The position numbers were made by a program, and so were the translations under genes. A DNA stretch of 64,000 nucleotides from an uncultured Ignavibacteriales bacterium (GTDB lineage Bacteria; Bacteroidota; Ignavibacteria; Tepidaquicellales; OLB5). Below the pieces are notes generated by a model. It did no database searches, was not told the DNA's origin, and saw only the letters and a program-made list of their open reading frames with translations. Positions 1 through 64,000 of this stretch are shown here, piece by piece (within the stretch, counting starts at the first letter, position 1; every line of letters starts with the position of its first letter). The stretch lies in contig CAZMRG010000001.1 of the NCBI GenBank assembly GCA_964568655.1, forward strand, positions 2,815-66,814. Direction: 5' to 3'.

Positions 1-779
1 TTCCGCGATAAATATGTGATAAGCAAAGCTATGGTTGTATGAACGCTTGGCATTGCGTCTCTTTGCACAAATTCAATTGGATTTGAGACTCCCTGCGGTA
101 TTGATTCGCCGAAGTTAATGAAACTTCTGATAGGCTCTGTTAAGAATAACCCCGGGAGCTCTTTTGAAATTGAATAGAAATTGTGCAGGTAGAACCTCGG
201 CCCGACCGCCGGGAAAACCATATAGAGCAAGTAACTTGAAAAGAATCCCGTAAACAGGACCAGCAATACATATTTAAAATCGTCAAATCTCTTCCAGAGG
301 TATATCTCCAGCCCGTAGACAACAATCATCAGGTAGTAATAAATATAAATGATCTGCAGAAATTCGGTAAGCGCGGGATTTGCAAATTGAAAAGCCCATT
401 TGGTCGGGTCTACGCCGAAGATGGAATAATCCAATTTAATGAAAACCATGTCCCAGTCATGAAGTTTCAGCGAATGGATTATGTGATAAACTTCTTTAAA
501 GGAAACCAGTATTACGGCTATCCCATACCAATACCGAAGTATTTTTAAAAGCGATCCATAATTCTTTTCGTCAATATTTTGCGAGACAAGTTTTCTCTGG
601 TATGAGCCGACCAATAATATAATACCGGATGCTATTATTATGTTCAGCAAAGCGAGGAGCGCCCAATAGGGGACCGCAGCGTTTACGAATAAAAAGATTC
701 CGCTTAGTATCAGAAGAAATACAACGGCGATAAGATCGGCAGGATATAAATATTTTATATATTTTCTGATCGTATTTTT
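1..779 (-). CDS. PAP2-superfamily-like polytopic membrane protein (5' portion; continues past window start)
   Basis: This open-ended minus-strand frame is absent from the ORF track. My translation reads ...RKYIKYLYPADLIAVVFLLILSGIFLFVNAAVPYWALLALLNIIIASGIILLVGSY...YLLYMVFPAVGPRFYLHNF...QRDAMPSVHTTIALLITYLSR. It shows several hydrophobic helices and a PSxH box as in PAP2/Aur1-like enzymes. There is an in-frame stop at 780-782. No ATG/GTG/TTG precedes the first helix, so the start is unresolved. Confidence 0.5.
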
Positions 780-793
780 TTATTACGTTTTGC

Positions 794-2179
794 TTATAGA
801 AGCCATCTGAGCAGGAAAGTAGCAAAAGTGAGGAACAGGCTGATTCCCACAACATCCTGAAAAGCCGTTTCAAACGGGCCCGCTGTAATGGCGGGGTCAA
901 AGCCAAAGCTCTTTGAAACCATAGGTATGGAGGTTCCCACAAGCCCTGAAATATTTATAGATAAGAACATTGAGAATCCAACAAGGAAACCAAATATGAA
1001 TTTCCCATACCATATACCCCCGACTATACCGATTACAATTCCGCAAACGGCGCCGATAATCAGGCTGGTCTGGAACGAACGTTTCACGGGCTCCCACCAT
1101 CTTGAAATGCTTGCGTGGCCGGTAGCAAGCGCACGAACGGTAATAGCGGCGGCCTGGAGGCCGGTATTACCGGAAATAGCGGAAATAATTGGCATGAATG
1201 ATGCAAGCAGAATCACCTTATTTAGCGTGTCGTCGTAATATTTGATTACAAAACCGGCGAATATTTCTATTCCAAGAGTAATCAGCACCCACGGCAGTCT
1301 TAACATTGCAATTTGCGCGGGCGATTTACTTTCAAGCTCCTCCGCGTCCGAACCGACGATCTTAGCTACGTCTTCTGAAAACTCAGTTTCTAAAATATCA
1401 ACAATATCATCTACTGAAATTCTGCCTACTAAAACTTTATTTTTATCAACAACAGGAAGCGTAACAAGGTCATACTTTTGAACTATCTTAGCCACTTCTT
1501 CCTGGTCTGTATCAGCATCTACCGATATTACTTCAGGGTTCATAATGTCGCTCACATGAATCTGGGGCGTTTCCAGAGCTAATATTATATCTTTCAGCGA
1601 AACTATCCCAATGAGTCTTCTTTGTTCGTCTGTGACCCAAACGTGATATAAGTGGTCCTCGTTTGTCGCTTCATTCCTGATCTCTCTTACCGCCTCTTCA
1701 ATTGTGTCGGTTGCCTTGCAGTCGATAAACTCTTTCTGCATGATACCGCCGGCGGTATGCTCGTCATAGGTCAGAAGTTCTTTAACGCCGGAAGAATCTT
1801 CTTTCTTCATCAGGTCAAGAACTTCAACCGCTTTTTTGTCTTCAAGAGTTGAGATCACATCTGCCGCGTCATCAGAATACATCTCGCTTACCATGGAGCT
1901 GATTTCCTGAGGCGAAAGAGTATCAAGTATCTTGTCTCTTTCATGGTCGTTCAGCTCAAGCAATACTTCGGATGCCGTAGTTTCAGGAAGTATCTTAAAC
2001 AGTTCCAGCCCGTCATCGCTGTCAAGGTTATTGATAATCAGCGCAATATCCGAGGGGTATATATCCGCCAGAATGTTTTTAAGCAATACGTCCGATTTAC
2101 TGCTGATCAGATCGGATATATCATTGAGAAGCTGTTCGTCAACTTCTATAACCGCTCTTTTTTGTTTTCTTTCTGCCAT
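794..2179 (-). CDS. mgtE: Magnesium transporter MgtE
   Basis: 461 aa with an N-terminal MgtE-N region and a CBS pair (GGIMQKEFIDCKATDTIEEAV; IVSLKDIILAL...VSDIMNPEVISV). The C-terminal channel domain carries FMPIISAISGNTGLQAAAITVRALATG and PFETAFQDVVGISLF. The ATG overlaps the tsaD stop (TAATG). Confidence 0.9.
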   Translation of the reverse strand: MAERKQKRAVIEVDEQLLNDISDLISSKSDVLLKNILADIYPSDIALIINNLDSDDGLELFKILPETTASEVLLELNDHERDKILDTLSPQEISSMVSEMYSDDAADVISTLEDKKAVEVLDLMKKEDSSGVKELLTYDEHTAGGIMQKEFIDCKATDTIEEAVREIRNEATNEDHLYHVWVTDEQRRLIGIVSLKDIILALETPQIHVSDIMNPEVISVDADTDQEEVAKIVQKYDLVTLPVVDKNKVLVGRISVDDIVDILETEFSEDVAKIVGSDAEELESKSPAQIAMLRLPWVLITLGIEIFAGFVIKYYDDTLNKVILLASFMPIISAISGNTGLQAAAITVRALATGHASISRWWEPVKRSFQTSLIIGAVCGIVIGIVGGIWYGKFIFGFLVGFSMFLSINISGLVGTSIPMVSKSFGFDPAITAGPFETAFQDVVGISLFLTFATFLLRWLL

Positions 2180-3243
2180 TAATATGAACTGTTTATCTGT
2201 TCAAAATCGAACCTGGCAAAAGCCGGCTCGTCGGTTAATTCTTTTTCCGTTAATTTATTTTGTGTTAATTCGTTTTCTATTGATCCCGGTGAAAACTTTG
2301 ATTTAAGATATGCAGTATAGCCAATCATAGCGGCATTGTCAGTAGAATATTTGGGTTCCGGAAAAAAAACCTTGATGCCCTTTGCGCCAAGTTTCTCAAA
2401 TTCGGAACGCAGTTTTGAATTGGCCGAAACTCCGCCTGATACGGCAATATTATGCACGCCGAAATCCTGGGCGGCGCTCAGGCTGTTTTCGACAAGGTTT
2501 CTCACAACCGCTTTCTGAAACGAAGCGCTTAAGTCATTTAACGGAATATTGGCGTTTGGCCCTGGATAATTTTTTTTCAGATAGTATAGAACCGAAGTTT
2601 TTATCCCGCTGAATGAAAAATCATACTTATTATCTTTAATATGTGAAACAGGGAATTCATGAAAATTCTCGTCGCCTGTTTTGGCAAGCGAATCAATTAA
2701 AGGGCCGCCGGGATACTCAAGCCCCATCATCTTAGCGACCTTATCAAATGCTTCGCCTGCTGCGTCATCCTGCGTCTGGCCAAGCAGCCTGTATTTAAAA
2801 TGGTCTTCAACAAGAAATAATATTGTGTGTCCGCCTGAAACTACCAGCGCAATAAAAGGCGCCGGCGCCGATTCTTTCCCGATAAAACATGAATACAGAT
2901 GAGACTCGATGTGATTTATCCCAATGAAAGGCGCCCCCAGCCCAATGGCAAAACTCTTTGCAAAATTATAACCAACAAGTAATGAACCTATCAGCCCTGG
3001 TCCCTGAGTGGCTGCCACCAGCCCTATTTGTTCTTTTGAAACACCTGCTTTCTCAATAGCCTCATTAACTATTCTATCGATTATCTTAATATGAGCCCTG
3101 GAAGCCAGTTCAGGTACGATGCCTCCGTATTCGGAATGAAATAACTGTGAAGAAATAACATTTGATAAAACAGTATTACCGCTTAAAACAGCGGCAGACG
3201 TTTCATCACAGGATGTCTCTATAGCAAAAATGTGTCCAGGCAT
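2179..3243 (-). CDS. tsaD: tRNA N6-adenosine threonylcarbamoyltransferase TsaD (Kae1/Gcp family)
   Basis: 354 aa. Motifs IFAIETSCDETSAAV, GINHIESHLY, LVVSGGHT, DDAAGEAFDKVAKMMGL.YPGGP and VSGGVSANSKLR, with a CSTDNAAMIG-like STDNAAMIGY. Confidence 0.92.
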   Translation of the reverse strand: MPGHIFAIETSCDETSAAVLSGNTVLSNVISSQLFHSEYGGIVPELASRAHIKIIDRIVNEAIEKAGVSKEQIGLVAATQGPGLIGSLLVGYNFAKSFAIGLGAPFIGINHIESHLYSCFIGKESAPAPFIALVVSGGHTILFLVEDHFKYRLLGQTQDDAAGEAFDKVAKMMGLEYPGGPLIDSLAKTGDENFHEFPVSHIKDNKYDFSFSGIKTSVLYYLKKNYPGPNANIPLNDLSASFQKAVVRNLVENSLSAAQDFGVHNIAVSGGVSANSKLRSEFEKLGAKGIKVFFPEPKYSTDNAAMIGYTAYLKSKFSPGSIENELTQNKLTEKELTDEPAFARFDFEQINSSY

Positions 3244-3543
3244 CTACAAAAATATCATTTTCTGTTAGGTATTGCAATTCTTACAATAAAATTAATGGTT
3301 TTCTAATAATATTTGTTTATTTTGGTACTTAAATTAGCTACGAATCCCGTATATACGGTATTGTATGAGGTAACCGTTAACACTAATTTTGCTTCAAGAA
3401 TCACTATTGTTATTAAATGTTAAGAAAATAATGTGTATATTGAATCACGTAACCTATAATCCTTTCATTGCTTATGGTGGTCGTGTAAAGTTAGATTTGA
3501 AGTTCAAAGCGTTAATGTAATAAAAAAACAGAGTTTAAGACCT

Positions 3544-4878
3544 ATGAATGAAATATTTTATATACTTCTTTGGGTTTGTTCAGTACTTCTGGTGATCAGC
3601 GGGATAGATGATGTGTTGGTTGACCTGCTGTACTGGTTCAACAGAAGCAAGTATCGCAGGAATCTGCCGAATCTTGATGATGTAAATGCAGCAGATGAAA
3701 ATCCTATTGCGCTTGTAATTTGCGCATGGAGGGAATATAAGGTAATTGGAAGAACTCTTACCTATGCTCTCAGCAAAATGAGGTATGCTAACTTCCAGAT
3801 ATTTGTCGGGGTTTATCCTAACGATACCAAGACGCTGGAAGTTGTTAAGAGGATCGCGCAGAAAAACAATAAAGTTGTCATATGCGTTAATTCGCATGAC
3901 GGACCTACAACAAAGGCGGATAACCTTAATAATGTTTACAATTCCATTAAGAGATTTGAAACCGATAATAACAGGCCTTTCCAGATAGTTCTTATTCATG
4001 ACTCGGAAGATTTTATACATCCGCTTTCACTAAAGCTCTTCAATTATATTTTATGTTACCAGGGAGTTGACGCCGTCCAGATCCCGGTGGTGCCGATAAA
4101 GGACGATAAGGGAAGATTTATTCACCGCACTTATTGCGACGCTTTCGCCGAAGTGCACTCTAAGGACCTGATAGTAAGGCAGGCGCTAAGAGTGTTTATT
4201 CCTTTTGCCGGAACAGGCATGGCTTTTAAAAGAGAGATATTCAAAAATCTCGAAGCCAATTACGAGCAGGTATTTAACGAGGCGAACCTTACAGAAGATT
4301 ATGAAATGGGCCTCAGGCTCTTCAAGCTTGGCTATAAGACGTCTTATATTAACCTGCTTGTTGATACTAAAAACTCAAATTCAAGGATAGCGACCGGCGA
4401 ATATTTTCCAAACAGTTTCTGGCAGGCGGTAAAGCAGCGCTCCAGGTGGACTGCCGGAATTTGCTTCCAGAACTGGAAAATGCACAAATGGGCGGGGAAT
4501 TTTAAAACCAAATACTTCCTGCTGCGCGACAGAAAAACTATATTCAGCAATTTCATGGTGCTTCTTTCAAACATTGTGTTCGCCATGTTCTTGTTTTATC
4601 TGCTGGGGTTCGGGCTCGGCATCAGCGTACTTGATTCGGTTGTGCAGGAAAACAGCATTCTTTGGTTTTTCCTGTGGTCATGTTTCGGGTTGATGGTTTG
4701 GCGCCTTGCTCATAGGTTCATATTTACATACAGCTGGTATGGTTTCCGTTATGCTGTTTTCAGCCTTGTAAGGCTGAACTTTGATAACCTGATAAACTTT
4801 TTTGCAACGTTCCGCGCGTTAAAAGTTTTTGTAGGGATGAGAAACAAAGTAGTCTGGGAAAAAACGGATCACTATTGA
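3544..4878 (+). CDS. NfrB-like membrane glycosyltransferase (GT2 exopolysaccharide synthase type), lacking a C-terminal cytoplasmic receptor domain
   Basis: 444 aa with an N-terminal TM helix, a GT2-like core and 3-4 C-terminal TM helices. The motifs are colinear with my recollection of the E. coli NfrB N-terminal part: ISGIDDVLVDLLYW, FVGVYPND, GPTTKADNLNNV, IHDSEDFIHP, LKLFNY, VQIPVVP, TYCDAFAEVHSKDL, LTEDYEMGLRL, EYFPNSFWQAVKQRSRWTAGICFQNW, YFLLRDRK, NLINFFATFRALK, VVWEKTDH. The protein ends immediately after the last motif. Confidence 0.75.
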   Translation: MNEIFYILLWVCSVLLVISGIDDVLVDLLYWFNRSKYRRNLPNLDDVNAADENPIALVICAWREYKVIGRTLTYALSKMRYANFQIFVGVYPNDTKTLEVVKRIAQKNNKVVICVNSHDGPTTKADNLNNVYNSIKRFETDNNRPFQIVLIHDSEDFIHPLSLKLFNYILCYQGVDAVQIPVVPIKDDKGRFIHRTYCDAFAEVHSKDLIVRQALRVFIPFAGTGMAFKREIFKNLEANYEQVFNEANLTEDYEMGLRLFKLGYKTSYINLLVDTKNSNSRIATGEYFPNSFWQAVKQRSRWTAGICFQNWKMHKWAGNFKTKYFLLRDRKTIFSNFMVLLSNIVFAMFLFYLLGFGLGISVLDSVVQENSILWFFLWSCFGLMVWRLAHRFIFTYSWYGFRYAVFSLVRLNFDNLINFFATFRALKVFVGMRNKVVWEKTDHY

Positions 4879-5024
4879 TATCTGTTAAGGAGATGTAATT
4901 TTAATGGGCAATCTTAAATTTGATTTTGGGATTGCCTATATTTTTTTCTACCGTTAAAAGGGTACTATAATACATTTATAATTAATCGAATATTGATTAT
5001 TTTTACTGATGAACCAAAACTATA

Positions 5025-6206
5025 TTGTTGGCTGCAGAGAATCTTAATATAATACTGTCGCCGGAAGAATTTAAAGACAAGAAAGTAATTGTCTTCTTTT
5101 TTGGCACAAGGCCTGAAATAATCAAACTTTTTGTCCTTTACAGGATACTGAGAAGGTCCTCCGAGTTTTATCCTCTGCTTTATAATACCGCACAGCAAAA
5201 GATATCAGGCGACGTTCTTGCTAATTTGGCGATAAATTGCGATTTAACCGCTGAAGAAATTCCAAACCGCACTAGCGACCTAAATCAGTTAATTGCGCAT
5301 TTACTGAACGATTTCAACAAAAAGTTCTCCGATAGTTCTCCAATAAAAAAAGAAAATATCCATGGCATTATTGTTCAGGGCGATACCGCCTCTGCTTTTG
5401 CAGGCGCGCTGTGGGGTTTTCTTAACCAGATCCCTGTATTTCATCTTGAAGCCGGTCTGCGCACTCTGGACAGAATGAACCCGTTTCCGGAAGAGTTCAT
5501 GCGCGAATCAATTGCGAGGACTGCTACAATACATTTTGCGCCTAAAGGTATCAACCGCGATAACTTAGTTAACGAAGGCATAAAAGGCGAGAAAGTATAT
5601 GTGATTGGGAATACAATTAACGATGCGATATTTACGCTGATAAAAGAAAAGAAAATTAAAGAGCCTGACCAGCATAATTATATTTTAAGCACTTTGCACA
5701 GGCGCGAAAACTGGAACCACGTTACCGAATACGCGAGAATTCTAAACACGGTTATGGATGAGCAGCCGTCATATACAAAGATACTTCACCTGATGCATCC
5801 TAACCCGTTGATACAAAAAAGTTTTGAATCGGTTTTAAGCGGTAAGGCGCATGAGAAGCTTGTTATTATGAATGCAATACATGATTACTTCGAAATGCTT
5901 GGTTATGTAAAAAATGCCGGTTCTATACTGACTGATTCCGGCGGTTTGCAGGAAGAATCATTATTCTTCAACGTGCCATGCGGTGTTTTAAGAAAGACTA
6001 CTGAGCGCCCCGAAGCGCTGAAAAAAAATGCAAAGCTTCTGCCGTTTGACAGGACCGCAGTTTCATCGTTCTTAACAGAAGCGGTTCATTACCGCGAAAC
6101 ACACCGCTCAAAATATAATTATACTTATGGATTCGGCGACTCAAGTTACCTTGTCTATGAGCTCCTGAAAAAATTCTACGGAATACAAACCGCGTTTACC
6201 ATTTAA
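5025..6206 (+). CDS. wecB: UDP-N-acetylglucosamine 2-epimerase family protein (WecB-type)
   Basis: 393 aa. Motifs FFFGTRPEIIKL, VQGDTASAFAGALWGF, PVFHLEAGLRT, NPFPEEFMRESIARTATIHFAP, STLHRRENW, LTDSGGLQEE and TERPEA. Only TTG (5025/5028) lies upstream of the conserved N-terminal strand, so a TTG start is assumed. Confidence 0.8.
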   Translation: MLAAENLNIILSPEEFKDKKVIVFFFGTRPEIIKLFVLYRILRRSSEFYPLLYNTAQQKISGDVLANLAINCDLTAEEIPNRTSDLNQLIAHLLNDFNKKFSDSSPIKKENIHGIIVQGDTASAFAGALWGFLNQIPVFHLEAGLRTLDRMNPFPEEFMRESIARTATIHFAPKGINRDNLVNEGIKGEKVYVIGNTINDAIFTLIKEKKIKEPDQHNYILSTLHRRENWNHVTEYARILNTVMDEQPSYTKILHLMHPNPLIQKSFESVLSGKAHEKLVIMNAIHDYFEMLGYVKNAGSILTDSGGLQEESLFFNVPCGVLRKTTERPEALKKNAKLLPFDRTAVSSFLTEAVHYRETHRSKYNYTYGFGDSSYLVYELLKKFYGIQTAFTI

Positions 6207-6221
6207 TTTTGGTCCGGTTTC

Positions 6222-8924
6222 CTACCTGTCGTTTACATTGATCTGTTTCCAGCAATTATCTTTCGTTTTGCAGAATCTCCAGCCAGTATAAGATACTATC
6301 GGGGTTATGCCGTCTTTTTCTATTATTTTCATTATCTGACTCAGCATTTTATTATCCAGTTTAACCAGCGAGTACTCGCTTCGGTAGAGCATGGGGCAAA
6401 TAGGGCTGCCGGTTCCTGTTTTATTTGGGTCCCCACCGCCATGGTGATAAACATTACACGCATGGCCAACTTCGTGCAGCACGCATAAGTTCATCCAGAA
6501 ATCAACAAGTACGTCAAGCTTAGCCGGATTTCTTATCTGATCGACTAAATTCTGGACTTCTTTTTTTGTGTAAACTACGCCGTCTATCTGAAAACCTGTT
6601 GGGAATTTTTTGAGCACATTTGATAATGAATCCGCTTCAATAGTCAGCCAGTTCCTTATCCTGTCAGGGAACATCACTGTTCTGGTTGCAAATTTTGGCG
6701 GTCCGTACCCGGGGTCATTATATCCGAAAACAAATGGTTCCTGGTGTTTCCCGTACGGATCGCTCATTCCATCCACTTTAACAAGATGGACAGCGTATTT
6801 AAGCCCGCTCGCATTGCCCCTGCAGAAATTCACCCACCTGTAATTCGCGTCAGTTTCGCTTCCGCCTTTATCACCGAACACCATGTCTTTAGTCAGCCAG
6901 TATGCTTTAATGCCGGATGCGGCTTTCCAGGATGAAATATCGAATATCTGGTTGTCATCCAGAACAAAGATCTCTTTCTGGTTCGGGTCCATTCTCACAT
7001 GTTCTTTCCCTGTTGAGCCGTCAGAAACGTAAAAGCCCCGGTATTCTTCGTAATTAGTCATGCCGTCGCCGGTTTTTGCCTGCCCTGTCGGATTAGGGTC
7101 CTCGTCCCAATCGCCCGGCTTTCCGTAAACATTATTCTTTTTCTCCCAGCCGTCTGCTATTTTGTTGTTGTTCAGGTCAAGCGGTATTGTAATAAATTTA
7201 TCAGGCGTACCGTCGCCTTCGGCTTCATACCAATTGCCGTTAACTTTTACCGATGCTTTAAGCTTGCCGAATGCGCCCCAATCTCTGCTAAAAACATTAA
7301 GCTGAACAGACTGTGATTTGCCAGTGAGCGACTTAACTGCCGTTAATTTTGTTATTTGAAAATCCGGATTCAGATCGGACATCTGTATGTCCTCATCAAC
7401 ATCATCATATTGTTCCATATCATTCATACATCTGCCTCTTTCTTTACTTACGTCAAACAAGGTAAAATCTATTTCTTCGGCAGTACATTTTTCGTCCGTA
7501 CCGTCTATTGAGATTGTTGCTGTAATGGTATAGACATGGTCAGGTTCGGGCAATTCGTTTTCATCAAGCTGCGCCAGAGAAACATTGACTTTGCAATCCT
7601 TATCTTTATCTTTTGGATTTTTATTTGGCCCGCCGTCAGGGCCGCCATCAGGTCCCCCGTTACCAAGCCTTTGGTTTGATGTGTTTGCGGGCGCGAATAC
7701 CAACCCGTTTATGTTGCTTAAGCCGGTAACATGATTGCTGTTTCCGCCTTTTTTATTGCCGGTCTGGATTTCTGTTACAAATTTATTAAGTGCATTGACG
7801 GAAACTGAATATCCGTTTTGCGTCCATCCGCTTTTATCAAGAAGAGAGTTTAGAGTATATTCGATTGATTTTAACTTAGTAAGCGTTGATAATGATTCGC
7901 CCTGCAGCCGTTCTGATTTTTTCTTTCCGAATGATTTTTTTACCAGACCGATAAAATCATCAGAGTCCTTCTTTATGCCGGAGTCGTCTGTCAGCGTATT
8001 CTCAACCGTCGTTTCTTCATTTGTTGAAATATTTTTTATAACGGCATTCTTAAATTTCGAAGCTCCTGCTTCATAATTGAGTTCTATTCTACATGAGCCG
8101 TCATCAAGTGAAACTATGTTGCCGTTATTATCTTTTTGTACGTTAACATCCGAGGGTATATAAACCTCTACATTTGATTTCTTATATCCTTCCGGAAAGC
8201 ATCGCATAAAAACTCCGTCGCCGATGGAAGTCCATGTTCCTGCGCTGATGTTTTTGCTTCCTTTTCCGATTGGCGCAATTCCGGTTTTAACGGCAATGTT
8301 CTCAACGTCCTCGTACGTCGAGCCCGCGTCGCTTAGCTTGCCCCGTAAACCGGTATAAAAATCAACAACATTCTTAGCATCCTGGGGCAGCAGGTCATAG
8401 GCTATTTGCTTTGTGTCAACTTCCATCTGTGCAATGTCTTCAGGATTCAGCAGGGGCTTTACTCTTATCTGAAAGTCCAGTGGATAAGAGCTGAATTTTT
8501 GCCCTGCTTCTATGCCCCAAACCAAAAGCTGAACATCTTTCTGATCAATTTCGGGATGTTCAGAGAACCTGCTTAAAACTGTCTTGATCAAATCCGCTTT
8601 GGCTCCTTTAAGCGGCGCAACTAAATATCCCGCGCCTTCTGTAGGAGCATAAGCGCCGGCATGCAGGCAAAATGTATTAAACCTGAATTTATAGTACCCC
8701 GGGCTTAAGTTTGTATTGAATTGAGCGTCCTGCTCAAGGTTCAGCTGTTTATCCAGGTTGTTAAGCCACAGCGCGCTCGGGTAAGCGTCTTTGATGCTTG
8801 TAGTAACCGCGTCTTCAAATACATCGCCCACGCCGGGAATCTTCTTCAATATATCGTCAAGCTGGGAGTAAGAATTACACGTAAATAGCAGAAGTGAAAA
8901 GATTGTTACGACAGTCTTTTTCAT
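6222..8924 (-). CDS. Large secreted protein with C-terminal metzincin-like zinc-protease motif
   Basis: 900 aa. The signal peptide is MKKTVVTIFSLLLFTCNSYSQ (SPI, or a relaxed lipobox). A G/P/D/K linker GGPDGGPDGGPNKNPKDKDKD lies at about 7596-7660. HEVGHACNVYHH (6441-6476) has HExxHxxxxxH spacing and is followed by SPICPMLY, a candidate Met-turn. A DWDEDPNPTGQAKTGDGMTNYEEYRGF acidic Ca-binding-like motif is present. There is no T9SS CTD. Confidence 0.6.
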   Translation of the reverse strand: MKKTVVTIFSLLLFTCNSYSQLDDILKKIPGVGDVFEDAVTTSIKDAYPSALWLNNLDKQLNLEQDAQFNTNLSPGYYKFRFNTFCLHAGAYAPTEGAGYLVAPLKGAKADLIKTVLSRFSEHPEIDQKDVQLLVWGIEAGQKFSSYPLDFQIRVKPLLNPEDIAQMEVDTKQIAYDLLPQDAKNVVDFYTGLRGKLSDAGSTYEDVENIAVKTGIAPIGKGSKNISAGTWTSIGDGVFMRCFPEGYKKSNVEVYIPSDVNVQKDNNGNIVSLDDGSCRIELNYEAGASKFKNAVIKNISTNEETTVENTLTDDSGIKKDSDDFIGLVKKSFGKKKSERLQGESLSTLTKLKSIEYTLNSLLDKSGWTQNGYSVSVNALNKFVTEIQTGNKKGGNSNHVTGLSNINGLVFAPANTSNQRLGNGGPDGGPDGGPNKNPKDKDKDCKVNVSLAQLDENELPEPDHVYTITATISIDGTDEKCTAEEIDFTLFDVSKERGRCMNDMEQYDDVDEDIQMSDLNPDFQITKLTAVKSLTGKSQSVQLNVFSRDWGAFGKLKASVKVNGNWYEAEGDGTPDKFITIPLDLNNNKIADGWEKKNNVYGKPGDWDEDPNPTGQAKTGDGMTNYEEYRGFYVSDGSTGKEHVRMDPNQKEIFVLDDNQIFDISSWKAASGIKAYWLTKDMVFGDKGGSETDANYRWVNFCRGNASGLKYAVHLVKVDGMSDPYGKHQEPFVFGYNDPGYGPPKFATRTVMFPDRIRNWLTIEADSLSNVLKKFPTGFQIDGVVYTKKEVQNLVDQIRNPAKLDVLVDFWMNLCVLHEVGHACNVYHHGGGDPNKTGTGSPICPMLYRSEYSLVKLDNKMLSQIMKIIEKDGITPIVSYTGWRFCKTKDNCWKQINVNDR

Positions 8925-9003
8925 TGTTTTGCTGATTGATTGTTTTAGATGGAAGTAAATATCGGAATAAAAACTTTAAAATGCTTAACGTATGGCGTGA
9001 GAT

Positions 9004-10617
9004 TTAAGCGCGGGACTTTTTTAAATGTACAAATCCAAAGAAATTTAACCAAAAATTTACGGTTAATAAAACCAGCAGGGCTATTATACTTTGAAAGACG
9101 CTTTGGTAAACGTATAGCTGGATAAACACAATTCCGGCTCCGAATATAAGCGGATAAAACATTCCTGATAACTTTTGAATTGAATTAAGAAACGTATTTT
9201 CTTTTGTGAACGGAAGCGCACGGCTCACAATATTAAAAACGGAGTTGTATAAATTTGCCGAAGCGAATATAAATAAAGCAGCCAGAGCTGCCTGCCACAG
9301 CGGCATCCTGAAAGCGAAAATAGCTCCGATAATAATACACACGGGCAGGATAAGGTACACAGTGAAAAATTTTCTTACGCCATTTTTAAAACGTTTTTTT
9401 CCGCCAAGGGGATATGATTCATATACCCATGATGCTCCGGGATGATTTGTAATTTTCATACCCAGTACCGCTGTGTTCAGAACTACAAGAACAGAGAGCA
9501 TTATGGATATGTGAAATACCGGCCTCAAAACGAAAAAACCGGATTCAAACGGCGGAGGGAGCTGGTTTGTCAAAAGCGCAAATATGGCTAATCCCCCGGG
9601 AATAATGATCATCGGGATTATGTTAAGTTTCATGGCTTTATCCTGCCTGAACATACTTTTCATTAATCCAAAAGATGAGCGTTCCGCTCTGTTTCTAAGG
9701 TAGACTGATTCTATTAATCCGCCAAAAGCGCCGCTCCCCTGTCTTTCATATCCGGCTAATCCGGAGCCGGGCGAGTAACCTGCGTAAAAAATCTTTTCTT
9801 TGATAACATCCAGATTCTCTTCAAGGTACATCCTGAGGCTTAAATAGCTCAGGTAAAATATCACCAGCGGGAGAGATATCTTAAACAATAAGGCAATTCC
9901 AAATTCGTACTGAATTCTTGCAGATAAAAAAGCATACCATGACTGCGGGAAAAAATCTGTCAGGTTTTTCTTCTCGAGAAGATGCAGGTAATTAACCGAG
10001 CCGGAGCCCGGCCTGCCTGATATACCATACGAGACGAGCTGGTAACCGATTATCAACAATAATACCAGAAGTAACTGGAAAAACAGCGTGTATACGCTCA
10101 GGCGTTTTGTTTTGAGAATTCTTAAAGCTATGCTGTAAACAAGCAGGAGTATATTAACTGTAAAAAAACACATCATGTATCCTGCAATAATATACATAAT
10201 TGAACGCGGAACCGATCTCATCATCGTATAGTAGAACACTGCGCCGGGAGCAAACAGCGGAATTGTTAGAATAAAAATGTACCTGTTCAGCATATACATT
10301 TTCGCCCTTGCAACCAGCCTGCCCGAAACAGGCATCGCGCTGAATATATCCGACTCATTTTTAGACACAATCAGGTTATCAAGCTCGCTGGATATAGTGA
10401 AAGAGATAATTAACGAATAAAACAAATAAGTAAGAAAAGTATATTCAAAACCGGTTGGGTCGGTATTTTGCTTAACCAGCAGCAAAGGCAGAAAACATCC
10501 CGGAATAAGATAAGTTATCATAAGAAAAACTATCTTCTTTCCCGTGCCTGCGCGGCCCCTGGTTTCAAGCTTAAGCAAAAGCTTGCCCATGGTCTTTACT
10601 TTTCTGAAGTCAATCAT
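9004..10617 (-). CDS. Polytopic inner-membrane protein, function unknown
   Basis: 537 aa with roughly 10-12 hydrophobic helices and no catalytic motif that I recognise. It starts 13 bp downstream of mltG and ends 79 bp upstream of the 900-aa gene, on the same strand. Confidence 0.6.
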   Translation of the reverse strand: MIDFRKVKTMGKLLLKLETRGRAGTGKKIVFLMITYLIPGCFLPLLLVKQNTDPTGFEYTFLTYLFYSLIISFTISSELDNLIVSKNESDIFSAMPVSGRLVARAKMYMLNRYIFILTIPLFAPGAVFYYTMMRSVPRSIMYIIAGYMMCFFTVNILLLVYSIALRILKTKRLSVYTLFFQLLLVLLLIIGYQLVSYGISGRPGSGSVNYLHLLEKKNLTDFFPQSWYAFLSARIQYEFGIALLFKISLPLVIFYLSYLSLRMYLEENLDVIKEKIFYAGYSPGSGLAGYERQGSGAFGGLIESVYLRNRAERSSFGLMKSMFRQDKAMKLNIIPMIIIPGGLAIFALLTNQLPPPFESGFFVLRPVFHISIMLSVLVVLNTAVLGMKITNHPGASWVYESYPLGGKKRFKNGVRKFFTVYLILPVCIIIGAIFAFRMPLWQAALAALFIFASANLYNSVFNIVSRALPFTKENTFLNSIQKLSGMFYPLIFGAGIVFIQLYVYQSVFQSIIALLVLLTVNFWLNFFGFVHLKKSRA

Positions 10618-10630
10618 GATCTTATAATTC

Positions 10631-11695
10631 TCACTTATTCTTTTCTTCTTCCTGTTTCTTCTCTTCGTCCTGCTTTTTCTTTTCTTCCAGGTATTTCTTA
10701 TATTCTATTATATTTTTTTTATGCTGTTCATAGTTTTCAGCATAGCGGTGGGAACCATCGCCTTTTGCGACAAAGTAAATATAATTATTATCCTCCGGGT
10801 ATAACGCGGCCATAATTGAACCTAAACCCGGGCTGTTTATCGGTCCCGGCGGCAACCCTCTGTTCAGGTAAGTATTATAGGGCGATGGAAATTTCAGATC
10901 GCTGTACATCAACTGTCTTTTTGGCCCGTTTGGCAGGGCAAACTGCACAGTTGGGTCGGCTTCAAGCCTCATGCCTTTTTTAATCCTGTTATAATATACG
11001 CCTGCAATTGTTTTTTTCTCCGGTTCATAGCGCGTTTCGCCTTCAATTATCGAAGCCATTGTGATGAGATCTTTTAGCGACATTTTTCTGTTCGACATTT
11101 CATCTGTCATTTCAGCGGTTATTTTCTTCCTGAATTCAGCCGCCATCACTCTCACAACCTCCTGTTCACGGTTTCCGTTTGCGCTGTACGAGATCTGGTA
11201 TGTTTCAGGGAAAAGAAATCCCTCAAGATTATCCGCTTTAACTCCAAGCAGGCTTATTAAACTGTCGTTATATGTTTCCCTTACAAACCGCGCCGAATCC
11301 ATTCCATACAGCCGCTGAAGCAGCCTGCCTGTTTGCCGCACGTTCATTCCCTCAGGAATGGTTATTGTATATGTCCTTAAAAGGTTCCCGTCGGTTATGG
11401 TTTTGAGCACACTCAGATTTGTCAGCCCGTTATCGAATTTATATTCGCCGGGAATAATTTCTTCCTGGTAGCCAAGCAGCTTTCCCGCGATAATGAAGAG
11501 ATATTTGTTAAATATCACCTGGCTTGCTTCAAGCTTTCCGGCAACGGACCGCAAATTATCGCCTTTTACTATCTTAACCACCGCATCTTCGCCAGTATTG
11601 CGGTATATCCTGGTCCAAAATGTAAGATACAGCAAAAGGAAAATAAAAAACGACGTGAAAAATACGGAAGGGAAAACTAAACGCTGTATCCTCAT
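10631..11695 (-). CDS. mltG: Endolytic murein transglycosylase MltG (YceG-like)
   Basis: 354 aa with an N-terminal TM anchor. YceG motifs: ITIPEGMNVRQ, ASIIEGETRYEPEKKTIAGVYYNRIKKGMRLEADPTVQFAL, SPYNTYLNRGLPPGPINSPG. It has an unusual K/E-rich C-terminal tail (EEKKKQDEEKKQEEEKNK). Confidence 0.9.
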   Translation of the reverse strand: MRIQRLVFPSVFFTSFFIFLLLYLTFWTRIYRNTGEDAVVKIVKGDNLRSVAGKLEASQVIFNKYLFIIAGKLLGYQEEIIPGEYKFDNGLTNLSVLKTITDGNLLRTYTITIPEGMNVRQTGRLLQRLYGMDSARFVRETYNDSLISLLGVKADNLEGFLFPETYQISYSANGNREQEVVRVMAAEFRKKITAEMTDEMSNRKMSLKDLITMASIIEGETRYEPEKKTIAGVYYNRIKKGMRLEADPTVQFALPNGPKRQLMYSDLKFPSPYNTYLNRGLPPGPINSPGLGSIMAALYPEDNNYIYFVAKGDGSHRYAENYEQHKKNIIEYKKYLEEKKKQDEEKKQEEEKNK

Positions 11696-11812
11696 CAGTA
11701 ATTACAGCCTATAATTATCACAGAAAACAATGATTTCAAATTGTTATCGTAAGACGAAAATGTTAATGAATGGAGCTAATTTAAGCGTTAATTAATTTAT
11801 GTAAAAGATATA

Positions 11813-13111
11813 TTATTTTGACAATGTCATCTTCATGGTTTTGGAGAAAACAGAGGAACCTGATTGTTTTGATCCGCTCACCAGAAGCCTGCAAAAATAC
11901 GTCCCGCTGCTGAATCCTGAGGCATCCCAATTGATTTCATATGTGCCGGCCCTGAGGTCCTGGTTAACCAGTGTAGCAGTTTCTTCGCCTAGTTCGTTAT
12001 AAATTTTCAAAACAACATTTTGGTTTGCCGATGAAGCTGACCGAAGGTCAAAACGTATTTTTGTTACAGGATTAAACGGATTGGGATAGTTTTGATGCAG
12101 ACTGTAATCAGTTGGCATTGTGTTGGAAATGGGTTCAATCCCAACAAGCGGCACATAAAAATAAACAGACCAAAGCCGCTCAACAGTATTAGAAATTTGT
12201 GCAAACCAGTTTTGCCCGCCATCCGTTGACTTATATAATACAGACCCATTATACCCGCCAACAACCCACCCGGTATGCAAATCTATAAAATCTACTGTTT
12301 CGAGCCTTGTAGATGTCCCTATTGTGCCTGCGGACCACGTATTGCCGGCGTCGGTTGTTAAGCGGAGCGTACCCAGATCAGCCGCAATCCATCCATAAAC
12401 GCCAATGAAAAATATAGAAAATATGTGCTGTGTTGTGCCGCTTGTGACTCCAACCCAGTTAGCGCCCTGGTTAGTTGTTTTTTGGATCGCGCCCGCTGAC
12501 CCCGCTATAAAACCTGTTTGTTGTGAAAGAAAATATGCGGTAAAAAGATTTGACGTTGTTCCGCTGTTTATTACGGACCAAGTATTGCCCCCGTCAGTTG
12601 TTTTTAGCAGCATACCGCTCCAGCCCGTTATCCAGCCATTTAATGAATCTGAAAATACTATAGTTTCGAGAGTAATACTTGTCAGTCCTGAATCAATTGA
12701 ACGCCAGTTAGCGCCGGCATTGGTTGTTTTTAAAATTGTGCCGTGATCGCCAATCAAAAAACCTGTAAGTGAATTTAAAAAACTCACTCCGGTATACCAC
12801 ATGTTGGTTATCCCTGTTGATTGTTCTATCCATGTTTCTCCGGTATTGGTAGTCTTTAATAATACTCCTGCTCCGCCGCCTTCTGTTCCGCCCGCTACCC
12901 AGCCTGTATTCTCGTTAATAAAGCAAGAATTCCATAATCCAAGCGATGTGCCGGAAGGTTTTTGAATCCAGTTGGCGCCGCCATTTGTGGTTTTAAGCAG
13001 TGTGCCGTGATCCCCAAACACAAATCCTGTTTGAGAAAAAGATATATTATATGTTAATGAAATTATTATAAGAAAGGAAAGTGATCTTGTTCTAACAGCA
13101 TGTAAGTTCAT
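11813..13111 (-). CDS. Secreted BNR/Ycf48-like beta-propeller repeat protein with T9SS type-A C-terminal domain
   Basis: It carries repeated blade motifs (LLKTTNGGANW, LLKTTNTGETW, ILKTTNAGANW, LLKTTDGGNTW, IQKTTNQGANW, RLTTDAGNTW, YKSTDGGQNW). The C-terminus is QNYPNPFNPVTKIRF...MTLSK. The track start is TTG at 13141. I prefer the ATG at 13111, which is preceded by GGAGG and followed by a signal peptide MNLHAVRTRSLSFLIIISLTYNISFSQ. Confidence 0.8.
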   Translation of the reverse strand: MNLHAVRTRSLSFLIIISLTYNISFSQTGFVFGDHGTLLKTTNGGANWIQKPSGTSLGLWNSCFINENTGWVAGGTEGGGAGVLLKTTNTGETWIEQSTGITNMWYTGVSFLNSLTGFLIGDHGTILKTTNAGANWRSIDSGLTSITLETIVFSDSLNGWITGWSGMLLKTTDGGNTWSVINSGTTSNLFTAYFLSQQTGFIAGSAGAIQKTTNQGANWVGVTSGTTQHIFSIFFIGVYGWIAADLGTLRLTTDAGNTWSAGTIGTSTRLETVDFIDLHTGWVVGGYNGSVLYKSTDGGQNWFAQISNTVERLWSVYFYVPLVGIEPISNTMPTDYSLHQNYPNPFNPVTKIRFDLRSASSANQNVVLKIYNELGEETATLVNQDLRAGTYEINWDASGFSSGTYFCRLLVSGSKQSGSSVFSKTMKMTLSK

Positions 13112-13298
13112 AAGAGGCCTCCAATAATTTATCCTGTTCAAATATACTTAACGGTTTCAGGGTTTTCAATCTATTAGCTTTAAAGCTTTTTAGCAGGTTA
13201 AACTTAAGAATTTTTGAGCATAGAATAAGATTTCAAGGATAACTATATTTAAAAATTCCAAAATAAGATATTTTACAATCTAGAATCTTTCAGAATAA

Positions 13299-15650
13299 TT
13301 GAAGTTGAATTTCCAGCTAAAAGACTCAAAAACACAATACATTTTTGCCGCTTTACTCATTTTTTTTGCCGTTTTCCTTTTGTTCCATGACCTGTTTTTC
13401 GGAAAGATCATCGCGACAAATGACGTAAGCACAAGCGACCTGCTCTATTTTTATCTGCCCGTAAAAAAACTTTATGCCGATGCGCTCAGAAACGGCGAGC
13501 TGCTGCAATGGACCCCAATGATATACGGCGGTTTCCCGGTTTTTGCCGAGAGCCAGGGCGGTTTCCTTTATCCTCTGAATCTTGTTATCTGGTATTTGTT
13601 ATCACCCGTGACCGCCATGAATTTTTACATAATATTCCATGCTCTATTGATGGGCGCAGGGGTTTATCTTCTGGTATCAAACATTACCAAAAATAAACTT
13701 GTATCGATCCCCGCAGCAATGGCGGCATCAGTTTGCGGTTCAATACTTGTTGGGCATACAAGGCACATGAACTCGTTAACGGCAATAGTTTATTTGCCAA
13801 TGCTGATTTACATAGTAGAATTATTCCTGAAAACGCGGAAAATTTCATGGGGTTTAGTTTTTGGAATACTGCTCGGATTTTTAATTTTAGGAGGACATCC
13901 GCAGCACACTTTTATATCGGGTTTCTTTGCCATAGTTTATCTGTTTACAAGGCTGCTCACCGATAAGAGATCCGGCCCAAAAATTTCAGCAAAGGAAAAC
14001 TCATATAAGATCGCAGGATTCTTAGCGCTGGCGCTTGTTATATGTTTAGTAGTTGGTATAGCCCAGATAAACAGCACGCTTGAGATCCTGCCGTATACCG
14101 AAAGAGGGCAGAACCTTAGCGCTGAATTCACCGGGCAGGGGAGCCTGCCGTTCAACGGGTTCATGACTTTTATCTACCCGTATTATTTTGGTAATGCGGG
14201 CGATGATTCCTATCATTCGCGCGATATATATCTGTTCTGGGAATATTTTTATTACTGCGGCGTGATAATTTTCCTGCTTTCGATATACGGAGCAGTAAAA
14301 ATGTGGAAGCGCGCGGAGTTCCGTTCTTACATACGTACATTCGCAATAATCGCCCTTCTATCATATTTGCTGGCGCTTGGCGAGAATCTTGGACTGTATA
14401 AAATATTCCTGATGTTCCCGTTCACAAATTCATTCCGCTTTCCCGCAAGGTGGTTTGTGGGAACTGAGTTATCTATCCTTGTCCTTAGCGGTTTCGGCGT
14501 CCTGGCTTTGGTTGAGCGCTTTTCTGGTATCAGGAATCCTGCAGCTAAAAGCGGCAAAAAGCCTTTGCCTAAAGGAACGCCCAAGGCGCCTGCTCAGGTT
14601 ACAACAGAAAAGGCTTCGATCTCGGTTCAATATAAAACCGTTTTGGTAATTTCACTTCTTGCGGTTTTTGAAATTTTCATAGTAGCGGGCAGGCAGGTTA
14701 CAACGGCTGACGCGGCTGTATATTTGAATCCGCCGTCTTATGTTAATAAGATAGTTGAGACCAACAAACCGGTTTTATCGTCAAACCGATTTTTCTCGGT
14801 AGGCTGGAAAGATTATTTACTGGAAGCATTTGACCGGAGCAGGGGATGGGAAGGCAAACAGGATCTTTTTGGGCTAGGCGCAAAGCTGATCCCGCCGGAG
14901 CTGGGCGCTTACTGGGGAGCTCCAAGTATTGACGGGTATTTTCTGCTGGTGCCGAATTATATTTATGAAGTGTGGGCAAATTCAAACAACCCGGGAGTTA
15001 TGAGCAAAACAACCGGGCTTGATAAAGCGAATATATTTCATCCCGCGCCAAAGTTTAACAGGATGCTGAAGATGTTCAGCGTTAAGTATGTAGCCTCAGC
15101 GTGGCCGTTTTCACAGCCATATCAGCCCGCATGGGATAGCGCCGGCGTAAAGTTTTACGAGATGCCGGATACAGTGACTAAAACCTGGGTGGTTTCAAAA
15201 GTTCAGGCGTATCCAACCGCTGACGATAATTTTAACGCCAAAAGCCTTATTACAGATGATTTCGATCCGTGGAGCTTAGCTTACGTTAACGGTACGGCGC
15301 CAAATCTGCCGCCGGATTCAAGGAACGGCACGGCGGAAATACTTAAATATGATAACCATTCAGTGACGATTAAAGCAAACGCACCGGGATTTGTTGTATT
15401 GAACGATACCTGGTACCCCCGCTGGAAAGCATATATCGACGGGGCTGAAGTTCCCGTTTATAAAACCGACGTAATGATAAGGGGAGTAGTGGCTCCTAAA
15501 GCCGGAACAATAATTGAAATGAAATTTGATAAAGGAAATGTCTTTATCTTATCAATAATATCGTACCTTACTGTTTTGCTTTCAGCCGGGTATTTATTTT
15601 TTGAAAAGAAGAGGGATAAATCAAAAATTAAAGAATCAAAAACATCATGA
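13299..15650 (+). CDS. YfhO-family membrane protein (GT-C-like glycosyltransferase family)
   Basis: 783 aa with a TTG start. The N-terminal half has many TM helices and a YfhO-like segment DLLYFYLPVKKLYADALRNGELLQWTPMIYGGFPVFAESQGGFLYPLNL. A large extracytoplasmic C-terminal domain is followed by a terminal TM helix. Confidence 0.7.
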   Translation: MKLNFQLKDSKTQYIFAALLIFFAVFLLFHDLFFGKIIATNDVSTSDLLYFYLPVKKLYADALRNGELLQWTPMIYGGFPVFAESQGGFLYPLNLVIWYLLSPVTAMNFYIIFHALLMGAGVYLLVSNITKNKLVSIPAAMAASVCGSILVGHTRHMNSLTAIVYLPMLIYIVELFLKTRKISWGLVFGILLGFLILGGHPQHTFISGFFAIVYLFTRLLTDKRSGPKISAKENSYKIAGFLALALVICLVVGIAQINSTLEILPYTERGQNLSAEFTGQGSLPFNGFMTFIYPYYFGNAGDDSYHSRDIYLFWEYFYYCGVIIFLLSIYGAVKMWKRAEFRSYIRTFAIIALLSYLLALGENLGLYKIFLMFPFTNSFRFPARWFVGTELSILVLSGFGVLALVERFSGIRNPAAKSGKKPLPKGTPKAPAQVTTEKASISVQYKTVLVISLLAVFEIFIVAGRQVTTADAAVYLNPPSYVNKIVETNKPVLSSNRFFSVGWKDYLLEAFDRSRGWEGKQDLFGLGAKLIPPELGAYWGAPSIDGYFLLVPNYIYEVWANSNNPGVMSKTTGLDKANIFHPAPKFNRMLKMFSVKYVASAWPFSQPYQPAWDSAGVKFYEMPDTVTKTWVVSKVQAYPTADDNFNAKSLITDDFDPWSLAYVNGTAPNLPPDSRNGTAEILKYDNHSVTIKANAPGFVVLNDTWYPRWKAYIDGAEVPVYKTDVMIRGVVAPKAGTIIEMKFDKGNVFILSIISYLTVLLSAGYLFFEKKRDKSKIKESKTS

Positions 15651-15979
15651 AGAATCATCAGATAATGGCAATAAATGCCTGGATATTAATTATAATCGGG
15701 CTGCTGGGTTTTATTTTTTCAGGTAGTACAACTGCATTGATTTCGGACGGCATTGGCTTAGTTTTACTTCTGCTTTCATTTCCAACAAAAAAGGAAAACG
15801 CGCTTGCGGCGCACATAGGCGTACTTGTAACGTTAGCGGCCGCAATAACTTTTTGGGCGGTTGCATTCCGCAGGCCGGCGCACTGGCCCGTGATAATCAT
15901 GGGAGCGCTGACCAGTATTGCTTTTGTTTTATACATAATGAGTTTTATTACAAGGAAGAAAGAACGGGAAGCAAAGTAA
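15647..15979 (+). CDS. Small 4-TM membrane protein, unknown function
   Basis: 110 aa with four hydrophobic helices. Its ATG overlaps the yfhO-like stop (ATGA), which suggests translational coupling. Confidence 0.55.
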   Translation: MKNHQIMAINAWILIIIGLLGFIFSGSTTALISDGIGLVLLLLSFPTKKENALAAHIGVLVTLAAAITFWAVAFRRPAHWPVIIMGALTSIAFVLYIMSFITRKKEREAK

Positions 15980-16051
15980 CTCCGAGCACCCTCCGGAAGC
16001 GGCAAAAAGTGTAATATTAAAATTATAATTTGCAGAGCCAAGCTCCGCATC

Positions 16052-16070
16052 CCTGCCTGCTGCAGGCAGG
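16052..16070. repeat. 19-nt palindromic (REP-like) element CCTGCCTGCTGCAGGCAGG
   Basis: Perfect 9-bp arms around a central base, located in a convergent intergenic region. A 17/19 identical copy is at 49746-49764. Confidence 0.7.
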
Positions 16071-16114
16071 CGAGTGGCCTTCCAAAGGCGGGCAAGCTGC
16101 TCGGATTTACGGCA

Positions 16115-16148
16115 TAAAAAAAGGCAGAACAATAGTTCTGCCTTTTGA
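16115..16148. terminator. Bidirectional rho-independent terminator
   Basis: A-run, then AAGGCAGAAC-AATA-GTTCTGCCTT (10-bp stem), then TTTT. It sits between convergent genes ending at 15979 (+) and 16166 (-). Confidence 0.75.
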
Positions 16149-16165
16149 ATTTTCGTTTATGAGAA

Positions 16166-17806
16166 CTATTTAATAAGCACCATTTTTTTGGTATCAGTGT
16201 AATTCTCAGTTCTTATCCTGTACAAATAAACTCCGCTGTTCAGGTTGCTTGCATCAAAACTAATGGAATAGTTGCCGGCTCTTTCGAATTTATTAACTAG
16301 CGTTGCAACTTCGCGTCCCAGAACGTCAAATATCGTAATATTTACCATTCCTTCTTTACCTACCGAATAATCAATTTGCGTTGTTGGGTTAAATGGATTG
16401 GGATAATTCTGTTTCAACGAAAATGATGTAGGTGTTGAATTATTTTGATGAATCCCCAGCGGCGAATCTGTAGTATCAATAAAAATATTATATGCTTCAC
16501 CGCCGTATCCAAATCCGGCTCTTGCAGGCACTTTCTTTCCGCTTGCCATGACAGTTGAGCCATCATCGGAAACACTGACCCAAAAAAGTGAACCAGGCGT
16601 GTTTAGTGTATATATCGGCGCATTACCTGCTGAGATCTTAAAAACTAATAAATCCGGCACTGTGTTGTTATTATCCCCATAAGTTACAGCTCCGAGCACG
16701 TTGCCGTTCTTAGAAAATGAAACAGATACAACAGCATCACCCACCCCCGAATAAGTCCATACAGGCGTGCTGCCGTTTGCAGTTCTGAAGAAACGCACTC
16801 TGCCATCAAAAGAGGAACCTGTAACAAAATCAAGTGTACCAGCTGCAATCATGCTTCCGTCATTGGAAACATCAACAGAATACATCCAGTTGTAATATGT
16901 TCCGGGAGGTTCCTGAAATTGCCAAAGTAAATTATAAGTTGTTCCGTTCCATTGATAAACTTTCAGATAGCCTGAGTAATTAATAATAGCAATTATGTTT
17001 CCATTACCGCTAATTCCCTGCTGACTTTGTGTGCTGCCGGTTGTTCCGGAAAATACCAACTGTCCCGTATAAGTTTTGAATACAAAAAAACCACCATAAT
17101 TATTTACGATAACCAGTGAGTCATTCCTCGAAATCTTAATTCCATTTATTAAACTTCCGCCATTTACAATCTGACCTATTTTATATTTCCAAACGGGATG
17201 CGCTGAATCGCTGGAAAATGCATAAATAGCGCTTGTATCAGTCTGTCTTGAGGAACAAGCTATCATGAACTTGCCATTGCTTGTTAATGCAACCGGGCCG
17301 GCGGTATCGGTTCCAAGTGAATAATTAAAAAAAGGAGTATTATTGGCACGGTGAAACATATAAATATTATTATATGAGCCGCTTGCTATTACATCGCCCG
17401 TATCTGAAATAGCTACGTGATTATAATAGTTTGGGGATACAAACGTATTGAATTCCCAGAATGGTATATTATTTGTATTTCCAAAAAGCGAAACTCTTTC
17501 AGGCGAATTGAGATTCCATCCGATTACCTGGTATAACCCGTTTGCGCTTGTTTGGCAAAAATCAGCGATAGAATAGGTATCGAAAACCGGCCATCTCAGA
17601 ATTGACGCGTTTACTGATGAGCTTTGATATAAAACCCCTTTAGGGTTAAGTGCAACATTGCCCGGGATAATATTTTGATCTCCGGTAATAGTTTGTACCT
17701 GCGTGATTCCGTTTTGAGTTTTATATACATTTCTTGTCGTGGGTGCATTTATTTGGGATTGGAGAGTTGCGGATATTAACAAAAGAACTAGAAAAATCTT
17801 TTTCAT
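16166..17806 (-). CDS. T9SS-secreted beta-propeller-like protein, paralog A
   Basis: The track gives a TTG start at 17821. The ATG at 17806 gives MKKIFLVLLLISATLQSQ (a signal peptide) and 546 aa, the same length as paralog B. The C-terminus is QNYPNPFNPTTQIDY...YLYRIRTENYTDTKKMVLIK (T9SS type-A CTD). Confidence 0.8.
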   Translation of the reverse strand: MKKIFLVLLLISATLQSQINAPTTRNVYKTQNGITQVQTITGDQNIIPGNVALNPKGVLYQSSSVNASILRWPVFDTYSIADFCQTSANGLYQVIGWNLNSPERVSLFGNTNNIPFWEFNTFVSPNYYNHVAISDTGDVIASGSYNNIYMFHRANNTPFFNYSLGTDTAGPVALTSNGKFMIACSSRQTDTSAIYAFSSDSAHPVWKYKIGQIVNGGSLINGIKISRNDSLVIVNNYGGFFVFKTYTGQLVFSGTTGSTQSQQGISGNGNIIAIINYSGYLKVYQWNGTTYNLLWQFQEPPGTYYNWMYSVDVSNDGSMIAAGTLDFVTGSSFDGRVRFFRTANGSTPVWTYSGVGDAVVSVSFSKNGNVLGAVTYGDNNNTVPDLLVFKISAGNAPIYTLNTPGSLFWVSVSDDGSTVMASGKKVPARAGFGYGGEAYNIFIDTTDSPLGIHQNNSTPTSFSLKQNYPNPFNPTTQIDYSVGKEGMVNITIFDVLGREVATLVNKFERAGNYSISFDASNLNSGVYLYRIRTENYTDTKKMVLIK

Positions 17807-17921
17807 TTCATGCCTCAACAATTAAATTCTATATACAACACAAATTTTGCTGATTCTTTAATAAGTTACAATTCAGAATGCAGGAGAGGGTAGAGATTTA
17901 CATTTTGATACATTCAAACTC

Positions 17922-17952
17922 AAAAAAGGCGGAATCTAAATCCCGCCTTTTT
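17922..17952 (-). terminator. Rho-independent terminator between the two T9SS paralogs
   Basis: AAAAAAGGCGG-AATCTAAATC-CCGCCTTTTT: a GC stem flanked by A and T runs, located 50 bp past the stop of the 17999 gene. Confidence 0.65.
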
Positions 17953-17998
17953 AATAGTTTAACTAAGTTGAATCTCTTTGCTTGGAGATTTAAACTGA

Positions 17999-19639
17999 TT
18001 ACTTTATTAAAACCATTTTCCTGGTATCTGTGTAATCCGCAGTTCTTATCCTGTATAAATAAACTCCGCTGTTCAAATTGGCTGCATCAAAACTAACAGA
18101 ATAATTGCCGGTTCTTTCAAACTTATTTACCAGAGTCGCAACTTCGCGTCCAAGAACGTCATAAACGATGATGTTAACCAAGCCATCTTTTGCGATGGAG
18201 TAATTCACCAGAGTCGTCGGGTTAAATGGGTTCGGATAGTTCTGCGACAGCTCAAACTTTGAAGGCGTATTGTTTTGGTTATTGATAATTCCTGTAACTG
18301 ATTCTGAAGTATCAATAAACACATTATAATAAACGCCGCCGTTGCCAAAAGCTCTGGCATGCACAGCTTTTCCGCTGCCAATAACTGTTCGCCCATCATC
18401 AGATGTGCTGCACCAGAAGAATGAACCCGGGTCTGATACGGAGAATATCGGAATATTATTGTTATGAGTGGTTTTGAATGCCACAAGATTTTTTGCTGTA
18501 TGCGTATAATAATCGCCCCAAGAACATGCGCTGAGTATTTTGCCGTTCTTTGAAAATGAAACTGCATTCACTTCATCGCCCATTCCGGTATACGTCCACA
18601 GCGGCGTACTTCCGCCCGCAACGCTGAATAATTTTACTTTGCCGTCATACGTGGAACTGGTAATAAAATTAAGCGTTCCGCAGGCAACCATGCTGCCATC
18701 GTTGGTAACATCAATGGCGGTCATCCAGTTATAATAAGTTCCGGGCGGTTCCTGATGCTGCCAGAGCATATTGTATGTTGAACCGTTCCACTGATAAACT
18801 TTCACGTATCCATTGTAATTTATCGAAGCTACAACATTTCCATTTCCGCTTATTGCCTGCTGGGTTTGAGTGCCGCCGCCTATTAATCCGCTGTATAGCA
18901 TAGCTCCCGTGTAAGTTCTTAATACCCAAAAATTGCTGTATGTATTAATAATTACAAGCGAGTCATTACCTGAAATTTTTACACCGTAAATACCGGTTGC
19001 AATTCTGAATCTCCATACCGGCACATTAGAGCTGGCGTTAAATCCAAAAACCGTGCTGGAATCGCTGCGTGCAGTTGAGCCTACAAGGAAACTCCCATTG
19101 CTTGTTAACGCTACGTTAGCGGCAGTTCCTGTATCAGGCAGCGTTGTCAGGTCGAAGTTAAATGTTATGTTTCCGTTTGTACCGTTAAAAATATAAATGT
19201 TGTGATTGTATCCGCATGCAACCGCGCCGCCGTTTCCGGATACTGCAATATAATTGTACAAATAGGCCACTGGCGCCGGAAATGGGTATTCCCATATCGG
19301 CGAGCTATTTGAATTCCCGTAATCTGAGGTTCTTTCATTATTAAGGTACCATCCAACAATCGAACTGAGCCCGTTACCCGCTTCAGCGCAGAAATTCCCT
19401 ATAGCGGCCGGTTCAGTGTAAGTATACCTTATTGTCGAAGCATTGCTGTCGGGATGATCGTTTCTGATTATTACCGGAGCCTGTTTGTTGTTTGAGTTGT
19501 ATAATACGGGATTTGTAGTTATCACTACACGTCCCTGGTTATCATAAGAGCTGTGCACTCCGGTTAAATTATCAGGGATGTTTGAAGATGCAAAGATGTA
19601 TTGTGAAAATAGAAAAACCAGAAGTACTGCTGTTTTCAT
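17999..19639 (-). CDS. T9SS-secreted beta-propeller-like protein, paralog B
   Basis: 546 aa with signal peptide MKTAVLLVFLFSQYIFASS. It is colinear with paralog A (for example YVKVYQWNGSTYNMLWQHQEPPGTYYNWM). The C-terminus is QNYPNPFNPTTLVNY...YLYRIRTADYTDTRKMVLIK. Confidence 0.85.
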   Translation of the reverse strand: MKTAVLLVFLFSQYIFASSNIPDNLTGVHSSYDNQGRVVITTNPVLYNSNNKQAPVIIRNDHPDSNASTIRYTYTEPAAIGNFCAEAGNGLSSIVGWYLNNERTSDYGNSNSSPIWEYPFPAPVAYLYNYIAVSGNGGAVACGYNHNIYIFNGTNGNITFNFDLTTLPDTGTAANVALTSNGSFLVGSTARSDSSTVFGFNASSNVPVWRFRIATGIYGVKISGNDSLVIINTYSNFWVLRTYTGAMLYSGLIGGGTQTQQAISGNGNVVASINYNGYVKVYQWNGSTYNMLWQHQEPPGTYYNWMTAIDVTNDGSMVACGTLNFITSSTYDGKVKLFSVAGGSTPLWTYTGMGDEVNAVSFSKNGKILSACSWGDYYTHTAKNLVAFKTTHNNNIPIFSVSDPGSFFWCSTSDDGRTVIGSGKAVHARAFGNGGVYYNVFIDTSESVTGIINNQNNTPSKFELSQNYPNPFNPTTLVNYSIAKDGLVNIIVYDVLGREVATLVNKFERTGNYSVSFDAANLNSGVYLYRIRTADYTDTRKMVLIK

Positions 19640-19808
19640 TGTTGTAATATAGTTTACTTAAATAAATATTAATTATAAAATAATATTAACCAAACTAATA
19701 CTATACAACATATTTTCAGGAAATAGTAATAATAATATAAGATGTTATTATACTTGCGTCAATTCAAATAAATTATTTTAGAGGATCAATTTTGAAGGCG
19801 GTTATTAA

Positions 19809-19835
19809 CAAAAAAACAGGAAATTGGAACTGTTT
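19809..19835 (-). terminator. Possible weak terminator after the DUF4175 gene
   Basis: On the minus strand: AAACAG-TTCCAATTTC-CTGTTT followed by a T-run. The stem is only 6 bp and AT-rich. Confidence 0.3.
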
Positions 19836-19845
19836 TATATTGATA

Positions 19846-22800
19846 TCAGCGGTTTATTGACCGCATTTTTTCCATGTATTTCTGTATCAGGGCTTCGTAG
19901 TCGTCGCTGTAGCTTTCTTTCTGCACGTCAAGCGCATCCTGGTTGACGCCGTTAATAATGTTGGGGCGGGAAAGTACTATTTCGGGCGGCGAGCTCCGGT
20001 CAAAGTTCTTACCGGGGCGCGATTCTCTTTTTTGTTCAAAATCTTTCTCTCTCTGCGAGAGCTGGAAATCAAGCATACGCGAGAGTATTTTTTCCTGACG
20101 TTTTTTGGTTTCGGGCGTTATGTTATTATTCTGCAGGTCCTGAATTACTTCCATCATATCTTTCTGGACTTCATCAAGATTCCCAAGCAGCTTCTTTCCG
20201 GTTTCTTCCTGCTGCTTTTTAAATTCTTCATTCAACTGCTGCATATTCTTTTGAATTGTCTGCTGCTCGCCTGAAAGTTTCTGCATCTGCGACATTTGTT
20301 CCTGTGTCAGGTTCCCCTGGTTGCCGTTGGTTCCCATTTCGCCCATCTTCTGGTTAAGCGATTGTTGCTTCTGTATCATCTGCTGCAGCGCCTGAAGTAA
20401 CTGTTCAAGGCTACTTCCGGATTTACCGTTCCCGGGTTTGCCGTTCTTGCACATCTTTTCCATTTTCTCAATGGCTTTATCAAGGTTCTCCTTCGCGCTG
20501 CCCTGCGAGCTGCTGGCATCTTTGCTGTTCTTCTTTCCGAGGTTATCCGACGCCTTTCCCATATCGTTATAAGCGTCGCCAAGATTTTTGCTCAGCATAG
20601 GATTTGGCCCCATCTGCGATGAGAGGCTCATAAAATCATCAATAGTCTTTGATAATTGCCCGGTTAAAGCGTCCTGTTTTTCTTTCTGTTCTTTAAATTC
20701 ATCGGAAGATGACTTTTTATCCATATCCTTCGTTTCTTCTTTCAGGTCGCCTTGTTTCTTTGACATCTCCTTCATTTTATCCAGCATCTTCTGCATCGCT
20801 TCGTTCATCTTCGAGTTTTCATTCTGCATCATGTTAGAGAGTATATCCTGCATTTGCTGGTTCATTTGGTTCAGGTCTTGGGAGAGATCGTTCTGCTTAT
20901 CCTGCGCTGAATTTTTGTCGCTGTTCTGCAGGTCCTCGGAAGCGTTTTGCATCTTCTGCTCCAGCTGTTTCTTCATCATCTCCTGCAGCATCTTATCCAT
21001 GTCCTTGGCGGTCTGGTCGTTATTCATTTTCTTCATATTCTCGTTAAGCTCTTTCAGCTGCTTCTGGAAATTCTCATATTCATCTTTTATCTGCTGCTGT
21101 GTTTTGGAAATGTCGTTGAGCTTATTCAGGTCCTGCTTGTCCGTGTTCTTTGTCTGTTCCTTTGCCTCGTCCTGTTTTTTTGTGATCTCGTCAAGCTTCT
21201 TTGTCAGCTCGCCAAGCTTCTGCTCGTTTAATACTTTATTAAGAAGTTCCATCGTTTTTTCAAGCGATTGTTTGAACATGTCTTCATCAAACTTGAAATT
21301 CTTCATCGCTTCTTTTAACTGGTCGGGATTCATATTCTTCATCGCTTCCTGAAGCTTCTTCAGCATGTCGCGCAGTTCCTTGGAATCGATCCTCTGGAGC
21401 ATTTTCTGCAGCTCCATGTATTTTTCAAGCGTCTCTTTTGATATCTGGTTGTTGTTCTGCAGGTCCTGCATCAGGTCATCCAGTTTCTTCTGGGTATTCT
21501 GAAACTGGTTCTGAATGTTATCTATCTTATTCTGCATTTCCTGCTGTTTCTTCGCATCGTTCAATCCAAGCTCTTCCGGATTTTTGTCCAACTTCTCTTT
21601 CAGTTCATCCATGTCTTTCTTAAGTTCCATGGCGTCATCGTAAGCCGATTTCAGCGAGTTCTCTATATCGTCTTTTGTCTTTTCAGTTTTGTTCAGCAGC
21701 GCATCAAGCGAAGGATAAATAAGTTTCCTTGTATCGCTCCTTGTCATTTTAGGGCCGCTGTACGCGTCATTATCGTAAACTTCAACAAAATATTCCACTT
21801 CATCTTCGGTTCCGAGGTTGAGCCTTGTGAGGTTCCATTCATACGGCACTTCAAGTCCCGTTGCATCCGTATTCTGTATCGGTATATCGACGAACTTAAA
21901 ATCCTTATCCGTAGAGCCGTACTTTGATTTGCTTATTTTATAACCGAGCCTCATTTTAGTGAAACCAAAATCATCTGAAATACGCGAGCGCACCTCGATT
22001 TGATCCTCGCCTTTTAGTGAAAGTTCGCTGTTAGGCTCGACCACTGAGATTTTGGGATATTCATCGGGTATTACGTTCAGCGTGTAATCGACAGCATTTA
22101 TACTGGCTAGTTCTTTGCCGTTAAAATCTTTTGCCACATTAAATCTAAACGTTCCGTTCCTGGTCGCGGTAAACGAACCGGAGGCGTTCTTTCCGTTAAT
22201 TTCCAGCGGAAGAGGCGAGCCGCCCGCAAGCTGCATAAACGATTTTGAAATATTATCTGACGATTCTATTTCAAAATAAATTCTGCTGCCCATGATTGTG
22301 GAAATTTCGGTTCCTTCAACAACTCTTGAAGGAAGCTTTGTATATGCCGGCGGGTAAACGGTAATTTTAACGCCTTTAATAACGGGCCTGCCTGTAACTG
22401 TTATTTTATATTCAGAGCTTTTAATCCCTTTGTACTCAAACGAATAAAGCGTGTTTGTGTTTACGTTGTTCACGTTCGCTTTAAATTCATTTGGCGCAAG
22501 CGCGCTTAGTTTTTCAGTATTTGATGAGAGCTCAATGCCTTCATCCGTAACAGTTTTTGTAATAAAGTTAACCTGGTCGGTTTTATAGTTCGGGTCGTTG
22601 AAAAGTACCTTCGCATTTATCTCTACGTTTTCGCCTTTTGATACTTCCGTATTACCCGGCTTTACTTCGAATGCAACGCCAAGTGAATTTTCAACATAAG
22701 TGAAATTGTAATTCACGAGCCTGTTAGCAGCCGCCTGGAATATGTTCGGGAATACAAGCATTAGGGTTGTAAATGTCAATAAGCTCAACGCAAAAACTAT

Positions 22801-23289
22801 TGCGGAGCTTTTCAGCTTACCGAATGATATTACTTTTGAGAAGTCGTATGGCTTTGATCTTTCATTAACCAGGTTGATGCTCTCTGCAACAAGGTCGCCG
22901 GAGAAAATATTTTCTTTTCTAGTCGAATACCCATAGATCTGTATTGCGTTAAGCAGGTTATCTTTAATTTCCGGAAAGCTTCCGCCAATACGGTTAGCAT
23001 ATTTGTTAACCACATAAGGCTTCTTTGTACTTCCAAAAAAAGAAACTGCGCGGAGTGTAATTAAAACGGCGGTAGCGAAGAACGCAGACAAGTATCCGAA
23101 GAAAAGAATTTTCCTGACCATTGATGAAAATCCGAAAACAGCTTCTGATGAAACCAGCGCCAGCGCCAATACCACAAATGCCGACAGGGCTACCAGGCTA
23201 TGCTTATATAGATTGAACAGAATATCTTTCCGGCTAACGACGGAAATCCTGTTAAGAAAGCTCTGGTATGTGAGTTCTAAGCTGCTCAA
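19846..23289 (-). CDS. DUF4175-like large membrane-anchored protein with giant low-complexity coiled-coil
   Basis: 1147 aa with a TTG start. It has N-terminal TM helices and a beta-rich middle. About 530 aa (about 20110-21700) are a K/E/Q/M/N/D/L-rich predicted coiled coil. The conserved tail is ...KRQEKILSRMLDFQLSQREKDFEQKRESRPGKNF... The gene lies 15 bp downstream of the DUF4159 gene. Confidence 0.65.
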   Translation of the reverse strand: MSSLELTYQSFLNRISVVSRKDILFNLYKHSLVALSAFVVLALALVSSEAVFGFSSMVRKILFFGYLSAFFATAVLITLRAVSFFGSTKKPYVVNKYANRIGGSFPEIKDNLLNAIQIYGYSTRKENIFSGDLVAESINLVNERSKPYDFSKVISFGKLKSSAIVFALSLLTFTTLMLVFPNIFQAAANRLVNYNFTYVENSLGVAFEVKPGNTEVSKGENVEINAKVLFNDPNYKTDQVNFITKTVTDEGIELSSNTEKLSALAPNEFKANVNNVNTNTLYSFEYKGIKSSEYKITVTGRPVIKGVKITVYPPAYTKLPSRVVEGTEISTIMGSRIYFEIESSDNISKSFMQLAGGSPLPLEINGKNASGSFTATRNGTFRFNVAKDFNGKELASINAVDYTLNVIPDEYPKISVVEPNSELSLKGEDQIEVRSRISDDFGFTKMRLGYKISKSKYGSTDKDFKFVDIPIQNTDATGLEVPYEWNLTRLNLGTEDEVEYFVEVYDNDAYSGPKMTRSDTRKLIYPSLDALLNKTEKTKDDIENSLKSAYDDAMELKKDMDELKEKLDKNPEELGLNDAKKQQEMQNKIDNIQNQFQNTQKKLDDLMQDLQNNNQISKETLEKYMELQKMLQRIDSKELRDMLKKLQEAMKNMNPDQLKEAMKNFKFDEDMFKQSLEKTMELLNKVLNEQKLGELTKKLDEITKKQDEAKEQTKNTDKQDLNKLNDISKTQQQIKDEYENFQKQLKELNENMKKMNNDQTAKDMDKMLQEMMKKQLEQKMQNASEDLQNSDKNSAQDKQNDLSQDLNQMNQQMQDILSNMMQNENSKMNEAMQKMLDKMKEMSKKQGDLKEETKDMDKKSSSDEFKEQKEKQDALTGQLSKTIDDFMSLSSQMGPNPMLSKNLGDAYNDMGKASDNLGKKNSKDASSSQGSAKENLDKAIEKMEKMCKNGKPGNGKSGSSLEQLLQALQQMIQKQQSLNQKMGEMGTNGNQGNLTQEQMSQMQKLSGEQQTIQKNMQQLNEEFKKQQEETGKKLLGNLDEVQKDMMEVIQDLQNNNITPETKKRQEKILSRMLDFQLSQREKDFEQKRESRPGKNFDRSSPPEIVLSRPNIINGVNQDALDVQKESYSDDYEALIQKYMEKMRSINR

Positions 23290-23304
23290 TAATTGTTAAT
23301 CTAT

Positions 23305-23988
23305 CTAATTACTTAAAGCGTAAATAATGATATTTGTTCCCATTTTGAAGGCTTCTTCGCGTTTTTCGGGCGGATCTTCGTGTTCCCTCTGATCGGCCCA
23401 ACCGTCGGAAATATTTGTTTCATATGTATAATAGCAGCATAATCTGCCATTTACAAAATAACCGAACCCCTGCGGTGGCTTACCGTCATGTTCATGAGTT
23501 TTCGGGAGCCCTGCGGGGAAGTTGAAATGAATATTATATATTTTGTGGTTAAATGGTAATTCCTTCATTTCCTGGTCAGGAAACACTTTTTTCATCTCGC
23601 GTCTGAACGCTACATCCATTCCGTAATCATCATCCGCATACATGAAACCGCCGCGCTCAAGGTATGACCTTAGCCGCTTTACTTCTGAATCATCAAATGA
23701 AATATTTCCGTGCCCGGTTATAAGTACAAAAGGATAGTTGAAAAGATCGTCGGAAGCGATATCTACGGTATAGAATTTCGGCTCGTCAACATCAACTACC
23801 GTATTCTTTTTCAGATAATCCATCATATTCACTTCGCATGACGGGTCGTTATACCAGTCCCCGCCACCCGAATATTTAAGGCGCGCGATCTTAAAAGCAT
23901 TGGGAGAAGTACCCTGACCGCTTTGCTGTGTATTGCCAAAAATTAATGGCAAAAATATCAGAATTACCGAAAAAAGAGCCTTTTTCAT
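23305..23988 (-). CDS. DUF4159 domain protein (secreted/periplasmic)
   Basis: 227 aa with a signal peptide. Family-typical motifs: IARLKYSGGGDWYNDPS, FNYPFVLITGHGNISF, LRSYLERGGFMYADDDYGMD, GLPKTHEHDGKPPQGFG, YTYETNISDGWAD. Confidence 0.8.
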   Translation of the reverse strand: MKKALFSVILIFLPLIFGNTQQSGQGTSPNAFKIARLKYSGGGDWYNDPSCEVNMMDYLKKNTVVDVDEPKFYTVDIASDDLFNYPFVLITGHGNISFDDSEVKRLRSYLERGGFMYADDDYGMDVAFRREMKKVFPDQEMKELPFNHKIYNIHFNFPAGLPKTHEHDGKPPQGFGYFVNGRLCCYYTYETNISDGWADQREHEDPPEKREEAFKMGTNIIIYALSN

Positions 23989-24103
23989 TAATAAAATATG
24001 ACTAAAATTAATTTCAACTACAAGGTTATTGAACAGAAAAATGGTTAGAAGCAGTTAAAAAAAACGGCAAATTTCTTTCAAATGGGAAAGAAAAAACAAC
24101 TTC

Positions 24104-24640
24104 TTATAATTTTCTCATTATAACCGTTGAGCGGGAGAGGAAATGCCCGCCTGCTTCGCCCCAGTAATAATTGTATGCTATATTTCCGGCGTCCCATATC
24201 TCTATCGAGATTTCCTCGCGAAATATCTTTTCGTCGCTTCTTTCCCCAAACCCAAATATGAAAATTGTTTTATTCCCCGGTATTCTTCTGAACCTGCGGA
24301 GCTTAAATACGCAAACGGTGGGCACATTGTAATTCAATGTCCAGAGGCATAGTTTATTGTGGTTATTATAGGCTATTAATGTATGTTCCTCATTGAAAAG
24401 TACGGTTTCGGAACTGAAAAGGTTATCCAGGTCATCAAATTCATTTCCGTGTATTCCAACTGCGCGGTATTTAATATTTACGCCTTTGTCATTTACAACA
24501 GGGATAATTTCAAGCAATCCTCTGAACTGAACATCTTCATGATTTACACCCAGACCTGTATAAATACCTTTGCAGCTTAACAGAATTTCTAAGGGCTCTA
24601 TTTTATTTTCTATTTTACTTTCTGTTTTATCTTTCGTCAA
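24104..24640 (-). CDS. Hypothetical cytoplasmic protein
   Basis: 178 aa. The TTG start overlaps the GNAT gene's 3' end by 14 bp. I recognise no motifs, and the composition looks beta-rich. Confidence 0.5.
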   Translation of the reverse strand: MTKDKTESKIENKIEPLEILLSCKGIYTGLGVNHEDVQFRGLLEIIPVVNDKGVNIKYRAVGIHGNEFDDLDNLFSSETVLFNEEHTLIAYNNHNKLCLWTLNYNVPTVCVFKLRRFRRIPGNKTIFIFGFGERSDEKIFREEISIEIWDAGNIAYNYYWGEAGGHFLSRSTVIMRKL

Positions 24641-25220
24641 AATTAAACTCCTGTTTCAGAATAGAGTATAGTTTTAGATCCTGGTAAGCGCCTTTTACAA
24701 ACATTTGCTCTCTAAGCGTTCCTTCGTATTTCATTCCGCATTTTTGCATAACTTTTTCCGATGCCGCATTTTCAATTTTGCAAAGCGCTTCTATCCTGTT
24801 AAGATCCATTGCCTCAAATCCGAACCTCAGCATCCTCTTTAAAGTTTCTGTCATTATTCCTTTGTTCCAGTACCGCGATGATATCGCATAACCGACTTCG
24901 GCCCTGCGGTGTTCAGGATTCCAGTTGTGGTAGCCGCCTGTTCCGATGAGCTTGTTATTTTCTTTATAAACAATACCCCACGGACTCGGGATCCCGTTTT
25001 CGTATTGCAATAATATTGACTTTAAAAACGCCATTGAATCGGCGACCGTACGGTGATAATCCCATGTAACATGTTTCGAAACTTCAGGCATAGATGCGTA
25101 TTCGAACACGTCATTAGCGTCGCGCATGGTAAGCCTTCGAAGTCTCATCCTGGGCGTCTCAAGCGTTTGCAGGTCTTTGAATACATTGCCGATATTTGAT
25201 ATTCCGGTCATCCTGGACAT
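24627..25220 (-). CDS. GNAT family N-acetyltransferase (RimJ/RimL-like)
   Basis: 197 aa. N-terminus TPRMRLRRLTMRDANDVFEYASMPEV; acetyl-CoA motif region VGYAISSRYWNKGIMTETLKRMLRFGFE; C-terminus YEGTLREQMFVKGAYQDLKLYSIL. Confidence 0.85.
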   Translation of the reverse strand: MSRMTGISNIGNVFKDLQTLETPRMRLRRLTMRDANDVFEYASMPEVSKHVTWDYHRTVADSMAFLKSILLQYENGIPSPWGIVYKENNKLIGTGGYHNWNPEHRRAEVGYAISSRYWNKGIMTETLKRMLRFGFEAMDLNRIEALCKIENAASEKVMQKCGMKYEGTLREQMFVKGAYQDLKLYSILKQEFNFDER

Positions 25221-25429
25221 TTCAAATCATATTAAAAATAAATTTAACTAAAATTACAGGAATAGAATATGTAAATCCGTGGCGCTATTGAAGTATTTAA
25301 TTATAGATAAATTATGAATAAATTGTAACTATTAAATATATACAGCAGGTTTTTTTGCTTTTGTTATGCGATAAGAAATTAACGGTTATTATTATAGCAA
25401 TTATTTTATTTGAATTTGTATCTTTGTAA

Positions 25430-26380
25430 ATGAATCCACTTGTAATTTCAACATGGAAACACGGCATAGCCGCCAATGAAAAAGCTTACGAAATTTTAAC
25501 CGGAGGCGGGAACTCACTTGATGCCGTTGAACAGGGCGTCAGAGTTGCTGAAAATGACCCGGCGGTATTGAGCGTTGGATATGGCGCTTTGCCTGATGCG
25601 GAAGGCAGACTAACGCTGGATGCGGCTATTATGGATTGGAATGCCCGCATAGGTTCAGTAGTTTGCATTGAGCATATAAAGAACCCTGTATCTGTTGCGA
25701 GGCTGATCCTTGAAGTTACAGAGCATGTGTGCCTGGCCGGCGAAGGAGCGTTTAATTTTGCCGTGATGAACGGTTTCCAGCCGGATATTCTGCACTCTGA
25801 AAACTCGATAAGAAAATACAACGAGTGGAAGGCGGGTAATTACGGGAAGTCGCAGGAATTTCATACCGACGAATACAAAGTTAAGAAGCTTGGCATAAAC
25901 GAAGACGGCAACCACGATACGATAGGCATGGTGGCTATTGATAAAGACGGGCATCTATCCGCAGCATGCACAACAAGCGGCACGGCATGGAAGCTGCATG
26001 GAAGAGTAGGGGACTCGCCCATTATCGGCGCGGGATTATATGTTGACGGCGGCATTGGCGCGGCGGCGGCAACCGGGCGCGGCGAGGAATGCGTTAGGGC
26101 GTGCGGCAGTTTCCTGGTAGTTGAGCTTATGAGGCAGGGCATGGATCCGCAGGCAGCCTGCGAAGCCGCTTCAAAGCGCGTTATTAAGCTGAACCTGCTC
26201 TCGCATAAGAACCGCGACCATGAATACCAGGTGGGGTTTGTTGCCATCAACGCTAAAGGCGAGTATGGCGCAGCAAGCGTAAGAGACGGTTTTGAATATG
26301 CTATATTTGAAAACGGAAAAAACGAATTAAGAAAAAGTAAATTTATTATTGATAAGAATTTTGAAATTACCGACCTGTAA
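25430..26380 (+). CDS. Asparaginase-2 family Ntn hydrolase (glycosylasparaginase / isoaspartyl peptidase type)
   Basis: 316 aa with the autoprocessing/nucleophile site GNHDTIGMVAID, followed by TTSGTAWKLHGRVGDSPIIGAGLYVD and AAATGRGEE. Confidence 0.85.
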   Translation: MNPLVISTWKHGIAANEKAYEILTGGGNSLDAVEQGVRVAENDPAVLSVGYGALPDAEGRLTLDAAIMDWNARIGSVVCIEHIKNPVSVARLILEVTEHVCLAGEGAFNFAVMNGFQPDILHSENSIRKYNEWKAGNYGKSQEFHTDEYKVKKLGINEDGNHDTIGMVAIDKDGHLSAACTTSGTAWKLHGRVGDSPIIGAGLYVDGGIGAAAATGRGEECVRACGSFLVVELMRQGMDPQAACEAASKRVIKLNLLSHKNRDHEYQVGFVAINAKGEYGAASVRDGFEYAIFENGKNELRKSKFIIDKNFEITDL

Positions 26381-26438
26381 AGTACAGGTTATGATATCAG
26401 GAATTTTAGTTTCCAAAGCTAATTGACGGAATAACGAT

Positions 26439-28217
26439 ATGATAATATTAACAAACGCATCAGTATTTTCTTTCAGCGCTAACAGGGAGTTTGCCAGTTA
26501 TTACATTCTAATAAACGGCCTTAAAATAACGGATATGATAGACGTAAGAGATGCGAGGGCCGCGGAAAAACTGAAAGACTGGATGGGGAAATATCAGGAT
26601 TCAGCCGAAGTTTATGATTGCACCAATAAGATTGTCATGCCGACATTTATTAATGCTTGTTTAAAGTCTGAAGGCGCCCTAATCAATTACCTGCTTCGAA
26701 ACAGGCATTATGAAGTTCATGACGGCGATATTTACACCGATCTGATTTTCAATTATATCTACCAGGAACTTGAGCATAGCGAGATCAGCGAGGACCTTGA
26801 TAATATTTATAGTTTTTCATATGCAAGAAATCTGAAATCAGGCATTTCAGCGTTAAACGAGTTCTCGCTTAGGAAAGACGGGAATCACTTAAGCCATATT
26901 ACCAAGGCTCTCAAAATCACGGGACAGTCAGCTTCGGTTGCATACCCGGTGAGGCAGGAAATGGAAGAGATCAAAATGTTTAAGTTTTTGAATCCTGCAA
27001 ATTATCTTACCGATGAAAACCAGCTGACTATGTTTGATATCACATCTATTACTGAATTAAGAAGCCAGGGCGTTGAAAAATTGTTCCTAGAAATTGCCAC
27101 GAACAAAGATGTGACGGATAATTTCAGGCAGACATTCGGCAAACCTATAATTAAGTACCTTGATGAATACGGGCTTGTTGATACTAAAACATTTCTTATC
27201 AACCCGCTCTACCTGAGCTACGATGAATTAAAGATCATTAAAGAAAAAGGAGCGAGCGTAATTGTATGTCCAAGGGACCTGCTGTATTTTACACACAGGT
27301 ATTTCCCTATTGATGATTATATTAATTTCGGAATCAAATTCTCTATAGGTACCGGCTGGCTGGGCGAAGATATTTTTAAAGATCTGCGGTTCTTCAGGAA
27401 TAAATATAAGGAACTGAATCTTTCGAGCCTTGAACTGCTTAGGGCGATAACAATAACGCCTCACGATATGTTTTTCGGCGGCGATAAAAGCGGCGAGGAC
27501 GCTTTTACTATAGATATAAACAAGAGGGCCGATCTAACTATGATAGACCTCTCAGATATACGATTCCAGTTCTTCCCGCAAAGCATGGTTTTTGAAGATA
27601 TTTGCGATTTCATGGTTGATAACCTCACCTCGCTCAGTTTTTCCGACGTTATTTTAGGAGGGGAGTTCAGGGTTAAGAATGGCAGGCTGGTTAGCGCTGA
27701 TGAAGCGGAAATTATCAAAGCGGCGGCTTTCACCCGTGAGAGATTGTATAAAGTGGGAAAATATGAACAGCTTGCCGAAAGAAAGAGACAGAGAGAAAGC
27801 GTGCAGGAACTTGACCTTAGCGCCAGGGACTCCCAGGAAATAAAAATGTTCTCAGATTCGACAGGGGAAAGCACAGTTGAGGTATTTGATTCAAGAGAAG
27901 AATTCAGAATAAAGGGTAAAGTTTCATCTCCCAAGAGGAAAATTCCGCTGACGCAAAAAAATCTGTTCGATGATCTGGAGAAAAGCGCGTTTGTCCAGGC
28001 TGATGAATACAGGGAAACCCCTGAGTTTAACCTGCTGTTCACGGAGGTTAACGAGTTAAAGGAATTTGACGAAGAAATTCAGCATAATAAGCTTATCGAT
28101 GAAAAAATTCTGAAGCAATCAGCTTATGATAAGAAGATTGAAAAGAAGAAACCCGAAGGAGCGGACAGTAAAATTGAGCTTCCTAAAAATGTGAAGCTTC
28201 GCTTTGGCGATGATTAG
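26439..28217 (+). CDS. Amidohydrolase-fold-like protein with degenerate metal-binding motifs and a charged C-terminal extension
   Basis: 592 aa. The layout resembles ATZ/TRZ-type amidohydrolases (IILTNASVF..., NKIVMPTFINACLKSEG, VIVCPRDLLYF, FSIGTGWLGEDIF). However, the HxH position reads ACL and the GTD position reads GTG. The last ~170 aa are K/E/D/S-rich. Confidence 0.5.
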   Translation: MIILTNASVFSFSANREFASYYILINGLKITDMIDVRDARAAEKLKDWMGKYQDSAEVYDCTNKIVMPTFINACLKSEGALINYLLRNRHYEVHDGDIYTDLIFNYIYQELEHSEISEDLDNIYSFSYARNLKSGISALNEFSLRKDGNHLSHITKALKITGQSASVAYPVRQEMEEIKMFKFLNPANYLTDENQLTMFDITSITELRSQGVEKLFLEIATNKDVTDNFRQTFGKPIIKYLDEYGLVDTKTFLINPLYLSYDELKIIKEKGASVIVCPRDLLYFTHRYFPIDDYINFGIKFSIGTGWLGEDIFKDLRFFRNKYKELNLSSLELLRAITITPHDMFFGGDKSGEDAFTIDINKRADLTMIDLSDIRFQFFPQSMVFEDICDFMVDNLTSLSFSDVILGGEFRVKNGRLVSADEAEIIKAAAFTRERLYKVGKYEQLAERKRQRESVQELDLSARDSQEIKMFSDSTGESTVEVFDSREEFRIKGKVSSPKRKIPLTQKNLFDDLEKSAFVQADEYRETPEFNLLFTEVNELKEFDEEIQHNKLIDEKILKQSAYDKKIEKKKPEGADSKIELPKNVKLRFGDD

Positions 28218-28294
28218 AACCGGGATCAAAGAAGTAAAAGAACTTTCCAAATAATATTAACTACAAAAGACTCACAATACTGCTTGCCGTTGTT

Positions 28295-28660
28295 TTGATC
28301 GGGCTTCTTTCCGACCGTTTTGTATTTGTATCAAACGGGGTGAAAATTGATTTAAACCCGCCGGTACTTAGGGCAAGCGTCACATCAGAATTAACAGTAA
28401 GCGTTTACCCCATAAATTCACTTGGGTTCAAAACTCCGTTCGGAGAAACCAATGCAAGATTTGAAATTGAACAGGGCGCTAATCTGGTTCAAATGCAGGA
28501 TGTTTCACCGGGCATTGTAAAGATACGCTCTAAAGGAGTTGAAGGCGAGGCAACGCTTGGAATCTACGCTTTAAAATCGGGTGTCCTGCTTCAAAAACTT
28601 CTGATAAAAATCCTTCCCAAAGATCTAACCGCAAGGATCTTTGGAGCCCGCGCTACTTAA
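28295..28660 (+). CDS. Small exported Ig-like (Big_2-like) domain protein; true start probably upstream (ORF open from 28238)
   Basis: The track ORF has a TTG start at 28295. The same frame is open from 28238 and encodes ...NINYKRLTILLAVVLIGLLS, a signal/anchor helix that the TTG start would truncate. No ATG/GTG is available; the candidate starts are ATT at 28256 and CTG at 28280. Its 3' end overlaps the convergent gene by 8 bp. Confidence 0.45.
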   Translation: MIGLLSDRFVFVSNGVKIDLNPPVLRASVTSELTVSVYPINSLGFKTPFGETNARFEIEQGANLVQMQDVSPGIVKIRSKGVEGEATLGIYALKSGVLLQKLLIKILPKDLTARIFGARAT

Positions 28661-30146
28661 TAGAGTATAAAATTAATTTTGAAGATGAGTTCTGAAGCGG
28701 ATATTCTTTGCTGGGATATGCCGCAAGATATTTTAAGAGCTCATCGTTAATTTTCTCTTTTTCTACTATTGCAAGATATTCAGCCCCGTTTTGCTTCAAT
28801 GAATTTACAAGGCTTACACTTAAATCTCCCGTCCTGATCGACCAGCCATACCTGTGCGCGGGACCAAGTAATCTGGGATCTCTTGGGTCAGTATCAGTGA
28901 TAGACGCAATTACAAGGCTGTTTTGTCCGGTATTTTGTTCTATTATCTCCGCGGCATGCTGCCTTGTCCAGTCCGGTTTATAATACCATCTTTCAGTAAA
29001 CCAAATACAGTTGATTATCAGCGCAGCTAATAATATTGCCGTAATGACCGTTCCTTTATTCCCGCCTTTGGCGCTAAGCTTTCTGTAAATGTAATCGATC
29101 GATACAGCTATGAAAAATGAGGAAATTACCAGCAATGGAATTTGATAATAATCGTGGATGATATTTAAACTGAAAAATATCAGCAGGTATATTATTGTCC
29201 CTAATCCATAAAAACCAAAAATATTCTTCCTCGTTTCGCCGTCTGTTTTCAAAAATAATCCTGAAATAAAAAAAATTATGCCTATGTAACCTGTGCACGA
29301 TTCAACAAACCTGAAGAACAGCGTTTTCCAGTTTTCGAAATTCAGTCTTTGCGGCAAATCTCCAAAATACCATGAATCCATATTTGTAAATTTAAAATAG
29401 TCCGGTATGAAAGACCAATCGGGCGCCGATGCGTTTAATCTGACTGTATACACTTGCCAGATAATAAATGCGAGAACGGGAATGGCCAATATTGGCAGAG
29501 CTTTTAACAGGAATTTAATCTTTTTTTCTTTGAGTATGAAATATAACAATGGGATGTACAGAAAAAATACATAAGGCGCTTTTATTAAGAATGCAATTGT
29601 GCCCATCCCTGACCCAATTATTATAGCCCAATAACTTGACTTTTCAAATCCAATCAAATAATAATAGAACATTCCAAACGCGAAGAACAAAGTTGGAATG
29701 TCTATGAATAAAGCACGCGAATAATAAAGGCTCATTGGCGCCATCAGATAAATCAGCGTGGTTATGTTTGCAAGTCTTGCGTAAAAGAGCCGCTTTACTA
29801 TCCGGTTTAAGTAATAAGCTGAACCCAGCGAGAACAGTACTATCACAAGCCTGGCATAAAACAAACTATCGCCAAATATGGAATACAGAACTGATATTAT
29901 TACGGAGATCAAAGGGAACTCAAGGGCTAAGGTCCTGAAACCGCCCATCCAGCAAACGCCGGGCCTGAGTAAGTTTATTCCGTGAGTGAAAAAGTCGTAA
30001 GCATAGAATTCAGTATCAAACTGTCTCCATGCAAACGGCTCTTCGATTACGGAGCCGAAATGAAAAAATCTTTGCGCAATTAATATGATCAGGAAAATAA
30101 AAAAAAGGAAGGTGAGCTTTTTGGACCCGGGGCTGAAGCCTGGCAT
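28653..30146 (-). CDS. GT-C fold glycosyltransferase (ArnT/PMT_2-like)
   Basis: 497 aa with about 11-12 TM helices and a soluble C-terminal domain. The first loop AWRQFDTEFYAYDF is acidic, and PMT_2-like segments (LMAPMSLYYSRALFIDIPTLFFAFGMFYY) are present. The ATG overlaps the upstream stop (ATGA). Confidence 0.55.
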   Translation of the reverse strand: MPGFSPGSKKLTFLFFIFLIILIAQRFFHFGSVIEEPFAWRQFDTEFYAYDFFTHGINLLRPGVCWMGGFRTLALEFPLISVIISVLYSIFGDSLFYARLVIVLFSLGSAYYLNRIVKRLFYARLANITTLIYLMAPMSLYYSRALFIDIPTLFFAFGMFYYYLIGFEKSSYWAIIIGSGMGTIAFLIKAPYVFFLYIPLLYFILKEKKIKFLLKALPILAIPVLAFIIWQVYTVRLNASAPDWSFIPDYFKFTNMDSWYFGDLPQRLNFENWKTLFFRFVESCTGYIGIIFFISGLFLKTDGETRKNIFGFYGLGTIIYLLIFFSLNIIHDYYQIPLLVISSFFIAVSIDYIYRKLSAKGGNKGTVITAILLAALIINCIWFTERWYYKPDWTRQHAAEIIEQNTGQNSLVIASITDTDPRDPRLLGPAHRYGWSIRTGDLSVSLVNSLKQNGAEYLAIVEKEKINDELLKYLAAYPSKEYPLQNSSSKLILYSIK

Positions 30147-30433
30147 CAGCTTTTTGCCCTGGCTTTACCGCTGTAGTAAAACTTATAGAATATCGTCTCA
30201 ATAACCGTTAGCAGCAGAAGTGAAAAAGCGGCGCGCGGGAACATGAGGCTTAAGCCTTCAGGCTTTATGAAAAAGCCCAGCAGGAACTCCGAAAAAGTCC
30301 AACCCACGCTGAAGATAATGATAATAAAAAGAATGCTCAAAAAGGCGCTTAATCCGCCTTCTTCAATTAAATTCTTTGTGAACATATAAACAAGAAATAC
30401 AACATGAGCGTAAAAAACAATTACCGGTATCAT
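30146..30433 (-). CDS. Small 3-TM membrane protein, unknown
   Basis: 95 aa. It starts 3 nt after the stop of the phosphoglycosyl transferase gene, and its stop overlaps the GT-C start. Confidence 0.5.
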   Translation of the reverse strand: MIPVIVFYAHVVFLVYMFTKNLIEEGGLSAFLSILFIIIIFSVGWTFSEFLLGFFIKPEGLSLMFPRAAFSLLLLTVIETIFYKFYYSGKARAKS

Positions 30434-30436
30434 ATG

Positions 30437-31861
30437 CTAAAAAGCCGCCTTTGAAAAAAACATTTCTTTTAACGTTTTCATAATAATTTTCAGGTCAAAT
30501 ATCACAGACCAGTTCTCAATATAATAAATATCATACTCAATTCTCTCTGCAATAGAAGTATCCGAGCCCCTGAGCCCGTTTACCTGCGCCCAGCCGGTAA
30601 TGCCGCATTTCACCCTGTGGCGCTCAAGGTATTTAGGGATCTTCTCTTTCATCAGGTTAACAAAATGCTCGCGTTCAGGCCGCGGGCCTACTATGCTCAT
30701 TTCACCTCTTAACACATTTATGAACTGGGGAAGCTCGTCAAGCGAGAATTTTCTCAGGAACTCTCCTATCGGTGTGTAGCGAGTATCGTTTTTCTTTACG
30801 AATACTGCCCCTGTCTCTTTTTCAGCGTTGATCACCATAGACCTGAACTTTATCATACGGAAGTTTTTGCCCGTCATGCTGACCCTCTCCTGCCTATAGA
30901 ATACCGGCCCGCGCGAAGTAAACTTAACCGCCAGCGCCAGCATAATAAATAAAGGGGAAGATATGATCATAACGCTCAATGCAAAAGTGAAATCAAATAT
31001 ACGCTTCACCATCTTGTTCCATATGTTCATGGGGATGCTTTTTATCTTCAGGAACGGAATCGAATCTATTTCCTGCACCCTGACTGATGATGTTATCATC
31101 TCAAGAAAATCAGGCGCCAGCAGGAACTCGATATTCTCGCCCTCGCATTGCCTCATTAGCTCGAAAAGCTCGTCGTTCTGTTTGGAAGGCAGCGCGATTA
31201 GAACAGTATCCACTTTATTATTTTTAATAGCGTCAAGTATTCCTGAAAATGTTCCGAGCCTGTTTCTTCCTTCAAGAAAGTTTTCTCCGTCAAAATCATC
31301 CTCTTCAATGTATCCAACAATATTATATCCGGCGTAAGGATGTTTGATAAAATTATCGTAGATATCTTTGGCGGCTGAATTATTTCCAACAACCAATGCG
31401 TTTCTGCGCGCTTTCCCTTTATTATAAAGCGTCTTTTCTATCTTTAAAACAATGTACCTGCCAAACGTTATAAATATCAAAGTGGTTATCCATAACAATA
31501 CAAATACGAGCCTTGAATAAGGGAAAACCCTGTAAAAGAAAATAAGCCCGAATGAGAAAATTATTCCGAAAGTTACAAGCCTGCCGATGAGAAAAAATTC
31601 GTCAAAAATGAACACAACCCTTCGCGGGCGGTACATTTTTCTCGACTGGAATATCAATATCCAGACAGGCATCGCCATTAATGAAAGCGTTATGTATCCG
31701 CTGATAGGAGGGACAGGGCCGTCTAAAGGAAATATTTTGCTTAACGGAGAATAGAACCTGAGCCAAAATGACAACAGGAAGGAAGCTTCAATAGCTGCCA
31801 GGTCCGACAATATTGTAATTGCAGGAACCAGAATTTCGGAAGTATTCGACTTTTTTTGCAA
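30437..31861 (-). CDS. Polyprenyl-phosphate hexose-1-phosphate transferase (WbaP/EPS 'bacterial sugar transferase' family)
   Basis: 474 aa with a TTG start, N-terminal TM helices and a central Rossmann-like domain. The C-terminal region reads KRIFDFTFALSVMIISSPLFIMLALAVKFTSRGPVFYRQERV...FRMIKFRSM...DTRYTPIGEFLRKFSLDELPQFINVLRGEMSIVGPRPE. Confidence 0.9.
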   Translation of the reverse strand: MQKKSNTSEILVPAITILSDLAAIEASFLLSFWLRFYSPLSKIFPLDGPVPPISGYITLSLMAMPVWILIFQSRKMYRPRRVVFIFDEFFLIGRLVTFGIIFSFGLIFFYRVFPYSRLVFVLLWITTLIFITFGRYIVLKIEKTLYNKGKARRNALVVGNNSAAKDIYDNFIKHPYAGYNIVGYIEEDDFDGENFLEGRNRLGTFSGILDAIKNNKVDTVLIALPSKQNDELFELMRQCEGENIEFLLAPDFLEMITSSVRVQEIDSIPFLKIKSIPMNIWNKMVKRIFDFTFALSVMIISSPLFIMLALAVKFTSRGPVFYRQERVSMTGKNFRMIKFRSMVINAEKETGAVFVKKNDTRYTPIGEFLRKFSLDELPQFINVLRGEMSIVGPRPEREHFVNLMKEKIPKYLERHRVKCGITGWAQVNGLRGSDTSIAERIEYDIYYIENWSVIFDLKIIMKTLKEMFFSKAAF

Positions 31862-32005
31862 AATCAGCCTAAATATGCATGTTTTTTCTATTCGAATATA
31901 TAAAAATCAATCATTATTAAATATGTATATGAATTACCCTTATGTTTTTAAGAACGCCATTTTCCATTTAGAAATTGATAAAATGAAACTAACTTGTATA
32001 TCATT

Positions 32006-33124
32006 ATGAATATTTTACTATTAAATGCTCTTGATATATATGGGGGCGGCGAGTTCTTTGTCTACCAGTTTGCCGACCTACTGAAAAAGAATGGCCATAA
32101 CGTATGGGTTTCATGCAGGAAAGATAACCTGATCTATGAAAAATGTATCAAGGCTGGTATAAATGTTTTTCCTCTTGACTATCCCAAAAAGGGAAAAGGA
32201 AAACTGCTGAAAATTATTAACGCGCTCAAAAAGTTCATAGTCCAAAACAAAATTGACCTTGTGCATTCCAATACAAATTATGACAGGACCGCGGGGGCTT
32301 TTGCAGCCAAATGGGCAGGCGTTAAACATGTAACAACTAACCATAGCTTCCACTCGATTGAGTATAACCCAACGCACTGGTACCGCAATACAAGGCTTGT
32401 GGACCAATTTATTGTTGACGGAGAGTGCACTAAAGAACTTTTGCTGAAAGACGATAGTATTGAAGAAGACAAAATTACTTTGATACACCTTGGAATAGCT
32501 CCGGACACTATGAAACGGGATTTCAAGCTGCGCGCTAAGATCAGAAATGAATTTAGTTTAGGCGATAAACAAATTCTTATCGGCAACGTCGGGCGGATGG
32601 TTGAATTCAAGGGGCAGGAGTACTTACTCAGGGCATTCCCCGCGGCGCTTCAGAAATTTCCGGATTCCAGATTAATGATAGTTGGCAGCGGGAAACTCGA
32701 AAAGCAGCTTCACTCACTGGCGGAATCTCTTGGAGTAAAGAATGAAGTTATTTTCCCCGGATTCAGAGACGATATGCAGGCGGTTTATTCATCATTTGAT
32801 ATCTATGCGCATACATCAGTTGAGGGCGGCGGCGAAACATTTCCGTATTCAATGCTATATGCGCTGGCACAGGGGCTGCCAATGGTGATAACAAGAGTCG
32901 GCGATATGCCTGCTATGGTTGATGATGGAGGAAACGGCTTTATAGTGGAAGATAAGAAACCTCATTTGATATCTGAAAAACTTATTTTATTGCTTGGAGA
33001 TGAAAATCTCAGAAAGAAAATGGGGGAGGAAAGCCTGAAGATAATTAACTCAAGGTTTACGGAAGATGTAATGCTTAAAAACATTGAAGGCGTTTATAAA
33101 AAAGCTTTGGGAATAAAAGAGTGA
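32006..33124 (+). CDS. GT4-family glycosyltransferase
   Basis: The track start is TTG at 31994. The ATG at 32006 gives MNILLLNALDIYGGGE. The C-terminal region is ...GGGETFPYSMLYALAQGLPMVITRVGDMPAMVDDGGNGFIVE (EX7E-type region). Confidence 0.85.
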   Translation: MNILLLNALDIYGGGEFFVYQFADLLKKNGHNVWVSCRKDNLIYEKCIKAGINVFPLDYPKKGKGKLLKIINALKKFIVQNKIDLVHSNTNYDRTAGAFAAKWAGVKHVTTNHSFHSIEYNPTHWYRNTRLVDQFIVDGECTKELLLKDDSIEEDKITLIHLGIAPDTMKRDFKLRAKIRNEFSLGDKQILIGNVGRMVEFKGQEYLLRAFPAALQKFPDSRLMIVGSGKLEKQLHSLAESLGVKNEVIFPGFRDDMQAVYSSFDIYAHTSVEGGGETFPYSMLYALAQGLPMVITRVGDMPAMVDDGGNGFIVEDKKPHLISEKLILLLGDENLRKKMGEESLKIINSRFTEDVMLKNIEGVYKKALGIKE

Positions 33125-33217
33125 CGAATCCGGGGGTCAAAAGAGTGTCTTTTTTTTACTAAATTGCACTACTGGAATTTAGAAATCAAACTTTAATAAA
33201 ATCAGAAAGGTAATATT

Positions 33218-33628
33218 ATGCACAAAATGAAGGTTTTTATCGGAATCCTTGCTTTAGTTGTATTAGCAGGATTTACAAATAAAGCTTACAGTCAAAGCGC
33301 CCCGGTTATGTATTTCTGCGAGAAATATGACGGCGGCGAAGTAGGGATCAGCGACCGTTTTACCACAGGTTATTTAACAGTTATGGTAAAATGCGATTAC
33401 GCATTGGGCCTAACCGACGTTACAATCCAGTTCGATAAGTTTAATTGCAGCACAAATAAATTCGATTACTACAAAGATTTTCCATACACAGTAACCGCTG
33501 ATATGAAGTATATATATTTTGCAAGCAAAGACCTGAACTTTGATAAACCCGGGGTTTTCAGAGTGTACTTGCTTAACAGCTCAAGACAAACCGTGGCGAG
33601 CGCATTGATCGAAATAGTTAATAAGTAG
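33218..33628 (+). CDS. Small secreted protein, 'YFCE[KR]Y' family (paralog of 58517-58939)
   Basis: 136 aa with a signal peptide ending AYSQS. MYFCEKYDGGEVGISDRFTTGYLTVMVK...FPYTV...YIYF...GVFRVYLL...ALIEIV is colinear with the 140-aa lipoprotein at 58.5 kb. Confidence 0.6.
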   Translation: MHKMKVFIGILALVVLAGFTNKAYSQSAPVMYFCEKYDGGEVGISDRFTTGYLTVMVKCDYALGLTDVTIQFDKFNCSTNKFDYYKDFPYTVTADMKYIYFASKDLNFDKPGVFRVYLLNSSRQTVASALIEIVNK

Positions 33629-33653
33629 TTCTTCGGTAAATAGTTTTGTAAAA

Positions 33654-33682
33654 TAAAAAAAGGGGCGCTAAAGCCCCTTTTT
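33654..33682. terminator. Bidirectional rho-independent terminator
   Basis: AAAAAAAAGGGGC-GCTAAA-GCCCCTTTTT, located between convergent genes ending at 33628 (+) and 33708 (-). Confidence 0.8.
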
Positions 33683-33707
33683 CGTGCTTTATATTTCTTT
33701 TTTAAAT

Positions 33708-36700
33708 CTACTTTATTAGCACCATCTTCTTACTATCCACAAAAGTCCCGGCTTCTATCCTGTAGAAATATAAACCAGAGGCGTATGATGAACCGTTAAA
33801 GCTGAAATCATATGTGCCAGCCAATTTGTATTCGGTCTTAGAGAAAACTACTTTTCCAAGCAGATCATATACTTTAATAGAAACCAATCCATCTTTTGGC
33901 AGATCGTATTTGATCATTGTTTCAGGATTGAACGGATTTGGATAGTTCTGGTAAAGCTTAAATACCTTCGGAATGCTGATATTGTTTTGACCGGTTTTAA
34001 TGCTTGCTTTGCTTTGTATCCCCAAAACCATCATCATATCCGATGCAATTTTTTCTTTGAATTCCTTTTTTGTTGACGGATTGAACTTAACCGTCCGTGA
34101 TTGTAACTCGGCTTTATCATCTTTTGTATATTTTTCATTTTTACGAGCTTTGCCCTCATTATCCGATTCTTCTTTTTGTTTCTTTAGAAACACATCTTTA
34201 ACCAGTTTATGCGGATCCTTGTTTTGGAATTTTGCTTCTGGATATTCCAGCTTGGAAACTATATTTGGCGCGCCGCCTCCGCTGTTCATTAGCAATACAA
34301 CAGCCGCTCTATCCCAGCTCGCCGTTAGCCTTCTCAGCGGGTCGGGATTGTAATTCATTATATTTTCGTATCCCGCTATAGCTTCGGTGAACGCTCTTTG
34401 CTTTACAAGGCACATTAAATAATAATTGTATGCTTTTTCAACAAAGTTTGTTAAGTCCTGATAGTCGGATATTTTTTGAACAAGATATGTTTTTAACTGT
34501 CCGAATAATACCGTTGTGGTATTTTGGTTATTTGAAGTATCGGAAGCCTGATAGCATAAATATAATTCATCCAAAGCTGAGGCAAGATACTTACTTGTGT
34601 CGTATGTATTTATTAGTTGCACTGAATTACTTATAGCTTCTGAATAATCTTTTTGCATTTTCTGATGCAGGATAAGCGCATACAAAGTACGATCATTATT
34701 TACTGGAGGAGCTTTTGTAACGCTTGACTCACCTCCGCCTAAACCACCGTTTCCGGGCCCGGGAGTGACAGATATTGAATCATAAATGCCGCCGCCCATA
34801 TTGGTTACAGCATAACTGATTGGCGTGTTATCGCCTGTAGATGGACAGGTTTCGCTTGTTGGAGTATAGTTAACGCCTGCCAGATTACCTCCGCAATAGA
34901 TTTGGAATTGCGGTGGTGTAGTATTCCAATAGTTGTTTGCCGCGGCATAATATGGATTCATACTGCAAAGATTTGGCAGGTCGCCGCTTATGTGGCTATT
35001 CGTAGGTATATCGTAAATATAAAAGCAGTTTTTACCCTGGTCTGTGTACAAATTACTTCCTGATTCGAAATAAGCGCAGGTGTATGATTTTTGCGCGTCT
35101 TTATAATCCAGATATATTTTGTTGTAACCGCCGTACCAAGTAAATGTGCCGTCGCCGTTTAATACAGGGGCTAGCCGCGCCGTGGAATTTTCGACCATTG
35201 TTAAAGTATTGCCTGTAAGCGATTTTAAGCTATTATTGTAAAAATTAAGATTACAGCTTATAAGCTCCGCTGCCAAACTGTAATTATCATTCTGGAAATT
35301 ATTATTCTTGAAATCGCCGGCAATGTTGTAAGCCAATAAGCCTGTTATACCGCCTGAATTTGGCCCGTAGAAATTATTATAAGTAATATAGAAAGGCGTT
35401 ATGATTCCGGCATAGCAATCAAGCCTTATCTGCGCGCCTGTTCCGCCTTCGAAAGTGTTATAGTTTATATCCAGATGATAATTTTCAGGAAGCTCGCCAA
35501 GATCATTTGTTACCTCAAGCAGATCGCCAGTGAGATTGTAACAGTTAAATATATTGCTTAAAACATAAAGATTTGTACCGTTATCTATTGTTACTTTTCC
35601 ATCATTAAAAGTATTTCCCGATATGTTAATTTGACTGGTGTCGTGATATTTATCATTTGAAATATCAACGCAGGTTGCGGCTCCTGTGAATGTGCAATTT
35701 GATATTGAACAGGCGCCGCCATTTGTAAACTTTAAACCGTTCCATGAAGTACCGGTAAAAGTGCAGCCGTTGGCGTTCAAATATGCTCCATTAGTAAATT
35801 CAATTCCTGAATTCTGGTCAAATGAAATTGTGGTACCCGGATTAGCTTCCAGATAAGAATCCGGGCCATCAAATACAATTTTGCAATTTTGACCGAGATT
35901 AACTTGTGCCTGGTCATTAAGTATAATATGTCCGCCGCTATCAGGGCAGCCTATATTATTTGAATAATTATCTGAATAAGGACAGTTTATTCCTATATTG
36001 TATTTGCCATTTTCGCTGAGAGTGTATTGTAAACCGCGGGTTATGGCGTTGCAGTTATTTACAACAGCATTATCATGAATATATATTTCTGAATATTGCG
36101 AGCAAAGTATTTCAGAATGATAATCCCACAACATATGTGAATTCCCATATAATGAAATTGTGGCATGCGGCCATAAATTAATAACGCCGTTAGTACTGAC
36201 TTCGGAATGACAATTATTTTGAAATACAACGGAAGAACCCGATGCCGGATTCATAGATCCTTTAACGTTCAGGTTTGCATACGGTTCAATTAACAAAAAG
36301 GTTCCGAGACCGGAATTTGGCAGATCATAAGGATTAAAAGTCAACGTATGCCAATTAGGATAAGAGCCTATATTTAATGATGCGCCGGTTTGAGTACTTG
36401 GATCGCCCTCGATTATTATTGATGGCGGAGAATTTTCAATGTACGGTGCAGAAGTTGGAGTAGAAATATTTTTCTCAATTGTCAAATTTAAAGATAACAC
36501 TCCAAATTCTTCTCTTTGAAAAATGTGATTTTGGTTTAATATTCCACCACCTGGATTACAATCTTTTCTTGGATCTTGTGGTATTACTGTATAAGGATTA
36601 TTTATTTGTTGACCAGAATTGTATCTAAAATCACCGTAGGCTTTATTTCGCCAAAAGTTTGGATAAACTTGATGCCAAGATTCAATTTTTCTGTTTGAAG

Positions 36701-37283
36701 GTATGGGCACAAGACCAGACATATTGCCCCACATATATTGTAATTGCGGACTACCAACCCATACGAGTTGAATTACGATATCGCTTGCAAAACTATACTT
36801 TCCATAATCATCATCATATTCAATTGTGAAATAATCATCAGGAGGATAATTTATTGGGTCTGGGTCTGGATTTATATCAGAATACCAAATATCAAATCTG
36901 TATCGACCGAATCCAAGTACTGCCGAATTCCCAGGATTTGTCAATCCTCCAGCTCGGTCAAAATCCATTACGATATGATTTGATAGTCCGCTTGCGACAT
37001 GAAAATAATCTTGAGAAGAATTTCTACCATTAATGAAATCAATTTTATTTTGCCCCCCTTGATGTGTCTGTACCATATACAAATTGTATCCTCTAATTGG
37101 ATCGCTTTCGGTTGGATACCAATCCGCATTAAAAACCATACTGACCGGATAAACTTTAACGGTTATTGTCGTCCCAATTTGATTTGTAAAATCAATCTCC
37201 CACGGATTGGCAGTGGCGTAATTAATAAACAAAGCTATATTTAAAAACAAATAAATAGGTAAAAACAAGATTTTCTGATTCAT
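33708..37283 (-). CDS. Very large T9SS-secreted protein with right-handed parallel beta-helix repeats
   Basis: 1191 aa with a signal peptide. PbH1-like repeats are present (ISNCTFTGAATCVDISN; ISGNTFNDGKVTIDNGTN; INYNTFEGGTGAQIRLD; ITYNNFYGPNSGG...; KNNNFQNDNY...; NFYNNSL). A helical TPR-like region follows. The C-terminus is YQNYPNPFNPETMIKY...FVDSKKMVLIK. Confidence 0.8.
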   Translation of the reverse strand: MNQKILFLPIYLFLNIALFINYATANPWEIDFTNQIGTTITVKVYPVSMVFNADWYPTESDPIRGYNLYMVQTHQGGQNKIDFINGRNSSQDYFHVASGLSNHIVMDFDRAGGLTNPGNSAVLGFGRYRFDIWYSDINPDPDPINYPPDDYFTIEYDDDYGKYSFASDIVIQLVWVGSPQLQYMWGNMSGLVPIPSNRKIESWHQVYPNFWRNKAYGDFRYNSGQQINNPYTVIPQDPRKDCNPGGGILNQNHIFQREEFGVLSLNLTIEKNISTPTSAPYIENSPPSIIIEGDPSTQTGASLNIGSYPNWHTLTFNPYDLPNSGLGTFLLIEPYANLNVKGSMNPASGSSVVFQNNCHSEVSTNGVINLWPHATISLYGNSHMLWDYHSEILCSQYSEIYIHDNAVVNNCNAITRGLQYTLSENGKYNIGINCPYSDNYSNNIGCPDSGGHIILNDQAQVNLGQNCKIVFDGPDSYLEANPGTTISFDQNSGIEFTNGAYLNANGCTFTGTSWNGLKFTNGGACSISNCTFTGAATCVDISNDKYHDTSQINISGNTFNDGKVTIDNGTNLYVLSNIFNCYNLTGDLLEVTNDLGELPENYHLDINYNTFEGGTGAQIRLDCYAGIITPFYITYNNFYGPNSGGITGLLAYNIAGDFKNNNFQNDNYSLAAELISCNLNFYNNSLKSLTGNTLTMVENSTARLAPVLNGDGTFTWYGGYNKIYLDYKDAQKSYTCAYFESGSNLYTDQGKNCFYIYDIPTNSHISGDLPNLCSMNPYYAAANNYWNTTPPQFQIYCGGNLAGVNYTPTSETCPSTGDNTPISYAVTNMGGGIYDSISVTPGPGNGGLGGGESSVTKAPPVNNDRTLYALILHQKMQKDYSEAISNSVQLINTYDTSKYLASALDELYLCYQASDTSNNQNTTTVLFGQLKTYLVQKISDYQDLTNFVEKAYNYYLMCLVKQRAFTEAIAGYENIMNYNPDPLRRLTASWDRAAVVLLMNSGGGAPNIVSKLEYPEAKFQNKDPHKLVKDVFLKKQKEESDNEGKARKNEKYTKDDKAELQSRTVKFNPSTKKEFKEKIASDMMMVLGIQSKASIKTGQNNISIPKVFKLYQNYPNPFNPETMIKYDLPKDGLVSIKVYDLLGKVVFSKTEYKLAGTYDFSFNGSSYASGLYFYRIEAGTFVDSKKMVLIK

Positions 37284-37304
37284 TATTTGTCTCCTTTGTT
37301 GCTT

Positions 37305-38762
37305 TTATTTGAGAAGAATCATTTTTATAGTATTAATAAAAGTGCCATCAGCATATAAAGAACAAAAATAAATGCCGCTAGCAAATTCAGAACAATCTAT
37401 GTCTAATATGTAAGTCCCAGCAGTTTGATTTTTAGTTATGATATTTCTTAATAATTTTCCTGAAATATCAAATAGAGAGATGCGAATATTGCTTTGTTTT
37501 AGTATTTGAAAAGAAATTCGAGTCGACGGATTAAATGGGTTAGGGTAATTTTGAGCAAGGGTCCAAGCTACAGGTACTGAACTATTAATTCTTTGAATTC
37601 CAAATGGGGGAAGATTAGTAAGAGAACTGTCAATCCTTGCAGCGTAGAAATCATCTTGGACACTCGTAATTGTCGTATATCCGGCAAGTACATAATCGCC
37701 GGATGTTGAATTTGGTGCTGCGATTATACAACTCAGACTTGTAGCTCCTCTATTATCAATTATAATTTTTTGATTAGTTATGTTAAATGTCGAATCGAGT
37801 GTTAGAATTCTGGTGTTAAACCAAATAGCGCTATCTCTTTTCAATACTAATACGTATTTATTATTGTTAATAAACATTAAATCGGAGGTATATTCATCGG
37901 CAGAAGTATTAAATTCTTTGAAGAAAGTTTGATTTCCATTTAAGTCGGTTTTCATTATGAATGATCTAATATATCCTGAACCGGCTGTGTCAAATTTTGA
38001 TCCTGCTATTAAATATCCGCTATTTATTGTTTTTATTTTATCAAAAGAACGAGATTTCCCATAATATTGTTTAGCCCAAACAATATTCCCGATGTCGTCA
38101 ACATTGGCAATATATCCCTTGCCTGAATCAGTTGGTGAATCACCAACACTGCCACAAACTATGAATCCATTTGTGGAGGATAATATAATAGTGGTAAAAT
38201 CTGGCCTATAAGTAAAATTGTAATACTTTTGCCAAATTAATGCTCCATTTGAATCTAATCTATAAATATATGAGTCTAAATTTCCTCCGTCCCCACATCC
38301 AATAAACCCATTATCTAAAGTTCTAATAATACTTGATGAACTATGACCTCCATAATGATTGAGCCAAGCAATTTGTCCATTTGGCAAAATACGAGCTGCA
38401 TATATTGTATTTGAATACCCAGTGAATACACAACTGCCATCTGAAAGAGGAACTGATGCCAATATCATGGGAATCTGACTTATTTTCTTTTGCCATAATG
38501 TATCCCCAAAGGCGTTAATTTTTATTACATAACCGTAAGTTGGAATGAAACCTGCAAAACCAGCAATGTATATGTTGTTTCCATCAGCAGGGCATACTGT
38601 ATATGCGCCATCTTCGCTGTGAGCAGAATCATCATACGTTCTCTGCCAAGTAATAGACTGGCAATAGCAATTATTATTTAAAAATGAAGAATTCGCAGCG
38701 AATAAAGTGCAAAGTGTGCAGAAAATGAAGAATTTGGATGATATTGTAAAAGTTTTTTTCAT
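37305..38762 (-). CDS. T9SS-secreted repeat (beta-propeller-like) protein
   Basis: 485 aa with a signal peptide and recurring G[FY]I..G....D..G..[IV]W blade-like repeats. The C-terminus is AQNYPNPFNPSTRISF...FINTIKMILLK. The nucleotide composition is markedly AT-rich. Confidence 0.75.
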   Translation of the reverse strand: MKKTFTISSKFFIFCTLCTLFAANSSFLNNNCYCQSITWQRTYDDSAHSEDGAYTVCPADGNNIYIAGFAGFIPTYGYVIKINAFGDTLWQKKISQIPMILASVPLSDGSCVFTGYSNTIYAARILPNGQIAWLNHYGGHSSSSIIRTLDNGFIGCGDGGNLDSYIYRLDSNGALIWQKYYNFTYRPDFTTIILSSTNGFIVCGSVGDSPTDSGKGYIANVDDIGNIVWAKQYYGKSRSFDKIKTINSGYLIAGSKFDTAGSGYIRSFIMKTDLNGNQTFFKEFNTSADEYTSDLMFINNNKYVLVLKRDSAIWFNTRILTLDSTFNITNQKIIIDNRGATSLSCIIAAPNSTSGDYVLAGYTTITSVQDDFYAARIDSSLTNLPPFGIQRINSSVPVAWTLAQNYPNPFNPSTRISFQILKQSNIRISLFDISGKLLRNIITKNQTAGTYILDIDCSEFASGIYFCSLYADGTFINTIKMILLK

Positions 38763-38962
38763 GCTTTTATCGTTTTATGTTGGGAAAAACTTAACCCAAC
38801 AAACAGGAAAGAGCAAGTAATTTATTTATCTATAGTTATTTTTAAAGAGCTTCCGATGGTCATTACAAACATAATATACACACAAGGGCTTTTCCTATGA
38901 CTTCCGGCATAATGAAACATGATAATTATCATTGCCGTAGTGACGGTAGCCTGTTCAGGAAA

Positions 38963-38989
38963 TAAAAAAAACCAATCAAAAGACTGGTT
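38963..38989 (-). terminator. Rho-independent terminator after the CPBP gene
   Basis: On the minus strand: AACCAGTC-TTTT-GATTGGTT followed by T8. It lies 46 bp past the stop at 39035. Confidence 0.6.
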
Positions 38990-39034
38990 TCTTTTAAATA
39001 AAAAAATGTTTATTATTAATTTGTAATTATTAAA

Positions 39035-39667
39035 CTACCTCACAGGTAATAACACAAATATTGTCAGATCCCATAGAGCATGTGAAATTATTCCCGGCCA
39101 GAGAGATTTGTAACGTTTAAATACATAGCCCCAGAAGAATCCGCAAATGAGCGCCGCCATAAAGAGCATAAAGTTAAGCGCAATAATATGAACCGCGCCG
39201 TAAATGAGCGAAGCTATAATCCATCCCGCGTTCTCGCCATATTTATGCGCCAGCGTGTCCTGTACAAACCCGCGCCAAAACACTTCTTCCGCGGGCCCTA
39301 TGAAAAAGAAAAGCAATAAGCCTATTACAGTCGGATCAAGCAGGGTTTTATTTGAATAAACGCCGTTAACTTGGTTATTGGCGAAGTTAAAAATGAGAGC
39401 TGAAATTTTATCCCCGGTAAAGAACACAAGATATAGAATTGCGGCAGAAACAATTCCGGCAATTATATATTTATTCTCATAATAATAAAGCCTGAAATTT
39501 ATATCAGGCCCGAATTTGTGATTTATGTATATAGAAATGCCCGCAAGAGTCCCTGCGGCAACAATCATTTCGTACCAGAAATTAAAATGCTTGAGTGAAA
39601 ACATTTCAACCCAGAAAACGACTGCGATTAATATAAGTATGATGCAATATTTAAAGCGGGTGTTCAT
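39035..39667 (-). CDS. CPBP family intramembrane glutamic endopeptidase (CAAX protease/Abi family)
   Basis: 210 aa with multiple TM helices. Motif 1 is GPAEEVFWRGF, motif 2 is YGAVH, motif 3 is ISHALWD. Confidence 0.85.
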   Translation of the reverse strand: MNTRFKYCIILILIAVVFWVEMFSLKHFNFWYEMIVAAGTLAGISIYINHKFGPDINFRLYYYENKYIIAGIVSAAILYLVFFTGDKISALIFNFANNQVNGVYSNKTLLDPTVIGLLLFFFIGPAEEVFWRGFVQDTLAHKYGENAGWIIASLIYGAVHIIALNFMLFMAALICGFFWGYVFKRYKSLWPGIISHALWDLTIFVLLPVR

Positions 39668-39747
39668 GGTTGCAAATTTAATAAATAATAATCTGAATTA
39701 ATCTGCTCAAAGTATTATACATGACTAACTCATAGAAGCTGTATTCT

Positions 39748-41868
39748 CTATGCAATTCTTACAAGGTCCATAGAATCCTTATAATTCATAAGAAAATGTG
39801 CCCTGATATTCTTGTTTTCTTCAGCCCGCAGCTGTGAATCGTTATCGGCAAGCTTCATTGCAGATTTTCTTGCGCCTTCTATCAGCGGCATATCTTTTGA
39901 TATATCCGCAACGTTGAATTTCAGCTCGCCTGATTGCCTTGTGCCGAAAAACTCACCCGGCCCGCGTAGTTTCATATCTACTTCCGATATTTTAAAGCCG
40001 TCTGTAGTCTGTACAATAGTTTCCAATCTCTCTTTTGAGATATCTCCGCCGCCTTCTGCCATTAATATACAGTATGATTGCTCTGCGCCTCTGCCTACGC
40101 GTCCCCTCAGCTGGTGCAGCTGCGATAAGCCGAACCTTTGCGCCTCTTCAATTACCATTATTGTCGCATTCGGAATATCAATACCTACTTCGATTACGGT
40201 TGTTGTAACTAAAATATCCAGCTTCCGGTCTTTAAATTCTTCTATTGTCTGATCTATTTCATACCATGGCAGCCTTCCGTGTATAAGCCCAACTCTTAAA
40301 TCCTTAAATACATTCTTACTCAACAATTCGAAGTGTTGAACCGCGGACTTCAGATCAAGTTTTTCGGACTCTTCGATAATTGGATAAACTATATATGCCT
40401 GCCTGCCTTTTTTTATTTCATCGCGAATGAAATTATAAACTTTCAACCTGTCACTTTCAAATCTAAGCGCTGTTTTAATTGTTTTTCTGTTCTTAGGAAG
40501 TTCATCAATGACAGAAACATCAAGGTCGCCGTAAACTGTCAGCGAGAGCGTTCTGGGAATAGGCGTCGCCGTCATAACAAGCACATCGGGATTCAGCCCC
40601 TTCTCGCGCAGCTTAGCTCTTTGAACAACGCCAAACTTATGCTGTTCGTCTATTACCGCAAATCCAAGTTTTTTGAATGCAACCGTTTCCTGAATCAGAG
40701 CATGTGTGCCCACTACAACATTTGCCTGGCCTGATTTTATTTCGCCGAGTATCTCTTCCCTCAGTTTCTTTTTCTGGCCGCCAACAAGCAGCGCGGTCTT
40801 TAAACCAAGCCCGTTAAAGTATTGCTTAAGTACTTTATAATGCTGTTCCGCCAGGATTTCAGTCGGGCACATGAACGCCGCCTGGTAACCATTTTCAATT
40901 GCAATAAGCATCGCGAATATCGCGACAATAGTTTTACCGCTTCCAACATCGCCCTGCAGCAGCCTGTTCATCGGCTTTGTGGATTTCATATCCGCGCGGA
41001 TCTCTTTTATTACTTTCTTCTGAGCCCTGGTGAGCTCAAATCCAAGTAAATCTTTAAAAAGCTTTTCGAATTTTTCCCCGACCTTATCGAATGAAATACC
41101 TTTTTCTTCATTTTCTATGGTTTTTCTCCTGAGCGCCATTACGAGCTGAAGATAAAACAACTCTTCAAACGCCAGCGTCATCCTTGCTTTTTCTTTGTCT
41201 TCTAAAGTATGCGGATAATGTATTCTTAATATTGCGTTTTTATGCTCAAGCAGGTCGTTATCGGTTCTGATCTCTTCGGAAAGAACTTCATGCATCCTGC
41301 CGGAATAATTCTTCAGTGCATTAAAAACTATTTTGGTAAGCGTCAACGGCTTTACCCATGTTTTCTTTAACTCGCCTGATAATATGTAGAGTGGGATCAG
41401 CGGGTATTTTAAAAGCTCATTATCGCCGGCATCAAATTTCTTGTGGTCGCGCAGGTCGAACTGCACACCCTTTTCGAACATGTTGTAGTTTACTTTACCC
41501 CAGAACATATACCTATCGCCAACCTGGAACTGCCGCTCCCTGTAAAAGAAATTTCCCCATATAAGGCACTCAATTACACCTGAGTCATCTTTAACCATAA
41601 CCTTAAGCGGGTGATTTGGCCTTCTGGGAGCCTGCTTGTCTGTAATTTCCCCGGCGATAATCACGTTGCAATCGCGGTACTCACGCAGCCGGCTTATTTT
41701 TGTATTAATTAAATAGTCTCTTGGGTAAACAGTGAAGAGGTCGTCAATTCTCCCAATGCCGAGCGATTCAAATGCCAGTGCGCGTTTTGGCCCGACACCT
41801 TTAAGATACGATATTTCAGGAATATTTTCTTTAGTCAAAGCGATGATGATTAGTACAAATATAAACAT
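39748..41868 (-). CDS. recG: ATP-dependent DNA helicase RecG
   Basis: 706 aa with an N-terminal wedge/OB region. Motifs LTRAQKKVIKEI, LLQGDVGSGKT, IDEQHKFGV, MTATPIPRT and QLHQLRGRVGRG. Confidence 0.92.
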   Translation of the reverse strand: MFIFVLIIIALTKENIPEISYLKGVGPKRALAFESLGIGRIDDLFTVYPRDYLINTKISRLREYRDCNVIIAGEITDKQAPRRPNHPLKVMVKDDSGVIECLIWGNFFYRERQFQVGDRYMFWGKVNYNMFEKGVQFDLRDHKKFDAGDNELLKYPLIPLYILSGELKKTWVKPLTLTKIVFNALKNYSGRMHEVLSEEIRTDNDLLEHKNAILRIHYPHTLEDKEKARMTLAFEELFYLQLVMALRRKTIENEEKGISFDKVGEKFEKLFKDLLGFELTRAQKKVIKEIRADMKSTKPMNRLLQGDVGSGKTIVAIFAMLIAIENGYQAAFMCPTEILAEQHYKVLKQYFNGLGLKTALLVGGQKKKLREEILGEIKSGQANVVVGTHALIQETVAFKKLGFAVIDEQHKFGVVQRAKLREKGLNPDVLVMTATPIPRTLSLTVYGDLDVSVIDELPKNRKTIKTALRFESDRLKVYNFIRDEIKKGRQAYIVYPIIEESEKLDLKSAVQHFELLSKNVFKDLRVGLIHGRLPWYEIDQTIEEFKDRKLDILVTTTVIEVGIDIPNATIMVIEEAQRFGLSQLHQLRGRVGRGAEQSYCILMAEGGGDISKERLETIVQTTDGFKISEVDMKLRGPGEFFGTRQSGELKFNVADISKDMPLIEGARKSAMKLADNDSQLRAEENKNIRAHFLMNYKDSMDLVRIA

Positions 41869-41910
41869 TTAAGGAAACATCTTTGAGGAATTAAGGTAAA
41901 AAGAATATTA

Positions 41911-42268
41911 TCTCCCCCTAACAGGGGGAGGTAGGAGGGGGTCTTGAGTGAAATTAGGTAGTCTAATTTGACCACCCCTCATCCCCCTCCTTAATAAGGA
42001 GGGGATGAACAGCAAATATTCTCATGTTAGAAATAGGCAGTGAAAAAAATCGCCGTCTCCCCCTATCAGGGGGAGATACAGAGGGGGTGGCTGTACAGAG
42101 TTAAATTGGTTATGAATTGCACCTCCCCCTACCCCCTCCTGTCAGGAGGGGGTGATAATATATGAAAGTATGCCTTCACCCTTTTAATCTTTTCCATAAG
42201 ATTGTCTGTGCCTTTGGGGTGGTCAAGCCATTCAGAAGTCTCATTATCAGGAGGAGGTAGGAGGGGGT
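41911..42268. repeat. BIME-like array of five C5/G5-rich three-arm palindromic elements in alternating orientation
   Basis: R1 41911-41941: TCTCCCCCT-AAC-AGGGGGAG-GT-AGGAGGGGG. R2 41973-42006: CACCCCTC-AT-CCCCCTCC-TTAATAA-GGAGGGGAT. R3 42056-42090: TCTCCCCCT-ATC-AGGGGGAGA-TAC-AGAGGGGGTGG. R4 42122-42153: CCTCCCCCT-A-CCCCCTCCT-GTC-AGGAGGGGGT. R5 42246-42267: ATC-AGGAGGAG-GT-AGGAGGGGG, which lacks a left arm. Hairpin centres are spaced about 72-76 bp apart for R1-R4. Confidence 0.8.
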
Positions 42269-42353
42269 TGAACATTGGAACAGAATAACATCAGAAGACG
42301 TATATAATTTATTATGATTTCTGAATCGGATTAGTTTTAAATTATGGAAATAG

Positions 42354-42373
42354 ATTCCCGCCTTCGCGGGAAT
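42354..42373. repeat. 20-nt hairpin element ATTCCCGC-CTTC-GCGGGAAT (REP-like)
   Basis: A perfect 8-bp stem. The same element, with shared upstream TTAG/TAG, recurs at 49731-49769 interrupted by a 19-nt insertion. Confidence 0.75.
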
Positions 42374-42443
42374 GACAATCACAGATATATAGTTATAATA
42401 ACTAACATTGATTAGTAAAACATATCTCTATAACTTGTAAGCA

Positions 42444-43712
42444 ATGAAAACGATTTTTTTGTTTATTTTATGCATCTTTTTTGCCGCTAATGCTGTTTTT
42501 GCCCAGCAAAAACTCCTCATCCCGATGGATGTTAATTCACAAACCGACCATCTAAGAGCGTACGGAATCGCATACAGGCATCTGCTGCATGGCAAAGAAC
42601 TCGACTGGCTTCTGAACTACCGCGGAGGCTCGTTCATGTTTGACTATTCTCCGGAACTTGAAGCAGAGTGCAAAGATAAAGGCGTCAGCTCTGAAAATAT
42701 TTCCGGCACACAAGCCGCGCAAATATATGCCGAGGTACAGGATGAAAAAAATAATATGGATGTTGTAAGGCTTGAAAAAGTTGCTAAGATAGCGGTTTAC
42801 GTCCCCCCAAATACTCTGCCATGGGATGATGCGGTTCAGCTTGTGCTTGATTATACTGAAATACCATACGATAAACTCTGGGACGAAGAAGTTCTTGATG
42901 GCAAGTTAAAAGGATATGATTTTGTTCATCTTCATCATGAGGATTTTACCGGGCAATACGGGAAATTCTTCTCAGCGTTCGGCACCGCGCCGTGGTACCT
43001 TACGCAAAAGCAGACCAACGAAGACATGGCAAAGAAGATGGGTTATGCGAAAGTTTCCCAGCTTAAGCTTGCTGTTGTGAAGAAACTGCAGGAGTATGTT
43101 ACTAACGGTGGTTTTTTATTTACTATGTGCTCCGGCGCTACAACTCCAGATATGGCGCTGGCCGCACAATACACAGATGTATGCGAATCGATGTATGACG
43201 GCGACCCTGCAGACCCGAATGCAAATGACAAGCTTGATTACTCGGAATGTTTTGCATTCCAGGATTTTAAGTTTATGATGAATCCTTATGTTTACGAGTA
43301 TTCCGATCTGGATATCACCGATGAAGAACTGCTTAAAGGTCAGTTCAACGATTATTTTACCTTATTTGATTTTTCCGCTAAGGATGACCCTGTACCTTCT
43401 ATGTTAACGCAGGACCATACGTCTATGATAAAAGGATTCCTCGGGCAGGAATCAGGTTTCCATGAAAGATTTATTAAACCGGATATAACTATCCTTGCAA
43501 AAAATGACGGCACAGATTGGGTGAAATATATCCACGGTAATCTTGGCAGGGGAACGTTTACATTTTATGGCGGGCATGACCCGGAAGATTATCAGCATGC
43601 GGTAGGCGACCCCAAAACAGATCTAAGCTTATATAAGAACTCGCCCGGTTACAGGCTTATTCTGAATAATGTTCTGTTCCCCGCAGCCAAAAAGAAGAAA
43701 TTAAAAACTTAA
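42444..43712 (+). CDS. Conserved-looking secreted protein, function unknown
   Basis: 422 aa with signal peptide MKTIFLFILCIFFAANAVFAQ. Notable segments are LLIPMDVNSQTDHLRAYGIAYRHLL...WLLNYRGGSFMF and GGFLFTMCSGATTPDMALA. There is a basic tail KKKKLKT. I could not assign a family with confidence. Confidence 0.6.
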   Translation: MKTIFLFILCIFFAANAVFAQQKLLIPMDVNSQTDHLRAYGIAYRHLLHGKELDWLLNYRGGSFMFDYSPELEAECKDKGVSSENISGTQAAQIYAEVQDEKNNMDVVRLEKVAKIAVYVPPNTLPWDDAVQLVLDYTEIPYDKLWDEEVLDGKLKGYDFVHLHHEDFTGQYGKFFSAFGTAPWYLTQKQTNEDMAKKMGYAKVSQLKLAVVKKLQEYVTNGGFLFTMCSGATTPDMALAAQYTDVCESMYDGDPADPNANDKLDYSECFAFQDFKFMMNPYVYEYSDLDITDEELLKGQFNDYFTLFDFSAKDDPVPSMLTQDHTSMIKGFLGQESGFHERFIKPDITILAKNDGTDWVKYIHGNLGRGTFTFYGGHDPEDYQHAVGDPKTDLSLYKNSPGYRLILNNVLFPAAKKKKLKT

Positions 43713-43715
43713 GTT

Positions 43716-46538
43716 TCAATCGCGGTAACAAATACTTTTGAACGCGCAGAATCTGCAGTGTTCGACGTATTCGGTTTGAGTAAAGGGTATTTCGGCGTCA
43801 AACAATCTCGTCAACAATTCTTTTAACCCGGCCTCAAATTTATTTATCGTTTCGGTTGTAAGCTCACCTTCAGATATGTAACGAATTCCTTCGCCGATAT
43901 TTCTTAATGGATAAATTCCCGGCTGAACCGCTTTTTCAGGATGAGCGGCATTGTATAATAATGCGTAGAAATGCGTCTGGAAGTACTCTTTGTACTCCGG
44001 GTCTTCAAACATCAGGTTGAAATTGTTTTCATTTATTTTTCTTGACGTGACTCTGCCTGTTTTATAATCAATAATTCGCGTTTTGTTTTTTCTCTCATCC
44101 ACCCTGTCAATTCTTCCGTTGAGAATTAATTTTTCTTTTCTGCCGTTAACTTCAATTTCGATATCTCTTAAATATTGTTCCTCGAGTTCAATTACTTTAA
44201 AAGGGGAGTCAATTTCATCGTTTTCAAGTATCTTTTGGGCTAATTTTTGCATAATCCCTTTATAAAGCAGGTTTTTGCCCTGCAGTTCGCCTGCCAACTC
44301 TCTCGCTTTATCAGCTTCTTTAAAAGCCTCTTCCAGTATTGGTCCAAACTCATTATCCAATCGCTTATTCAACGCTGCGAAATCATCTTTGCTAATTATT
44401 TTCCCCGCATAGTCATTATACAAAACCTTCATAACTTCATGAAAAATTTTCCCGAATGTAGCGCCGCCGAAAAATTCTTCAATATCGTCTTCTTCTTTCA
44501 ACCGTGCAATTCTTTCAAGATAGAATTTTAGCGAACAGGAAATAAACGAGGTTAAAGATGTTGCTGAAAATTTCCCGATAGTTCTAAGCTTCTCTAATAT
44601 TTCGTTATCTTTTATTATCGTAATTTCTATCTTCTTTGTGGCATGCGCAGGAATATCCAATATTAATTCTTCGAAAGAAATGTTCCTGTTGTTTTTAGCG
44701 AGTTCGCTTTCCAGCTGCAGAATAAACCTGCTTTTCTCTCCGGCGGCAAAATCGCCCGGCTCAGTATTATAAAACAAAAATATGTTTTTTGCTTTTTGGA
44801 TCAGCCTGTAGAAGTAATAAGCTGAAATTGCATCTTCATCTTCAAACGTTGGCAGCCGGAATGCCTTTCTGAGATGGAAGGGGATAAAAGAACTATTGGT
44901 ATTTCCCTTCGGCATTATGCCTTCATTCATAGAAAGTATAAAAACATTGTCAAAATCAACCGAACGTGTTTCCAGCAATCCCATTATCTGCAGTCCTTTT
45001 AATGGTTCTCCCGAAAAGGGAATGCGCACATTTGTGAGAACTTCCGATAAAATTTTCCAGAATGTTTCTGTTTCAATTTCCTGCGGGTATTTTGAAATTA
45101 TATCCGATAAACGGTTTAGCTGGGTGAAAAAGATGAAAAAATATTCTTTGTCTAATTTCTGAGAACTTTCAAGTTTAGAACTGCAATAAGTGAGTATTTT
45201 CTCCAGATAATCTATCGTGCCTTTCACTGAATCAACATAAGTAAATAATGTTGAGTGCAATATTTCATTTTCTGAAGTCAACATGCCTGAAGGAACGTAT
45301 ATGATATTTCTTTCCCTGATACGGTCAACCAGTTCATTGGATATTTTCGGAGCCGCCGATTTGATATACGGATGCATTAATACTTCGGTTACATACTTAT
45401 GATAGAATACTGGGCTCGATTTCTTTCCTTTTTTGTTCTTCTGTAATTTTTTGAGCGCCTCTACAAAGCTGTAAATCGGCGTATCCTTTATTGGATAGCC
45501 CATGGTCACATTGAACGACCCTATTTCTTCCGGAATTGAATGCAGCAGGGGAATCAGCAGCCTCTCATCCGGCAAAACCACCGCTGTACTATCCGTTATT
45601 TCAGATGATGACTGGTTCAGTCTTTGTAACTCAGCGCCAAGCGCTTTTACCTGCCCTGATTGCAGCGGCGCGCCTATCACAGTAATTTTCTTCGCATCTT
45701 CTCCGCTAAGCGTGGAAACTATCCAATTTGGCTTTTTAATTTCCAGATTTCTGAATGCGTTTCTAAGGAATGAACCTGCTTCCTGTTTAGGGTCGTTCAC
45801 ATAGTATTTATCAGCATCCCAGTACGTTTCTGCCTTCCCCAGCCTCGTAAGCTCTCTGATGATACCTTCTTCTGCTTTGTTAAGCGCGTTAAAGCCGGCA
45901 AAAATAATTTTATCCCATTTAATATCAGTTTTATTTGTCCTGATGTTCACATAGATTTTTCTGTAAGCCATTCCCTCATACGCGATATTTTTTTCACTCA
46001 GCCTTTGCCGGAATTCTTTATAAACCAATCCCAGTATTTCCCATGTTTTCAGGAAATCTCTTTGGTTTTTAGACAGGTCCTGCGAAGAAAACGAGCGCCA
46101 GAATTTACGGAACTCGTCAAAATCGCCAAAAGTCATCTCAAAAGTTTCTTCAAGCTCGCGGGTCTCTTTTATAATGCGGAATATCTCATCGGGCGGAACA
46201 AGGTTTTTATCAATATCATCAAAATCATCCAGTATCATATTTCCCCAGGGATAAAAACTATCAAACGACTCTCCCGTGATATGCTTTTTGTAAACTTCAT
46301 ACAATTCGAATATAAGAATGATCTTGTCTTCGATTGCAAACGGCGATAGCCGGTTCACAAAATCCTTTATGCCAAGTATTTCAGGGGCCCATGCAGGCTT
46401 TTCCAGTTTAGATGAAAGGAATTTCTTGAAGAACAATCCTGCCCTGACGGATGGGAATACAATGCACAACTTGCTGAGTTCTGAGGCATGCCTTAAAAGA
46501 ACTTCTTCAGCTAATTTATCCAGGAAATGCTGCGTCAT
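43716..46538 (-). CDS. addB: AddB-like helicase-nuclease subunit (PD-(D/E)XK nuclease with Fe-S cysteines, degenerate ATPase)
   Basis: 940 aa with no Walker A at the N-terminus. The C-terminal nuclease is GRIDRVDERKNKTRIIDYKTGR. The four-Cys pattern is SFISCSLKFY ... CRFCAFKSIC (C...CxxCxxxxxC), as in the AddB iron-sulfur staple. It overlaps the addA-like gene by 4 bp. Confidence 0.7.
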   Translation of the reverse strand: MTQHFLDKLAEEVLLRHASELSKLCIVFPSVRAGLFFKKFLSSKLEKPAWAPEILGIKDFVNRLSPFAIEDKIILIFELYEVYKKHITGESFDSFYPWGNMILDDFDDIDKNLVPPDEIFRIIKETRELEETFEMTFGDFDEFRKFWRSFSSQDLSKNQRDFLKTWEILGLVYKEFRQRLSEKNIAYEGMAYRKIYVNIRTNKTDIKWDKIIFAGFNALNKAEEGIIRELTRLGKAETYWDADKYYVNDPKQEAGSFLRNAFRNLEIKKPNWIVSTLSGEDAKKITVIGAPLQSGQVKALGAELQRLNQSSSEITDSTAVVLPDERLLIPLLHSIPEEIGSFNVTMGYPIKDTPIYSFVEALKKLQKNKKGKKSSPVFYHKYVTEVLMHPYIKSAAPKISNELVDRIRERNIIYVPSGMLTSENEILHSTLFTYVDSVKGTIDYLEKILTYCSSKLESSQKLDKEYFFIFFTQLNRLSDIISKYPQEIETETFWKILSEVLTNVRIPFSGEPLKGLQIMGLLETRSVDFDNVFILSMNEGIMPKGNTNSSFIPFHLRKAFRLPTFEDEDAISAYYFYRLIQKAKNIFLFYNTEPGDFAAGEKSRFILQLESELAKNNRNISFEELILDIPAHATKKIEITIIKDNEILEKLRTIGKFSATSLTSFISCSLKFYLERIARLKEEDDIEEFFGGATFGKIFHEVMKVLYNDYAGKIISKDDFAALNKRLDNEFGPILEEAFKEADKARELAGELQGKNLLYKGIMQKLAQKILENDEIDSPFKVIELEEQYLRDIEIEVNGRKEKLILNGRIDRVDERKNKTRIIDYKTGRVTSRKINENNFNLMFEDPEYKEYFQTHFYALLYNAAHPEKAVQPGIYPLRNIGEGIRYISEGELTTETINKFEAGLKELLTRLFDAEIPFTQTEYVEHCRFCAFKSICYRD

Positions 46539-49500
46539 ATCTTCACCGCCTTCGCGGAAGAAACATAATAAATATATTTGTCAACTGACTCAAATCCTGC
46601 TTTAATCAATGCGTCGGCATATTCATTTACCTGCGATTCATGTTCTTTGAATTGAGCGCCTGTTTTGTAATCAATCACAATCGCTCTATTGTCATTTATC
46701 ATCACGCGGTCAGGACGGATCGTTTTACCTCCCGGTATCAAAATATCCGGCTCAGTTTTGATTTCCCATTTGCCTGAAAACCATTCTTTGACCTCATTGT
46801 TATTTACGATTTCAGTCAGCTCTTTAATGTATGAATCTCTATCGTTATCGCGGATCAATCCTTCGCTGATTAATTTATTGACAGCGTTTTCAACATCATT
46901 TAACACGATTATATTTGCCAGGGCTCTATGAATTAAAATCCCTCTCTCAATAGCGCTGTTCTTTGTTTGAATAACAACTTTATCCGAATAACCGGATGAT
47001 ATAGTTGAATCTAATTTGACGGAATTAATTTTTCCAATTGCGGTTTTTGATTTCTTCTTTTCTCTCCTGCCAAATTCAGCTCCTTCTGCCGGTAAACTTT
47101 CTTTTATTAATTTCGACGCATTAAAAGAATTACTGGCTATTTGAGGGCATATTACATAAAGTCTTTCAATTGCTCTCGTGAAAGCAACGTATAACAGATT
47201 CAGGTTATCTATGTTTGTCATGACAAACTCATCCTCATAATCTTTCCTGAAATAGCTGTTTTTCAGGTTGCTTACAGCTCTTACAAGGTAAGCGGATGAA
47301 CGGTTAAACGGCTCCTCGCCAGATGAAACCCAGATAAGATCGCGGCTGCCGCTTATGTTAAATTCCCAGTTTGCATATGGGATTACAACGGCGGGGGACT
47401 GAAGTCCCTTTGCCATGTGAATTGTCAATACCTTAATAGCATTTTCCTCTTCGGGAACATTAATTGAAATTTTTTCTTTGTTTTCTTCCCACCACGAAAT
47501 AAATGCAGTAATATCTGAATTCTCTTTCTTCACATACTCAAGTATAAGGTCCAGGAAACGCTGAAGGTACGCATCGGCCTTTGCATTCAACCCGAAAATG
47601 CGTACAAGGTTTTCAACCAACTCATACAAAGTTAAGTTGTTAAGCTTTGGGTTGATGCCGTTAGAATTCGGCAGCGCTGAGAAAAATTCTTTCGGAAGCT
47701 TTGATCCAAAAAGTAAACCGGAAGTTTTTTTATAATCTTCAAAAATATCCCTGTAATTATTAAAATCTTCTTTAATATAAACTAAATAATTGAAGAGTAT
47801 TTCTGTTTTCGCAATGTCATTTGAACTGTCCGAAATGTATTTCAGTAAGTTGATAAGCAATTTTACTCTGGGCGAATTTGTTATCAATAGAGAATCATTT
47901 GAAACCACTTTATATCCGCTGCCGGTTAACAACTCCGCGAGGTGCGATGCCTCGCTGTTCCTGCGTGTCAGTATCATTATATCTCTCAATTCGAATCCGT
48001 CATCAATAAGCTGGTTAACATAATTAAGCGTCAATTCATCAGATCTTTCATTAGCGCTTTTTTCGTTATCTTTTTCAGTTTCAATAAAATCAACTTTTAC
48101 ATATCCGCCTCTTTTATCTTCGCTTTGAGTTTGCGTAACTTCTTTATACGATTCTTCAATAAGCTCCGCATACTCTGCATTCTTTTCAGCAAGATGCTTA
48201 GATGCCGCAAGGAAAAAACTATTATTAAACTTTACAATCTCATTAAAGCTCCGCCAGTTGTCTTTTAAGTTTTCAACGCCTATCAATTCTTTAAACGGGG
48301 CCAGGTCCTCCTGTACTTTTTCCAGAAGCAGCTTCATGTTGCCGCTGCGCCAGCGGTAAACTGATTGCTTAACATCGCCGACTATCATAGAAAAATTACC
48401 TTCGCTAATTGAATTTGTTACCAGCGGCAATAGATTCATCCATTGGTAGTTCGAAGTATCCTGGAATTCATCTACCAGGTAGTTCTTAAAAACGTTCCCT
48501 ATTTTTTCGTAAATGAACGGACTTGGCTCGTTCGAGATTATTTGCTTTAAAATGATATTAGTATCAGATATAAGCAGCAGCTTGTTCTCATCGCGGTAAG
48601 CTTTGAGGCTTTCCAGCAGATCGTTAAATATTCCAAGTATATAAACTGTCTTTGTAAGCTCTTTGGCGGAGAAATATTTTTTGTGGTTCTGTTCGTAATT
48701 ATCGACCGCTTTAATCAGCAGGTCATAAAGCCCCTCATTTATTGCAGTGTGAAGATTGGGATGCGGGCTCTTTGTAAACCATTTTTGAGAATTGGAATAG
48801 GCATCAAGCACTCTAGTTGTTGGTTCATAGACTTTATTCCGGATTTTATTTAAAAGGTAGTTCATAAATCCGGATTTACCAAAAGGGAAATCTCCCATCG
48901 TAAGTCCGTATTTTTCCATGATATTATTTGCCGAAGCGCATATGGAATTCATCGTACCTTCAAATGAGTTTACAATTGCGAACATTATGGAAACAAACTC
49001 CAGCATTTTCCCGCGGCTATCGGCGAGGTCGTCGTTACTGTTTTCCTTCCTTTCCCAATACCGCTCTTTAAATATTTCAGCGGAAAGGTTTTTAACCTTA
49101 TGCTCAATTCTCCAGTCGCCGTCTTCATCAATATTGTAATAGACAAAGTTCTCAAGGTAATTTCTCAGTTTTTCATCTTCGCCGATACGGTCAAATATCT
49201 CATCAATTAATTTATCCAGAACTGTTTCCGGTTTCATTTCAATATCATAACCAAGCTGCAGCTTCAGCTCTCTTGCAAACGAGCGTATTACTTTATGGAA
49301 GAAGCTATCGATTGTTTGAACCGCAAAGAAAGAATATTTGTGAAGTATATTCGATAAAACATCCTGTGCAAGAGACGTGATGTTACCTTTGACGCCTTCA
49401 TTACTCAATATTTCCGCAAGGTTTGCGTCTTTGCCTTCGGCAAGTTCGCCGAGCTTTTCGATAACACGCCTTTTCATTTCTGCGGCGGCTTTGTTCGTAA

Positions 49501-49624
49501 AGGTAATAGCAAGCGTATGCCTGAATTCATCCGGCTTAGATAGCGCCAGCCTCAGATACTCTTTTACAAGCGTGTATGTCTTGCCCGAGCCCGCGGAAGA
49601 TTTATATATGAGGAAATTTTTCAA
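46535..49624 (-). CDS. addA: AddA-like UvrD/Rep-family helicase with C-terminal PD-(D/E)XK nuclease
   Basis: 1029 aa with a TTG start. Walker A is SSAGSGKTYTL and motif II is VDEFQDTSNYQW. It also carries GDVKQSVYRWR and TIHMAKGLQ. The C-terminus is IRPDRVMINDNRAIVIDYKTG. Confidence 0.75.
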   Translation of the reverse strand: MKNFLIYKSSAGSGKTYTLVKEYLRLALSKPDEFRHTLAITFTNKAAAEMKRRVIEKLGELAEGKDANLAEILSNEGVKGNITSLAQDVLSNILHKYSFFAVQTIDSFFHKVIRSFARELKLQLGYDIEMKPETVLDKLIDEIFDRIGEDEKLRNYLENFVYYNIDEDGDWRIEHKVKNLSAEIFKERYWERKENSNDDLADSRGKMLEFVSIMFAIVNSFEGTMNSICASANNIMEKYGLTMGDFPFGKSGFMNYLLNKIRNKVYEPTTRVLDAYSNSQKWFTKSPHPNLHTAINEGLYDLLIKAVDNYEQNHKKYFSAKELTKTVYILGIFNDLLESLKAYRDENKLLLISDTNIILKQIISNEPSPFIYEKIGNVFKNYLVDEFQDTSNYQWMNLLPLVTNSISEGNFSMIVGDVKQSVYRWRSGNMKLLLEKVQEDLAPFKELIGVENLKDNWRSFNEIVKFNNSFFLAASKHLAEKNAEYAELIEESYKEVTQTQSEDKRGGYVKVDFIETEKDNEKSANERSDELTLNYVNQLIDDGFELRDIMILTRRNSEASHLAELLTGSGYKVVSNDSLLITNSPRVKLLINLLKYISDSSNDIAKTEILFNYLVYIKEDFNNYRDIFEDYKKTSGLLFGSKLPKEFFSALPNSNGINPKLNNLTLYELVENLVRIFGLNAKADAYLQRFLDLILEYVKKENSDITAFISWWEENKEKISINVPEEENAIKVLTIHMAKGLQSPAVVIPYANWEFNISGSRDLIWVSSGEEPFNRSSAYLVRAVSNLKNSYFRKDYEDEFVMTNIDNLNLLYVAFTRAIERLYVICPQIASNSFNASKLIKESLPAEGAEFGRREKKKSKTAIGKINSVKLDSTISSGYSDKVVIQTKNSAIERGILIHRALANIIVLNDVENAVNKLISEGLIRDNDRDSYIKELTEIVNNNEVKEWFSGKWEIKTEPDILIPGGKTIRPDRVMINDNRAIVIDYKTGAQFKEHESQVNEYADALIKAGFESVDKYIYYVSSAKAVKI

Positions 49625-49653
49625 GGTGAATTATTAATTGAATAGTCAAAGTT

Positions 49654-49679
49654 AAAGGCGGTAATAAATACCGCCCTTT
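49654..49679 (-). terminator. Probable terminator downstream of the S9 peptidase gene
   Basis: On the minus strand: AAAGGGCGGTA-TTTAT-TACCGCCTTT followed by AACTTTG. Confidence 0.5.
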
Positions 49680-49730
49680 GTTATCAGCTAAAATTACAAC
49701 CTGGTCAATGTAAAGTCCTTCAAAAATTAG

Positions 49731-49769
49731 ATTCCCGCCTTCGCGCCTGTCTACTGCAGGCAGGGGAAT
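49731..49769. repeat. Composite palindromic element: 20-nt hairpin interrupted by a 19-nt palindrome
   Basis: ATTCCCGCCTTCGCG | CCTGTCTACTGCAGGCAGG | GGAAT. The outer parts join to give exactly the 42354-42373 element. The insert matches 16052-16070 at 17/19 positions. Confidence 0.75.
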
Positions 49770-49780
49770 TTAAAAAATGA

Positions 49781-51619
49781 TTACTTCAAATTCTCAGCGA
49801 GAAACTTTTCCATTGCTTCGTAGAAATCAAATTTGTTTTCCTGGTTTGAAAATCCATGTCCCTCATTTTCTTTGACCATATATGGAGCTTTGATACCTCT
49901 TTTTTCAAGGGCTTTAACCATTTGATCCGATTCGTTTATGTTAACCCTTGGGTCCATTTTGCCCTGTACAATAAACAGCGGCGCTTTGATCTTATCAACA
50001 TGGAACACCGGCGAAGCCGCACGCATCAGTTCTTCATCCTTTTCAGGGTTGCCTACCATTTCGTACATCATTTCAAGCTGAGGTTTCCAGTACTCCGGGA
50101 TCGATTTCATGAATGTAAATAAATTCGAAACGCCTACATAATCCACGCCGCATGCATATAAGTCAGGTGTGAATGTCAGGCCTGCAAGCGTAGCATAACC
50201 GCCGTAACTTCCGCCATAGATCGCTATACGTTTTGCGTCGGCAATGCCTTCACCAATCAACCACTTTACGCCGTCGGTAATATCGTCCTGCATTGTTTTA
50301 CCCCATTGTTTGAACGAAACTTCGAGGAATTCTCTTCCGTAACCTGTAGAGCCCCTGAAATTCATCTGCAAGACTGCATAACCGCGGTTTGCCAGGAACT
50401 GCACCTCGGGATTGTAAACCCAGTAATCTCTGTGCCAGGGACCGCCATGCGGATTTACTACTACCGGAAGATCCTTCGGTTCAATGCCTTTGGGAAGCGT
50501 TAAGTAGCCGTTGATTTCAAGGCCGTCTCTGGATTTATATTTTATCGGTTTTATCTCAGCCATGTCATTTTCGTTCATCCACGGACTTACATCTGATAAT
50601 TTTGTCAGAGAATTCGTATTGGCGTCATAGAAATAAAATGCTCCAAGCGAGCGGTCGCTGTATGTTCTGATTATTATCTTATCTTCGCTTTTACTCATGT
50701 CTGAAATTATGGCTTCATAACCGGCAAGCTCTTTATCAATAGTTGCGAAGACTTTTCTAATCTCTTCATCAATAATATGGCGCTCCTGCTTCCAGGTGGT
50801 AAAATTAATGGAGGTCAGAACTTTTCTCTTTTTGGAATAGCTCAAATCATAAACGTCCACTTCGGGATGCTCGTAAATCACTTCAGTTTCTTTTGCGCTT
50901 TCCAGATCAAATTTTACAATTGCCATTTTATCTCTTCCCAGGTTTGAAGCCGCAAATATATTCTTATTGTCAAATGTGAAAAATAGAGGGGCCATATTCT
51001 CCCTGAACGATGTTGTAAGTATGGTTTTAAAAGGAACATCTTCACTCTCGCGGTATAAAAGGCTGCTATTTACTCCGTCCGATGTAGTTGCCGCCCTGAT
51101 CATGCCTTCATGGTCGGTTATCCATCTAGTAATATTCCCGGGGTTTTCCGCCGCAAGCTCCATTTCGCCGGTCACGATGTTTAATCGATAAGCGTCAAAT
51201 ACACGCGGGTCGCGTTTGTTGATCTCGATCAAAATTTCATTTTCTATCTCATCCAGCTCATCAACTATGTTAACCCTCACGCCTTCAAACGGCGTCAGCT
51301 CTTTAAGATTCGACCCGTCAATATCAATTGCAAAAAGATGAAAATTCTCATCGCCTTTGTTATCCCGCAGGTAAATTATCCTCGAATCGCTTCCCCAAAT
51401 ATAGCTTTGAATGTCTCTTTCTTTGACGGAAGTAATGCGCTGGGCGTTTTTATCGCCTGTTTTCCGAACGAATATATTCAGCCGGTCTTCATGCGGAGCA
51501 AGAAATGAAATATAAGCGCCATTGGGAGAAATTTTGTAATTGGTCTTTTCAGGATTCCTAAAAAAATCTCTTAAGGGAATTTGATTTGAGAGCTTTAATG
51601 ATAATTGTGAATTAAACAT
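49781..51619 (-). CDS. S9 family serine peptidase (prolyl oligopeptidase / dipeptidyl aminopeptidase type)
   Basis: 612 aa with an N-terminal beta-propeller region. The catalytic domain carries NPHGGPW, the nucleophile elbow IYGGSYGGYATL, VQGKMDPRV and NEGHGF. Confidence 0.9.
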   Translation of the reverse strand: MFNSQLSLKLSNQIPLRDFFRNPEKTNYKISPNGAYISFLAPHEDRLNIFVRKTGDKNAQRITSVKERDIQSYIWGSDSRIIYLRDNKGDENFHLFAIDIDGSNLKELTPFEGVRVNIVDELDEIENEILIEINKRDPRVFDAYRLNIVTGEMELAAENPGNITRWITDHEGMIRAATTSDGVNSSLLYRESEDVPFKTILTTSFRENMAPLFFTFDNKNIFAASNLGRDKMAIVKFDLESAKETEVIYEHPEVDVYDLSYSKKRKVLTSINFTTWKQERHIIDEEIRKVFATIDKELAGYEAIISDMSKSEDKIIIRTYSDRSLGAFYFYDANTNSLTKLSDVSPWMNENDMAEIKPIKYKSRDGLEINGYLTLPKGIEPKDLPVVVNPHGGPWHRDYWVYNPEVQFLANRGYAVLQMNFRGSTGYGREFLEVSFKQWGKTMQDDITDGVKWLIGEGIADAKRIAIYGGSYGGYATLAGLTFTPDLYACGVDYVGVSNLFTFMKSIPEYWKPQLEMMYEMVGNPEKDEELMRAASPVFHVDKIKAPLFIVQGKMDPRVNINESDQMVKALEKRGIKAPYMVKENEGHGFSNQENKFDFYEAMEKFLAENLK

Positions 51620-51704
51620 AATTTTGAAAATAAAAATTAATTTATGATTTAGTTGATTAAAGCAGAAGGCTTGTAAATAAACCGGAACATCCTGAATGTA
51701 TTTT

Positions 51705-52655
51705 TCAGGATCGATTAATATTCTTTAAAAACGGATGATACTCGCCTTTCAGTCCAATTGGGCTGGAATTTCTGATCTCATATACCGCTTCTATAGAAGG
51801 CTTTGTTACTTCAATTCCAAAACCTTTTCCGCCGAGTATCTCTTTGTAGCTTTTTGTGTGAAGGTCCGTGAATCCTTCCGAAAATTCAAACTCTTTCCCG
51901 TTCAGTAAAATTGAACGGTAAGTCTTATGGTTCTTATCCGGCAGATCGGCGCTATCGATAGACAGGTACCATTTCACGTCTGCATTTTCCAGCTCCAGAA
52001 CGCCGCTTGCTTTATCTTCTTTATAATAGTGCACCTTGTTCGACTTAATGCCGCCAAATATCCATATCAACATATCAAAAAAATGAATTCCAATATTAGT
52101 GGCGATACCGCCTGATTTTCCCACGTCGCCTTTCCATGAATAATGATACCACTTTCCGCGGGGTGTGATATAAGTCAGAACAATATTATATTTCTTTTTA
52201 GCTTTCGCCTGATCTATTTCTTTCTTCAGCGCAATTATCTGCGGGTGAAGCCTAAGCTGTAATATTGTATTAACGCTCCTGCCCGATTCTTTTTCCAGGG
52301 CTTTTAAAGCGTCAACGTTCCACGGATTCAAAACCAGCGGCTTCTCGCAAATTGCGTTTGCATCTTCTCTTAACGCAAATCTTATATGCGCGTCATGAAG
52401 ATAGTTGGGTGAGCAAATACTCACATAATGAATTCTTTTCTTGTCGCCCATCAGCCTGAGTTTCTCAGCATGGCGGTCAAATCTCTCGAACTCGGTGAAG
52501 AAAGATGCTTCAGGGAAATAACTGTCAATAATTCCTACGGAATCAGTATTATCCAGTATTGCAACCAGGTTCTGATTGTTTTCTTTAATAGCCCTCAAAT
52601 GTCTTGGGGCAACATAACCGGCCGCGCCAATCAATGCGAAGTTATTTTTCAACAA
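51705..52655 (-). CDS. Gfo/Idh/MocA family oxidoreductase (WbpB-like sugar-nucleotide dehydrogenase type)
   Basis: 316 aa with a TTG start. The Rossmann N-terminus is FALIGAAGYVAPRHLRAI. It also carries ICSPNYLHDAHIRFALREDANAICEKPL. Confidence 0.8.
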   Translation of the reverse strand: MLKNNFALIGAAGYVAPRHLRAIKENNQNLVAILDNTDSVGIIDSYFPEASFFTEFERFDRHAEKLRLMGDKKRIHYVSICSPNYLHDAHIRFALREDANAICEKPLVLNPWNVDALKALEKESGRSVNTILQLRLHPQIIALKKEIDQAKAKKKYNIVLTYITPRGKWYHYSWKGDVGKSGGIATNIGIHFFDMLIWIFGGIKSNKVHYYKEDKASGVLELENADVKWYLSIDSADLPDKNHKTYRSILLNGKEFEFSEGFTDLHTKSYKEILGGKGFGIEVTKPSIEAVYEIRNSSPIGLKGEYHPFLKNINRS

Positions 52656-52738
52656 ATATATTTTTTTGATATTGTTTTCTAAAATAGTGAAAAAATTAAC
52701 AGTTAGGTATGGAATTTTTCGGTGAGGTTAACTTATCT

Positions 52739-53185
52739 CTATCTGTCTTTCAGTCTGTAAACCAGCTTTAACCCCGACCAGTCTTCATCTACCGCGCAAA
52801 CTTTAACATCTACCAAACCAGTATCCAGGGCAAAATTCCGGATCATATTTTCATTCACATCGGTTGGAATGTCAGATGACTTCTTCGGCCATGAAATCCA
52901 TAACATCCCGTCTTTTGACAAATGTTTTTTTAGAATTGGCATGGCTGATGAGTATTCCTTATTAGCTTTTGTGAAATAATGGATAAAATCGTAAGCTCCC
53001 TTAATGGATTTTAATCCGTGCTTTCCGGTGATTCTTTTTTTAGTTTTTGAACACGAGTCCGGTATTTCGCCCAGTATTTCAAAATAGCTATCGGGACAAT
53101 CAATAAATAAACAGCCCGAGCCCTCTTTGAGCCCGAGCTTAATTATCAGCGGTTTGCCGGAATAGCCTGAAGGTTGCTTCGTCAG
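52739..53185 (-). CDS. DUF3052 family protein; apparent CTG start overlapping upstream stop
   Basis: The track shows only the last 67 aa, from an internal ATG at 52942. The same frame is open up to 53191 and encodes (L)TKQPSGYSGKPLIIKLGLKEGSGCLFIDCPDSYFEILGEIP...YDFIHYFT...LWISWPKKSS...GLVDVKVCAVDEDWSGLKLVYRLKDR, which is the full DUF3052 layout. No ATG/GTG/TTG precedes SGYSGKPL. The CTG at 53185-53183 forms a CTGA overlap with the upstream TGA. Confidence 0.65.
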   Translation of the reverse strand: MTKQPSGYSGKPLIIKLGLKEGSGCLFIDCPDSYFEILGEIPDSCSKTKKRITGKHGLKSIKGAYDFIHYFTKANKEYSSAMPILKKHLSKDGMLWISWPKKSSDIPTDVNENMIRNFALDTGLVDVKVCAVDEDWSGLKLVYRLKDR

Positions 53186-54099
53186 CTTTTCTTAATATTT
53201 AAAATGATATTTCCCGTCGCAGTCAGGCAATAAAGCTTCTTGCCGCCGCCGTTTAGCGGGGTCATAAGAAAATTCTTGTCTTTCTCTTTTGCCAGATCGC
53301 TCGAAATCTTTCCGTCTTCGGTAAGAAGGTTCAGGTCAGCTTTGAAATCAGCCGGCAGGTCCAGATTGATATTGCCTGATTCAGAGTTAAGAATAACTCC
53401 GTAGTTCGAGCCGTAATAATCTAATGTAACATTGCCCCCGGTTGTAGAAGCGTTAACAGCCGCGTTCGAACCTTTCATGTCGATATTGCCGCCTTCGGTA
53501 AGCGCGGTAACGGCGCCTTTAAAATCAATAACCACTATGTTGCCTCCGCCAGTAATAACGTTGATATCGCCTCGGCTGTTATCGACTTTAATATTACCGC
53601 CGCCGGTTATACCATACACGTTATCAGAAATCTCCGCCGCGTCAATGTTGCCTCCGCCGGTTGTCAGCTTCACTTTGCCGTCGATGTTCTCAGCCGTTAA
53701 GTTGCCGCTTCCCGTCTTGATGCTCACATTCTGATTTTTGGGAACATACACCTCAATACTCAGGTCGTAATTAAGTTCATCCTGAATACCTGAGCCCATA
53801 GATGGTCTTTCTTTGCAATCAAACTTAACGCCTGAGTTCAATTCGGAGGATTCAACGTCAATTTTATCCTTCGCTTCAGGATTGCCATAAACCTTCATAG
53901 AAACATCCGGGTTATCCCAGCTTGAGACCGTAATATTCCCTGTAAACGAGTTTACAACGGTGTTGATTCCGTTCTCTTCATGCACCGTCACGTCTTTGAG
54001 CAGTTCATGACAGAACTTTGAATAAGAAATGTTTACAGAAAAAAATAGAACAAAGATAAAAAGAGGGCTTAACAGAAGAAAAAAGTTTTTTCTTTTCAT
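53182..54099 (-). CDS. DUF4097-type beta-strand repeat protein (putative adhesin fold), exported
   Basis: 305 aa with an N-terminal hydrophobic anchor/signal. It has periodic GGGNI/GSGNL/EGGNI/TGGNV repeats about every 18-20 aa. Confidence 0.7.
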   Translation of the reverse strand: MKRKNFFLLLSPLFIFVLFFSVNISYSKFCHELLKDVTVHEENGINTVVNSFTGNITVSSWDNPDVSMKVYGNPEAKDKIDVESSELNSGVKFDCKERPSMGSGIQDELNYDLSIEVYVPKNQNVSIKTGSGNLTAENIDGKVKLTTGGGNIDAAEISDNVYGITGGGNIKVDNSRGDINVITGGGNIVVIDFKGAVTALTEGGNIDMKGSNAAVNASTTGGNVTLDYYGSNYGVILNSESGNINLDLPADFKADLNLLTEDGKISSDLAKEKDKNFLMTPLNGGGKKLYCLTATGNIILNIKKS

Positions 54100-54120
54100 G
54101 TTAATTTGGTTAGATTTTAA

Positions 54121-54978
54121 TTAGCGAGTATCGTCTTTCTTATAAGCTGATATTGTTCCTGCATTGGTAGAGCAGTTTAGCTTTGCCCCGCCGCTTCCAA
54201 TAGTTGTTTTTAAGCTTGAACCAACGTGTTTATCTGAAGGTGTCCCAAAATCGGTTACTATTCTTCCGCAGGTAGTCGACATATCCACTTCCGCGTCAAA
54301 TTCCGAAGGTACGTCCACTTTTACATTGCCTGCATTTGTAACCAGTTCTATCCCGTAGTTCTTTCCCGTATAATCGAGCGAAATATTGCCGCCGTTAGTC
54401 GTAGCATACACCGAACCGTTGGCTCCGGTAAGCTTCACGTTCCCACCGTTTGTTTCAGCCGAAACGTTTCCGTCAAAATTCTTCAGCGTTATGTTTCCGC
54501 CCTGGGTGGATACTTTTGTTTGCCCTATTACTCCGTCAAGATTAATATTTCCGCCCGAGCTGTTTAATTCGACTATTCCTTTTACGGCAGCTACCGAAAC
54601 ATTCCCGCCGCCGGTTTTTACATTCAGGTTGTATTCCTGGGGCACAGATACCACTACTTTCAGGTTCAGGCTTCTTATATTGCCGGTTGTATTTTTCTTA
54701 ACGTCAACTGTAACTCCGTTAGCTGTATTCTCAGCCGAGAAATCCAGTTTATCTTTTGCTTCCTGGTTCCCGTAAATTTTAACTGAAACCTCATTTGCGG
54801 AACCTGTGGTTATTTCCACGTTCCCTGCAAAAGAGTCTAAGGTCAGATTCTCACCGGAAGAAGTTGCGAGAGTTTTCTCAAACAGCAGGTCTTCGCCGGC
54901 AATAACATCGCTTGATATGATCGTGGTGGTTGAAATCATCAGACCGTAAAATAATAAAATTTTATTTAATGTTCTCAT
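54121..54978 (-). CDS. DUF4097-type beta-strand repeat protein, exported (tandem paralog)
   Basis: 285 aa with signal/anchor MRTLNKILLFYGLMISTTTIISS and repeats GGGNV, SGGNI, QGGNI, NGGNV, NGGNI, NAGNV. Confidence 0.7.
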   Translation of the reverse strand: MRTLNKILLFYGLMISTTTIISSDVIAGEDLLFEKTLATSSGENLTLDSFAGNVEITTGSANEVSVKIYGNQEAKDKLDFSAENTANGVTVDVKKNTTGNIRSLNLKVVVSVPQEYNLNVKTGGGNVSVAAVKGIVELNSSGGNINLDGVIGQTKVSTQGGNITLKNFDGNVSAETNGGNVKLTGANGSVYATTNGGNISLDYTGKNYGIELVTNAGNVKVDVPSEFDAEVDMSTTCGRIVTDFGTPSDKHVGSSLKTTIGSGGAKLNCSTNAGTISAYKKDDTR

Positions 54979-55231
54979 AAATTTACTCCTTTTCTTGGGA
55001 AAAAATGAATCTGTTATACATCGGGGCCTGTATATAATAGATGTTAAATAGGCTTAAATGGTTTAATTTACAAAGATATTAAAATTCAGCCGGCTACTAT
55101 ATACGCTATGATTTTCCTTCTTTTCGATAAAAGTATTAAATTTACAGATTTATGTAGTAGATAATTAAAAATTGGTAAATTTTCAAGGAATTTAAGGGCA
55201 ATTTGTTGATTTTATTTAAAAACAAAAATAA

Positions 55232-57217
55232 TTATTTGAACAGATTTGTGAATTCTGTGTTTCCTTTCAAAAAATCATAGTCGGCCTCATCTTTTATATA
55301 ATCTATATCGAATCTGTTCTTCTTAGCCAGTTTCAGAAATTCGATAGTCTTATTCGCGTCGCCCTTTAGAGCATAACAGTTCGAAACCGTCGCAAATATA
55401 TAAGAATGCTCTTTGAAAATATTCGGGGTTTTGCCGTATGTTTCAAGAAAGTCCGTTAACGTTTCTTCAATTTTTTTCATGTCCTTCAATGCTACGGGGG
55501 AAAACATTGCCTGGTTATACAAACCCGCCGTCATTTTACCATCATTGTCTTTGAAGGCCTTAAGAAGAATTTCCGAGTCTTCATATCTCTTTAAATTATT
55601 GAACACAATGGTTCCGTTGCAGATCAGATCCGGGTTTGTTTTAAATCTAATATTATTCTTGCCGTTTCCTTTAACAAAGTTCAAAAGCACTTCAAGATAA
55701 ATCTCCTTGTCAGAGTTATCTTCTGATTCAAGCGTATAGGTGTATATCATGTTTGCCAATAGCTCAGGAGAAAGCTTGCCTCCTTTGTTCATAAAACCCA
55801 GAACCATTTCTCTTGCTTTACCTATATTACCTTTAGTAACAAGTTCATAAATGTGATTCAAAAGCAGCATTGGATCGCTGAATGAAAGCTCTTCAGATAA
55901 TTTGGAATACTTTTGCGTTATATCATTTCTTCCCAGCTTCTGCGCCGAGTAAAGAACATTCGCGTTGATTGAAGTATTTTCGGGAAACTTCTCATATCCC
56001 TTCAGGCTTACTTCCAGCATTTTTTCATAATTCTTCAGATGGTCGCAAAACGCAGCGGCGTTGATAAATGCTTCGGCGGTAACTTCCGGATAGTCAAAGC
56101 TCAGTTCCATTATTTCCGCGGCAAGCGGGGTCTCTTTAAAATCGTATTTCTTTTCGTAAGCCGGACCTATCTTCACAAGATTGTTTGCCAAGAAAACCAA
56201 AAGGCTCGCTGCTACTGGTTTACGAACTTCCGGCAGGTCCGCCAACAGTGATTTTAATTTATCCGGCGCGTTGGGCAGGTTTGCAAACATCACCGCAGTT
56301 CTGTTGTTTGATGCATAAAACGCTAATTGAGTATAAGCGTCAAACTTGTTTATTTCTTCATACTTCTCCGCGGGATGTAATCCATTAACAAGTGATTCGA
56401 TCAGCGAAGCGTTATGTTTAATCGTACTATCGCTTACAGTCAGCGTTTCTACCCCGTCATAGATTCCGTCTGCCCTGTAAATTGAATTTATTACAGCTCT
56501 CAGCCCGGCGCGTTCATCCGCATCAAAGATTATGTTCCTTTCTGTCCGTAACGCGTAATGCAGAAGCTGCCTTGCAACATATCCGTAAATATGTTTCATG
56601 TGGCCCGGGAACATTTCGGCAACCCAGGAATTGATGCCTTTGATCTTTATTGTCCTGATTTCAGTTTCTTCTTCGCCGTGATCAGTTTCGAAAAGTTCTT
56701 TATGTTTGATTGTATACTCCGAGATGTAGGGTAGCGCCAGTTTCGCCGCTGAGTTTTTGCTCCAGTAGTTCCATTCATCTACAGGGCTTGCAGCATTTGG
56801 CCCGAGGAAGAAAGCTACAGGCTCTATGCCGTTCACTTCGTTTATCCATCGTTCAAGGTCCGCCGCGTAGGCTTTCAAAGAATTCAGGAAGATGTCATCA
56901 TTTAGTTTTGAACCCCAGAAACCAGGGTCGGCATCAGTTGTGCCTTCAAGGATACCCTTGTATTTTTCTTCGCAATAAGCCAGCATTATATTGCCGTCAT
57001 AAATATCATCAGCCGAGCCAAAATGAACAAACTCGTCGGCCCAATGAAAAAATCCCGCCAGCGGCGGCGGACAGGTTTTCATAATTAATTTTCTTACTTC
57101 AGGTTTTACGGGCTTTTTAAACCAGATATAACACTCTTCGCATTTATCTATCTGATCGGGACTAAGTTCGCCGTGCCCTATGAAAACGAACGGATATGTT
57201 ACTTTCAGATTCTGCAT
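55232..57217 (-). CDS. Hypothetical cytoplasmic protein, helical-repeat (TPR-like) C-terminal half
   Basis: 661 aa with no signal peptide or TM helix. The N-terminus is MQNLKVTYPFVFIGHGELSPDQIDKCEECYIWFKKPV...FFHWADEFVHFGSADD. I recognise no family motifs. Confidence 0.55.
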   Translation of the reverse strand: MQNLKVTYPFVFIGHGELSPDQIDKCEECYIWFKKPVKPEVRKLIMKTCPPPLAGFFHWADEFVHFGSADDIYDGNIMLAYCEEKYKGILEGTTDADPGFWGSKLNDDIFLNSLKAYAADLERWINEVNGIEPVAFFLGPNAASPVDEWNYWSKNSAAKLALPYISEYTIKHKELFETDHGEEETEIRTIKIKGINSWVAEMFPGHMKHIYGYVARQLLHYALRTERNIIFDADERAGLRAVINSIYRADGIYDGVETLTVSDSTIKHNASLIESLVNGLHPAEKYEEINKFDAYTQLAFYASNNRTAVMFANLPNAPDKLKSLLADLPEVRKPVAASLLVFLANNLVKIGPAYEKKYDFKETPLAAEIMELSFDYPEVTAEAFINAAAFCDHLKNYEKMLEVSLKGYEKFPENTSINANVLYSAQKLGRNDITQKYSKLSEELSFSDPMLLLNHIYELVTKGNIGKAREMVLGFMNKGGKLSPELLANMIYTYTLESEDNSDKEIYLEVLLNFVKGNGKNNIRFKTNPDLICNGTIVFNNLKRYEDSEILLKAFKDNDGKMTAGLYNQAMFSPVALKDMKKIEETLTDFLETYGKTPNIFKEHSYIFATVSNCYALKGDANKTIEFLKLAKKNRFDIDYIKDEADYDFLKGNTEFTNLFK

Positions 57218-57248
57218 TTATATTTAAGCGGGGTTTTGGTAAAATAAC

Positions 57249-57314
57249 ATCTTCACCAAGCCGTGTGTGAACCAGCAATTCACTCACGGCTTTTAGCGGT
57301 GAAGATTTTTTTTT
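57249..57314. terminator. Long interrupted stem-loop followed by T9 on the plus strand
   Basis: The outer stem ATCTTCACC (57249-57257) pairs with GGTGAAGAT (57298-57306). The inner stem AAGCCGTGTGTGAA (57258-57271) pairs with TTCACTCACGGCTT (57279-57292) with 1 mismatch. T9 follows at 57306-57314. On the minus strand the hairpin is followed by GTTATTTT. Confidence 0.5.
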
Positions 57315-57331
57315 GCGGGGGCAAAAAAACT

Positions 57332-57823
57332 TTATCTTTTAATTCCTAAGATCCTGTCAGAATGCGCCTGTATCAGCGTCGCAAACTTCTGGTGGATCTC
57401 GCCGGGCGTACTCACCTTCGGAGTCCAGTAAGAATTCCATTCGCCCCACTTGGTTGTAGTTAACCCGTTTTCTTTTAATATTATTTCATAATTGATTTTT
57501 TTAGAAGGATCATCCGGGTCTTTTCTGAATGACATGTCCGAATGTATCCTCGCATATTCTTCCAGTGAGCAGGGTTCTTTCTCCGCGTTCTTTTTCCCAA
57601 GCGCGGCCTGGTACATCGGCATGAAAGCCATGGCGGTTTTCCCCATGTCAGTTGGGTCAGCCATCTTGCCGCTCCATCCGCTTTTTGCGGCATCCCAATC
57701 TGCTTTTGAAAAGCCCTCTGCTTCCGCTATGTTATAGCAGGCTTCGTCGTCTTCGCCGCAGTCGCTCATCATTACAACAAGGTCGGCATATTTTTCGAGA
57801 GTTATTCCGTTAATTTGGTCCAT
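57332..57823 (-). CDS. Hypothetical protein with two copies of an unnamed ~51-aa domain
   Basis: 163 aa. Copy 1 is ITLEKYADLVVMMSDCGEDDEACYNIAEAEGFSKADWDAAKSGWSGKMADP. Copy 2 is CSLEEYARIHSDMS...INYEIILKENGLTTTKWGEWNSYW. Copy 1 aligns without gaps to the neighbouring 123-aa protein. Confidence 0.55.
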   Translation of the reverse strand: MDQINGITLEKYADLVVMMSDCGEDDEACYNIAEAEGFSKADWDAAKSGWSGKMADPTDMGKTAMAFMPMYQAALGKKNAEKEPCSLEEYARIHSDMSFRKDPDDPSKKINYEIILKENGLTTTKWGEWNSYWTPKVSTPGEIHQKFATLIQAHSDRILGIKR

Positions 57824-57898
57824 TTTAAATATATCCCCTTTTTAGTTACCTGATTTTTTTAAAAGTTTTTCCTGGTACACACCCTTGGCACACGCGCC

Positions 57899-58270
57899 TC
57901 AATTCTTCTTAGTATATTGAGCATATAGTTCCGAGAACTGATTGAGCCTTTCAGGGTTTGTCATTTCAACGCTCCAAACCCTATCGTAGAAATCCCAATC
58001 TTCTCTTGAGTATCCTTCAGTCTGAAGTATCTTATCGTGAGCCTCCTTATCGTCTCCACAAGGGTCCATTTTAGTTCTCAGTGCAACATATTTTTCGAAC
58101 GAGATTCCTTCATCCTCATCGTCATCCTCTTCTTCGTCCTCATCCTCTTCCTCGTCGTCATCATCATCTTCAATTTCATCTTCTTCATCTTCTTCATCTT
58201 CTTCTTCTTCGTTCTTAAACCCGGAATTATTTATTTCGTCATCCGGGTTAAAGCCATAATGATTAAGCAT
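57899..58270 (-). CDS. Hypothetical protein: polyacidic tract plus one copy of the same ~51-aa domain
   Basis: 123 aa. Residues 21-54 are EEEEDEEDEEDEIEDDDDDEEEDEDEEEDDDEDE (58109-58210). These are followed by ISFEKYVALRTKMDPCGDDKEAHDKILQTEGYSREDWDFYDRVWSVEMTNP. Confidence 0.55.
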   Translation of the reverse strand: MLNHYGFNPDDEINNSGFKNEEEEDEEDEEDEIEDDDDDEEEDEDEEEDDDEDEGISFEKYVALRTKMDPCGDDKEAHDKILQTEGYSREDWDFYDRVWSVEMTNPERLNQFSELYAQYTKKN

Positions 58271-58298
58271 TTTAAGATTTCCTTTCGATTAGATTATT

Positions 58299-58496
58299 TT
58301 ACAGAGCTCTTAAAATTACAAACGCTACGTATAACAGTACTATCAACACAATTCCAAGTGAAACTAGAGTTATGATCAGGTTAAAGACCAGCCTCTGTTT
58401 AAACCTCATTAAAAAAGCGTTGAAAAATCCGCCGTTTTGCCCTCTCAGGCCGTCTCTTGCGGCGTCGCGCGCTGCATATTCCAGATCGTCTAGCAT
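58299..58496 (-). CDS. Small tail-anchored membrane protein (hypothetical)
   Basis: 65 aa with a charged N-terminus and a single C-terminal TM helix (LVFNLIITLVSLGIVLIVLLYVAFVIL). It is tightly spaced (20-28 bp) within a same-strand gene string. Confidence 0.4.
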   Translation of the reverse strand: MLDDLEYAARDAARDGLRGQNGGFFNAFLMRFKQRLVFNLIITLVSLGIVLIVLLYVAFVILRAL

Positions 58497-58516
58497 AGTT
58501 TTATGTGTTTAAGTTA

Positions 58517-58939
58517 TTAAATAATTTCTACTTCGCCGGTCGCTATTACGTCGCCGTTCTTTTTGAGACAGCTGACTTTGTACTTTCCGGTATCTTTAAA
58601 CTCAACGTCGTCAAAATGAATGTAATCCCATCCCGGCTGGACGGTAAACGGGAAAGTATCTGCAACTTTACCGGTTGAAAGGTCGGTAATATTAATATCC
58701 ACCGAAGATTCCCCGATTGCATTCTTTAGTTTCATCATTACAGTTACTTTTCCTCTTTTGAATTTGGTATCTTCGCCTATTTCTTTTGTTACGTATCTTT
58801 CGCAGAAATACAGCCTGTCTCCTTTTACCATGTCTGAGACTTCTTTAATGGCTTTAATTTTACTGCATCCGTTTAGAAGAGGAATGCTAACAGCGCTTAA
58901 AATTACAAGTAAAATTAGAGAAGATTTGAACAATTTCAT
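58517..58939 (-). CDS. Small lipoprotein, 'YFCE[KR]Y' family (paralog of 33218-33628)
   Basis: 140 aa with lipobox LLNGC. LYFCERYVTKEIGEDTKFKRGKVTVMMK...FPFTV...YIHF...GKYKVSCL...GEVEII is colinear with the 136-aa protein at 33.2 kb. Confidence 0.6.
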   Translation of the reverse strand: MKLFKSSLILLVILSAVSIPLLNGCSKIKAIKEVSDMVKGDRLYFCERYVTKEIGEDTKFKRGKVTVMMKLKNAIGESSVDINITDLSTGKVADTFPFTVQPGWDYIHFDDVEFKDTGKYKVSCLKKNGDVIATGEVEII

Positions 58940-58966
58940 TTTTTTTGCCTGCCCTTTCTGATTTTT

Positions 58967-59155
58967 TTAAATTTTTAAAATTGATTTTTTTATTATTTTG
59001 CTGAAAACTTGTTTAGCTCTTATAATAATCAGAAGATATAACGGGATGCATCCGACCGCCGCAATTGGGTAATACATCAATAATACCGAGCAAAATACCG
59101 ATGCGCCTATAAACGCTATGAACAATCTTAATATCATAATACCTTTGCTATTCAT
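58967..59155 (-). CDS. Small 2-TM membrane protein (hypothetical)
   Basis: 62 aa with two hydrophobic helices and a basic tail. It lies 27 bp upstream of the lipoprotein gene. Confidence 0.4.
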   Translation of the reverse strand: MNSKGIMILRLFIAFIGASVFCSVLLMYYPIAAVGCIPLYLLIIIRAKQVFSKIIKKSILKI

Positions 59156-59213
59156 CGGATAAGATACCGAACCTTTCTGTTATTAAGCGCTTTTTGAATT
59201 TCTAAGCGCTTTG

Positions 59214-59540
59214 TTATTCTAAAAAAATTGAATTTCTTTCAAAATGAATTTCGTCTTCGTTCCAAATGCCGCTTATATCCAGCATCTCAGGGTTTACCGT
59301 TCTTACCAGGTCGGTTAATTTCTGCCTGTTGAGCTTCTTCAGTTCCTTTTCGCGCGCTATAGCCTGCCGTTTGCTTTTCCTGGATTCATAAAACACTATG
59401 TTTGAATGATCCCTTCCCGATAGCACCATAGTTGATTGTCCGCTCGAGCGCTGTCCTTTAGCCATCATAACCGGCAAAACTCCCGTAGATAACTTATTAG
59501 GCCTTGACATCTTTACGTAAACGATAAATTCTTTCTGCAT
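59214..59540 (-). CDS. Degenerate GIY-YIG-like small protein (tentative)
   Basis: The track start is TTG at 59582. The ATG at 59540 gives MQKEFIVYVKMS... The C-terminal half, IVFYESRKSKRQAIAREKELKKLNRQKLTDLVRTVNP, resembles the GIY-YIG/UPF0213 core. The N-terminal GIY/YIG and Arg positions are not conserved. Confidence 0.35.
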   Translation of the reverse strand: MQKEFIVYVKMSRPNKLSTGVLPVMMAKGQRSSGQSTMVLSGRDHSNIVFYESRKSKRQAIAREKELKKLNRQKLTDLVRTVNPEMLDISGIWNEDEIHFERNSIFLE

Positions 59541-59657
59541 TAGATAGTAATTTGAAACTTGCTCTGTTAGTAGTCCCCGCAAATCTTTGAAAACGGTTTT
59601 GCCTTCGTAATTTTTGCCGGCTGGCCGGTTACCGCTTCAAAGTTGAAAATAATTTAA

Positions 59658-59692
59658 GCGGGGGAACCGCCTGATATTCAGCGGCCCCCTGC
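59658..59692 (-). terminator. GC-rich hairpin terminator after the lipoprotein gene
   Basis: GCGGGGGAACCGCCTGATATTCAGCGGCCCCCTGC forms two stacked stems. On the minus strand it is followed by TTAAATTATTTTC. Confidence 0.5.
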
Positions 59693-59705
59693 GAAATTGC
59701 TTTGT

Positions 59706-60158
59706 TTATTTTACGAGAACAACCAATGAGGTTTTGCTGGTTGCATCTGCATAACCCATTGTAAAGTCGACTTCTTTGCCGCCTTTTTTATAAACCATTA
59801 CGCCCCCTTTATCTGTCATCATCATATCATTTGATTTGTCTGCGTCATATCCGGCTTTCTTCATTTCATCTTTATAGAAATCAGCAATCGGTTTTAACTT
59901 ATCGCTTATTTCATAAGTAGCTGTTGAGCCCTGGGGCGTCTTGGCTGAAGCCAGAAGCTTCGCATCCTTGTAGGTTGGTAAATCTGACGGCCAGTCTGCC
60001 GGCAGCTTGTTTGTTGATACGTCAACGTCTTTTGTTTTAACGTTTACGTCTGTTCCCTCTTTGTTAGTTGTTACGTCTACCTTACTATCGTCTTTTTTAC
60101 CGCAGGAGCTAAGCCCTATGACGAATAATAATAGAACAGCTAATGTTAGATGTTTCAT
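59706..60158 (-). CDS. Lipoprotein, unknown function
   Basis: 150 aa with signal plus lipobox VIGLSSCGKKDD. A K/D/T-rich linker precedes a globular C-terminal domain. Confidence 0.65.
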   Translation of the reverse strand: MKHLTLAVLLLFVIGLSSCGKKDDSKVDVTTNKEGTDVNVKTKDVDVSTNKLPADWPSDLPTYKDAKLLASAKTPQGSTATYEISDKLKPIADFYKDEMKKAGYDADKSNDMMMTDKGGVMVYKKGGKEVDFTMGYADATSKTSLVVLVK

Positions 60159-60282
60159 TTTTGTTTCCTTCCTTTTTTATTAGTTTATTTTTTTTGAAAG
60201 ACAAAATACTTTTATTTTGTCGGTGTTCTAAATTCTTTTTGTTTAAATGATCTATCGGTTTTTCTGAGCCTGTTTTTAAGTC

Positions 60283-60339
60283 CCCTCCGCCCCGCGTTAA
60301 GCGGGGGAAGAGGGCATATTATTCTGGAGAAATAATATG
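60283..60339. repeat. Two adjacent hairpins: a C/G-rich REP-like element and an AT palindrome
   Basis: 60283-60314 is CCCTCCGCCCCGC-GTTAA-GCGGGGGAAGAGGG (6-bp plus 5-bp stems). 60315-60339 is CATATTATT-CTGGAGA-AATAATATG (9-bp stem). Both lie directly downstream of the stop at 60348. There is no U-run on the minus strand. Confidence 0.55.
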
Positions 60340-60347
60340 TTTAAAAA

Positions 60348-60740
60348 CTATTTGGTTAAAACTATTTTTTTAACTTTTGTATAATCGCCTGTCTGTATCT
60401 TATAATAATATGTTCCTGATGAGAGATTCGCGCCGTCAATATCTGTTTCATACGTTCCTGCCTGCTGGTATTCATTCACAATAGTTTTTACTTCTCTTGC
60501 TAATATATCATAAACTGTTATTCTGACCCCCGTAGATTTAGCTATTGTGTAACTGATCTTTGCCGGTGAAACTTTTGGATTATCTGCTATGCTGTATCCT
60601 GATGAAACTTCGTTTGTAATTGCGCTGAGAGAATCTTTGCCGCCTTCCGTATTCTTAATTGTAACATCCTGTGAGAAGGATTTTGGAGCCGCTATCAGCG
60701 ATATTAAAAGAACCGGTATTGCGATCAGGTATAATTTCAT
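60348..60740 (-). CDS. Mini-protein consisting of a signal peptide, a short linker and a T9SS-type C-terminal domain
   Basis: 130 aa. MKLYLIAIPVLLISLIAAPKSFSQ is followed by about 35 aa, then KISYTIAKSTGVRITVYDILAREVKTIVNEYQQAGTYETDIDGANLSSGTYYYKIQTGDYTKVKKIVLTK (CTD beta-sandwich pattern, without the NYPNPFNP lead-in). Confidence 0.6.
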   Translation of the reverse strand: MKLYLIAIPVLLISLIAAPKSFSQDVTIKNTEGGKDSLSAITNEVSSGYSIADNPKVSPAKISYTIAKSTGVRITVYDILAREVKTIVNEYQQAGTYETDIDGANLSSGTYYYKIQTGDYTKVKKIVLTK

Positions 60741-60759
60741 TTTCTTTGGTTTTTAAAGA

Positions 60760-60787
60760 GCAGGGCAGGTTAAGATACCCGCCCTGC
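60760..60787 (-). terminator. Possible hairpin terminator between the two T9SS genes
   Basis: GCAGGGC-AGGTTAAGATACCC-GCCCTGC. The downstream U-run on the minus strand is weak. Confidence 0.3.
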
Positions 60788-60802
60788 AAATTAATTTTAG
60801 TT

Positions 60803-62722
60803 TTACTTTATTAACATCATTTTCTTCACATCGCTGAATCCGTTTGCTTCAATTTTATAGAAGTAAACGCCGCTGGCAATGTTTGAAGCGTCGAAGCTGA
60901 TCTCATGAACACCTGCTTCAATTCTTCCGTTAACAAGCGTAGCTACCACGTTTCCGAGTAAATCATAAACAGCAAGCTTAACGTTTCCTGACTGAGGAAT
61001 GTTGAACTTTATGCTGGTAGACGGGTTAAACGGATTTGGATAGTTCTGCGCAAGCGAATATGTTTTAGGTATAACGTTGCCCTGATTGTTTATACCGGTA
61101 AGCTGTGAACCGGTGCAACCGGCTGCTGACCATACGTTGTTTGCCGAGTATTCTGACCAGTCTGCAAAACAGCTGTCATTACTTACGAACCTGAAACAAG
61201 CATGAGGCGAAGCTGAAATAGAAACATCATTTCCTGTTAAGTTCATTCTGTAAGCGCTGCCCCAAGTTCCGTTCGGAGCGCTGACCATCATGGCGCTATC
61301 AAGGCCTGAGTTGTAATAAGTATAAGTGCATTTAAAGCTGCTTGTGCTCCTTAACCCGAAAATGTCAGGCTGATAGGGAACTGTTGTTGTGCTTCCATAA
61401 CCATCTATGTAACCGTTGGACCAGTTTGAAGATGCAAGGCCGCCTGCAGTTGAGTTAGCATATCTTATATCCCAATCGCCGGAATTATTGAAATTACATC
61501 TATAGGCGATCATGATATTTGAGTTGCCATTACAGGTTACCCTGGCATATTGTTTCTGCTGAAAAGAGCCCAAGTTGCTGTTCAGGAATGTATAGTATAA
61601 AGAACCTCCGACTAATTCCGGGCTTTCGTCCGATCTGTACAGATAAATTGCCGTTGTATCAGGAACATCAGATTCTAATACTATTAATGAATCTGAACCG
61701 CCGTTTTGATAATATGCAATGTCGCAATGGTCAGCGCCTGCATAATATGTGCCAACGCCGCCGTAATTAAGATTGTAACCAAATGGATTGCTTTTATATG
61801 TGAAAGTAGGATTTACTGTAAACGGACTGATACATTTTACAAATTTCTCGCCAATTATGTGTTGGTTTGTCGCAACGTTCAAAGTATCGCGTGCCGCGAG
61901 TATAAACAAGTAACTTGAGGTTGTTGGATAATTAGAGTTATCTGATGTAACTCTCGGCCTGTATGTATTAGTGTTTCCAGTTCCACCCGGCCAAACGAGC
62001 GTTAAAAAGTTTCCGGCATATGTCGGGGTCTGGTATATCAGCACGTTGGCAACCTGCTGGCCTGTATTTGCAGTTACACCCATAACGGTATAAACATACT
62101 TTTGTCCGGTTGTATATTCCATTATTTCCATGTCGAACTGATCAGCATTTACTTTTGCGAATCCGCCGGGGATTGCAAGCGAATAACCTGTGAAGGTAAG
62201 TCCGCCATTATCTGAGTATGAGGTAAGAATTGTATCAGGCACGCCTGTTGTTGAATTTCCCCATGCTACGCACATCCATATTCTGCCGATGTTTGAGCCT
62301 CTTTGCTCAACATCAATAGCAGTCGCTTTGATGAATGAATTGGATGGATTTGTGAATACCCTGTTGTTGATAATATTATCGCCCTGGTAATGAGGATCGT
62401 TACCAACAAACTTGGTAATTCCGCCCTGGATAGCCGGTATAGTGACGCTTTCGCCTGATACCTGGTCTATTTGCTGCTGGAGGCTTTTTATCAGCTCAAG
62501 GTTGCCGTTTAATTTTGCCTGCTTCTGCTGGTTCATCAATGCCTGAACCTGTTCTGATATCTGGGGAGCCGGTGTGGTTCCCGGGTTTTTATCAGGGCCA
62601 AGAGAAGGATGATCCTGCTCCTGGATCGTATTCATTGGCTTATTTTGCGCCAGCAATGAAGCTGAAAGCGCAAATGTTATCGCCAGCATTAGAATAGTAA
62701 ATTTGGAAAGTTGGTTTTTCAT
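60803..62722 (-). CDS. T9SS-secreted protein, unknown function
   Basis: The track start is GTG at 62779. The ATG at 62722 gives MKNQLSKFTILMLAITFALSASLLAQ (a signal peptide). The C-terminus is AQNYPNPFNPSTSIKF...FYKIEANGFSDVKKMMLIK. Confidence 0.8.
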   Translation of the reverse strand: MKNQLSKFTILMLAITFALSASLLAQNKPMNTIQEQDHPSLGPDKNPGTTPAPQISEQVQALMNQQKQAKLNGNLELIKSLQQQIDQVSGESVTIPAIQGGITKFVGNDPHYQGDNIINNRVFTNPSNSFIKATAIDVEQRGSNIGRIWMCVAWGNSTTGVPDTILTSYSDNGGLTFTGYSLAIPGGFAKVNADQFDMEIMEYTTGQKYVYTVMGVTANTGQQVANVLIYQTPTYAGNFLTLVWPGGTGNTNTYRPRVTSDNSNYPTTSSYLFILAARDTLNVATNQHIIGEKFVKCISPFTVNPTFTYKSNPFGYNLNYGGVGTYYAGADHCDIAYYQNGGSDSLIVLESDVPDTTAIYLYRSDESPELVGGSLYYTFLNSNLGSFQQKQYARVTCNGNSNIMIAYRCNFNNSGDWDIRYANSTAGGLASSNWSNGYIDGYGSTTTVPYQPDIFGLRSTSSFKCTYTYYNSGLDSAMMVSAPNGTWGSAYRMNLTGNDVSISASPHACFRFVSNDSCFADWSEYSANNVWSAAGCTGSQLTGINNQGNVIPKTYSLAQNYPNPFNPSTSIKFNIPQSGNVKLAVYDLLGNVVATLVNGRIEAGVHEISFDASNIASGVYFYKIEANGFSDVKKMMLIK

Positions 62723-63102
62723 TTTTTCCTTATTTGTTTTAGTTAGTGAAATTTTTTTGTTTAAAATTATTAACGTCACAAAGATAGTTCTAATAGGGCA
62801 TGGCGAGCAAAGAAAAGAACTTCATTATGTTTTGAGAAATGAAGCGTTTGTTGTTCGCGCAAATTTGGACTCAATGATCGCAAACCCTGAAATAACAAGC
62901 GTTGGAGTAAGGAAATCTTAATACGAAAGTTTTGAAAACCGGGCATCGGAAAGATTTTGAACTCTGTTTCAAAAAATGCGGCAATATTGCCATTCCTGAG
63001 TTGTAAAAGCGTTAAAATTTACTCAAAAGCATCATTTTCAGGTGATATAGTTCAGGTAAAATTGTTGCAGAAAATCGATAATTTTTTGATATATTGCACG
63101 AT

Positions 63103-64000
63103 ATGTTGAATAGCAACTTATTGGAATTATTAGGTAAATTTACGCCGGTTGAAATAAAAGAACTGGGTGAATTCGTTTCATCTCCGTTCTTTAACAAGAA
63201 TGAGAACGTAATAAAGCTGTTCAGCTATGTTAAAAAGTACTTCCCCGATTTTGACAGCAGGAAACTCGAAAAGGAATATGTGTTTTCAAGGATCTTCGGT
63301 AAAGAAAAATATAACGACGGCTATATGCGGACTTTGATGTTCAGGCTGCAGAAACAGGCTGAAGAGTACCTTAGTTATATCAACTATAAGAAGAAAGAAG
63401 GACAGCTTAGAATAAATCTGCTGGATGAGCTTAACCAGAGAAAACTCGAAAAAGCTTTTTTGAAAACCCTTTCCGAACAGGAAAAAGAGTTTGAAGAATC
63501 AGGTTATAAGGGTTACAATTATTATCATTATAAATCGCAGCTTGAGAACCTGAAGCTTGAATATTATAACTGGAGAAGATACAAAAGCAAGGATTTTAAG
63601 GATTATACCGACGAAAGCATTTTCAGCAGCGTCGACTATATTAACCGCGCTTACCTTATAAGAATATTAAGCAAATATATTTTTGTTATAGCTAAGTCGC
63701 AGTTTCATAAAATCGACTACGATTCTAAGTTCCTTGATTTTATAGTCGAATATCTTGAAAAAGAAGACGCTGAGCTGAAAGACAACCCGGTAATTAAGCT
63801 TCAGCTTTATGAGATACTCCTGTTAAAGAACAATGACCACCGGTATTATAACGCTTTAAAAGAAATGCTGGTGAATGAAAGAACCAGGCTAAGCCCCGAC
63901 GAAAGATACAGCCTGCATAACATACTTAACCAGTATCTTGTTGAGCATATATACGAAGGGCATGATGAGTTTAAAAGAGAACGTTTTGAATTGTATAAAA
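63103..64000 (+). CDS. Hypothetical helical protein (5' part; continues beyond window end)
   Basis: This open-ended frame is absent from the track. The ATG at 63103 gives MLNSNLLELLGKFTPVEIKELGEFVSSPFFNKNENVIKLFSYVKKYFPDF... The frame stays uninterrupted to position 64000. The composition is K/E/Y/L-rich and helical. Confidence 0.6.
   Translation, partial: MLNSNLLELLGKFTPVEIKELGEFVSSPFFNKNENVIKLFSYVKKYFPDFDSRKLEKEYVFSRIFGKEKYNDGYMRTLMFRLQKQAEEYLSYINYKKKEGQLRINLLDELNQRKLEKAFLKTLSEQEKEFEESGYKGYNYYHYKSQLENLKLEYYNWRRYKSKDFKDYTDESIFSSVDYINRAYLIRILSKYIFVIAKSQFHKIDYDSKFLDFIVEYLEKEDAELKDNPVIKLQLYEILLLKNNDHRYYNALKEMLVNERTRLSPDERYSLHNILNQYLVEHIYEGHDEFKRERFELYK

Follow-up and report, generated by a model that had tools for sequence, protein, structure and literature searches.

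The gap between the divergent genes recG and a 422-aa protein gene holds an array of short three-arm elements which, judged by their arms, are formal intrastrand triplex motifs, of the class represented in E. coli by BoxC, PIT and TM_ECO. The array is specific to this lineage, and repeats of its class are positionally associated with genes of DUF559 proteins. We consider it probable that the array is a lineage-specific collection of selfish, triplex-class repeats, that the class is linked to DUF559 and that its spread or maintenance goes through DUF559. The link to DUF559 appears to be new; the repeat class itself (BoxC/PIT/TM_ECO) was already known.

The window is the whole stretch of 64 kb that was analysed. 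Features of the gap and its two genes are as follows (window coordinates, strand, description):

39748-41868, minus strand: recG (Pfam RecG_wedge/DEAD/Helicase_C/RecG_dom3_C)
41900..42320, unstranded: extra lineage-specific DNA holding the array, approximate extent, ~400 bp, boundaries inexact
41911..42004, unstranded: doublet 1, R1 (C-G-G), 27-bp spacer and R2 (C-C-G); geometry of a DUF559 cassette without the gene
41911..41942, plus strand: R1, complete, C-G-G order; Y arm TCTCCCCCT, loop AAC, R arm AGGGGGAGG, turn TA, RH arm GGAGGGGGT; 0 mismatches
41970..42004, minus strand: R2, complete, plus strand reading C-C-G; Y arm CCCCTCCTT, loop ATT, R arm AAGGAGGGG, turn GATGA, RH arm GGGGTGGTC
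42056..42152, unstranded: doublet 2, R3 (C-G-G), 32-bp spacer and R4 (C-C-G); repeat families D1, D4 and D6 spaced 145-149 bp
42056..42088, plus strand: R3, complete; Y arm TCTCCCCCT, loop ATC, R arm AGGGGGAGA, turn TAC, RH arm AGAGGGGGT; 0 mismatches
42121..42152, minus strand: R4, complete; Y arm CCCCCTCCT, loop GAC, R arm AGGAGGGGG, turn TA, RH arm GGGGGAGGT; 0 mismatches
42129..42275, minus strand: 48-aa ORF of metagenome annotations (MFNPLLPPP...SPPPDRRG), both ends within element arms
42216..42226, plus strand: GGGGTGGTCAA, exact inverted copy (11/11 complementary, pair I6) of the R2 outer arm and flank, 41968-41978
42245..42268, plus strand: R5, truncated; purine and mirror arm only, TATC AGGAGGAGGT AGGAGGGGGT, without upstream C arm; repeat family D1
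42355..42372, plus strand: 18-nt hairpin TTCCCGCCTTCGCGGGAA, outside the array, member of a second palindrome family
42372..42399, plus strand: candidate sigma-70-like promoter of the 422-aa gene, ATGACA-16-TATAAT (11/12), downstream of the array
42444-43712, plus strand: 422-aa gene, without a match in a Pfam search

Elements were detected with our own program, which looks for a Y arm, a loop of 1-8 nt, an all-purine complementary arm, a turn of 0-6 nt and a third arm mirroring the purine arm, with arms of 7-12 nt and at most one mismatch. In the 64-kb window it finds exactly four motifs, R1 to R4, all with 9-nt arms, all intergenic and all in the recG/422-aa gap, while twenty block shuffles gave 0-1. 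Likewise, all three occurrences of CCCCCT-N1-9-AGGGGG in the window lie in the gap (shuffle expectation 0.01). Hairpin centres of R1-R4, at about 41921, 41994, 42066 and 42142, are separated by 73, 72 and 76 bp, and the order from R1 to R5 is + - + - (+). The sequence-only reading, made before this analysis, is borne out here: it had described a divergent gap of 575 bp (41868 to 42444), four complete elements and a truncated one, alternating orientation, spacing of about 72-76 bp and a separate hairpin 3' of the array.

The array consists of two inverted doublets of ~95 bp and a remnant. The doublets can be aligned with each other end to end, spacer included (GAGTnAAATTnGnTA...AATT), and GGGGTGGTCAA is probably what is left of a further element beside R5. 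R2 has T for A at two mirrored positions, and one mismatch. When the region is folded as single-stranded DNA, every element is predicted to form a hairpin, and the fold of the region has z = -4.4 (ViennaRNA, which models hairpins, not triplexes). Within the arms are the hexamers AGGAGG and CCTCCT, similar to Shine-Dalgarno and anti-Shine-Dalgarno sequences.

The 48-aa ORF is most likely spurious, and an overlapping 68-aa ORF gave no match in a Pfam search. No Rfam family reached its gathering score over the 64-kb window, and a permissive scan of the gap returned sub-threshold noise (e.g. sX13, 27 bits against a cut-off of 50). The 18-nt hairpin represents a widespread family, CCCGC-N4-GCGGGAATGAC, encountered at seven further unrelated loci including one from the same samples (L351). 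Two hairpins at 59658-59692 and 60283-60314, which had been taken for relatives of the array elements, have no third arm and are negative in the detector. Both are situated a short distance 3' of an ORF on the minus strand (59706-60158 and 60348-60740, respectively), and on that strand a T-rich run comes after the first hairpin; their appearance is that of ordinary terminators, unrelated to the array.

According to the published definition of an ITxF motif, the Y and purine arms (6-15 nt, loop 1-6 nt) are complementary with at most one mismatch, and after a further loop of 1-6 nt comes a third arm of equal length, antiparallel to the purine arm and forming G*G-C and A(T)*A-T triads; class II contains the Y-R-RH motifs, with TM_ECO/BoxC as CCCTCNCCC-N3-6-GGGNGAGGG-N3-GGGNGAGGG (Holder et al. 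2015, PMC4666352). Our detector returns TM_ECO #9 at exactly the coordinates of Holder et al. R1-R4 have 9-nt Y and purine arms with a 3-nt loop and 0-1 mismatch, followed after turns of 2-5 nt by a mirror third arm (0 mismatches in R1, R3 and R4, one in R2), and they are both intergenic and commoner than chance. They depart from the strict BoxC/TM_ECO consensus, their arms being TCTCCCCCT/AGGGGGAGG and CCCCCTCCT/AGGAGGGGG, so that on sequence grounds we assign them to the same class as BoxC and to a different sequence family. A literature search with the arm sequences led only to papers on eukaryotic G-rich promoters.

Each element qualifies as a formal intrastrand triplex motif because its third arm mirrors the second. 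Among the unrelated loci compared, 110 third arms fit only as a mirror and 4 only as a direct copy. The third-arm base facing an internal A of the purine arm is A in 39 motifs, T in 29, C in 5 and G in 1, that is, A or T in 68 of 74; a second tally gave 19 of 20. Such a T is no pairing partner for the T in the C arm, yet it allows a T*A-T triad. When genomes were scanned with AGGRGGRGGTAGGRGGRGGT, allowing 16 purine combinations, almost all matches listed were mirror-symmetric; these came from many phyla and each had a matching C arm before it.

The alternating order had been read as BIME architecture, an array of REPs whose mobility would come from a RAYT (Y1 transposase) with its gene elsewhere, in which the third arm permits two mutually exclusive hairpins. 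Alternation is indeed as in BIMEs, inverted pairs predominate in other genomes as well (55 vs 16), and in R1, R4 and R5 the two G arms are joined by the tetranucleotide GTAG. REPs are imperfect palindromes with a conserved GTAG-type tetranucleotide 5' of the stem; GTAG here is 3' of the hairpin. An alternative hairpin is not the best reading of the third arm, which mirrors the second arm and tolerates T where that hairpin would need A. Spacers of the two doublets are similar to each other within the window but, judged by the standard of BIME linkers, are not conserved at other loci. The suggested search for a RAYT found none in the window and one weak match in 2.68 Mb of element-bearing loci (one E. 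coli RayT seed, limited sensitivity), Pfam lists of neighbour genes contain no Y1 transposase, and it is DUF559 that adjoins the elements instead. The RAYT/BIME reading is refuted for the DNA in hand, and we hold it to be extremely improbable. What stands is the description of structured interspersed repeats, in sequence unlike enterobacterial REPs, in a divergent 5' region.

Comparison with relatives showed that the array is specific to this lineage, where the stretch from the recG start to the conserved promoter is ~400 bp longer. In its closest relatives the gap measures 152 bp (L011/L012, with a 90% identical 422-aa protein) or 200 bp (L013) and is free of any C5/G5 hairpin, in keeping with the behaviour of a selfish repeat. 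In another relative (L015) a 220-aa gene separates recG from the 422-aa gene and both flanking gaps are devoid of the element. Only the promoter-proximal ~120 bp of the gap can be aligned to the array-less relatives; their flanking proteins are 86-90% identical, and the TAGTTATAATAAnTAAC block in the promoter region of the 422-aa gene is retained. Within the population of the window, all contigs spanning the gap carry the array with at most 3 SNPs: eight independently assembled contigs from different samples are identical there and a ninth differs by 3 SNPs.

Copies beyond the locus, for which a search had been proposed, do exist: the 32-nt cores recur at unrelated loci in other MAGs and isolate genomes and in unrelated phyla. 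The R1 core is identical to copies in the Ignavibacteria MAG CAWFKW01 (L167) and to a copy beside a DUF559 gene, P0121 (L352), from the same samples as the window. A copy that agrees with R3 at 31 of 32 nt, unusual GATACAG junction included, lies over the stop codon of P0121 (L352 2081-2113). R4 matches another locus of CAWFKW01 (L183) at 32/32 nt, where it is again paired with an R3-like copy. Similarity between loci ends at cores of 32-36 nt, and spacers are not conserved.

These observations bear on the notion that the elements are low-complexity G/C runs due to chance, or an artefact of assembly. The base composition of the arms is simple, as such an origin would have it, but 3-4 motifs are observed where shuffling predicts 0.01-0.05, and independent contigs and foreign genomes repeat the same cores; the notion is already refuted and its probability is next to nil. 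Repeat-induced assembly breaks were considered for contig ends and rejected, since only one contig (L009) ends in an element, inside R4 at 42122. The short contigs carrying P0121 end outside elements.

A role for the host has also to be weighed: the elements could be operators or structured leaders of recG or the 422-aa gene, or selected pause sites of replication or recombination. They do lie in a divergent promoter region, a similar pair occupies another divergent gap (L183), the hexamers in the arms are Shine-Dalgarno-like, and triplex motifs have been tied to local instability (Holder et al., PMC4666352). Against this, relatives keep the gene pair and promoter block without the array, the same cores recur at unrelated loci in unrelated phyla, the presence of both orientations disfavours a role at the RNA level, and no Rfam family is found at threshold. 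PIT elements showed no promoter or terminator activity in earlier work as cited by Holder et al. (PMC4666352). We saw no sign of a role of the array for recG or the 422-aa gene, and we judge a host function very improbable. The practical consequence for the window is modest: the array is probably selfish extra DNA rather than a device that regulates recG.

No target-site duplication was seen at the array boundaries in the window, where the flanks are too diverged from L011 to give exact insertion ends. None was clear either at a filled and empty site in E. coli, hrpB-mrcB of K-12 and JJ2434, which differ by ~102 bp directly after the hrpB stop.

Next to the DUF559 gene the motifs are strongly enriched. 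DUF559 loci were fetched from metagenomes by protein similarity alone, with a pattern from a four-sequence alignment, and 62 of 80 had a motif within 300 bp. Motif density is 2.57 per kb near the gene and 0.14 per kb further off, an 18-fold enrichment, and clustering at 60% identity leaves 40 of 47 clusters with a flanking motif. Orientation is fixed as well. Upstream of the gene the closest motif is '+' in 43 cases and '-' in 3; downstream, where it often lies over the stop codon, it is '-' in 39 and '+' in 2. The typical layout is C-G-G, gene, C-C-G, and the doublets of the window have the same layout minus the gene. Among viral loci fetched by the protein pattern, five of six are flanked by three-arm elements. 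The association, which is positional, is shown to be enriched, of fixed geometry and cross-phylum, and was seen in Ignavibacteria, candidate-phyla bacteria and E. coli.

At two loci, copies of the window cores lie beside a DUF559 gene. In CAWFKW01, an array with R1-identical cores brackets a DUF559 gene (L167; PF04480, E 2e-29, 101.9 bits against a cut-off of 20.6). P0121, which carries PF04480 and is flanked by the R1-identical and R3-like copies, is found on contigs from 5 of the ENA samples that also hold the window locus; here the detected motifs are all '-', against the canonical layout. Shared samples and similar G+C suggest that P0121 and the window, on separate contigs, belong to the same genome. 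There is no DUF559 gene in the 64-kb window, and ~94% of the genome matches listed have none within 8 kb. Two further ideas were discarded. Internal deletion of cassettes would not account for the window doublets, as their spacers lack similarity to DUF559 flanks. Swapped A/B ends of cassettes, a pattern that R1 and R4 and the type A + type B doublets of E. coli also seem to show, occur at the between-locus background (6 same and 5 swapped of 23, not significant).

DUF559 proteins in these loci are free-standing single-domain proteins of ~110-135 aa. The associated protein scores above the Pfam gathering threshold, and its AF2 model (pLDDT 84.9) has a predicted fold matching 3hrl, the catalytic domain of I-Bth0305I (3r3p) and Vsr (1vsr); the match to PDB 3hrl has an E of 1.4e-14. 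Invariant residues are E, D, G, H and D (E-x-D-G-x-x-H...D), among them the conserved acidic and His residues. PHROG gave weak matches to homing and HNH endonuclease families. PADLOC gave weak matches to methyl-directed restriction nuclease domains and no assignment to a defence system.

In E. coli the association can be followed through the DUF559 protein YcjD. In 20 kb around ycjD of K-12 the sole motif lies ~165 bp past the ycjD stop, and a truncated hairpin extends across the stop codon. We estimate the chance of a BoxC falling so near ycjD at ~0.004, given 23 copies in 4.64 Mb. The gene is present in 3347-3377 of 5426 genomes. In comparing copy numbers of TM_ECO we rely on the phylogroups to which the individual strains presumably belong. 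Genomes with ycjD are those of phylogroups A, B1 and C (PMC12817139), and TM_ECO has 13-30 copies in strains of these phylogroups vs 1-2 in B2 strains (Holder et al., Tables S1/S7, PMC4666352), a contrast that represents very few independent lineages. E. coli O157 has 11 copies without ycjD.

The same geometry would be produced if DUF559 were a free-standing homing-type gene that parasitises the repeats, copying itself into empty inverted doublets, while the repeats spread otherwise (slippage, gene conversion or another enzyme). The gene sits exactly between C-G-G and C-C-G motifs, gene-less doublets of this layout exist in the window, in other genomes and in E. coli, and both the fold and the weak PHROG matches point to homing endonucleases. 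Yet spacers of empty doublets are unlike the short motif-to-gene sequences, sampled loci mostly have one DUF559 gene each, and K-12 has a single annotated ycjD despite five doublets. The roughly ten-fold excess of copies in ycjD strains over B2 strains is also left unexplained. We regard homing as unlikely.

In the account that we prefer, the elements are probably selfish, non-autonomous repeats. On one DNA strand, arms 1 and 2 would form a hairpin and arm 3 would lie antiparallel in its major groove with G*G-C and A/T*A-T triads (purine motif, class II), a structure putative in the cell. TM_ECO single strands fold into a triplex in vitro by CD and NMR (Holder et al., PMC4666352), and the same authors saw a triplex neither in duplex DNA nor in DMS footprints taken in vivo. 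The DUF559 nuclease may act, while DNA is replicated or repaired, on the single strand in its folded state, and spread or upkeep of the elements may depend on the nuclease, the route by which copies spread being putative. The relation of element to DUF559 would by analogy resemble that of REP/REPIN to RAYT. More tentatively, and with somewhat less than even confidence, we suggest that DUF559 proteins including YcjD are dedicated partners of BoxC/PIT-type repeats across phyla and on some viral contigs, reading single-stranded DNA of the hairpin-plus-third-strand form, and that the window array consists of non-autonomous copies from a lexA-DUF559-dinB cassette of the same organism.

BoxC and PIT have been catalogued since the 1990s, and an explanation of their origin and spread, and a partner protein, have been lacking. 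Mobility functions were never found near such motifs (Holder et al. 2015, PMC4666352), and we found no published link between the nuclease and the repeats in a search covering few subscription journals. DUF559 is a very large family with no assigned function, and E. coli ycjD is uncharacterised. DUF559 is a candidate partner, and its strong, geometrically fixed association with the repeats puts both questions within reach of routine genetic and biochemical tests in E. coli K-12. If the account is true, it describes a second repeat-plus-enzyme system comparable to REP/RAYT, based on a nuclease of the Vsr/EDxHD fold. It also bears on unstable loci marked by the motifs, on spurious ORFs of the 'PPLxKGG' type running over the arms and on a biological reader of single-stranded DNA triplexes.

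Among known systems, the closest are BoxC (Bachellier, 1990s) and PIT (Hoyne et al. 2000), both as cited in Holder et al. (2015, PMC4666352), together with TM_ECO. They share with the window elements the blocks of ~9 nt in the order C arm, loop, G arm, turn, mirror G arm (class II, with the other strand reading C-C-G as class III), tolerance of a third-arm T opposite A, intergenic multi-copy distribution and presence or absence varying among close relatives. Frequent inverted doublets of ~100 bp, described for TM_ECO (PMC4666352), are common to both, as is, by our own analysis, nearness to a DUF559 gene. The window elements differ in their arms (CTCCCCCT/AGGGGGAG and CCCCCTCCT/AGGAGGGGG, not CCCTCNCCC/GGGNGAGGG), in a shorter turn (2-3 nt in three of four elements), in their phylum, Ignavibacteria, and in having 4-5 copies per locus, not singles or pairs. 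Triplex folding has been measured for TM_ECO only, the window motifs being known from sequence.

REP/BIME/REPIN elements with their RAYTs are likewise short structured intergenic repeats in alternating clusters and inverted doublets, with one associated gene between inverted copies and most copies solitary. The candidate partner here has a PD-(D/E)xK/Vsr-fold nuclease domain instead of an HUH/Y1 transposase, and the elements have three arms obeying a mirror rule and apparently no conserved BIME linkers. MITEs such as Correia, ERIC and RUP resemble the doublets in length (~95 bp), inverted ends and presence/absence polymorphism; by contrast, no target-site duplication was seen here, interiors vary, and the conserved unit is the 32-36-nt motif and not the doublet, so that the doublets do not qualify as MITEs. 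The modelled fold of DUF559 and its acidic and His residues recall EDxHD homing endonucleases (I-Bth0305I) and Vsr, but DUF559 is single-domain, lies outside introns and inteins and is flanked by repeats, and its substrate is putative. With H-DNA, finally, the elements share homopurine/homopyrimidine mirror symmetry and reverse-Hoogsteen triads; they differ in that all three triplex strands stand consecutively on one strand and include a Watson-Crick hairpin, a design that needs single-stranded DNA and not a supercoiled duplex.

The window has a G+C content of about 40%, and its genome is placed in Ignavibacteria by the name borne by homologues of the 422-aa protein and by Por_Secre_tail domains in neighbouring genes. 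The divergent recG and 422-aa genes are separated by a gap of 575 bp. The pattern CCCCCT-N1-9-AGGGGG occurs three times in the 64 kb, always in this gap, against 0.01 occurrences expected. A three-arm detector (pyrimidine arm, 1-8 nt loop, all-purine complementary arm, 0-6 nt turn, arm mirroring the purine arm; arms of 7-12 nt, at most one mismatch per pairing) found exactly four motifs in the window, each with 9-nt arms, and 0-1 in twenty block shuffles; chance as an explanation of the array is poorly supported. The motif is written [C-G-G], or '+', and [C-C-G], or '-', when read from the other strand.

Features of the recG/422-aa gap
39748-41868, minus strand: recG
41911-41942, plus strand: R1 motif, found by the three-arm detector
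41970-42004, minus strand: R2 motif, found by the three-arm detector
42056-42088, plus strand: R3 motif, found by the three-arm detector
42121-42152, minus strand: R4 motif, found by the three-arm detector
42245-42268, plus strand: R5, two G arms only
42444-43712, plus strand: 422-aa gene

The sequence-only reading had seen an array of elements here, spaced 72-76 bp apart in the order + - + - (+). The four detector motifs with their strands, followed by R5 with its G arms only, bear out all of this. A composite of about 95 bp is present twice, as R1-R2 and as R3-R4, each laid out as [C-G-G], a 27-32-bp spacer and [C-C-G]; the alignment of the two runs through the spacer too, and repeat spacings are 145-149 bp. 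Hairpins at 59.6 kb and 60.3 kb, which had been taken for relatives, are unrelated: they lack a third arm, lie directly 3' of minus-strand ORFs and are terminator-like.

Some features of the surroundings deserve mention. The recG start (window 41840-41868) may be annotated about 10 codons too far upstream; one relative (L011 9849-9880) has a recG of 696 aa, and an intergenic block of that relative, TACAAATATAA, lines up with the opening codons of the 706-aa ORF in the window. If the start is misplaced, the true gap may be about 30 bp longer. Adjoining the 422-aa gene, an AddAB-like pair (43716-49624, minus strand) encodes a 940-aa PD-(D/E)XK nuclease and a 1029-aa UvrD-like helicase, so that together with recG recombination/repair genes stand on both sides of the array; nothing points beyond coincidence. 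A 1191-aa Por_Secre_tail (T9SS cargo) gene at 33708-37283 on the minus strand is polymorphic within the population. Some contigs (L002-L004) carry a 1008-aa and a 143-aa gene in its place, a swap that accounts for more than 2000 mismatches of such contigs to the window.

Among same-population contigs from ten samples, the gap is identical in eight and differs by 3 SNPs in one; the tenth contig begins within R4 and does not span it. Two relatives whose 422-aa protein is 90% identical (L011, L012) keep the gene pair with a gap of 152 bp. At 86% identity, one locus (L013) has a gap of 200 bp and another (L015) a 220-aa gene inserted between the two. No C5/G5 hairpin is present in the gaps of these four loci, and only about 120 bp nearest the 422-aa gene align between the window and its relatives, a stretch including a strong promoter-like site (ATGACA-16-TATAAT, 42372-42399). 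From these two observations we infer that the array is about 400 bp of lineage-specific DNA, upstream of a conserved candidate promoter and outside the conserved regulatory core. Host regulatory roles for the array are poorly supported; where Holder et al. 2015 (PMC4666352) cite earlier work on such elements, promoter or terminator activity is given as not found.

A different hairpin, CCCGC-N4-GCGGGAATGAC (window 42355-42374), recurs in seven unrelated loci (viral, Patescibacteria, Gammaproteobacteria and others), namely L351 (3917-3936; from the window's samples), L057, L172, L174, L190, L234 and L287, with about 0.001 chance matches expected in about 2.7 Mb. It has the look of a second palindromic repeat family that spans phyla. 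Its 3' end provides the -35-like ATGACA of the candidate promoter, and L013 has a partial copy (GCGGGAATGACAG) in the same place.

Viral contigs were scanned for C5-loop-G5-spacer-G5, and 185,579 species genomes with AGGRGGRGGTAGGRGGRGGT. Among the genome matches listed were Patescibacteria, Ignavibacteria, Cyanobacteria, Bacteroidota, Proteobacteria (up to 72% G+C), Acidobacteriota, Nitrospinota and others. The pattern permits 16 purine combinations, yet the matches listed show almost solely three mirror-symmetric ones (AGGAGGGGGT-AGGGGGAGGT, AGGGGGAGGT-AGGAGGGGGT and AGGGGGGGGT-AGGGGGGGGT), each with a C arm ahead of it that complements the first G arm. Mirror symmetry is of no use for Watson-Crick pairing or for the binding of dimeric proteins; a third strand that runs antiparallel along a purine strand has to obey it. 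At loci selected independently of motif sequence, the third arm fitted only as a mirror in 110 cases and only as a direct copy in 4. Opposite an internal A (GGAGG context) its base is A in 39 cases, T in 29, C in 5 and G in 1; the counts for the viral set are 5 for A, 14 for T and 1 for G. Triads of the types A*A-T and T*A-T require A or T, not G, in this position. A role of the third arm in alternative hairpins, as had been suggested, is incompatible with T opposite internal A.

The class has been described already: in E. coli under the names BoxC, PIT elements and TM_ECO, and generally as class II/III intrastrand triplex motifs (Holder et al. 2015, PMC4666352). According to the same study, the isolated TM_ECO strand folds as a triplex by CD and NMR, no triplex was seen in duplex DNA or in vivo, inverted doublets are frequent, and local variability is raised around triplex motifs. 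The window elements fit the structural definition of the class but depart from the TM_ECO consensus, and we assign them on sequence grounds to a new family within this known class. The array is not a BIME, and BIMEs driven by RAYT are a poorly supported explanation. Inverted neighbours within 150 bp also prevail in other genomes (55 against 16 other pairs), so alternation is a trait of the family. Some copies (L225, L207, L184, L217, L201; Chitinophagales, Ignavibacteria, Bacteroidota) are four-arm palindromes, e.g. ACCTCCCCCT-ttaat-CCCCCTCCT-loop-AGGAGGGGGT-AGGGGGAGGT, with a triplex motif on either strand; overlapping '-+' pairs number 15.

The main interest lies in a link of these repeats to DUF559. 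Two loci of another Ignavibacteria MAG (L167, L183) contain 32-nt cores that match R1 and R4 exactly, and in L167 their array brackets a 130-aa ORF between dinB and lexA, which is DUF559 (PF04480, E 2e-29). To avoid circularity, DUF559 loci were fetched by protein pattern alone. Three-arm C/G elements flank five of six loci in viral contigs; in metagenome contigs, a formal motif lies within 300 bp of DUF559 at 62 of 80 loci, and 40 of 47 clusters at 60% identity are still flanked. Motifs are 18 times as dense near DUF559 (2.57 per kb) as in the rest of the flanks (0.14 per kb). Some elements (L268, L278, L352 around 1522-1570) have a small extra hairpin, e.g. GGAGGGGTGGCGCTTTAGCGCCGGGGTGG, between the second and third arms or within the first loop; since the detector misses them, the association is, if anything, under-counted.

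Orientation is fixed on both sides. Upstream of DUF559 the nearest motif is '+' in 43 cases and '-' in 3, ending 0-50 bp before the protein match; downstream it is '-' in 39 and '+' in 2, either overlapping the C-terminus or lying no more than 25 bp from it. The cassette is thus [C-G-G] DUF559 [C-C-G]. Doublets of the window have this layout without the gene, and no DUF559 gene is encoded in the 64 kb. The main rival explanation, in which DUF559 is a homing-type gene invading doublets, bears on the same layout; we regard it as unlikely. A 135-aa DUF559 protein (P0121) occurs in exact form on contigs from five ENA samples shared with the window locus, and in the same JGI sample series, its gene again lying between lexA and dinB. 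One flank, TCTCCCCCTAACAGGGGGAGGTAGGAGGGGGT, equals R1; another matches R3 at 31 of 32 positions and overlaps the stop codon.

Such cassettes between lexA and a dinB-type (IMS) polymerase gene are seen in two related Ignavibacteria genomes (L351 9033-11512, L352 733-3618, L167 3158-6105). Such a location hints that the nuclease may be under SOS control. In E. coli, rayT is about 2.8 kb from dinB (L361), probably by coincidence.

DUF559 matches PDB 3hrl ('endonuclease-like protein') with E 1.4e-14. An AF2 model (pLDDT 84.9) resembles 3hrl, the catalytic domain of the homing endonuclease I-Bth0305I (3r3p) and Vsr, and E, D, G, H and D residues are invariant. The predicted nuclease role is, by fold, well founded.

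E. coli served as an independent check. In K-12, the sole motif in 20 kb around the DUF559 gene ycjD is Holder's TM_ECO #9 (1351204-1351239), about 165 bp beyond the ycjD stop; we estimate the chance of such closeness at about 0.004 (23 copies in 4.64 Mb). The stop codon lies inside a truncated type-B BoxC-like hairpin (CCCCCTCGCTCTTTCAGGGAGAGGG), and a ycjD 3'-end fragment of about 50 bp is duplicated between ycjD and the BoxC copy (L264 11322-11370 and 11429-11478). Of 5426 complete genomes, 3347-3377 carry ycjD. Its carriers are phylogroups A, B1 and C, the eef operon taking its place elsewhere (PMC12817139); the fabI-sapF gap thus has ycjD or the eefRABCD efflux operon as alternative occupants, and one ETEC strain has IS1 within this locus and two DUF559 annotations.

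TM_ECO copies per strain in Holder's tables (phylogroups as we take them to be)
A, B1, C strains: 13-30
B2 strains: 1-2
IAI39, SMS-3-5: 6-7
O157: 11
042, UMN026: 12-15

This trend with ycjD is compatible with dependence on the nuclease, but is confounded by phylogeny. The K-12 hrpB-mrcB doublet is absent from the B2 strain JJ2434, which is about 102 bp shorter there; the difference begins directly after the hrpB stop, and no clear target duplication was seen at this site.

Holder et al. (PMC4666352) explicitly found no mobility-related gene near triplex motifs, and our search of the accessible literature gave no report of a DUF559-repeat link. With this link, the partner that BoxC/PIT repeats have long lacked gains a concrete candidate that can be tested, and YcjD gains a candidate function. 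We propose that the repeats are selfish, non-autonomous elements which would fold in single-stranded DNA; the DUF559 nuclease would act on this fold or on the doublet, and its action would promote copying or retention of the repeats. Our description of the elements with this most likely mechanism is, taken as a whole, probably correct; the enzymatic dependence of the repeats on the nuclease is a more tentative part, to which we give slightly less than even chances. In this proposed relationship, the repeats and the DUF559 nuclease resemble REP/REPIN elements and RAYT.
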